The position numbers were made by a program, and so were the translations under genes. A DNA stretch of 62,871 nucleotides, filler included, from Sluysia triapertura (Eukaryota): NCBI GenBank assembly GCA_046118255.1. It is 5 parts of 5 records of this genome, joined end to end, with 100 filler letters (N's around TTAATTAATTAA, not from the genome) between each part and the next. Parts side by side here need not be neighbours in the genome. Positions count along the whole stretch, not along the records: positions 11,554 to 24,037 come from JBJNIA010104765.1; 4 more parts are not named here. The stretch is one strand, 5' to 3'. The notes beneath the pieces are model-generated. The model did not search any database and was not told where the DNA came from. It worked only from the letters and a program-made list of their open reading frames with translations. This document shows positions 1-62,871 of this stretch, piece by piece; the stretch's first letter is position 1; every line of letters begins with the position of its first letter.

Positions 1-187
1 TTCGGACAACTTTTTCCTCTATGGTTTTTAGAACAGTATAAACATGTTGGATCATTTAATTTATGTCTGCAATTATGAGCAGTGTGACCAAAAGCTTGAC
101 AGTGATAACATTGAATAATATGATGATGACTCGTAACTTTACAACTTTGAAAACCTACGTACACTTTACCATTCTAGAAAACATGAA

Positions 188-2251
188 TGTTGTGAAGTTT
201 TAAAGTTTATTATTGTTTTTATGTTAAGATCTTTTTTATAATATGAAATCAAATTATCTTTTACTTTACTAATTTTTAAATTAATTTTTATCAAAAATTC
301 TTTATAAAATTTTTTGTTTCGAAACGAATATTATATTATTATTAAATAAAAATTCGAAATAATAACATAAAAATTTATTTTTTAAAAGATTTAATTTTTG
401 TACTTAACTTCTATGCACGAGACTTCTTGAAGATGTTCCACCTATAAATAAAAAATAAATGTAATAATGACTGTCAACATATAATGGATATAAATAGACG
501 TTACTTACATTGCGGTTGTCGTCTGAAACGTTGGAAATTACTGGAATCGTATTCAGCAACTCTGAAATTCGTTCCAAGTGCAGGTAGTAAGATTATCTAT
601 CTTGTTCAGTGAACTTAAACTCATAAATAGAATGAATGTATCTGAAGTGTAGACTATGCGATAAACAGATCCTATTATTATCAGTAAGAGCTGAATACAT
701 AACACTTGTATAACTAAATTTCTTTTATTTGACTTATAATAGTCTTGGTCATGACCTTTATGTCGAGAGTTATTAGTAAAATACTCATTGTCCACATTAT
801 ACTTTTAGTAGACCTTACGTTTAACTTTATTAATATCATTAATATTATTTTTATCGCTAAAAAAATTAATTAAATTTAAATTATAATAATAAAGTTTGAA
901 GACATTTATCATTTTTATGAATACTAAAAACTTAACTTTGTAACGCTAAGTTTATGAAATTTCTCTTTAATATAGTTAAAGAAAACATCGTGTTCTTTTT
1001 CGTTGTTGGCTCTACCATCAATATATTCTCTTCTCCATATATGCATAAACTCGCATCAGCATTATTATCTTTATCATTATTAGGATTACAATTGTAAGCA
1101 TCGCAATGCTCGACTTCGACATTAATAACTTTATTATTACATATTGGCAATCGTCATAATCATCTTCATCGGCTTTATTCTGATTATCTCGAGTAATCAT
1201 AGCTGGAATATTGTTATCTTTACTTATCTTCATAGTTGCATATTGTATAATCATTACATTGAACATCATTAACTTTATGTTGATCATGACCTACAATCAT
1301 AACTTTAAGTTCATCATTAGCTTTATATTGATCATCACGAACAATCATAACTGGTACATTAGTATCTTTATTGTTGTAGATTAAGTCAAACTTAACTTCA
1401 TAGTTACATATCATATAATCGTTATATTTATCATCATTAGCTTTATTTTGATCATCTGATGCATCTCTTGATGATCTAAAATTAATGTAAGCGCCTCTTT
1501 GTCCATTGTATGTAGAAAATTTGACATTGCAATCAACATCAACTTGTTCACACTCTCGATAAATGATATTACGTACATCATAATTTGATAAACAATGAGG
1601 AAGTTTACTTAAACAAATAGAATAATATTTTCTGTCTATTCCTTCATTTTCATGACTACGATAATTTTGTGAATCTGTAGACTAATGCACATCAACAAAA
1701 TCATGACCAAATAACTTATGAAGCTAAATAACAGTAGATGGTGGATTAAAAGTATGTTGAAATAGAGTGATTTCGATAATTAAAAGATGATAAGTTATAG
1801 TGTAGGTTTTATTATGTTTGTAATAATGGTTATATAATGTTGAAAATGTGATTTACTTTCTTGATATATTTAAGTAGTGATGTCTTTATGTATTGTTAAG
1901 ACTCAAATGATGTAGATCATGAATTCAGAGTGTTTGGAAAGATTTGAGAGTGTGTGATAATTAATTTCGAATGTGGTTGTGATTCGGTCATTTTGAAATA
2001 AAAGACAAAGTACTTTAGATGAATTTTTAATGCAATTTAATGGTTAAAATGTAATTGTGGTTTGGATGTTATGAAATTATGTGTTTCGTTGATTTTAACA
2101 GGTGGAGATGTTTTTAATGAATGTAAAAGAGATAAATATGTGAGTATTAAAATGTTTAAGAGTATGGTTTTATGTACGATATGTTGATTTAGTTTAATTT
2201 TATTTTCTGTTGATTTTGGGTGTAATTTGTAGAAATAGGTTGGCCATCACA
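188..2251 (-). mobile_element. TGT...ACA cargo element copy 1 (long solo-LTR-like, 2064 bp) with a perfect 5-bp TSD
   Basis: Minus strand begins TGTGATGGCCAAC (2251) and ends CACAACA (188). It is flanked by ATGAA at 183-187 and at 2252-2256 and interrupts the LINE ORF1. The 5' ~500 bp are homologous to ~6900-7475 and ~29600-30022. Confidence 0.8.
1220..1680 (-). pseudogene. Truncated RRM resembling RBM15/Spenito RRM1, fused in frame to Asp/Asn-rich repeats (cargo of copy 1)
   Basis: Reads KYYSICLSKLPHCLSNYDVRNIIYRECEQVDVDCNVKFSTYNGQRGAYINFRSSRDA, with RNP2-like ICLSKL and RNP1-like RGAYINF. It continues in frame into the 1220-1414 ORF. Repeats of DDQxKAND...DYxICN run down to ~930. Confidence 0.65.
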
Positions 2252-4529
2252 ATGAAGTCTAAAGTTTCACCTTATTTAACTAATCTTTCAATGCCTATAT
2301 TTTTATCAATAATATCAGCGATTATATTACTATTACTTACATCATTAATTAGAACTGCATGTGGGTTTTCCAACTTGCATTTAAGATGAGATTGGTTAAT
2401 GCTATGATTAACTGATTTAATACTTTCCTTATCAGCAGAGTCGATTAATAAGTTGCCGTTCTTTGTTTTTTGTAATTGTTTATCTTCGAATTTATAAAAA
2501 TGTTTTTTAAATCTAGAACACTTTCGCTATTTTGATCTTCATCATTTATTAAAACCATTCTGTAGCTTTTATTGAGGTTATTCGTTTTTTGATTAATGTT
2601 CTTTAATTTTTTATTTTCAGTTGATTTTTGACTTTTTCGTTCTTTCCATCTTTAGTATTTTCAATTTTAGATAATTCTTCCGTCAGTGTTTATAATTCCT
2701 TGTTAACAGTAACTTTTCCATTTACAGAAACTTCTGTTTTTAAATTAATCTCTTTTTCCAAAACATAATTCACGAAAATTGTAAATTATCTTCATTGAAT
2801 TATCTAATAATTCACAAATGTCGCTAATTTTTAATAACAGTCTCCTTTTTCATCTTTTTAATATTATCTATACTTAACATTTCATATTTTTTTATAATAC
2901 TATCAATGACATTAGATTCTTCATTTTCAAACGTTAAATTCTTCATTTTTCAAACAAAATGTTTTTATTTTATTAGAAATAACCAAGTAAAATTTTTATA
3001 ACTTGACAGAATTTTTAGGACAAATTTTTATAAAGATTAGATATTGATACCTAGAACAAATCCTGATTAAGAAGAATAATAATTGATCAACTTCTTTCAA
3101 CAATTAGATGTATTTTGCGTAAGTTTATTATTATAAGTTTCCTCACTCTTCCTTTTCAAAGGAAGAGGCTAAATTCGTACGTAAAATATTACTAATTGAA
3201 CGCTATTTAAAAGCTAATTATTTAAAGGCTAGCTTAAAATAATTTTTAAAATCAAAAAATATTAAGAAGTCCTCTTAATAATATATTAAATTTTGTCGTT
3301 ATTATACTGAGTTATTTGTGTAATTAAATAGATACACCTTAGTTGATTTAGTTATTTTACTGTATATAATTCATTTGTTAGTTTTATTTTGATCAGTTCT
3401 GACCGATTTAATGATTATATATTGGTTTAGTTCCATTTATTAACTTCCATGTATATTAGTTCCATCTATATTCCATTTATATATTGCCTTTTTAACAAGA
3501 GAACAATATGTTACAATTTACAATTATTAATTCACGTTTTGTTAGTATGTAAATATAGCACCCATATTACGAATTTATATTGCCTATTGAACGTTGTTTC
3601 ATCGAATAAGAAATAAGACTCTAACAGTTAACAGTTCCATTATTATTCCGCTACATAAAATAATATTTAAGCGTAAACCGTCAAGGGATTCCTCTTATTT
3701 AAGAACTTTTGATTTTGAAATCCTAATAACACGTTCTTTAGCAATAAACGTAAAGCATGCTAATTAGACATGATATTTTGCAAGTATAAGTTAAGGAAAG
3801 AAGAATATTCTTGCATTAATAGTGATAATAATCATATAATGATATCTTTTATAAAAATAATTATTATTATAATTATAACTAAAATAATAATCAATAATTA
3901 TGATCATTAGATATTGGATACTTGCAATTCAATGAAATTTAGATTGGATACAACAGTTGCCAATATAAATTTTACTTATTTAATAATTAATAATAATACT
4001 TAATTGTATACAATAATTAATTTGCAGGGATAGAAATTTTGTAAGTGCTAACAAAATCTTTAAACGAAACCTTATTTTTTGAAAATACTATTAACATAGA
4101 AAAAGCGAACTTATCGGTGCGGTGTTGCAAACCTACAATTCATCCAAAACAAAAATCGCCATTAACACTCAAAATATTAAACATATATACAATCTTATAT
4201 AGACTTAGCACATCAACATAAAACCACTAAAAACTATACCTATTTCCAGAAGTGGTATATCAAATATCAGATATTAAGAAAAGTGGAATGAGATAATGTT
4301 TCCTATAAAAAGAACAAGAATTCTAACCGAAATTGTTGATGCAGCATCACCAAAAGGTGCAAAAGCTCCCAAATATGAATTGCTATTAACGCAAGATCAC
4401 TTTGAACAAGCCGCAAAACATACAGTATATAGAATTTGGGGGAAATTTGCCATAATTGGGGCACATTTGTATTGTTGTATTGGAATTTATATTGTTCTAA
4501 AGGCTATTATTATATGCACTCAAGTATTA

Positions 4530-7475
4530 TGTTGTGCCTTTTAATACTTTTTTATTTTACAACTTCTTAATTAAACCTCAATAATTAAACAAATTCAGAA
4601 TCTCGATATATTCTTTGAATTATCACAAAATTACAACCAAAATATATAAATTATTCATTATAACAACGACAATACAAAGTACTCTTTATGACAAAATACA
4701 AATTATTCTCTATAACAATATTATAAATTATTATATATAACGTAAATTACTCTCTATAAACAAATGACAACCAGGGGTGGCACAACTTACATTTTCGCAC
4801 CAGTATTAATGCAAAATATAAACAGTAAGAAATATATAACTAACCCTTGTCCTAAAAAGAAAATTGATTATTTTAGTCAATTGCTAAAGAAATGACTTTA
4901 CTTTCACCGTTATCCACTGATGAACTAAAGCAGCTTCCCTACAGTTAAAAAGTTTGCTTTATTTGATTTATCCTGACTCTGTCCTTTTACTTCTGTTTTA
5001 ATTGCAGAAATAATATAGAAGTTTTATGGCAATTAATGAAATTAAAAATCAGAAATCGAATAAGACGGAAATTAAAGCTATCGATTTTCTTTTAGTCGGC
5101 AATAAGTCGACTAATTTCGCCGATTGCATGTCGACAGAAATTATTATTCCAATTATCTAAATTTGTGGAAAACAATCCCCTTATCTTCTTAATATCACCT
5201 AATTAAAATTTAAAATCATTGTTACACTGCTTTTATAATAATAACAACGTAATTTGTCAACTTAATGAAATTAATGAAATAAATTTATTTATAACAGGAA
5301 TATTCCGCATTAATACCTTGCAGGTCAAGTTCAGTAACATATTTAAATTAGTTTCTCCATAAGCATTAATTTGATATGAGTTAAAGTTGAATTTGGCATA
5401 AAATTTAACTGAAATTTTTTTGAGTATTTATTTGAATATTGGATTTTTTAAAATGTATTTTAAATTCTATTGAAATTAACAAAATGAATAAGAGTTTTGG
5501 CTTACAACTGAACCAAAGATACATTTAAGAATCTATTAAAAATTTCTAAAAACAAAATTTTAACGTTTAGATATTGTATTCTGCATATATTTTCTACTTG
5601 AGCCTGTGTTTCGTTGCCTGAAGAAAAATCATAATTAAAATTATTATTATTGTAATAAAAGATAATTACTAATTTATCAACTTTTATTGGCAACCCTTTT
5701 CGAGTATATGTAGCTATCCACGAATTAACACTCTTGAGAAGCTCATTGATTTCCAATTCGTTGGCTACATGAGTATACCGACACCTTACTCCGTCCTCAA
5801 GCAAATTCCATGATCTTCAGCGGAGCATGGACAAAATGCGAGAACATTTGTTATGTAATCTTCTTGTCTACTGACAGTTGTTTCATGGTTATGAGTATAG
5901 TTATGTATGACTTTAATATGATCCTCATCTTCATATTGTTTGGAATAGTGATCATCATCTTTGTATTGCTTAACATGGTTATTAACATATTCGTTACCAA
6001 TTTTATAATATTTTAAATAATTATCTTCATTTTTATCTTTAAGATTATTGACATAATTGTCATTATTTTTCTTTATGATTCTTGACATAATAGCTATCAT
6101 CTTTAAAACTATTAACATACTCTTTATCATTTTCATGATGTTTAAAATACCTGTCATCATTTTTATCTTTAAGATTCTTAACATAATTGTTATCTTTATC
6201 TTTATGGTCTTTAGAATCATTGTTACCATGATTGTGGTAGTCCAAAGATTAGCTTTAGTCTCACAGTTGAAAACTAAGCAAATACTTTCGTCGTGGAGCA
6301 TTTTAAAATTGTTAAGTCAACAAACAGTAACTTTTGAAATTGTGAGTTATTAACGATACTTCTTATTTATTAACATAAATTGTGATCGATTTATTTTTGA
6401 AAAATTATTTTGTGCATAACGTTTGTATCCCGATTAGAGCAAAGTAGTCTAATAGCTGATTCGGTTGGATAGCCAATAAGATCTGCTAGTTTATTTTACT
6501 GGTATTGATGAATGCAATCATACTGAGATGACAACCATCATCAACAATGACATGGAATTGTAAATGTAAAGCAAAATGTCATTGCTGATGATGGCGGTAA
6601 CTCACTTGATTGTGAACTAAATGGATAAAATTTAAATTGAATTAAATTATGTTAAAATGATAATAATAATAACGAAGTGTTATTATTATTAATCAAAGAA
6701 TGCATAAATTTCTTGAAAAATCAATTTTTACACGAGTTTTCTTTGCTTTTCATAATCTTTCTCGACATATCTAAATTGTAGAAGAGAAAGGAACTTTCGG
6801 ATTTGTGAATTTATGATCTTAAGTACTTTTTTTGCTGTTTTAGGTCAATTTTGCATAATTAATTCCGATGTTTTGACTGAAATAACGTTTTTGGCTGAAA
6901 TGTTATTAAAGTGTAAATAATTCTGACCTAAATGTAATGTAAGCGTTAAAATGAGTGATGATAGTGTTTGAATATTAAGATTGAATGGTACCAGATGTAG
7001 ATTTATGGTGTTTAATTTACTTTGGAAGTATTGGTTGATTGATTACGAGTGTGAATGTGATTGAATTGTTTGAGATGAAAGAGTGCAACATAAAATATTT
7101 TGAATGAATTTTTAATGTACTTTAATGGTTTAAGACGTTATTGTGATTTGGATGCTGTGAGGTGTCGAATAAATATTCTCAATGGATCGCTTAATGTGAA
7201 TTGATGGTATTCTTTGTTATAAGATTGTAGGTTTGAAATATTTCGAAAAGTGAATGTTTATTTTGGTGTTTGAGAAGAGAAATAAGATATGAAAATGGTT
7301 GTGGTGAATTTTATAAGATTGTTATATGTTGTTGAAAATATGGTTTTAGTTACGTTGCGTTAGTTTTAAATGGATTTAAAGATGTGTACTGTATGTTTGA
7401 AAGTTTATAAGATTTTAATATGTTTGAGTTAAAATTTTTGTAAAATTTATTAAGGTTAGTGAGTTGGCCAGCACA
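4530..7475 (-). mobile_element. TGT...ACA cargo element copy 2 (~2.95 kb)
   Basis: Begins TGTGCTGGCCAAC (7475) and ends CACAACA (4530). Positions 4530-5080 are highly similar to 26942-27420, and the hairpin at 6535-6594 is shared with copy 3. No TSD is recognisable (TATTA vs AATAC). Confidence 0.7.
5502..6301 (-). pseudogene. Frameshifted Asp/Asn/Lys/His-rich repetitive ORF plus a downstream ORF of unknown function (cargo of copy 2)
   Basis: ORFs 5786-6301, 6063-6245 and 5502-5804, with repeats such as NNYVKNLKDKNDDRYFK / DNYVNNLKDKNEDNYLK. Confidence 0.45.
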
Positions 7476-8477
7476 AATACTTCTGTTGCTTTGACAAAAA
7501 TAGCTAATAATAGCCGAGTTCAATATCGCTTGCAATATACAACTGTTGATAATTGTTGTATAATTATGCAAACTAAATTTTACGAAGATATGGATCAATT
7601 TTATAATTTTTTTAGCTCAAATTACATTATTATTTATCAAGGAGATACGACAAAATTAGCAGCGATTATTCGGGGATTAAGGAAATTCATTTTAATTTGA
7701 AAGGTAAATCTGGTATTACAAGATTTGAAGAAAATTTTGCTAAAGAGGCAGTTGAATATGTTGGACCGCGATTGGATGAATGCAGTTAGAGATTTGGATA
7801 GTAACATAGAAACGCCTAAGGTATATTTGAAAATGACAACTATATTAAGCTATTGAGTATTTTAATAAAGTAATGTAAACATTAAATTTGAATAAAAAAT
7901 TAAGGAGTCAAGAGTAGTGTGTTACATGAAAACTGAAAATATAAAAATAATGCATATAAATAAATTAATAATGTAATAAATTAATAATAATAAATTAATA
8001 ATATCTATTCTTGTTATTTTCTTAGTTTTCACTATTTAAATGAAATTAAATTATGCAACAATGACAAGTATTTCCTTTAGCTTCTTTATTCCTTTGATAT
8101 TTAATGGAATATTTTTATATTATACAAAACTTGACATTATATATACTATACCGAATTTGACAAGTTTAAGTTATGGTGTATTTTCAAATTCAATACGTGA
8201 GATATCGTCAATACTTTACATGTTACAATACTTTATAGCACAAACGATACAGTCAAACCTCATATTGATGGTTTGTATAGAAATGTTTGTATTGTTTGTA
8301 TTTATTAGGTTCTTTATTTTGTTAAAAAATTTTTTTAAAGTAATTTTTTGGTTAATTCGTTATTATTTTTTTCATTGTTCTAAAAAGCTTTAAGCCACTA
8401 AGAACTCTATTAGTTACATGTATTTCATTAATTCTTGTCATCATCCGCCATAATGGTTCGTAAAATAACGCCGGTAC

Positions 8478-8875
8478 TCAATTTTACGGCGCCGAATCCA
8501 TAAACCAATTCTATGACTTGAATCAATATCATCTTCATGAACTTTTTCTTCTATTGTTTTTCATCACTAACTACATTTCCATCATTACCAACTCCATCCA
8601 AATTCGATAAAATAATAACAGGTCTAGTTGACTGAATAGTGCTTCTTTTCTTTAGTTAAAGCTAAAAAGAATTCCCGTCCATCTAAAATATGTTGGAGCA
8701 GTAATTTCGTTTGTGATAGTGATAAATCAAATAATTTACTCGAAGCTTCACTAGCACTACATCTTAGTGCCAATTCACTTGTCTTGACTTGAATTATGAG
8801 TCCGATTCGAAAACGAATCATTTGTGAAAGTAAATGAGGTTCTATATATGCAAACACAGCCAAATAAACTAAGCA
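8478..8875 (-). pseudogene. PHKA: Phosphorylase kinase alpha-subunit (PHKA-like) fragment
   Basis: LVYLAVFAYIEPHLLSQMIRFRIGLIIQVKTSELALRCSASEASSKLFDLSLSQTKLLLQHILDGREF matches the PHKA segment YLAMxxRTxPxLFxEMxRLRIGLIIQVMATELA...LHHILSGKEF. Downstream GLWIRRRKIE matches GQWxRRRRLDG. Stop codons lie between the two blocks. Confidence 0.8.
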
Positions 8876-9009
8876 TATTCATATTTGTCAGTATCCGCTT
8901 TGAAGATTTAATCCGGCGAAATGTGTAGCGTTTCCTGGTTTATTTAACATTTCATCTGTTTGCGCTAATTGGAAAACATCTTTAATGTTATTTTATTTAA
9001 CTCTCTGAA

Positions 9010-9180
9010 ATAATAATACTGGTGATGAGAAATGTGAGAAACTTGTTCTTATTATTCCTGATTTCTCCATAGTATCCATTTGATACTGCATTTTCTTTTC
9101 ATTAGAAAGTGGAATTCTATAAGGTTTTTTCTGAATAACTTTATTTTCAGTCAAGGATATTTCATGTTTGATTATGATTG
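9010..9180 (-). mobile_element. Ty3/Gypsy reverse transcriptase N-terminal remnant
   Basis: Reads IIKHEISLTENKVIQKKPYRIPLSNEKKMQYQMDTMEKSGIIRTSFSHFSSPVLL, the HxI...PYRxP...GIIxxSxSxxxSPV signature. A possible PBS (TGGTGCGGCC, minus strand) lies at ~10187-10196. Confidence 0.85.
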
Positions 9181-11453
9181 AATCTTCTATACTAAATTTA
9201 TTTCTAGATTTTGCTGTTGGATATTTTTAAATAACTTTATGTACTTCATCTTACATTTTTTTACATAATATTCTTCATTTATATTCCGTTGCACTTTTGT
9301 ATTATTACTTTTTGATTTTTCTAAAATAATATTAAGTGTGATTCTACTTTATAATGAATGACGTTTCCTAATTTGGAATCTTCATGTAGCCATTTATTGT
9401 CATTAGTGTAATTTATCTCTCTGATAGGTTTGTTTCCATGGAAATACCAAAATTGTATAAATTCAAGCTACTGAAAATATTTGATATATGATAAAAGCTA
9501 TCACTTTGATTATACCGCATATGATAATTAATCCAAAGAAAAATTGTCTCAAACTATGTAACCTCCACAAATTCATTTTTGGGTTTTTGTGCTGCTTCCT
9601 TAAAATGATCTGGTTCTAGTAGTAATTCAAATTTAATCGTCCTTCCTTTTCTAATATTGCTTTGACTTCTATATCGGTTAAGGCTTTAGAACTTTTTCCT
9701 TTCCGTGCAGCTTGAATGTCAGCATTTTTATAAATTACTGAATATGGTATATTCATTGCTGCGAAAAAATATAACTTTCCTTTTAATTCTATCAGATCTA
9801 TAATTTCGGGGTCTCCATCATATGTGGAGACACTACATATAATTATAATTAAATAGTTTACTGTATGAATGTTTAGCTCATAAGTATTTAGATTTTTATT
9901 AATTTAAATAATGTTTATTTTCCTATTATAATTTTTATGTTTAGCTAGAACAAAAATCAATCGTCATATATTTTGTCACATGTTCCATTTGTCTGCGAAC
10001 CATTAAAAAATAATACTCAATTGCAATTCCACGTTGAATATATATTTTATTATATATTTTATTTGACACCTCTACCTCTTGCCCCGTGTGCAGAACTTGC
10101 CTTTTAAGCTTTTACTTTTATTAATGAATATATTCTTAGTTTTTCAGAAAAACAACCAGGAATTGATTCTGCAGATAAAAATCTTGGCCGCACCAAATTT
10201 TCTCGCAAATCTTAATAAATCTCAGCAGTAACTGAAGCATTTCTATAAATTGCATGATACAATAAAAAATCAGTGTCATAATAAACCAATCAAGCCCTTC
10301 TTAAAGAGGAAATAAGTATTTTCTTAAATAATTATATTGCTCAAATTACTAAACTCGAAATACTATTTAACTTACGATTTATTTATCTAATTTTGTTTAT
10401 CAATTTATTTTTTTCTAATTTTCCAGTCGTCATTTTTCAGGACAAAATAATCTATCGGCAAAAGAATTTACTTTCCTGATTCTGCCAAAACTCAAAACAC
10501 TCTTAAAAGCGAACTCAATTGATACGTTACGTTTGCCTTTTCGGTGGTTAAAGAAGGCGATAATTTTTTTAATCATAACTTGCTGTCATATACAACATCA
10601 GATTGTCATATCCTGTTCTACCGCTCATGACTTGTCGTTGAACTTCTTCCGAGCTTATTTCACTTTTTGATCTGATTAATGTTGCTGGATTGGAATTTGA
10701 TGTATTTATATTTAGTGTTTTATTATTTAATTGTTTATTGTTTAGTACTTCATAAATTATGATACGAAATATTAATTTAAAATAAACTTAAAAGTATTAA
10801 AATATTTATCTTTATAAAGGTCGACTTAATGTCCTTGATAATATAAACTGAATACGAAAGATACAAAAAATGTCCCTTTATTATGCGAATTGTAAAAATA
10901 ATAGCAATAGAACGAAAATGATAGATAAAATAACAAACAATGTCCATTTGATAATATAAAAGACCACGTGCAATTTGGAAAGTCAAGCCTCTGTAATTAG
11001 GAACGTCTCGTGCAACACGGCATATAGATTCCGATATATTCTCCGAGCGATCCACCTGTCTCATAAATAAGCTAGTTACCAACTAATAAATACTAGCTAA
11101 CGCATCTATGCTAAAGCTTGATTACTTAAACGATTCTAAATAAAACATAATCATATAGTATCCTCTAAGTGACGTCATTAACCGTTCAAAAGTTTGTTGC
11201 ATAAATACATAAGTCTTTTCTTTCAAGACTTCATAAGCATAAACTCGTTTAGCCTTTAATTCACGTGAATTCAAATTAAAAATTTTAAGTAGTCTTTGTG
11301 TTTTATTGTTTAACCTTTGTCCGTCAACCGAATGTAATTGTGACGTTTTAGTCAACCTGGGGGGTAATTTTACCCTCCAGAATTTTTACCCACCGTTTAC
11401 GTTAACGTAGTATTACATCATACTGAAGAGAGCTGTGAAAAGCGGTTGTATCA

Positions 11454-11553
11454 NNNNNNNNNNNNNNNNNNNNNNNNNNNNNNNNNNNNNNNNNNNNTTA
11501 ATTAATTAANNNNNNNNNNNNNNNNNNNNNNNNNNNNNNNNNNNNNNNNNNNN
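11454..11553. other. Artificial contig spacer (44 N + TTAATTAATTAA + 44 N)
   Basis: The identical 100-nt spacer recurs four times, and its linker gives stop codons in all six frames. Confidence 0.97.
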
Positions 11554-12682
11554 TGTTAATTATTACTATGTTAAACTTATCTTTATTATTTTGAGCAAAA
11601 ATTTTATTTCTCAATCATTTCAAAGATTTTTTATACACTTTACGATATTGCTCGAAGATCTTAAATGCTTATCAAGGTTTCAAAAATATTCAAAGGTTAA
11701 TAAGATCATAAATAACCTAAAGGTACCTTAATGCCTCTAAAGGTTTTTCAAGTCCATCTCAAACTTCCTTAAGGTCTCAAACCCTTATATAGGTCTTTGG
11801 AACCTTAAGTATTCTTTAGCTGTTAAGATTATTATAAATGTTTCCTCTTTAATGATTCTTATTTCAGCAGTGTTTATAATGTTCAGTCCATCACTTATAC
11901 CAGTTTTCCCTCATTTTATGATTTTACATGTTTTCATTCATCTCCAGATCCACAGCTGCGCAATCCCAACAATCTGATCAACTAAACAATCTAATATTAA
12001 TTTTAATTAAAGTAGACGATCTGTACCTATTCGTGTTTAAATCAACTCCCAAGATTATTATGAATTACTGGATCTCATAAAACTCGAATCATCCTCTGAC
12101 TCATCAATGTCAGTAATAACAAGTGAAGTTTCAGAATCATCATCATCAGGAATTGGTTCTATCGAGACAGTGATGCTCACCTTTTCTGACAAAAATAACA
12201 ATAAGAATAGGAAATCATTTTGGGCACTATTATTAATATTAAGAATTTTGTTACTAACTCTGATTGATACAGTTAAGTCAATAGATATAGAGAAAGATGC
12301 AAAAGATATCAATTACGAATAGATACAACGAGTATTGGGAATTAAAAATTAATTCGAATAAATTTCTAAGCCATAAGTTCACTATTTACTGTGTGTATTT
12401 AGAACCACTATTTATTGAAAAACCACATCACATAGATAAAATACCACAATGTCTGCAAGATACATATAGACCAATGCTAGTAGCATTCACATTAGACACT
12501 GAAAGAAAAATTCGTGCAGAATATAACAAATAAAGTTATAAACAATTGTACCACTAAATTCAAGGCTAGTAAATTATCGTCCAATGATACCATATACAAT
12601 ATTTTTATTTTGGCTCACCACTTGATTATTATCTCGGTAATTCTTATAGTAGTATATGCACTATAGATTATTCTACACGTAG

Positions 12683-13165
12683 TTGATTTCAGTAAAAAAA
12701 CTACGAACAAGCAATATTAATAAAAATTTGGTATCTCTAACGCTAATGATGATAATTACTGCAGTCCAATGCAATACTTATAATGTACAAGTTTATAAAT
12801 CCGAATACCTCGAATTCCAGAACTACGACACCGAAGTTAGAGTTAAAGTATTGCAAAACGATATCCAAGTCAGATTTTCATGTTTAAAACCGGCACGACT
12901 CAATTTTACTTCATGGGCAGTACAACAATATTATATTAATGATAGAATAAATCCGATTGCAATATGCACTGATTTTTTACGTAACGAAGAACGCCACATT
13001 GTTGTAAGAATATATATAGCACCGGAAATGCTAAGAAATGACCCAGCATTGTTAATTTTAATTTTAGCTGGAATATTATTCGTCATGGCACTATCTATTG
13101 TTATACTTATAATCATTATGTTCGTATCAAATAAGTGTAGATACCCATGTTTGCCGTATAACTAA
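12683..13165 (+). CDS. Putative small type I membrane protein in a retroelement accessory region
   Basis: 160-aa ORF with a signal-like LVSLTLMMIITAVQC, a Cys-containing ectodomain, and a long hydrophobic stretch LLILILAGILFVMALSIVILIIIMFV near the C-terminus. Confidence 0.5.
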   Translation: MISVKKLRTSNINKNLVSLTLMMIITAVQCNTYNVQVYKSEYLEFQNYDTEVRVKVLQNDIQVRFSCLKPARLNFTSWAVQQYYINDRINPIAICTDFLRNEERHIVVRIYIAPEMLRNDPALLILILAGILFVMALSIVILIIIMFVSNKCRYPCLPYN

Positions 13166-13282
13166 GACGACAATGATCATTATACAATTCCACATAGAAA
13201 TAACTATGAACCGCCACCAGGATTTCCGCTCAGATACCTCCTGTATACGAGTATGCAACAAACAACCTTTAGTGTACTAGTT

Positions 13283-14274
13283 TACTATCTGTCATGCCGG
13301 CATGCATATGTATGACTTGTATAATTAACATACACGCAACACCAATAATAATGAAACCACTAATCACACTAAAGTTACTACAACGTACAATATACGCGAA
13401 AATATGAAGTGATACCGTTGCGATTACTAATATTATTATACATTGTTGTTCGACTAAATGGTGCAATCGAGAATCCGATGTTAGTAAATATATCAAGTAC
13501 TGGATTGCCTCTTGTGACGGTTTGATGAAAAATCAATTATTCAACGTCACTCTACGTCTAGAATTTATAACCATTTTAATTTCGAAAACCAAATCTATAA
13601 ATAGTTACAGAATTCGAACAAAACCATACACTTTTAGTCATATAACAACAACCATTAGGTTCTTAATGACATTATACAGGGAAGACAATAGCTTCGTTCG
13701 TATAGCAAATCCCTTACTAAAACGCAGCATATTGATGGGTTACAAATCAAATAAAAAGAATCTTACTGGCGATAGTTTTGACGCACTCTTTGATAATGAA
13801 CAACATTATGCACTAATAATACCTAACACCAGCATTCATTTATTCTTTATACCGAAACGCAATCTCACACTAATCGAGGTTTGGATCTTACGTTACAACG
13901 AGATTCTCGATACTCCTAGATTTTGGCCAGAATATAGAGTATGCGACCTAGTAGTACCTATTTTAGACAAATCGAATGTTGAAAATTATCCATCACCAGT
14001 TACAATCACTACTACTTTAAATATATTAAAAAATATAAATAAGGCTAAAACTACTAATTACATCAATATACTAAGTAAGAATATAAGTCTACAATCTTAT
14101 AATTTTTCACGTTTAAGTCATTCTGCTACCTCTATAAATTTATACTACACTATGTTTTGCTATTGCATTGTATTAAGCTTTCTTTTCATTATCTCTTTCA
14201 TACATATTGTATTACAAGTTCATAAGTTCTATTTATTTATAAGGAATAAAAATCATTTTTTCATCAAAGTATAA
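13283..14274 (+). CDS. Putative membrane-anchored protein, partly decayed, with an upstream in-frame CCxxxxCN motif
   Basis: The 250-aa ORF 13522-14274 has a C-terminal TM segment (MFCYCIVLSFLFIISFIHIVL). The same frame extends upstream through HCCSTKWCN and one stop codon. Confidence 0.45.
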
Positions 14275-14523
14275 ATTATATAAGGTATGAAATATGAGTA
14301 ATAGCATTTCCCTGTTTACTAACCATGTGTGACGGTTGTTAACTGTCCATTTTCGGTCGTGGGCAGGATGGTGTTGGAACTCATATTTTATTAAAATCAT
14401 ACGCATATAAGTTTGATTAGCAAATTAGTTAAAATAAATTTTGAATTAAGTATTAACTTTAAAATTATTTATACACTATGTAGTTCCTCTTAAGTATTAT
14501 CTTATTATAATTTTTATTTTTAG

Positions 14524-14794
14524 CAAAACAATACAATCATCCTTGCATTTCACTTTATGCTCCATTTGTCGAAGATCAATACCTAGATACTACTCCATTG
14601 CAATACCTTATAGACATCACTTTCATTTTCGATGTCTATACTTTCTATTTGATTCTGCCCCGACTCCTCTACCTTCTTGCCCCTTGTGCCGAGTCACAAT
14701 CACAGAATGTGATATTTTTTTTACAAAAAATCATTTCGTAGGTCTTACGAGTTTTCTGTTAAATATATTAGACCTAACTCACCTCCTGTTGTAG
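14524..14794 (+). CDS. RING-H2-like zinc finger ORF/exon with one ligand mutated
   Basis: CSICRRSIPRYYSIAIPYRHHFHFRCLYFLFDSAPTPLPSCPLCR gives CxxC...(C>Y)xHxFHxxC...CPLCR. It is preceded by a polypyrimidine/TAG acceptor ending at 14523. Confidence 0.75.
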
Positions 14795-15133
14795 CTTATC
14801 ATGGGCTCCAGGAGAATACTAGTGTTGATAATTGTTCTGAGCTTAATATCCTGTATAACGGGTTCGAGGTGCCAAAGCCTGATTACCCTCCAGGATTAAC
14901 AGAATCACAAAGGCGTAATTATAGACGGCGCCAACTTAGAAAATATTTTAGAAGAAACGAACGATTAAGTAAAAACCCATTTCTTAAGCAATTTTAGTTA
15001 TTTCTTAAATATTATTATATATTATATTATAAAACATGAATTGTATAAAAAATTAATTACTTAGGAAAGACTTCCTTTTACATACGTATTTTTCACTACA
15101 TTAGTTTTTTTACCTTTTATTTCTTTTACGCAG

Positions 15134-16638
15134 TATGAAATTACCACATCAACAACAACAACCACAATAGGATCTTCAACTTCAACACAATCGTCGTCCT
15201 CAGGCCCGCGTTATACAGCAGTAGAACGATTCTGAGCCTCTAATACTACTCCAGCCTTTTTACCCACTTCTTTTGCGACGGACTGTAAGTTAAAATCGGA
15301 ACTTACAGACAACTTAGCTACACATATTTTTTCCTTGACATCAGAAAGACCAACTATTTCTCTGCGTGGTTTAAATAACGCTCCCGAATCTTTTGACATC
15401 TTATATATAGCATCCGCCTTGGGAACGGTTAAAATAAACCTTACCGTCAACAAAACCCCATTACTTTTGCGTTTAGAGGGTTTGTCAACATTCTGTCTTT
15501 CTGAGTTGACAAAGGATTGCGAAGTGACATTAGAAGCGTTGGAATATCCAACGTATGTAGCCATTTTATTCGTTTTACCCCGCCCGCCTCTCTTTGCGCC
15601 CTCTTTTCTGCCTTTCGCTCAAGATACTGACAACATAGGCCGATGGAAAATGGGTTCCTCATTTACACATGTGCCAACCCTTTCTGCATATGATGAGGAT
15701 AGGTTTATATTTGTGGCATTCCAATATTCCACAGATTTTTTAAGTAAACCCCAAATTCTATGCGTAACCTGCACTCCGTATAGTCGGCAATTTCACATCG
15801 AGGCTCGAATCAAACCTCGTTGCCGCATTCAAAATTTCCGGAGGAACAGTCAAATAATTACTGACGTCGACCTTAGACTGGCTAAGGATATCGACGAAGT
15901 TAGACCCCAACTGATAAGGACACTAAGGAATAAAATTTTGGTTTCAACCAACCCAAAATTTTTAATCGAAGCTTTGGATATCCCATTCGGACTCTTACGT
16001 GGGATAGTTAACTTATCCAACCATAACTTGGTTCCCTTCACATCAGACGATCCTTTTATTAGAACCCGTCAAACATGGAGACTTGTTTTTCCTGTTTGTC
16101 CAATGATGACCTATCGGCAGATGGCCACGGAACTGGTACCCAATTTATAAGTCGCTGCAATTAACCCCCTCCCACTCTCTTCAAAACACCTTCATCCTCT
16201 AACCAGCACCTCAATTCCCCGCCTCTTAAAAAACTAAAACTCCCTTCTTTTTATTCTCCTTCTTCATCTTTTCCTCCCTCTTCTTCTTTTTCCTCTCCAA
16301 CTACATCCACAACAAGCACCCCATCTTTATCCATTCCAACTACTACATCCAAGTCACATCATAGATCCAACACCAAATCACCTGTTCGCACAGCATCTTC
16401 AACTACCACGCCCAAACTACACCATGAGTCCAACATCAAACCACCAGCACCCCCTCTTCATGTAACATCTTCTCGGAAGTGTATTTCGTCAACACCATCA
16501 ACAACAATCCCGCTTAGCACCTGCGACATTAGACTAAAACCAATACCTGCTCAAATATTCCGCGATGACAGTTGAACGCACATCCTTTTCCGGTTCGACT
16601 ATTTATTGGACGAGGACGACTCAGTGGACCTGGACTAA
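15134..16638 (+). CDS. Long, relatively GC-rich ORF of unknown function (core 15335-16150) with Ser/Thr/Pro-rich flanks, slightly decayed
   Basis: The 271-aa ORF frame extends upstream to an acceptor TTTTACGCAG at 15133 through one TGA. Downstream it leads, via stops and a frameshift, into an S/T/P-rich tract ending LLDEDDSVDLD*. Confidence 0.55.
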
Positions 16639-16744
16639 CCTTATTTACTCTTACATTAATAATAATATGATCATCCATAATAATAATTGACCTCTATAAT
16701 AATGTGATTATTTATAATAATTTTGCATGTTTTTGTGTTTTTAT

Positions 16745-17033
16745 TCGTGGACGAATTTTCCCGCCAGGGAAAGTAATGTAGTGTATAAAAAATATTAGTT
16801 GTAATGTAAAGTGTATAAAAAATATTAGTTGTAAATTTGCGTTTTATAATCGATTTTAAAAATTTATCATTATTATATAATTAACAAAAAATTAAAAAAT
16901 TAAAAATTATATGATTACAAAAAATTATAAATTTATAAAATCATAAAAAACTAAAATAAAAAATTATAAAATTACTTTAAATTAAACTAAAATAATTGTT
17001 TAAAACCTAAACTCTTTATTTTGTTTTACTACA
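16745..17033 (+). mobile_element. Polypurine tract and 3' LTR (16777-17033) of a Gypsy-like element
   Basis: TCGTGGACGAATTTTCCCGCCAGGGAAAGTAA|TGTAGT resembles the Gypsy 3' end (GGACGAA...PPT...AATGT). The segment ends ACTACA at 17033, a 6-bp inverted terminus. Confidence 0.65.
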
Positions 17034-17299
17034 TAAAAAAATAATAAAGAAAGAAAAGAAAAGTAATTTATTTATAAATAATTAATTATTTTTAGGAAGC
17101 CATATTAAAAGTAAATTTACCTATACATAATAACGGATTTTAGATAAAAAAAATTAGCACAACAAAAATTTTTAGTAATTCAAATTTTTTCCAGAGCAGT
17201 TCGAGAAAATAAAGTTTTCAGTTCCATGAATCCAAAGTAATTGATTTTTATAAGTTTCTAAACTTCACTTTCTATAGGAAGTTCAAAATAATACTCAAT

Positions 17300-17780
17300 T
17301 TACTTTTATTTTATACAATACCTTACACGGATTGTGTAACCTATTCTTACAGTTTAGCAACCGAGGTTGACTGGAACTTAAAAATCAATATTGTTATTAT
17401 ATTTGTTTTATAAGTTGCAACACTTACTCTTTGTAAGATATACTCGACGTTATTTTGCTGTAATTGTTTTATAAGTTGTAATATTTATTTCTAATAAATA
17501 CTTGACGTTATTTAAGTAATTTTTGCTTTATTAATTTAAAATTCTTTTTTGCTAAAGCACACCTTAATACGGGTTGCGTAATTTGTAAAATATAAAAGCT
17601 TTAGTTGAACAACACCTAATAAAGGGTTGTCCTATTAATTAATTAAAAGTTTACTTAATGGTTTAAGAAAACCTAATAGTACGTCTCCAATAGTGGTGTA
17701 AAGCGTATATATTAGGCGAATCGACTTCTCAGATAATTTGCAGTGTATAGATTTAAGTTTAAGAAAAACACTAGCAGTAT
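17300..17780 (+). repeat. Dispersed repeat with iterated imperfect palindromes; probable LTR end plus PBS region
   Basis: Homologous in inverted orientation to ~62050-62420: shared CCTAATAxTACGTCTCCAAYAGTGGTGTA...ATTAGGCG...CTCAGATAATTTGCAG and repeated ACACCT(T)AATAxxGGGTTG units. Confidence 0.7.
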
Positions 17781-17824
17781 ATAATTAAGACGAAACGCAT
17801 ATAACTAAAGTATATCATCAAATT

Positions 17825-18290
17825 TCAAAACCTGTTGATAGAGAAGCAGCAAAGCGTTTAGCAAAACATTTATTCGAATGTAATGGATTCAGATTAATCA
17901 ATATAGAAAAACATTTAGTTAAAAGAAATGATTTTAGTCAAGTTGTTGGAATAGAATTCTCAAATTTTTTTAGATTTTAAAAATTTACGACTTGAAAAGC
18001 ATTACGGAAATTTCTGAGTAAAGTCACAGTTAATGCCTTTATGCTTCAATTTTCAGAACGATATACGTTCTGTAACCCGTCTGCATATAAATGTAAGGAT
18101 ACTTGTCACACTTTAGTTTGTGCACTGATCACATTAAATGCACATTTACATAATCAGATGTCTCCCAAAATGTCATTCAGTGATTTTATAAATAACTTTA
18201 AGGAATTTAATGTTGACGAAAATTTTAAGTCGGAGAATCTTCAAGAATTACTCGAATCAATTGACCAAGAACCTATTAGGAGTCATGTCG
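17825..18290 (+). pseudogene. PSD: EFA6/PSD-type Sec7 domain fragment (ARF6 GEF), frameshifted and apparently intronless
   Basis: Reads KPVDREAAKRLAKHLFECNGF...KHLVKRNDFSQVVGIEFSNFF / ALRKFL / FSERYTFCNP...CHTLVCALITLNAHLH...KMSFSDFINN, matching the EFA6 Sec7 consensus (AAKRLAKRLY, KNNDFS, FSxRYxxCNP, LLNTDLH, KMTxxxFI). The GETQERER glutamic-finger motif is missing. Confidence 0.85.
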
Positions 18291-20834
18291 ATTATGAATT
18301 CGTAAATATGGTTAACATTGATGAATCAAATGTTGTCAAATTGAGTAGTTTAGTTATCCAGTCTAACAATTCTATCATGAGGACCATAAATATTAATCCT
18401 CAACAATTAAATTCAATTAATTCAATGAATCATGTCACAGTAAAAAAACATTTAAAAGAACCTGACAGTCATAAATTTTGTTCGAGAATTACTGTTCGAG
18501 AACCCACCAGCTTCATCTAAAAGAGCTTACAATACGTCGATATGAACAATGTAAATTAGATTCTTCTAATTCTGAGTCAATTTCAAATACTTCAGTGATG
18601 CTTTTGCAAAAAGTCGAATTTCTACTAGAAGCCTATTAAAAATGCATGAATCCCATGATTTTAGGAAGCCAAATGAAGAGTGTTTAGTTAATGGCCAAAC
18701 GCCAGATGTTGAGTCTAGAGAGTGGACACAAGTTGTTGGGATATTCGATGAAAATTTGCAGAGAACAACTGAAGCTGAATATTTTGTATATAATTCCAAG
18801 GCGACAATTGTGATGTATTGTAGCCGAAGCGATATTTCAAATTTTGGTTCTGTAAGATAAAAATAGTAGAATAAAGATTAAAGATTAAAAGCGTGAGTTC
18901 ACCAACGTACTTGAACTTACCTGTTAGGGCCAGCCGTTGGATTTTTTATGCAATATGTCACTTAAGGTATGACATAAATTTCCTTTTAAATGCGATTGAA
19001 GCATCCTAAATCGTCAAAGAATGTTTGAATGTTTATTATAAATATTTTACAAAAATCCTATTGAAAGGATTTTCAAAAATCTTCAATTAATATTAAGCAA
19101 AAAGGAATTAACTATTATAAAAATTTATAACAAAGTGTAATAATTTTTACAACTGTTTAGGATATAAAATAATATAAGATATAATATTTCACTAAGGAAT
19201 TATTTATAAATTCCTGATTTTTCTTTGTATTTTATAAATATTATTTTGCAAAGGATCTATGAAAAGATCCAAATTAATAATTAATATCACCCTTAACAAA
19301 AATAAACTAAAGTTAACAAAAGAAATTCAAAATTTTAATTTGGTCCACTAGAGTATATCGAGCACAAAATCTTCTTATGTTGATCAATAAAATAGATTTA
19401 AAAATTTACTTAGACGATCGATTTGTTGTGTTATTTGTAAAAACGTTCACTGTTTATATATATTCTCCAGTGGATCGTCCTTGAAATTTTGAAATTAACA
19501 GTATTTAAAACAAAATATTTAAAATTAACAAAATTTCTAAAATATTTAGAATAAATTAACGAAATTTAATATTTAAAACTAATTTAAAAATTTTGAAAAT
19601 AAACTAATAAAATAAATTAATAATAATTAGAGTAATTTTTTAAAAATCCAATAGTAATGAAATAATAATAAAATCAGTGAAATAATAAAATCGATAAAAA
19701 AATTTTTTATAAAGTTAAAATCAATCAATAATTATATTCAATTAATCAATAATTAATATTATATTTGACTATATTTGACCATAACAGTAATTAACTAAGT
19801 TTGTATTAATGAAGTTATGTATTGACAAGTAATTAACAAAGTGTTGTGTATTTGACAGTTCTATATCATATGTAAAGGAGATTGTAGATGGTATTCGACA
19901 AGATTTTCAAGAGGGACAATCAATTAAAGTAATTATCAATTTTTATATATTAATTTTTAGTAATTCTGATAATTTTTATTTTAGGATCCGACAGACTCAT
20001 GAATATGTGATCGAGTATACAAAATGGTTCCAGCTCTCAACAATTTTGTCAATTCAAATTTTAAGAGTTTCAAAAATATGTTCTTTTTTGTCCGCATTGT
20101 TCCTTTCAAAGTTTTAAAATTAGAATTTATTTATTATGTAAAGTATAAAGTATTAAAAACTAGAAAATGCTAGTTGTCTAACATTTGTAAAAAAAATAAA
20201 AATTTGTATAATAACTATTTTGATAACGTAACGTCTAATTACATAGATCTATATCCATCATTATTATAAGAAAATACTAAATTTAACAACTTCATTATTA
20301 TTTAATTAACTCATGTATGAAAAGAATTTTAGTTAAAGACGATCCACATAAAAATAGAACTACTGTATATATCACTCTTACTTACACTTGTTTTATCGCT
20401 CTATCTGCATCAAATTTTTGAAAAATGATTGTACCCAGATTTTAATTCCAATTTTATTGAAGTACTAAAATGAAATATAATTGATTAATAAGCCTTATAA
20501 GCATATTGCGCCACTTTGAATAACCTTGCTTTTTCTTCCTTTTTTTCCAAAATTTCACAAATAAGAATTTCTGAATTAAAAAATCATGTATTTAAGATTT
20601 AATAGGATGTACAAAAAAAGTTCATTAAACCCAATTTATTCAACTTTGTTGATATGATAATTTTTCTTTTAACAAAGTACTATTTAAAACACAAATTTAT
20701 ATATAGAATATTTATTGTCATGATTTTAAAACAAACCTTTACCATTTTTTAAATCAACTTTAATTTGTAATTTAATTTTATTACATATATTTAGTTTTAT
20801 AAGAATTGTTGAAGGAATTCTTATTTTTTGTTTA

Positions 20835-21011
20835 ATGAAGTTTCTAAAACCTGAACCTATACGATCTTATTTTATCCATAGTACTATGAAAAAATGGTTA
20901 CCTGGTTTTGGAATTCTAGGTGGAACAGTACTTTTAGCAGCAATTTATTTTTTGGATATATCGGACATTAATAAAAATATACCATATTATGGAAGAAAAT
21001 TTGAAAAATGA
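20835..21011 (+). CDS. UQCR11: Cytochrome b-c1 complex 6.4 kDa subunit (UQCR11/QCR10-like)
   Basis: 58 aa, MKFLKPEPIRSYFIHSTMKKWLPGFGILGGTVLLAAIYFLDISDINKNIPYYGRKFEK: the WxP...G...YFxD...IPYYxxKF pattern with a single TM. It is below the ORF-track cutoff. The true 5' end may be an upstream exon spliced to the CATAG acceptor at 20881. Confidence 0.75.
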   Translation: MKFLKPEPIRSYFIHSTMKKWLPGFGILGGTVLLAAIYFLDISDINKNIPYYGRKFEK

Positions 21012-22589
21012 ATTTAATATATTAGGTTATTTTGAATGATCACTTAATAGAATGAATTTTAGAAAGTATTTCATGTTTTTATTTGCGCGTATATGTTGAG
21101 TTTTGAATATAATATAATTGCATTTCAAGTTAAATATTTCAGTAGTTTTAAATTAAAATATAAATGGTAATATTATGTTGAAAAGTTATTCAAAAAATTA
21201 AAGTGTCATGGTAATTTTTTCTTACTTAAAAATTAAATTATTAGTCACTGCATTAGATAGTCTTTTAAGCTATAAAATTATAAATGAAGAAATTATCAAA
21301 ATTCGATTTTATCTTTCATATTTGATTTTATGAATAAAACAGCCAAATTATTCAACTTATCTATGTTTGAATGTAAATAGTAGCTTTCGTTGCCTTAATA
21401 TTTAACAAGGAAATTTTATATGTAATTTAATATAAATATTACTTCGGGATGCACAATTATTGTCTACTTTAGGTTTGTGTCATTTTACACTATTTGGATA
21501 GAAATGAGAGCAATATGTTGGTTAAAATTTTTTTCGGTCCATCTACCTAATACTTTAATTTAGTGGTCTTATTCTGTTAACTTTCAAATTCTGCAGAAGT
21601 ATCGGTTATTTTGCTATATAGTGCAATGCATTAATGGAAAATTAAATCATTCCATAAGGAAATACGTGTGAATACGCATATACTTACATTAATAAAGAAA
21701 CTGCATTACAATGATTGTATGTTAGGCGGATAAACATTTACTGTAGCTCATGTAATTGTAATATAGAAAATACTAATATGCTAATAAAATACTAATATTT
21801 TACCGAAAATATACTTACAAAATAGTCTAAGATCATGGTTTACACTTTTCAAACGGTTGTCTGTAGGATTTTTACTTATTATGCAGAACTTTTAATCAAC
21901 AGTTTTTTAACTTACATAGGTCCGAGGGTGTACTTGTTGAAATTTATATCGTTGCTTAACTGATGATATGCTATGCTGTTCTCTAGTTTTTGAACTCTTA
22001 AATTTCAAAAGTTAGTCGTTACCAATAATTATACTGGAATCTTTCACATATTTTGGTCACGGGGTTGGTATGAAAGCTATTTGGGATTTAACTTAAACGA
22101 TTTGTAATATTTATATTCAAGTTAATGTAGTAGTTTCTATATCTTAATCAATTAAATAATTATGTCCTCTAAATTACTGGGTTCTTTAAACGCTATGGCA
22201 AATATATAACTAAGAATTAAATAAGGTAAAAACGTTTTGCAGATTTAGAATTAATTAATAAAATCAATTAATGAACAAATTTATAAAAAAATTCAAATAT
22301 TTATTTTGAAGTTAAAAATTATTGATTTAGAAAATTAAATATTTAATTAAGTGCTTCCGCACAGAAAAAACATCTGCATTAGTTCCACAACAAATAATAT
22401 CTGCATATAAAAACAGTCGTCTTGAATTGCCAGTTAGCGGGATTCAACATTTAATAATTGGATAAAAAGATTTGACGTTTAAATGCAAAACCATTTGATA
22501 TTGGCTGTTGAGCTAATCCAACATGGCTGTGTCTTTGATCAAACTTTATTTAATAAGTTTATGTATTCTTTACTCCCAAACTTGAAATT

Positions 22590-23469
22590 GTGAACCTTGA
22601 AGTAACTTAAGACCTCATTAATCTTTAAGAATGTTTGAAACCTTGATAAGCATTTGAGATATTTGAGTAACCTTATAAAGTATTTGAAATCTTTAAAACA
22701 GTTGAGAAATGAAGTTATTGTTACTGATAACAAATATAAATTTGGTACATTAATAATTAATTAAAGAAGTAAAAAAAAGGAATCAGACTGGCGCCTTATA
22801 AAGTAATAAATAATTTAGAACTTTAATAAGATTAAGTCCAAAAGATTAATTAATTAAAATCTTAATTAACTTAATGAAGAAAAAATTAATTTTGTGAAAG
22901 CGGAATGCTTATGTCAAAATTGAAATTGTGTATATATTTGTTTAAAAAGATGTTTCGATGTTTTTACCGAGTTCATGCAAGGAAAACCTTAATATTAAGC
23001 AAAGTTAAATTTTAATTAATAATTAGAATGTTGAAAAGATAATGAACTGAATATAAGATGACTGATACGAAAAAGGAAAATCTAAAAGTGGGTTTGAAAG
23101 GTATGTAGAGTAGTTTCTTTGAGAATGAAGGCCTTAAACATTTTCTGGTGTGACAAAATGAAAATTAATTCTAAAAAGTAAAATTAAATTCATTAATTTG
23201 ATGTAAGTTAACAATACTGGTGATTGTTATTTTAATGTGAGAGGTAATTTAAATAAAAGAAGATTGAATATAGTAAATATAAATAATAGTTGAACATTAA
23301 TCAAATTTGACAGGCCGTATCATGTAATTGTCAAAATTATTCTTGTAGGTTTAATTCTCAAAGAATGTTCTGATTATTCGTATGAGAGAATGTTTGATTG
23401 CAAAAGCCAAGAGTGATTGGATGATGAAAATGTATAAAAAGGAATTGTGAAGATTATTACTATGTTACA
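22590..23469 (-). repeat. LTR-like segment starting TGTAACATAG; its 22590-22765 part is homologous to 11554-11730
   Basis: Shares a 22-nt identity AAATGCTTATCAAGGTTTCAAA with alignable flanks in opposite orientation. The minus strand is C/A-skewed, as in the other LTR-like 5' regions. Confidence 0.5.
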
Positions 23470-23897
23470 ATAAGATTTTATACTTTTATGCTTTGCTGGT
23501 GAATTCTCTGATACTGGACTTACTGACTAACGGGCCAGCACATAGATTTGCAGCGTTAAGAGATTAGAACTGGAGGTACGTATATTCATTTAGTTTTGTA
23601 TAACTTCTTACAAATATTACAACAAATAACTTTTCGAGTAATTTTATTAAACAATAAATCACACAATATTATACAATATTAACTGACTAAACTAAAATCG
23701 AAAATTATAATAAAATTGTTAGTATAACTGCTAGAATGGTTTATAACAAAACATAATGTTATTAGACGAAAGTTTATTTATAAAAATTTAAATGTACAAA
23801 AATTCAATTAATATGTATCAACAACCAAATAAAAATTCAAATAAAAGTTAAAATATTAATTTATTATTAATACTGCAGTACAAAAAATCTCTTTTAT

Positions 23898-24037
23898 AAT
23901 AATAATAATAATAATAATATATTAATTTATATTGCGCTCATATATACCGCGAAAGTACTCAAAAGTGCTTAAGGTAAATCATTCACCATAATATTTCTGA
24001 AACAGAAAGAACTTTGCTTTTTTCTTAAATATTTCAT
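23898..24037 (-). mobile_element. 3' end of an L2-type LINE with (TAT)n tail
   Basis: The reverse complement matches 49990-50080 (TTCTGTTTCAGAAATATTATGG...CTTTTGAGTACTT). Confidence 0.8.
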
Positions 24038-24137
24038 NNNNNNNNNNNNNNNNNNNNNNNNNNNNNNNNNNNNNNNNNNNNTTAATTAATTAANNNNNNN
24101 NNNNNNNNNNNNNNNNNNNNNNNNNNNNNNNNNNNNN
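24038..24137. other. Artificial contig spacer
   Basis: 44 N + TTAATTAATTAA + 44 N. Confidence 0.97.

Positions 24138-24208
<71 letters not shown>
24138..24208. repeat. (AAT)n microsatellite at a contig end
   Basis: More than 20 perfect AAT units. Confidence 0.95.
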
Positions 24209-24210
<2 letters not shown>

Positions 24211-36979: not shown

Positions 36980-37392
36980 ACACTGAAATCGTTGCCAACG
37001 TTACATTTAAGTCGGCTTTTCCATGGGAACCTTTAAATATTACTTGGTCACCGCCACAAATTCCGAACGGAATTATCAGTCACTACGGCGTTTATTTGCG
37101 AAACAATCAAACAAATATGTTTCACTGTGTCGTGATTGGTAACACTTCTGTTACCAAAACAGGTTAGTGAATATATACGATAGATATCAGGGTAATGTGT
37201 TACTAATTTTAGAACTGAATTTTCTTTGCGGCGAAAGTGCCACATATCAATATTTAAACTTGACGACGAATGTTTTGATAGAAAGAAATGGGATAAAACC
37301 TAGCACGGAATATTATGTTGCTATAGTAGCAAAGAATGGGTTCGATTGGAGTAACAAAATATATATGAATAACATTAGTACAAGCAGTTACA
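36980..37392 (+). CDS. Two exons (36980-37162, 37213-37392) encoding a fibronectin type III domain of a cell-surface protein
   Basis: Reads LNITWSPPQIPNGIISHYGV and GIKPSTEYYVAIVAKNGFDWS. The phase-1 GT-AG junctions are mutually compatible (50-nt intron). Confidence 0.8.
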
Positions 37393-37404
37393 GTATGTTT
37401 TTAT

Positions 37405-37437
<33 letters not shown>

Positions 37438-37624
37438 TTATTATTAATACTATTACGATTAAATATCGCATTTTATGCACCAATCGCAATATAATTTAAT
37501 GAAGTTATGCTTCTGATTATCTATTTAAAGAACACAATTATCTGAATATTGTCTGGGTCCAGTCAGTTATTAATATGATTTTCGATAAAGTTATGAGCAT
37601 TACTAAGTGGAGGAGGTTTAGCAA

Positions 37625-37880
37625 TCATTTTAATGAATTCGACCTCAGCACTATTTTTAATATTCTCCATACTGCTGTTTTACTGCAGTTTAGCTCTAAA
37701 TATGACATTGTGCGATTTGCACACTTTATTAAACTCCTTTTCTGACTATTAGAAAGTTCCTTAGGACGACCAATTTGTTTATATTTCTTTTTATAACTAC
37801 TATCCAAATAATTGGATATCGCATGTCTTGATCTGTTTAACTTCTTGGTAATACTTGCATTACTTTCTCCTATGTTTGAG
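37625..37880 (-). mobile_element. Tc1/mariner (Tc3-like) transposase HTH remnant
   Basis: Reads ITKKLNRSRHAISNYL...GRPKELS...LNCSKTAVWRIL. Confidence 0.7.
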
Positions 37881-38139
37881 TTAAAAATGCAATATTTGAT
37901 GCTTGGGAAAAGATTGAAAGTACATATTATTTCGATGACAAAAAGGTTTCTAAAGGTATTGAAAAAATAATTTTGCACTATTCGTTGTATAGTCTCTTAA
38001 ATACGTTGAATGTTTAAGGTAAGAAATATTATATTTATAATATACGAAATATTATGTATAATATACAAAATGCGATATATCATATAGCTATGTTCTAAAT
38101 CTCGAGAAATGATAGATATTTGGTGAAACTTTCTACGAT

Positions 38140-38430
38140 GGATCGTAAAGCTACCGTATGACTTCGCAGAGGCAGTTACAGACTTGCGGAATTCACATTA
38201 GTGTTAGAACAGTCAGAAAGAGGACATGTAGACAACCCAGAAGAAAGCTTACGTTGACGCTAGGGACGATCAGTAAAAGGTTGACATGGGCTAAGCAACA
38301 CCAACATTTAATTGAGGATGACTGGAGTCAAGTGTGTTTTAGTGACGAGTCGTCCTTTCAAGTATTGGGTGACAAGACCACCTAATGAGGAGGTTCACCC
38401 TGATTGTGTCATCGAAACTGTGAAACATGA
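38140..38430 (+). mobile_element. Tc1-like transposase remnant
   Basis: Reads GIHISVRTVRKR...KRLTWAKQHQHLIEDDWSQVCFSDESSF...HPDCVIETVKH. Confidence 0.85.
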
Positions 38431-39902
38431 TTTTAAATTCTGCTCTTGTTTTATTGGTAACCAATGTAATTCTGTAACATAGGATGCTATAAGATCGTTT
38501 CTAGATAGAAAAGTAGTCTTTTTCTATGGAAATAAGTATAAAAAAGTTATTATTAAAATCGAAATTATTAGTTTTTCATGAATGAACAATTAATAATTTC
38601 TTATTTATCTCCATTAATAATTTTTCTTATTTATTCATATTTACACTTCAATTAATAATTTCTTCCACTACTTTTATCCGATGACATAAATTTAACTTTG
38701 ATTGATTTATTTGACTTTTCTTCATTGATTTTCAAATATTTATTCTCAAACTACTTTATCCATTTCGTTACTCGTTCTTTTCGTTCTTTTCGTTCTTTTC
38801 GTTCTTTTCGTTCTTTTAATGTCATTTTCTGTATTACTGATTTCAAAATGATTAGGATTTTTAATTTTCGAAAAATGAATACATATGCTAAGATATGGTA
38901 AAGATAAAATGCATTTGGAATTTTTTCATGAACAGAATAGAAATATGCAAAAGAAATGATTCGTAAATAAAATCGCTTTATTTACAGTGAAGATAGATAT
39001 TAGGTGAGGAAAAAGTGTGAGGGCATTCATTCAATTCGAGTCATGTTCAAAGACAGCTCGCAGGGTGCATTTTTGATAACAATCTATCTAAGTCTTGTTC
39101 GTCGAATATGCTGCATCCAATTTGTCATTCAGATCAATACAGCACTTTACGAAAGGTCATTCGCTTCAAAGCCGAAGGAGTGGTACTTTGACCATAACTG
39201 GAAGCTGCAAATCGTAGGCAAGTCGTCTACAATGATGGTATTCGTGTTGCAGAAAAGTTCTATGTAAAAACGATTATTTTAATCTGATAATTTCAATGTA
39301 TTTTTCGGCACCAAAAAGCTAGAAAATTAAGATGGTATGACAGAAAGTGAAGATAGAAATTAAATATAATTCGTTGACCGATTTATTATGGATATTATTT
39401 GAAAAATGACTTCTGTCAGATCGTTACATATATTATTTTCATCTTTTCCATTTGATTGTAATGAGCAAAATTTATTAATTAATTTTAAAATCTGTGATAA
39501 AATATGCAAATGAATCGTGATACTCTGATAATGTGAATGAAGACGGTGTGCTAGTATGTTAATGTTATTGGAAGATGAGACTAAAATTAGAATAAAAGTT
39601 TAAAAAGAAAACGTAAAAATGTTGCATCTATTAAACAACATTACTAAATTAAAATGGTTAAATTGCATTCGACTCCCACAACATATTACACCAATTATGA
39701 TCAGACGTAGAAATATTATAGATTTATCTGAAACTGATAGTGGAATAACTGCAGCTTATCGTATTCAAGTTCACAATACTATTCGGTTAACAGTCATCCA
39801 TTGATATATATAAAGATTTTTGTTCCTACAATCAAAACAATGAGATCAGTCGAAGGAGTGAATCTAAAGATGGTGGAGTTAATTCGAAATGTAGGTGAGA
39901 TG

Positions 39903-40174
39903 TGTAGTGGTCAACATTTATAACCCAATTAAAATTTTACAAATTCACATCTATAAATCAAAGTTAATCAAAACACAATTTTCCTAACAGTCATACCTTT
40001 TAATTCAGAATCACATCACAAACCTCATAAAACAACATTCAACCATTACAATACCTTACTAGTTTATATACACCAACAAATCAATTTATACCTCAACCAT
40101 GTCTAACTTAACAAACTTCTACATTCAGCTTAAACAATTCACAACATTTATCCACTAAATACTTCATCAAACAA
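39903..40174 (+). mobile_element. 5' end of TGT...ACA element copy 4, truncated by the contig end
   Basis: Starts TGTAGTGGTCAAC followed by C/A-rich sequence, and is immediately preceded by purine-rich AGGTGAGATG (PPT-like). Confidence 0.55.
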
Positions 40175-40274
40175 NNNNNNNNNNNNNNNNNNNNNNNNNN
40201 NNNNNNNNNNNNNNNNNNTTAATTAATTAANNNNNNNNNNNNNNNNNNNNNNNNNNNNNNNNNNNNNNNNNNNN
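40175..40274. other. Artificial contig spacer
   Basis: 44 N + TTAATTAATTAA + 44 N. Confidence 0.97.
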
Positions 40275-40710
40275 ACATAGATTTTAACAATGGTTTATTG
40301 TACTCTATTTCATATAGAAAAGTGAAAAAATTACAATTAATAATTAATCAATTCAAAATCATGACAATAATTTACAAATACTTACACTACGGAAGTCCTG
40401 ACATCTCTTAGAAATAATGAAAATTTTGGAAACCAAGATGAAAATTTCATTGAGACAATAATAATCTATGTGGAATCCGCAGTGATAATAAGCTTGGTGA
40501 TCGGTTGTATACCGTTTATGTCTCAAAAATATACAACCAGTTACCAGAGAATGTCACATTATTGGAAGAGTATTAAATATTTAAGAAAAAGGCAAAGTTC
40601 TTTCTGTTTCAGAAATATTATGGTGAATTATTTATTTCAAGCGCTTTTGAGTACTTATTTTGCAGTAGATATGAGCGTAACATAAATTAATGTATTACCA
40701 TTACTATTAA
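40275..40710 (+). mobile_element. L2-type LINE 3' fragment with an internal deletion
   Basis: Near-identical to 49604-50080 apart from a deletion that removes the LHWLP-coding segment. Confidence 0.85.
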
Positions 40711-41443
40711 ATTTACTTAGAGATAATTGAATACATAATTTAAATTTGCGTGATTTATTTTAATAAAAGTAAAGCTTAACCAATTAATCGAATACCAGCT
40801 TCCAATAGGGGTATATGTGCATTTTAATATTGTCGAAGTATTAATGAATAATATCCAACTTTTAAAACCTGGAATAATTGTAAAACTTGAATTAATCTAC
40901 TCATAATTTTTCATAGTACATTTCTAGATATTTTTATGGCCATAAATTATTGTGTAATTGAACACATTTTTATTAGTTTTATAACCAGCTTTGCTACTTA
41001 CTGTTTTTATGGTGTGTGTTCATTCAATTATGTCACTGTGTGTGCATGTATGTGTTTAAAAACTATTGAGTTATGTCATTAATTTTTGTTCTATTTTTGG
41101 ATGACTGATTTCGAATATTACTGCGTCATTATTGGAGAAATAATCAAAGCAAAATCAATTTGGAAAGATTGTCAAGCATTTTTATTAGCACAATATTCCA
41201 CATTCGTATCCTTTTAAAACATCTAAGTTTGACCATTATTTGTAATCTAATAGATCTCTATGCACGAGAATATAGTTACTTTTAAATTTAGGATCCACTT
41301 ATATTGATACCTTATTTCACTGATCGAATACCTTTTTATATGTTCCCATTCTTTGTTTAAGTAATTAACTGCATAAATTTTATCGTTAGTGTTTTGTTTT
41401 AAAAATTGCTATCCTTTTTAAATATTTCTGTATTGTTAGAAAT

Positions 41444-42901
41444 ATGCGATTAAAATTAAGTTTATTTTGTATTACAGATAAATCCTTAAGCGAAACTTCA
41501 TCACTTTATCCAGATTGTTATTATGACTCGATATATTATGATTGGAATTTTTCGGTTTTTTTCAAATTCTTTATTATACTAATCATTGTTATCGGATTAT
41601 ATGTTAATGTCATAACATTATGCACTTTACGTCAATTTGCCGTCATTTATTTACCAATGTGTCATTATTTTACTTATATATGCTTCATAGAACAAATCGA
41701 TACATTGATTCTATCTTTAGATTGGCTAATTTCTTCATTTACAGAGCATTATCGACCTTTACTAATATTACAATTAATCAGCCAATCATCGTGCCAAATG
41801 GTGCCAATGTTATTTTCGATAATTCGTCATTTAACCTCCAGTCTTTTAATTGGCATGGCAATAGATTTGTGGCGATTTATACAACAACCGGTATTATTTT
41901 TGACGAAATATCGTGGTGAATGGGTGAAAAATGTTTTCATTCTCTGTACAGTTTTAGTTTGCACCATAAACTGTCAATATTTTTGGACTTTTGATTTAAA
42001 CAAAGGTGCAAGTAAAATTTTACACGGTCGCTTATTAAATAATTATATCGAGTGTGATTTTTCCAATACTCTACCATTGAACTTGATTTTTACTAGATAT
42101 TTGTGGCCAATAACCGATCATATGATTGGAGAAATATTACCATTAATAGTATCAATCATATCAGCTAGTTTATGTTGGAAAGCAATTTATACAAAGTTTA
42201 CCAAGAATTATCCAATAAATTTATCAAAAGTTCTCATTAATGCACCACTTGTGCTTGATCTAATAAAGTCATTAATCGGATATTTAATTTTCAACACTTT
42301 TGTTATTATAATTCCAAGATTAATTTATTTTTCTATGAAAATAAATTATAATCCACTAACTGTTACTCAGAAACGACACAATCTTTATCAAATGCTTATT
42401 AATGACGTGGATTCAACAGAAATAGATGATATTCATTCAAATAATGTTACTACACTCACTACTACTGCTTCTATGGTCACTATTACCAATGCTAAAGCAT
42501 CATTAAGTTTTCGATCTGACGAAACATACATAATTTTGATTGGCTATTTCATCAAATATCAAGTTCTATTAATAGTAATAATGAGATTTGTATTTTTATA
42601 TTTGACATTTAAAGAATTTCGTTTATTGACACACAAATATAATCCAATTCGCAAATGTACTCGCTTAATGAATTACTTACAACAAATATTGCATAGAATT
42701 AGACTCCGTAAATATCGTGATCAATATTTTCAGAGGAATATGACTACTAGTAATACCAACGAAAAATTATTGTGTAACAGTGGCATTAATAATAATAATT
42801 ATGGTGATATTATGAGTAATATGGATGCAATAAAACCAGTCAAAATTGCTGAAACTGAACCCATAAGAAGTGCTGGAGTAACAGTTGAAATTTATTGTTA
42901 A
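41444..42901 (+). CDS. Class A (rhodopsin-like) GPCR, divergent peptide-receptor-like, single long exon
   Basis: 485-aa ORF with about seven hydrophobic segments: TM1 GLYVN, TM3 Cys and MAIDLW (DRY position), TM4 INCQYFW, an ECL2 Cys, TM5 ILP and TM6 IP. The true start may be in an upstream exon (acceptor ATTACAG at 41477). Confidence 0.85.
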   Translation: MRLKLSLFCITDKSLSETSSLYPDCYYDSIYYDWNFSVFFKFFIILIIVIGLYVNVITLCTLRQFAVIYLPMCHYFTYICFIEQIDTLILSLDWLISSFTEHYRPLLILQLISQSSCQMVPMLFSIIRHLTSSLLIGMAIDLWRFIQQPVLFLTKYRGEWVKNVFILCTVLVCTINCQYFWTFDLNKGASKILHGRLLNNYIECDFSNTLPLNLIFTRYLWPITDHMIGEILPLIVSIISASLCWKAIYTKFTKNYPINLSKVLINAPLVLDLIKSLIGYLIFNTFVIIIPRLIYFSMKINYNPLTVTQKRHNLYQMLINDVDSTEIDDIHSNNVTTLTTTASMVTITNAKASLSFRSDETYIILIGYFIKYQVLLIVIMRFVFLYLTFKEFRLLTHKYNPIRKCTRLMNYLQQILHRIRLRKYRDQYFQRNMTTSNTNEKLLCNSGINNNNYGDIMSNMDAIKPVKIAETEPIRSAGVTVEIYC

Positions 42902-45404
42902 ATTTTTTATTTATTAACTTTGATTACCAAAAAATCAATAAAAATATCATTAAATTGAAAATAAATTTGTAAAAAGAAAAGAATTGATGATGATACTGCG
43001 TAATAAAATAACTCTTATTAGTAAAAATAATAAAATATGATGTTTCAATTTTTGGAACAGTAATATCAGATTACCAAAATTGTCATGAGATAATAAAATG
43101 AACTTATTTGTAGTTGCTAATAATTAGTATATTAAAATTAGTATATTAATCATTAATACAAATTGGAAAATGCTTGCTTATTGCCGGCAACAAGAAACAA
43201 AGTTAACAAGATAACTCGCAAGATTGTTTCTAATATTTGTTTCATTTTCTATTGTTCATGAAAACGAAAAAATCCTTAGTGATTTTAAGAGTTAAATACC
43301 AGGTTGCTTTGGTATTTTTGAATAAAAGGTTTTAGGTATTTTGGATGTGAATAAGAAAATTAATTTGTAAATAGTCTACATTTATTTCTTGTTAATTCAA
43401 AATATAACTAAATCTCCAATTATAATTTAATTCAGCAACATTTTTATATCATCAAATATATAAAAATATTAAAATAAAATATTGTGAGTTTCTTATTTTT
43501 AATCCCTTCTGAGACTATCCCGATATATTCACGGGCTAGCGTAATGCTTCTGTATTAACTATCTCGATACATTCACGTGCTGTCGCTGTTCAATTGCTTC
43601 TATTATCTAATTATAAGTTAATAAATTAAAATATTTAATAAGAAATTATACATTTTTGTAAGTTTTTTTTTTCAATTTTATTAGTCGCACAATGGCTTAA
43701 TGTTATATATTTTTCAGTTTACATCATTAATTTTTAAATGAAAACATGTTTAAATAACATTAATGAGTGTGGTGCAGAAGCATTATCAATGATATCAGCT
43801 AGTTTATGTGATTGATAAATTTAATTTAATTTACATCACGATAAATCGGATGTAATTCCATAAGACGAAGATTTAAATAATATTCATCTACATAAGTGGT
43901 CTTCACACTTTTTGTGTTGCGACCCACTTTACGAGTCCAAATGTTTTTCGCTGACCACTGATGAAGAAATAAAATTGAAAGAAATATTCTGTTCTCGAGG
44001 TGACTTATTTAGAAATCAGTCTTATTATTTTATCAAAACTTGAAGACAGCAAATTTGACATATTTTAGATTATCAAAAGAAAATAAGACAGATACACATA
44101 CTTGTCTGGAACCATATAGATGGGTTGGTATTTTCTAGAACAACTTAGTTTGAGAAATTTTAAAATAATAATTGAGAATATTTTAGAAAATCTGGCAAAA
44201 ACAATCATCGTGTAATAGATTAATCAAACATTCTAGTGAGTTTTATATCCTTCATGTTTATTATTTTAAAGATAGACTGTTTATATTTATTGTCCTTCCA
44301 TTTATCATAATTCATTATTCTTTTGTTATAAAAGGTCTAGATCCCCATTATCAAGTGATAACAAAATAAAGTTAAAATGTCACCGAATACTAAATATCAG
44401 TCAATAGTAATTTAAAGTTTGGAATATGAATTGAAATAAATTATATCCATCTTTCACTAATCGATATTAAAGTTGAAATAGAGCTTAGAAACTAATTTAT
44501 ACTAGAATAAATTTACTCAGAAGTGACTTCAATAACGATGAAAAATAACTTTGAAATTAAAATTAAAAATTGATCCAAAATAAATTCTAGTGTAGTTTTC
44601 AATTCAGTACAAACAAAAGTCTTTGTCATCAAACTTGTACCAAGAATGTTTTCACGAATTTAGGTCAACATTAGACAACGTTAAAGCTCATCCTATGATA
44701 CTCGATGATAAACGATACTCTTACATGTTTTAGTTCACTCGCAATAGTTACATCAACTTTAATATATAATCTTATATGAATGTCTCACACTTACTATTTC
44801 CTCTGCTCCACGGATCCGTTTCTGATCCCATATTTTAAGTTATTTGAATGAGATTGCTTCTTACTCAAACTATATCTCATTGGTTATAATTTCAAAATGT
44901 TCAAAACTTAACATCAGAAAAAATACTAAGATTTTACAGGGTTTACACCCTTATTTCAAAAAAAAATAATCAACTTTTACAAAATTTAAATTTAAGTTTT
45001 AAATATGTTTCTTTATTTAAGTATATTAAATGCATTTATTATCTAATTTTCAGCAAGTAACTGTAATTATGTACATACAGTTAACAAAAGACACTTCTTT
45101 GATTTTTTCAAATCTTTTATTTTAGCTAAAACTAACTTCGTCCTGAAATTGGACGTGTTCTAGTTTTAGGAGCTCTGGTGTAATTAAAACAGAAGGGTTG
45201 CCGATAAAGAAAATAGTAATAATTATTGACATAATTTAAACAAAACAATTTTTATTTCTTTTATTTTGTACTTTCATTTCATTATAAAAATTAAAATTTA
45301 ATATTGGATCTATATGTAAAATGTTACCACCTTTCATTGTACTTTTATGTATGAAGTGTTTATTTTTGTGCATTTATTACATTATTTAACATATTTTACA
45401 TTTT

Positions 45405-45561
45405 NNNNNNNNNNNNNNNNNNNNNNNNNNNNNNNNNNNNNNNNNNNNNNNNNNNNNNNNNNNNNNNNNNNNNNNNNNNNNNNNNNNNNNNNNNNNNNNN
45501 NNNNNNNNNNNNNNNNNNNNNNNNNNNNNNNNNNNNNNNNNNNNNNNNNNNNNNNNNNNNN
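45405..45561. other. Intra-scaffold assembly gap (157 N)
   Basis: N run without the linker sequence. Confidence 0.95.
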
Positions 45562-45690
45562 CACAACTCAAATATCAGTAAACATTGTCAGAAGTAAGGA
45601 ATTATCAAATAAACATGGAATAAGAAGTTAAACTAAATTCAGACGACATAGAATTATTTATTATTTATGTATATAAATTTCAATAAGCAA

Positions 45691-45691
<1 letters not shown>

Positions 45692-45760
<69 letters not shown>
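45692..45760. repeat. (AAT)n microsatellite
   Basis: More than 20 perfect units. Confidence 0.95.
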
Positions 45761-46757
45761 TCACCATTTAAGTGATATTAATAAAATCTTTTATATCTCA
45801 ACATTTAAGGGTTTTAATTTTTTATGCTATTTTATTAAATACATTATATTTGCTACTATTACATTCTTCATTTATTGTTATATTAAAATTTCCTGTTATT
45901 AAAGCATCGGCATTTTTTCGAAACAATAACCAAATAATAATAAAAGTCATCTCAAAGTTCTTGTATTGAATTACTTATAATAATAAAGATTATTTATATA
46001 AGTAATATTTAATTTTAATTTTTTGAATGAAAGATAAATAACTGAAACAATGTCAACTAATTTAAAATATGTTTGGTGTTTAATTTATCATTTTCATCTG
46101 AAGTTTTGATTTGTTCATGATTTTCAACTATAGACATTTCTATAGCTGATATTATCAGCAAATATTAGTTTTTTGTTCGTAAAAGCGTCCTGTGTTTTCG
46201 AACTACTCTGTTTTCTGACACAATTCAGGTAGATTATAAAGTATGCTTTTTTATTTTCTAACTGTTTCTATTTTTAAATATTCATATTTCGATATTTTTG
46301 TTTTCATTCGATAATTCTTTCATATTCAAACAAAAAATAATTTGAGATGTACCTTAGAAAACCATACTCCACTAATACGTAATTCAAAAAGTATGAACAG
46401 ATGTGGAGTTTAATAAATATTTTATTTATTTAATAAATAAATTTAATTTATGATGTAGCTCAAAACATACAATTCATTATGTAAATATAAAATGTAGGTA
46501 TATATTTGGTTTATCTTTATTTTATTAAAAATAAGCTTTTTTTACAAACCAAATATATTTTAAAGATAATATTAGTGGTTAAAGTTTAAAATAAAATATA
46601 AATTTTTATTTTTTTATGCTACTTATATTTCATTTTTAAAGCCTAATTCTAAGCATTTCTAAAATTTTTTTAAATTAATTAAAATTTCTAATTAATTAAA
46701 ATTAATTTAAATTATGGGATCAATTGATACAGAAAAAAATAAGAAACTATAACATAC

Positions 46758-49700
46758 CATAGCAATTTGTGTTGCGTCTGGATTATTTTCTTCAATTAAA
46801 GAAATGATAAGACTACCAATATTCTGACGCAATTCTACAATTTGGTGTATCGTGCAATCTTCGTAATTACCACCTCGAAGAATATAATTAATATAATCAA
46901 TTATTTTATTGTCGTACACTGTTAATCTGTTTTCTTGATTGCCCTGATATTACATTATACAAATTAAATCTTTACAAAATAATTATGATTTTAAATTTTA
47001 ATAATTTATTTTCTATTAATTTATTTTCTACATATTTGTGTTTGATATACTTTGAATATTGTTTAGATATTTTGTCAAATGTACGCAGTTGTAACATTTT
47101 TACGTATACATACATAAATATTATAAAAATATTTGAAATTAAAAATTATTTCAATTATTTTATTATCTTAAATAAAAATATCTCTATATCTTTCACTTTA
47201 CAACTTTAAAAAGGCTAGAAGCTCAAGATGCATATTCATGAACACCCAAACTTACTTAGAAATAAGATGAGAGAATCGGAAATTAATAAAGGAAAGTAAG
47301 AAAAGAGACGAATCACGAATATATAACGAATCAAACGTAGACACCAATGAAACATTCAAAGTCAGTTAAAAATGATAAATAACGAATGACACAGTTAGAA
47401 TTGTAATATAAATTAAAATACATAGCAAAAGTATATCACTAAATGATAATATGTACTGAAATTAATTATTATACAGAAAAAATTGGCTGTGCAGACATAG
47501 TATAAGATCCAACACATAGGCATTATTATAGAATTAAATTTTAATGTTATATTATAAAACTAATAATATAACTTGGTGGAATTATAATATGGTATAATAT
47601 AATTCGGTGAACACCATACGGTAAATACAGTATATTATAAGATTAAAATAAAATAAAATAAAATTTTAATTACAATTTTTAAAAATACTAAATGATTTTA
47701 AATATGACATTTATTCTTAGTTTTGTGTTAAATAATTAATTTAATTTAGAGTTTGTCATTACATTTAGTGAAGAAGATAAAACAAACTTTGAGTCTATAC
47801 TATGAACATAACACTCTCACTTTTACCAAAGAGTCAAAAGAGAATCCACGATAACTCGTAATTATCAAAATAAAGTTTAACATATCGATTTGGAGTACTG
47901 TTATAAAGTAAAATAAAGAGATTAAAGATAATCAAACATCAGATTTCAATTAAAACAAAAAACTAAGGATATATAAATAAGTATAATAATTTCACTCACA
48001 ATATTAAGAGTAAATTTTAATTTTTTAAATATAATTTTACTAACAGCAACAAATTCATTAATAGTAGAGAATACTTGAGATACTAGATCTACAGTGTCTC
48101 TGTTGACATTTGCGTAAACCACATTTAAAAATTGGACCACTTCGGCAACCAAGTTAAACGACTTAACGTTATCAGGTTGTTCTCGTAAATATGTCTAAAT
48201 ATTAAAATTAAATTATTTATTTATATTTTTAATAATAATAAATTAAATGATTTACAAATTTATAAACCATTATATTAATAATATGCATGATAATCTACCT
48301 TTGAGATTTAATACAAATAAGCAATAATCATTAAATCACCAACATCTTCAATTAAGATCGTAAAACAATATACAATAATACTCTTATAACAAATCTAAAC
48401 TTTTAAACAAAACATTGAATAGATCTCAAAAATGACAAATACAGAAATAGATAAAATGTAATAAAATAAAAATTAAATTATCATTATTATTATTATACTA
48501 TTTTTTATTACTTTTACATTATTATTTCTTTTATTTGATTTTGAAAATCATTAATTTGTGATAATCGTCGGTTATCTTGATTTTTAAACATAATGTTTGG
48601 TTGTAAAAAGTAGAAAATGGTTTTGAAATATTTAGTTGTGTCAGAATTTATTAGTTTCAATGATTTTTATTTTAAAGATGATATTAGCAATGATATACCC
48701 AATAAACAAGTCAACGAATCTCATATAGTATATCGATTAGTTGAATTATTTTAAATTATTAGTATCGATATTATCGCCATCGATTATTATATCAAATGCA
48801 ATATAATAGTTTGACAATAGTAAAAAAATGACAACAGTTTTAGTACAATTTTTTGTTCTAATCAATTTTAATTTAAATTTTGATGAATTTCTTAATGCTT
48901 GTCAAGAAAACTTCGTGTTAATATTGAATCTATAAAAGCAATGTTACACTGTCAATAGAAGATAAATGTATTGCTATTATTACATTGAAAATTGATCCAT
49001 TTATGTTATAGGTCTAATGTGAACATGAAAAATTTTATTTGATATAATGTGAAATCATTCAATGGATTATTTCTTTTTTTCGCTTTTTCAGGCCTATCAT
49101 GACTATCATTATAAGACGTAATTAAAGTAACGAGTATATTTCACCATGTTTTTAAGTGGAAATATATATTTTTAATATTCTTTTAAATATATCGGTTTTT
49201 TAGGTCAAATTTTATATACCAAAAGTAAATAGTATAAATCTCCAAAAGCTTTAAATAAAACATAGAGGTATTGAAATATATAAGTATTATAATTCATTAA
49301 ATAATTATATCGATTTTATGTAAAATGTAGCCTAAATAATTTTGCATTCACAAGTATACTTATTTAACAAATTGTTATCACTATAAATGGGAAATGTTTG
49401 TTTTATTAGTAAAGTACTAAATATGTATGAAAGACAAATAGTACGAAATATGGGTTGTTACATGGATTCAAAAATGAACATGGAAGAAAATATCAAAGTA
49501 TAGATATCAAAGTGTAAATATCAATTAAATAAAATCTCACATATTCGAAAATTTATTAATAAAGAAACAGCTAAACTTATTGTTCACTCAATGATAACTA
49601 GCAACATAGATTTTAACAATGGTTTATTGTACTCTATTTCATATAGAAAAGTGAAAAAATTACAATTAATAATTAATCAAGCAGCAAGATTAATTGTCCA

Positions 49701-51671
49701 AGTGGGAAGGAGAACACATTATCTTAAGGAATTACACTGGTTGCCAATAAAAGCAAGAACAGAATTCAAAATCATGACAATAATTTACAAATGTTAACCT
49801 TATGGAAGTTCTGGATATCTTTTAGAAATAATACGAAAATTGGAAATCAAGATAAATATTTTATTGAGACATAATAATAATCTATACAGGATCCACAGTG
49901 ATAACAAGCTAGGCGATAGGTTGTATACCATTGATGTTTCAAAAATATGCAACCAGTTACCAGAGAATGTCAAATTACTGGAAGATTATGAAATCTTTAA
50001 GAAAAAGGAAAAGTTCTTTCTGTTTCAGAAATATTATGGCGAATGATTTACCTTAAGCGCTTTTGAGTACTTACGCAGTAGATATTATTATTTTTTTTAT
50101 TATCTGATCTTCTTTTATTCATATAATATTGCAAGTATAATCTATTTTGAGTTAAATTTAGGTCGAAATGTTTCTGATTCTATGCTATATATCAAACAAT
50201 CCATTTTTTGAGTTTAATCTTAACTTTTAAATTTTAACATTTCTGTATTAAATTTATATAAATTTGATATTTCATAAATTTTGATTATTGATTATATTTT
50301 TACATATTTTAATATATAATCTAATACCCAAAGTCAATATTAGAGTTAATATTCTGAAAACCTTTCAAAATTAAAACTATTTTACAATTATAATAAATAA
50401 TTTTAACCTGAAGACCGGGATGTTGACCATCACATATTCTAGCTAGTAATTTTAGCACTAACTCAATATACCCATCATCTTTCATGCTTATTTCTGGTTC
50501 TTCTTCATTGTATATTTCTTCTTCATTTTCCTCCTAATATTTTAATAAATTAACATTATACAAAATAAATTCATTCATTTATTAGCAGGTCTTAAAAAAA
50601 GTATTAATCTTTTTATTAATTCTATACCAAAATATTGACAAGAATTTAGATAAATTATTATAAAAAACGTTTTGGAAATTGTTCTGTTAGTGTTTTTATT
50701 TTTATCAACAAATGTTATAATCTTAAAATCATTACAATCATTTAAAATCACATAAAAAATTATCAGTTTTTGATGATTAAAATTATTATACTTAAAAAAT
50801 TTGATTTTTAGAAAAAAGAATAGTACACTTAATTTATTTTTCGAATTTCATTGGTTATGTTATAGATGTTGGAAAATAAATTAATAAATTAATAAAATAA
50901 AATTCTCAATTCTTTCAAATTTTCTCTAAATATTGTTTTTTCTTCACATCTACACGAATATCATTAAAAAAAGTAACAATATAAAAATAACAATATAAAA
51001 GTAACAATATAAATGTAACAATATAAATGTAGAAATGTAATCCTTGTTGTCTGTTAGAAAAAAACGTAAGCGTTATATTTATCTGTAGAACAAGTGAAAC
51101 GACAATTTAAAATCGTTTAAAAATTTATTAAAATTTAAAAAGTCAAAATATTGAGCAAAAAATAAAAAACATTTAAGAAAATTTTGTATTTAATTTGTTA
51201 AGGGAATTCAAAAGAAAGAATCTGAAACAAAATAATAATTAATGAAAATTTTAGTGTTTTTATATAATAATTTTAAGTAAAGAATAATCATTAAAATTCA
51301 AAATTCATCCAAAAAGTTATAATAAGATAAATAACATAATATTTAATTATTGCATGTTTTAAAAAATTACAAAAACGTACTACGACTACCACAGATTCAA
51401 TATTATCATCCGTTTTATCTTCAGATAACAATTTTTCTGATACATTATTCGTAAGTTTTGGATTTTCACCTGACATTGATTTATCTAAATGACCACCTTT
51501 TTTCTTTTTTCCTGTTCTTGGTTTTCCATTAACGGTACCATTAGTTATCGCTTTAGACGATTTCTAAAAATTAGGAAAGTAAATAAAAGTAAAAAAAGAA
51601 TATTAAAAATCATACTGTTAAATTTGAGACTGCATTTTCCATTCTTTGAGTACTAACCATCATCTTGATTT
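46758..51671 (-). CDS. ITPR: Inositol 1,4,5-trisphosphate receptor-like channel, internal exons (RIH-associated domain)
   Basis: GT-AG exons at ~51615-51671, 51381-51563, 50408-50533 (ELVLKLLARICDGQHPGLQ), 48045-48194 (TYLREQPDNVKSFNLVAEVVQFL...FSTINEFVA) and 46758-46943 (GNQENRLTVYDNKIIDYINYIL) match the IP3R consensus LCExHNxxLQNxLRxQ...NLV...TLTEY...NQ. Confidence 0.88.
49400..50100 (+). mobile_element. L2-clade LINE ORF2 C-terminal remnant inside an ITPR intron
   Basis: Reads VRNMGCYMDSKMNME...IRKFINKETAKLIVHSMITSNIDFNNGLL...KLQLIINQAARLI...LKELHWLPIKARTEFK, followed by a TAT-repeat tail. Confidence 0.88.
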
Positions 51672-51693
51672 CCTAAGAGTATTTTTATAATTA

Positions 51694-51793
51694 NNNNNNN
51701 NNNNNNNNNNNNNNNNNNNNNNNNNNNNNNNNNNNNNTTAATTAATTAANNNNNNNNNNNNNNNNNNNNNNNNNNNNNNNNNNNNNNNNNNNN
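51694..51793. other. Artificial contig spacer
   Basis: 44 N + TTAATTAATTAA + 44 N. Confidence 0.97.
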
Positions 51794-51904
51794 TCAGCTG
51801 GTCGGTTACATTTTTTCAATTATGCCATGGCCATAAGTTATTAGCCAATTAAGTTAATATTATAAAATGGAACCAAAAAAAGGTTTGGTAGTGAAAGGGT
51901 TAAG
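51794..51904. mobile_element. Possible piggyBac-type terminus
   Basis: GGTAGTGAAAGGG followed by TTAA (reverse complement TTAA CCCTTTCACTACC). The other end is not in view. Confidence 0.4.
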
Positions 51905-54900
51905 AATAATAATGAATTGTCTAAGTGCATTAAGCACCTAAGTAATTTTTTTATTAAGAGTGATGATGACAAATATTTAATTAATAATTAGAATAAATAA
52001 TAATGACAAATCACATAAAATTCATAAATTAAAAAATAAAACACCATCACTAACACCAAAATGGTGTCGAGTCTGAACAGACATTAAAAGTCGTTAAATT
52101 GAATGATTTTAAGTATGAAAGAAATCCCAATAACAACTTACGAATTCTTTTGTTTAATAAAATATCGATGCAATTGTCCTTTGTAGAAGTGATTAGTCTC
52201 TTTCAGTATTTAAATAGGTTATATAGCGTGTTGCGTAATCACGTAAAACGATTTAAATAAACTGGCTAATCAAACGAGTAGTATTCAGTAAAACCTTTTC
52301 TTTTATTTTTCCTTTTTTGTGTGATTTTGTACGAATGCGTCCTCTTTATATAATCTTGTAGTGATCCACCTCATAATTTAGAATTTTACATTGCTCTATT
52401 TTCACACAAAACAGAAATTGCTCACTAAACAATTAATCACGATATGCTAAATACGCTTACCACAATACGTTAATCAAAACATGCGATAACACAAATTCTT
52501 AAATATCACACTTCATACAAAAACAATAACATCTCTCACTTTCGCTTTTTCAATTTTACCTATACACAAAATTCTCTCCATCCAAACATTAGGCAAATAA
52601 CAATCGTAGATAATGGTAATAATTAATCATGGTATAATAACGTTTTTATTGTTTTATTTTTATCATTTTTCTTTTCATGTTGTGTACGTACATTAAAAAG
52701 TGATCATTCTAGAAAACATTTTTATCAGAACGTTATATAGCAAGGTATCTATATAGGCCAACAAATCCTGTGGTAAAGTGTTCTGTTGTGTTTTCATATT
52801 TGAAAGCATAATTATTATATTTAAGCGTGAATATTAAATAAATGTGTAAAAATTACAAATTAGATATTTTTAATAATAATTTAATCAATAATACGGTGAT
52901 ACTGTTTGCAGTATGGTCTTCTTTTGACAAAATGGTTTTCTTTTATCATTTTACATTTAATGTGTCTTCAGTCAACAGCTATATAATTAGTTTTAATACG
53001 AATTCTAAAACTGGTAACAAAGAAGATAATTATTCAAATATAAATCCTGATGCACAAATATTTCCAGTGTTTGTCATTTTTTGTGTTAAAATCCATCGAA
53101 TTCATTACGGTTATCAATCTAATTTCCTTAATTCCATATTGTCATGCAACGTCAGAGAACCTATGTGTACCTTCCAATTAGTAGAAATATACCTAATAAT
53201 GATTATTGCTATCTACCTATGAAGCTACGGCACTTTAAAAACAATCCACTAATCCTATACAGTTTATGGTTTATTAGTCGACCTATTGTACATACTATCG
53301 TTTGTTTTTATTAAGACCTCTACACTCACATGAGTTTTGCGTATTTTTTGTTCAATACACTTCATGTATTTTATATAAAACTTTTAATTAAACGATTTTG
53401 TGTATATAATAAATCAAACGAATTTTATTTTTGTGTTAAATTTTCAACCTAATAAATAACAATTTATTTTATTTTGTAAAAGTTAACAGAATACGATTTA
53501 ATGTGAAGAAAATTTTAAAATATTTACTTATAATATTAGGAAAACATTACAATTATCCAACTACAATTACACAATACAAGTAATTGTATTATTTTCTCTA
53601 TTGATAAAGAACATTGAATCGTTTATCTCTCATTATATTATACTTTCTAATCAAACACTATTAGTTATCTATCAATCACAATCTATAAAAATAGTCCAAT
53701 TTCACCCCGTTAAAACCTTCATTCTTACTCTGCTATCCACCTTGAATGAAATCAATATTAACCAGTTCATGAGAACTTTTAAAACACAAAATTCACCTAT
53801 TATAATAACTTTTAATTTACAAAATTATTTAACGTTTATTACGTTACATTTACAAAATTTATACTTTAATAATTATACTTTTATTTCAAAACTCAATATC
53901 TCAAAATTCAACTCATTTTAATTTACAACTTTTGACTTAGTATCCGGTGTTCGGTAAAATAAATAAATTTAATTTAATGCACTCCCTGTTTGTGCAGAAT
54001 TATTTTAACCGTTTGTTTATTTTTGATTAATATTATATATTTTTAATTATTTTAATTAACTTTTAATTAATTATCTTGTCAATTACAGGAGTTTGCAGAG
54101 AATAATTCCATTTTGATGAAACCATAACAATCGTAGCAACTTTACAATAATAATATAATAATCATAATATAAATTTGGGATTATAAAGTCTGATTTTCAC
54201 TCAACAGTAAAATGTATACATTTTTTAAGCCGCAAAACATGGATTAAAATGGGAATTAAAATTCATCAATATTTAAATACACATATCACAAATTGGGTCC
54301 CGAAAGAGTCAGAAATATGTAAAACTTCTCTTTAATAAAATCTCAACATTTATAATAAATATTAGTCAGATAATAAAGATCGTGTTTTAAAACTTTCAAT
54401 GTTGAAGATAACGATTTATTCAACGATTTTAAAAGTTCATAATCATTTGAAGTTTGGGGAATTTTATGTGATGATCAGATAGAAAGCAGTTTTATATTAA
54501 AAATTTTACTAAATCCGATTTTAAACTCAAGTTAAATTTTATATCCTCATGATTTAGCTTGTTCAACAATTAATCTCCACGTGGCAAGTACCACAGAATT
54601 GCACTCGCATTTACGACATTTTCTATATACCTTCCTGTTCTATCGAACACCACTTCTCAGATGCTTTCCTTCTTCTCAAATTGTATGTTTCTGTGCTTGT
54701 CGATTGAGTAAGTGTCAAAATCATTATGTCACAACCCAATATAATTCCATATACAGAATGCGCGCAATATATCAAATAATAAATTTAATTCCGTTGATTA
54801 ACCAGTTCAAGATAACAAATTAATTCAGATCCCATCACCAAATAAGAATTCTAACTTTATTATTGTAGCTATAAATATTTGTTCTTATAGAAAATAATTT

Positions 54901-57900
54901 ATTCCATGTGTTGTAAAGAGTAAACGTCACATAACTTCATGATGGTGTGTATTAAGTGTCCATATATCAAGTCCAATAACCGCAATATCATACTCGAAGC
55001 AAAATGGATTTTCTTAAGTACGAATTTGTTTTAATTGAAAATGTTAATTAAAATGTTTAACAATGCCACACAGATTTATCTGCTTCGTATCTATACTTAT
55101 TTTCACATTACTTATTTAAGAGGTCCTTTCATTATCAAGAATTATATTAGACCTATTGAAATGTACCAGATTGGAATGATATCAACTAATATATTTATAA
55201 CACAACATTTATATATAACTTTCTTCAAAAATAGATTTTACATTTTGATCAAATTAGAATAAAGCACTTTACTTAGGTATTGTTCTTGTTAAATCAGTAT
55301 TCACCAATAATGAGTTGCATATTCATTAAACGAAAATACTATTTTATGTAATGTTCAAAAAGATAACAATAAATTGAAAAGGTTGTATCAGACATAAAAA
55401 TCAGTTTATCTCTTATACGAAGAATAAAAATATCTTTGCACTTAATCAGATTAACTTTCGTAAGTGTTTCTTCTTCTAAAACCACTTTATTATATATTAA
55501 TTTTTCTATATTCGATGGTATTTACTTAATCACTTTACGCTATCAGCAGCAGAATTTAATTTCAATAATTTTAATAATTAATAGGCGGCACTTAAATATT
55601 AGTTATTAAGATTTCTATTTGATAAATATTTTAATACTAGTTTTGGATATTAGTAAAAAATTAAAAAACATTAAAGCTTAATTTATTTAAGAGACAAACC
55701 CTAACAAAATATAACTTACGATTACTGCAAGTGATACAAATTTGGGGCAATAGCAATGGAGCGGAATCTAGACCCCTATTGATTGTGAAACTGTTTGGGT
55801 AACCAATTAGTTAATGTAATTTGTAATGTTATGTATGTAATATATGTAATTTGTAATTTTATTTATAATTTTATATGTTAAAATATTGTAATTTACGTAA
55901 TTAAAATTAAATTGTAATTACATAGTTATCATTGAATTATTATATTATTTTTATTATTATTAAATTATTTTAAATATTATTGTATTACAATATTTTAAAC
56001 ATTATTTTATAAAAAATTATTAATAATAATAGTATTATTACTAAATCAAAAAGTAGAATTATAAATATTATTAATCATCACATTTTTCTTATTAGTCATC
56101 TAGCATATTAAATTAGTATTGACCTTAAGATTCTAAAAAATATAAATAGCTAAGGTATTAATTTTAAAAATATAACAGAACAATCAGAAAGTGGTCTAAA
56201 TTTTGAAGTCAATTTATTTCATTACATTTAAACAGTGCAACGAGTTTTAAATTGGTTATAACATTGATCGTTACAATCTCAATAATTATCAACGATTCAT
56301 ATAAAACAACTAATTTTTGAACACGTTAGTCCATATTACTGTAAAATAATTGCTGATTTTAATACAGTATAAATTTCCGTAAAATCGATCAATAAATTTT
56401 ATTACGAATAAAATTTTTAAAACCATTATTACTAAAAGTAATAGTATTTAATTAGTTATTCATAATCCTTACGAAATTAAATTTTAAATTGATTAAAGTT
56501 TACGAAACATTAAAGTTAATTACAAGATATTGAAAATATACTTTTGTGAAGTAGCCATTCGCATTTTACATATTAATTTGTAAATGAAGTCGATATTCGC
56601 ATTTTACTAAACATTGTTTTAACGTTATATATTAATTTATCATTTGTATTTGTTTTATATAAATTGCTTAATAATTATTCTACAAATTATTCGTATTGCT
56701 TGCCTAAATACTTGCATTTATATACTTGTATTATTATATAAAACGTATTATTATCATTTAATATTCTTTTTACTCTATTATTATTTCGACGTTGTATATA
56801 AATAAATAAATTAAGTTTAAAGTATAAATTAAGTACAAAGTATAAATAAATAAAATTTTTTGAAATTAAAGAAAATTACGTTGTTTACTACCATTTCTTT
56901 TCGAATCAACTAAATTAATTAGATTCAGAATATTTAAAATATAACAAATTATAAAAAGCTTTTGATCGTTTATAATAATCTCAATCTATTAATTTCTGAT
57001 CTTAAAATATTATTTTAATAAATCTCGCTAAAAGTAGCGGAACCTCAATCGAAGTTATCCAAAATATTTTAGTTGACCTCAGTTATTTCCAATAATCTTC
57101 CATTGACATCTATGCATCAGCCCTTAAGTGTGTAAATTATAACTCACATAAATTATACATAAAAAGACGACAAAAGTTTTTAAATCAAATTCTCACACTT
57201 TTCGCACCAATTTGAATTGTTAGATCAGGAGCAAACAATTTCTAAATCATTTGAGCTTTGTGGTAAATTCAAATGTAAATTCAAAATTGAATCAAGTATT
57301 AAATATTTTGCAATTTATCAAAAGTTAGTCAAGAGTGAAATATTAGCTAATAATTCGTTATGTTGGGTTTGAAGTTTGAGTAACTGATGACCAAACGATG
57401 TATATATTTGCCTATATTATTTTGATTTTATTATTATATTTATTTAATTTTATTTATTTCATTTAAATATTATAGTAAATATTAAATATTTATCATTAAA
57501 TATTTATTTATTTATTAAATATTATTATAGTAAATATTAAATCAAAAAATTTTTAAATATTAAATTTTAAAATTCGTTTAAATAAACCATTTAAAAGAAA
57601 ATTTGTTTAAAATTATTTCATTCGCCATGTTTGATTTTTTAATATAAATGTTACTAAAAATCAATGGAATTTACACAAGATTTGATAGGAAAAATTACAA
57701 TCAACTAGATATCCAGAAGAAAATCCATGCTTGCGAAGTAAATTTATTTTTTACTTATTTTTTATAAGAATCAAAATCATAGATAAAATAATATTATAAC
57801 ATAATATTCATTGATTTTTTAAAATCTAAAATTGATTTAATTTAAATTTATTTTAAATAAAAATTATTTCAAAGTAAAATTAAAATCATTATCAGTAAGA

Positions 57901-60581
57901 TTATAATGCTTTATATCAATTTAAAATAAGATTTAATAGAGTTAATATAAATTCAAAATTTAATAACAAATAACAATTAGTTCTAGAGTAAAATAAAATA
58001 ATCGTTTTAAAAAGAGATTCTATAAAGACAATATAACATTAAATTTTAAGAACATAAAGATTATTCTAATGAGAGTTAAAATTATTAAATTGAGATTTTG
58101 TAAAATTAGTGTACAATTAAAAATTAATAACATTATTCTCGATCAAAATTAACTTAAGATTGAGAGAATAATGTTATATCAAATTTAAAAGCATTTTAAT
58201 CGACAAAAATCATATTAAAGTGAGATTTAATATAAACAGTATATAATTAAATTTTAATAAAATACAAATGCTGTTATTACTAAATATTAAATATTACTAT
58301 TGTTAAATATACATACAAAATAATTCAATTAAATAAAAAATTATAAAGAATTACTGTTACTACTATTAAACACATACAGAATAATTTAAATATGAAAATC
58401 GTATTTAAAAATTATTATATTGATTATTACTATCACTGTTATAAATCATATCTAACAATAACCATATTAACTATTTCTAATCTACACTATAGAAAATCGT
58501 ATTTAAAAATTATTATACTGATTATTCAAATTTAAAATATAACTGTTATTTAAATAAATAAACCATATCCGAAAATAACCATATTAACTATTTCTAATTT
58601 ACACTATAAAAAGTCGTTCTATCTTAAAAGCAGACAATTTTATTAATAGAAAGAGAAAATAAAATTTGTAGAGCATTTTCGAAGCGAATTTTCGGAAGTA
58701 AAATCTTAAAGACAACCAACAATTATCCAATTAATCATTATCGAATTATGGTGGAGGACCTTTGGGAACAAATGATAAAGCAGACATTGACAGCTGAAAT
58801 TGATTCATCGTTCACATATTGATCCTGATTATTACCTAGTGACTTTTATTGTTCATAAAGAATTTTACTAGTAAAATATTGAATTTTATTATCATTTTTG
58901 TTGTTATCGTTGTTTCTTGCGTAGAATAAATAAATTGTTTAAACTTAATTTAAGCTTTTTATTGTATAGATTCGCTGAGAGCAGTGACCCAAGGAGAAAA
59001 TATCGTAAAGTAAATTAAATTTAAAGAGTTACACAAATAAATGAACTCTGTGAAAATCACGATAAAATAATCTTAAACTAATTTAAATTAAACAATTATC
59101 TGCGTTTCCATTCCCGATTATCGGAACGAGTATCCGATCTCATAAGTCCGGATAATTCAGTTTAAAGCGTAAATATTGTGTATAAAGCAAAAATATAAAT
59201 AATTGTTCAAGTAAAATAGTTATTAAAAAACTTTTTAACTGCTGGGAGTAATAATTTGTGTAATTGAAGAAGTTAAATCATTGTTAAGAATCAAAGATAC
59301 ATATCGATAGAGTGAAAATCTCTCCATAACATTTTGTTAGGCTGCACCGAAAGATTCGATTGTTTACACTTTATATATACATAAAATTATTGATACAAGA
59401 AAGTACCCGGAGTCATTTGAAGTTTTGTAAAGAATAATAACTATTGAACAGCTTGAGTTTTTCTTAAATCCCCAAAGATTTACGCTAGACCTTAAAGGTT
59501 GGCTCAAATTCTTTCACAAAGTTAGACCATAATAGGCCAGTTCAACCTATAAAGTAACGAAACTTGAATATTTATTATTTAGTAATTAATGAGTTCTGAT
59601 AAACAATCTTTGTAAATAGGCTTTGAGCAAATCCTAATAGACCGCCTTCGGCCAGATATAAGACGTATCTGTTAGACGAATTCAAAGAATTATTTTGCAA
59701 ACTTTTAGCACAAACACTTGCAATTAGTATGGAAATACAATTTCTTTTTTTGTTACATAATTATTTTATCTAGGGATTTTATCATTTTCTTATTTTTTAT
59801 TCTTGTTCTTACTACCGAACTAAAAGATTTAAAATTAAGCTAAAATTCCGTGATAACACAAATTTTTAACCTCGGGACAACCTAGCACTTTTATTTCTAC
59901 CTAAAGTTGAATTTAAAATTTATTTATGATTTAAAAAATGTAAAGCAAATTTTCTAAATATAGATTTTTAAAATTTTAATATTTGTCTGTGCCAAGTTGT
60001 CATTTTCAGGATCATATTTCTGAGCCTGTTTCTTATATTTTTAATCAATAAAACAGTGAATAGTAGACTCTGAAAGAAATTGAGTATAAAAGACAAAAAG
60101 CGTTTGAAATAAAATATATAAAAGAAGTTTTGGTATTGGAGATAGGAATCGTCTTATACCTCCTGAACGGATTTGTCATGTCATACAATATCAAACCAAA
60201 AAAACATTACTACCACTTATAGAATATATCAAAGCGGAATTTAGAAAGATAAAAAATTCCAAAATATAAATTAAATCAGATTTAATGTGTTACCAAAAAT
60301 ATACTTTGATGAATACTCTATTACACTGGTGCAACATCATTCTTGTCAGGTTTTATATATCATTGAAGATAATGTAATGTGATACAGCATAACCTTACAA
60401 TAAAATAAATATTTCTAGATATTACAACTCATACTTCAGCAAAAAATTGTCTTTTAAAACATTCAATAAATAATTTTATAAAATTTCTTACATTCAATCG
60501 CTTTTAATAAATTTATTCTTTAAAATTATTAATTAATTCCACAAATTCGTTTTATATTAGATTTCAATAAATTTAACTTAC

Positions 60582-60813
60582 TTTGTTGCTATATAATAAT
60601 CAACACAATAATCACGTTGACTATATGGAACTTTAGCCGCAATTATTTCATCTTCAGTGACCTAGCATCATAAAAAAACAGTAATAACCAAACTTTAGGT
60701 AAAGGTCGCTTTTTGCGACCATTTGGAAAACCATATAAAGGATCAAAAGTAGGATCAGTAGTAATATCAGGCCAATAATCAGGATCTCTCCAGGTAGCTA
60801 AATTGTTACCCAT
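60582..60813 (-). CDS. NDUFB7: NADH dehydrogenase 1 beta subcomplex subunit 7, exons 1-2
   Basis: MGNNLATWRDPDYWPDITTDPTFDPLYGFPNGRKKRPLPK, then a 32-nt GT-AG intron (60662-60693), then VTEDEIIAAKVPYSQRDYCVDYYIAT ending at a GTAAGT donor. PTFxPxYGF and RDYC are NDUFB7 motifs. Downstream exons were not located. Confidence 0.88.
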
Positions 60814-62049
60814 TTATTAAAAAACTAAAAATTAAGCTAAATATGTATATAGTACAATAAAAATAATAATCATAATTAAATTATATTAAATAAATAATTC
60901 ATTTTATATCATGATATTTATTTTAAGTTTGAAATATTTTTTCAAATAAAAATCTTTTAATGTCCTACTTTTTTAATAAATACTTTTAAATTGCAATTTT
61001 ATAGAATAAATATAGTTAATGTAGTATATTTAAATTGAATTTTTGTTAAAAAGTGACGAAGGTTTTAATTATTCAATATTTTTTGTTAAGTTAAATAAAC
61101 TAAATTTTCTTTTAATTTTCAAATTATCATTTTCGTACGAATTTTATTAATACTTTCATTTAAAAAATAATTGAATATGATTTAAGGAATGAAAAAATCG
61201 TAACTATATACATTGTGTTTTGTACACAAAATAAATTTTATTGTTTTTAATTATCAAAATGCATTTTGAATCAATGAATGAAAAGTAAATTCTTTCAGTA
61301 AACAGGAATTAATAAAGTTCAAAAATTAAGTGTTAAAAATTATGAAACAATTAATACATTGTAAACAATTATATTTTGATGCAATCGCATTTTGCTGTGA
61401 TTTTTCTTATTCTTAACCTACGGTAAAATAAATTTTGGCAAGATTCAGTTACAGTGTGTAACTATAAATGATAATTCTTAAAATTTAACTTACTAATGCC
61501 TTAACCTTAAAGTTGTCATATTAAAAACATGTTAATAAGTTCTAACTTGTATTATACTTACTTGAGCAGAGGATCTATATTTATTTATGAACCTTTAATT
61601 AACCGTTTTTTATAAAGGTATGTTAACACTACTGAGTTTATTAATTTAGCCCCTTTTAAATTTAATTCCTACTAATTGAAAAAATCGATTATTTAATGTA
61701 TAATGTAATTCTACTTTTTTGTAATATTTTAAGTAATCTACAATAATAGTTCATAAAAGACAAAAACTTGAAGAAAAGTTTTTTTATAATTTTTATTAAT
61801 AACACAGTAAAAAAATGTATACAGTGTAATAGGAAATGATAGTAATCGCGTACAAGATATAAGAATTAACAACTGTTAGGTGGCTATCATTTAAAAACCA
61901 TCTCAATCTTTAAAATCATTTTAAGAATCTTATTTTTCCAAAAAAGAAATTTCGTTTCCAAAAATAGAGTAGAAGTTTCTATATGGTTCTAGAACATTCC
62001 ATCGATTCATATTGGCTGATAACTAGCATATAAACCAGAATAAGTTTGC

Positions 62050-62420
62050 AAGTGTTTCTATTAAAATCTTATTCTTAACTGCAAATTATCTGAGGAATGG
62101 TCCGCCTAATATACACCACTGTTGGAGACGTATTATTAGGATTTTATCACTTGAATTTAGGAAGCATTTGCATATGTCTTACAATCTAACTTAAGCTAAG
62201 ATATAACTTAATTATTTAATCAAGTAATTTAACTTAATCGATTAATTTAATTTCAAATTTTACAAATTACACAACCCTTTTACTAAGGTGTTGTTTTTAA
62301 AATAAATATTTTATTTTATATATTTCGCAACCCTTTATTAAGGTGTTGTTAGAAAACAGATATTTTACTCGGTAAATTTACTTAATAAGTTTCATAACCC
62401 TTTTGTTGAGGTGTTATTTG
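62050..62420 (-). repeat. Second copy of the palindrome-array/LTR-end repeat seen at 17300-17780
   Basis: Three AACCCTTT...AGGTGTT units at ~62272, ~62329 and ~62396, and the shared CTCCAACA|GTGGTGTA junction. Confidence 0.7.
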
Positions 62421-62687
62421 GAAAGTGAATTTAATATTTCACCGTAGAAAATAAGTAACTCAAACTTAATTCAATGTATTACTTATCGCAAAAAGTGTAC
62501 TGATCAATTATGAATCGCAAGTACAGAGACAAAAATGTAATAATAATAATGAATTTATAATAATTCAATATGAAATTGATTTTTCTTTGATTCTGAATAT
62601 AAATTACGAAAACAATATTAAAGATTTCATGTGTAATTTAGTATTCCCAATTTAAGGTGAATACGAAAACTTAATAACAAAAAATCA

Positions 62688-62870
62688 CTTATTCGACATG
62701 GATCTATAAAATAATAATAATTGAATTTTTTCCGCTATAGCTAATTTAAATTTTTTTCTTGACTTCTTGTTGGGATTGCCCAACTGAGGATCTGGAGATG
62801 AATGAACATATGTAAAATCATAAAATGAAGGAAAAACTGGTACAAGTGATGGATTAAACATTGTAAACAT
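62688..62870 (-). CDS. Open segment, possibly an exon of an unidentified gene
   Basis: 61-codon ORF running to the window edge, with a possible GT donor at its end. No family was recognised. Confidence 0.25.
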
Positions 62871-62871
62871 T

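Follow-up and report, generated by a model that had tools for sequence, protein, structure and literature searches.

What kind of element leaves, in an animal genome, a run of co-oriented reading frames that ends in a polypurine tract (PPT) and a long terminal repeat (LTR)? The question is raised by positions 12000-17033 of the window, by which we mean the whole 62,871-nucleotide stretch of Sluysia triapertura DNA that was analysed. This block, which sits within an older repeat, is probably what decay has left of the 3' half of an LTR retroelement, likely a Ty3/Gypsy one. It lacks the 5' LTR, gag and pol, and ahead of its PPT stand about five accessory genes in sense orientation, whose transcripts were likely spliced subgenomic RNAs. 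The cargo likely consists of three predicted membrane proteins (TM1, TM2 and TM3), a RING finger, and a protein (F) that joins a cupin-like to an inactive-exonuclease-like domain. The block is pseudogenised and holds about five broken genes, not six intact open reading frames (ORFs). The features are as follows.

9916-10660, plus strand: eroded second copy, across an assembly gap, with the acceptor, RING and F pieces in the same order
11871-11999, no strand assigned: left flank, older dispersed repeat outside the element, 85% identical to 62869-62742
12011-12065, plus strand: possible pol end (RRS...DYY), unconfirmed, with no pol similarity by tblastn or Pfam
12173-12666, plus strand: gene TM1, broken (hydropathy, sequons, frames)
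12683-13165, plus strand: gene TM2 (hydropathy, frames)
13373-14274, plus strand: gene TM3 (ORF, hydropathy, sequons)
14495-14523, plus strand: splice-acceptor-like tract before the RING (T/pyrimidine count)
14524-14794, plus strand: RING-H2 finger (Pfam zf-RING_2), with no Met and one zinc ligand missing
14713-14997, plus strand: 94-aa frame, Arg-rich from 14911 (Pfam REV E 0.021, below cut-off)
15108-15133, plus strand: splice-acceptor-like tract before gene F, best regional AG
15134-16237, plus strand: gene F, interrupted by stop codons at 15233 and 16148 (homologues P0001 and P0004; profile and fold searches)
16165-16575, plus strand: low-complexity 3' stretch, rich in C and with an S/T/P frame; probably non-coding
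16744-16776, plus strand: Gypsy-type pre-PPT motif and PPT, one match in the window
16777-17033, plus strand: 3' LTR candidate TG...CA, right end less certain
17386-17990, no strand assigned: right flank, the same older repeat continued, matching 62537-61880
61880-62869, minus strand: uninterrupted paralogue of both flanks (empty site; colinear flank matches)

Since both flanks match one uninterrupted repeat elsewhere, the block between them is an insertion. None of 300 null segments scored as high as the left flank against its counterpart, and the same held (0/300) in each of two segments of the right flank. The two flanks are separated by 233 nt in the paralogue as against 5.4 kb around the block. 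On the left the block adjoins the older repeat at a junction so AT-rich that no target-site boundary stands out.

The right end identifies the type of element. Plus-strand ORFs over approximately 4.7 kb are followed by the pre-PPT motif, the PPT (at about 16762-16776) and a TG..CA LTR-like segment of 257 bp, which is 88% AT and has inverted ends of 6 bp; the PPT and LTR of the initial annotation were thus recovered. The pre-PPT pattern was derived from the block's own sequence, so only matches outside it test the motif. In metagenome contigs, Gypsy pol lies upstream on the same strand in 8 of 12 such matches, which bears out the Gypsy-like identity proposed for this end, and two of the other four have less than 100 nt of upstream sequence; viral contigs gave no match. 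Matches with a typed pol ORF have chromodomain or Tf2-SH3 tails, which is uninformative on the block's own lineage. An internal pre-PPT motif is not expected in a solo LTR. The PPT stands directly before the TG...CA LTR and is accompanied by the Gypsy pre-PPT motif, as in Metaviridae, and these sequence features support a Ty3/Gypsy-type 3' terminus.

Searches with Pfam and tblastn and an LTR search of the window found no gag, pol or 5' LTR attached to the block, nor any pol similarity within or adjoining it; elsewhere in the window, Gypsy pol is represented by a single unconnected relic on the minus strand, at 9172-8876. The LTR at 16777-17033 has no second copy within the window either, and the expected paired LTR and gag-pol linkage were accordingly not recovered. 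An integrase-tail remnant (RRS...P.DYY) had been suspected at the left edge, but 12011-12065 reads SRRSVPIRV*INSQDYY, with the motif split across frames. Likewise, no fusogen of class I (F-type) or class III (gB-type), which would measure about 500-700 aa, was found in the block, whose longest TM ORF is below 300 aa and matches no Pfam env family; the same Pfam library did find fusogen relics elsewhere in the window. These relics (4278-4541 and 30399-31763) were rejected as the element's env, being on other contigs and having no sequence detectably common to the block. Env precedes pol in flatworm and nematode elements (PMC13524379), and by analogy the intact element may have been arranged in this way. 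The window as a whole is crowded with nested relics.

The accessory genes are taken to be real on the basis of ORF excess, strand bias and the relatives of gene F. Between 12000 and 16776 there are five plus-strand frames of at least 100 aa and one on the minus strand (plus-strand shuffle mean 0.8), and none of 300 block shuffles gave at least three plus frames of at least 150 aa. The run of co-oriented accessory ORFs noted initially therefore stands, but its inventory differs and the genes are decayed. TM1-3, RING and F lie on the same strand and are tightly spaced. None of 10 window proteins was present in the protein collection by exact-sequence look-up, and PHROGs profiles gave no credible match to nine proteins.

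The 71-aa and 78-aa ORFs (12107-12322 and 12297-12533, plus strand), initially listed as separate, are both present, but the latter is not hydrophobic; we infer that they are likely pieces of one broken gene, TM1, encoding a type I membrane protein in at least three fragments, namely a signal-like segment (12218-12274), a middle part (12291-12533) and a TM helix (12601-12657) with three N-glycosylation sequons ahead of it. TM2 corresponds to the 160-aa signal and TM protein of the initial annotation; it measures 160 aa from stop to stop and 139 aa from the first ATG, with a signal-like start, an ectodomain of about 90 aa and a TM helix at 13061-13117, and a Tyr/Pro-rich stretch continues in the same frame beyond its stop. 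No family match to TM2 was found in Pfam, PHROGs or NCBIfam. The TM ORF of about 250 aa was also found, as the 249-aa frame of TM3 (13525-14274) with six sequons and a C-terminal helix at 14158-14214; a signal-like hydrophobic stretch at 13373-13525 precedes it in a different frame, and no TM3 homologue was found in Pfam or among viral contigs. No paralogy was detected among the TM ectodomain pieces and the F N-domain (10 pairs; best 9/200 shuffles).

The RING-H2 ORF (14450-14794) is present as described, but this decayed copy has seven of the eight C3H2C3 zinc ligands, with Tyr in the third position, and no start codon. It matches Pfam zf-RING_2 at E 1.3e-5, with 25.8 bits against a curated cut-off of 27.3 and hence below it, and its best PDB matches are the EHV-1 RING (E 0.008) and RNF24 (E 0.04). 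A word-based search of 62-200 aa proteins at E 1e-3 found no RING homologue. The Arg-rich frame behind it is possibly the tail of the RING protein; a Rev-like reading was rejected, the Pfam REV match being below cut-off and the frame not significantly kept in the second copy.

Gene F extends over approximately 350 codons, with frame stops at 15233, 16148 and 16235, and its first in-frame Met (15650) lies well inside the homologous region. The S/T/P-flanked ORF of about 500 codons originally drawn here dissolves into this stop-broken gene and low-complexity DNA in another frame, which is as open in 71 of 2000 shuffles and is absent from the intact F homologue. Among 1.84 billion representatives, four sequences matched F, of which P0001 (full-length, E 3.4e-16) and P0004 (partial, E 1.6e-6) are relatives; the other two, P0002 and P0003, are bacterial repeat adhesins and were discarded as spurious. 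P0001 and P0004 are distant, intact singletons on short contigs. Over a limited length range, word-based searching found no homologue with F itself and P0001 only with the F alignment. The alignment found nothing in viral, metagenome or prokaryote contigs, nor did P0004 among phages.

The N-domain of F (about 15281-15583, model residues 16-116) is predicted to be a cupin-like barrel: a model built on a three-row alignment, with pLDDT of approximately 60-70 in this domain, matches cupins with Z 9.6 and rmsd 2.2 over 89 aligned residues, contains a double-stranded beta-helix and is placed alike by Foldseek. Folding of the single sequence (pLDDT 34, best Z 5.7) gave no cupin barrel. The C-domain is likely DEDDh-exonuclease-like and lacks the catalytic acidic residues, as judged from sequence matches that all fall on one stretch of about 55 residues (DEDDh region about 15700-16150). 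The best PDB match of the three-sequence profile is the PolC exonuclease 2p1j (E 0.0035; 0.0056 in a second run), and in NCBIfam each of the three F-family proteins has a single match, to a model of a PolC or DEDD exonuclease (E 0.057-0.082). Atlas neighbours, used as a lead only, include DEDDh_C, RNase_T and arenavirus NP clusters (0.77-0.84). Against these profile-based indications of an RNase H-like fold, an hhalign comparison of the F family with six DnaQ-type domains scored 15.9, which falls short of significance (shuffled maximum 16.6), the C-domain model is of low confidence, and no DEDD protein is among the fold-search matches listed for F, which were filled by the N-domain. By alignment, the Exo I D/E is missing in F and P0001 (P0004 does not reach Exo I) and the Exo II Asp is missing in all three proteins; Exo III was placed by eye. 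This two-domain make-up, missing from the initial annotation, is the most informative feature.

Two strong splice acceptors had been proposed. Of 206 AGs in the region, that at 15133 scores best, and among the 2608 of the window it ranks within the top 0.8%. The AG at 14523 ranks within the top 0.3-2.4% of the window set by T or pyrimidine count, but a C-weighted matrix does not place it among the 14 best of the 206. A RING without a start and a late Met in F fit expression through these acceptors. ORF phases downstream of them differ, and a single coding leader thus does not serve all ORFs as the sequence stands. Judged from these signals, expression of the accessory genes from spliced subgenomic RNAs is likely. 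The RING acceptor tract is conserved in the second copy (0/400 nulls) whereas the 160 nt upstream are not (192/400); in place of the F acceptor strong AGs stand at 10426 and 10440, with no significant DNA match (34/400). F is represented there by N-terminal (10466-10582) and C-terminal (10538-10659) pieces, and the RING-F order is kept at about 66% identity. No similarity was found upstream of this cassette (42/60 nulls), and no PPT or LTR was recognised behind it. The second cassette, together with insertion into a repeat, upholds the repeated, element-like nature initially claimed.

Only RING and F recur in this way, and TM1-3 are tied to them by a single copy. The block could therefore be a patchwork in which an ordinary Gypsy 3' end carries RING and F, or F, only, and the membrane-protein genes arrived in another insertion, for example that of an endogenised non-retroviral virus segment. 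GC content, lower in TM1-3 (0.29-0.31) than in F (0.41), and the Atlas neighbours of TM3, which are large-DNA-virus proteins (0.82, low recognition), point the same way, as do the nested relics that fill the window. We nevertheless regard this origin as improbable: the genes are closely packed on one strand with no LTR, TIR or repeat boundary found inside the block, the entire block lies between two halves of one repeat, and a viral relative of TM3 or F was not found. Even less probable is a one-off capture of host exons and their acceptors by an LTR element, in which the genes would have no element role. Such transduction is known (PMC7264820), the acceptor tracts resemble a host acceptor within the window, and RING-H2 domains are common among host genes, but the ORFs are long and without introns, the second copy repeats their order, and no close host gene was found (none for RING within the search given above; two singletons for F). 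An assembly chimera of different repeat fragments is very improbable, since for all that the window is a series of 5-16 kb contigs from a short-contig draft, with no LTR at the left edge and uneven flank identity to the paralogue (85% left, 64% right), both flanks are colinear with that one paralogue and the RING-F order occurs again on another contig.

If the block is the 3' half of a Gypsy-type element, an LTR-driven leader would be spliced to the acceptors and supply start codons. At the cell surface, a classical env would be replaced by TM1-3, small type I membrane proteins, which would serve cell-to-cell passage or interfere with receptors, although such a transmission role is doubtful. 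The RING-H2 could act as an E3 ligase removing host silencing or restriction factors. Lacking catalytic residues, F could bind the element's RNA and shield it, in the way that Maelstrom, EXD1 and other inactive DEDD proteins bind RNA; its cupin barrel could then serve for dimerisation or sensing. Counter-defence functions of RING and F are a tentative proposal with somewhat less than an even chance. Slightly more doubtful than the transmission role is the most far-reaching reading, in which an undescribed invertebrate Gypsy lineage would have come independently to carry as many genes as a complex retrovirus. Its multiply spliced 3' cassette would supply three small surface glycoproteins instead of env, an E3 ligase of its own, and a protein combining a cupin with a dead exonuclease, which would shield element RNA from piRNA/RNAi silencing, a Maelstrom-like fold turned on the host.

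To our knowledge, descriptions of invertebrate LTR retrotransposons usually give them one extra gene or none, and as a rule not more than one or two, so that about five in tandem exceed what is usual; we also know of few transposon-encoded counter-silencing proteins, for which an E3 ligase and a catalytically dead DEDD-like protein would be concrete candidates. The value of the locus is limited by the decay of this copy and the missing pol link; the intact P0001 is a relative of F assayable for RNA binding, and with P0001 and P0004 as queries whole elements could be sought in animal assemblies. This gene set is not described in the literature searched, though the family could figure in Repbase/Dfam, subscription papers or supplements, all outside that scope.

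In complex retroviruses (HIV, foamy viruses), splice acceptors 3' of pol precede several accessory genes, some of which encode Arg-rich proteins or act in the ubiquitin pathway. With a Gypsy-type terminus, no env fusogen found and a Rev likeness below cut-off in the block, the resemblance is one of analogy only. Cer1 CERV is a precedent for a spliced regulatory gene in an invertebrate Gypsy element (PMC10309623), and plant aORF-3S are extra sense ORFs before the PPT (PMC7264820). Small TM proteins replace env in the MDG1 group (sORF2; PMC11952523), and TM1-3 are set apart from these by signal-like starts and ectodomains of about 90-270 aa as against a myristoylated one of about 30 aa. An orchid Gypsy AlkB ORF, a double-stranded beta-helix protein, is regarded as countering host control (PMC9289625), whereas the barrel of F is closer to cupins (Z 9.6) than to ALKBH1 (Z 7.2) and has, by eye, no HxD...H metal motif.

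The closest known counterparts are planarian Burro and the ORF3s of bdelloid Vesta/Juno. Burro/GYPSM1 is a giant planarian Gypsy with ubiquitin-related domains, including RING, for which host interference has been proposed (Arkhipova and Yushenova 2019, PMC6431247); these domains lie mostly inside a huge gag-env-pol polyprotein or upstream, whereas those of the block are separate genes behind pol, with fusogen undetected. In Vesta/Juno, ORF3, between pol and the 3' LTR, encodes a DEDD 3'-5' exonuclease or a small TM protein in spliced units (Rodriguez et al. 2017, PMC5408684). The likeness lies in a Gypsy-like element with a sense ORF in this position. However, Vesta/Juno have one ORF3 per family, of DEDDy (RNase D-like) type with catalytic residues intact, whereas the block has about five tandem genes, among them a RING and a DnaQ/PolC-like (DEDDh) domain devoid of these acids and fused to a cupin-like one.

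The block at 12000-17033 (+) ends in what is, judged by its motif, a Gypsy-type terminus. The motif directly before the LTR candidate, which we take to be that of Gypsy 3' ends, was searched as a degenerate pattern in the window and in metagenome contigs, and matched once in the window (16744-16779) and 12 times in the contigs. Eight of these 12 have Gypsy pol or integrase upstream in the same orientation (pol being typed by Pfam, for 15 of the 30 listed ORFs, and by tblastn using three of these proteins as queries, self matches excluded), which bears out the Gypsy-like 3' end proposed in the initial annotation; of the remaining four, two have <100 nt upstream and two show no pol over the 0.9 and 2.2 kb upstream. 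At 257 bp, the LTR candidate has inverted ends of 6 bp, its right end being set by this inverted match alone, and has no second copy in the window. One metagenome contig carries a Gypsy element (L010) with ~4 kb from integrase to the pre-PPT motif and no similarity to the ORFs of the Sluysia triapertura element.

Flanking DNA on both sides, namely 129 nt to the left of 12000 and 17386-17990 on the right, matches the continuous stretch 62869-61880, at a spacing there of 233 nt (0/300 nulls for each of three segments), and for the junction interval itself against this paralogue 42/300 nulls were as good. Since both flanks match one continuous stretch, the 5-kb block is, by sequence comparison, an insertion into an older repeat. 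No LTR was found at its left edge, which is most simply read as a deletion having removed the 5' half. The possible integrase tail (RRS...DYY) annotated at this edge does not lie in one frame and found no match, although its position does suit a pol tail. Pfam gave no match to gag, RT, RNase H or integrase among the 112 other window ORFs of at least 62 aa, and tblastn found one Gypsy RT N-terminal relic (9172-8876, minus strand; E 3e-6), separate from the block. The copy is decayed and incomplete.

The element lies on the contig spanning 11554-24037, in an AT-rich window (GC about 25%) of draft contigs separated by 100-nt spacers, where Pfam matches to Sec7, Sec23/24, an IP3/ryanodine-receptor exon, fn3 and Tc3 transposases point to an animal host. 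The Sec7-domain frame (17789-18520, +; E 2.6e-18) is intron-less and degenerate, and the DNA upstream of it is part of the dispersed repeat also present at 62869-61880; this paralogue stops short of the Sec7 domain, and the frame is possibly a retrocopy or a repeat-borne gene. A further inverted dispersed repeat pair (11556-11724 / 22594-22760) shares 73% identity, and another pair (4723-5088 / 27056-27423; 82% identity) may be an LTR. Pfam Monjiviricetes_fusion matches at 4278-4541 (+; E 1.8e-7) and 30399-31763 (+; E 7.5e-9) mark decayed genes for chuvirus-like fusion glycoproteins, probably env relics of other LTR elements. Also present are tandem arrays at 33078-33542 (93-nt unit, within a 273-aa open frame) and 36347-36578 (29-nt unit), a BED finger (34247-34435) and Tc3 transposase pieces (37628-38382), both by Pfam, and a 503-aa single-exon frame (41390-42901, +) with several hydrophobic segments and no match in Pfam or PDB, presumably GPCR-like and of flatworm-like appearance.

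Open frames of at least 100 aa in 12000-16776 number five on the plus strand and one on the minus strand, and three plus frames of 150 aa were reached in 0/300 block shuffles. The co-oriented ORFs reported initially are real, but broken by stops and frame changes. The supposed ~500-codon ORF is not a single ORF: stops interrupt its frame at 15233, 16148 and 16235, and what was read as its S/T/P tail is an open frame of C-rich DNA that is out of phase with it. We infer that the broken pieces of the membrane-protein genes belong together; the features of the block are as follows.

12173-12666 (+), TM1, putative membrane-protein gene: signal-like segment in a 71-aa ORF, a 78-aa ORF, and a TM helix (12601-12657) in a third frame
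12683-13165 (+), TM2, putative membrane-protein gene: a 160-aa frame, from hydropathy
13373-14274 (+), TM3, putative membrane-protein gene: a 249-aa ORF with six sequons, and a signal-like segment just upstream in another frame
14524-14794 (+), RING-H2 finger
15134-16237 (+), gene F
16744-16776 (+), pre-PPT motif and PPT
16777-17033 (+), LTR candidate

Hydropathy and sequons suggest that TM1-3 encode three type I membrane proteins. They have no credible match in Pfam, PHROGs or NCBIfam and no detectable relationship to one another, and an Atlas search with TM3 gave no useful neighbour. Beyond the TM2 stop the same frame reads Tyr-/Pro-rich (13166-13312, +), and could represent a cytoplasmic tail that bears WW-binding or sorting motifs.

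The RING-H2 assignment is supported by Pfam (E 1.3e-5), but one of the eight zinc ligands is absent. Its ORF lacks a Met, its end is overlapped by a 94-aa frame that includes an Arg-rich stretch, and no relatives were found among proteins of 62-200 aa; in PDB a herpesvirus RING matches best, by a slight margin over cellular RINGs. Full HMMER searching with gene F yielded four matches among 1.84 billion representatives, two of which, bacterial repeat proteins, were dropped. The two true relatives, P0001 (365 aa, E 3.4e-16, aligned along its full length) and P0004 (176 aa, E 1.6e-6), are singletons from short contigs. Because both extend beyond the position of the stop at 16148, and P0001 lacks the S/T/P tail, this stop is likely premature.

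An eroded copy at 9916-10660, across the contig gap from the block, holds RING (66% DNA identity) followed by N-terminal and C-terminal pieces of F, in the same order as in the block. The N-terminal piece matches P0001 at a level reached by 1/200 shuffles, the C-terminal piece at 0/200 (DNA 0/400). Similarity between the copies begins at the RING acceptor tract (0/400 nulls) and ends just upstream (192/400), a boundary expected of a functional tract. By these matches the RING-F cassette is repeated; they do not show TM1-3 travelling along, since the eroded copy has no significant conservation of the upstream TM genes, nor of the Arg-rich frame, the second acceptor region or the 3' end. The RT relic is opposite in strand to this RING copy.

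The C-domain of F quite probably has a DEDDh-like fold. A profile of F, P0001 and P0004 has PolC exonuclease (2p1j, E 0.0035) as top PDB match, and the sole NCBIfam match of each sequence is a PolC or DEDD exonuclease model (E 0.057-0.082). Among the best 10 of 30 Atlas matches, all scoring <0.9, six are DEDDh_C, RNase_T or arenavirus nucleoprotein clusters and four are RRM clusters, including ESRP/fusilli; ESRP has an inactive DnaQ-like domain. Against such a fold, all DEDDh-type matches fall on one segment of ~55 residues, and hhalign of the F family against six DnaQ-type domains aligned this same segment without exceeding shuffles. AlphaFold confidence for the C-domain is low, and the catalytic acidic residues are absent at the positions placeable by alignment. 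The N-terminal 100 residues are modelled as a double-stranded beta-helix (pLDDT about 60-70) that resembles cupins (Z 9.6, rmsd 2.2, 89 residues) and also viral cupin and replicase domains, making a cupin-like fold rather likely.

Gypsy ORF3s are described as spliced units (PMC5408684), and by analogy the block genes may be expressed by splicing, with a leader near the LTR joined to the acceptors at 14523 (RING) and 15133 (F). RING would need such a leader because its own ORF has no Met; the ORF phases behind the candidate acceptors differ in the present sequence. RING might then act as an element-borne E3 ligase, leading to removal of host factors, and F, with a putative dead DEDD domain, would bind rather than cleave RNA, as PMC5408684 cites for the inactive DEDD domains of Maelstrom and EXD1. 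TM1-3 could, as small surface proteins, aid cell-to-cell passage, a role proposed for the MDG1-group sORF2 (PMC11952523), although they differ from it in build.

Extra ORFs before the PPT have already been described in plants (PMC7264820, PMC9289625), and Burro polyproteins contain RING domains (PMC6431247). No element with the same gene set was found in the literature, the search covering papers rather than repeat databases and supplements. Each ingredient has precedent; as far as could be seen, the number of genes, their tandem layout and a protein combining predicted cupin and dead DEDDh-like domains do not. A close comparison is with bdelloid elements, whose extra ORFs before the PPT include DEDDy exonucleases and TM proteins (PMC5408684): these carry a single ORF3 per family, whereas the Sluysia element carries several genes in tandem and a predicted dead DEDDh-like domain.
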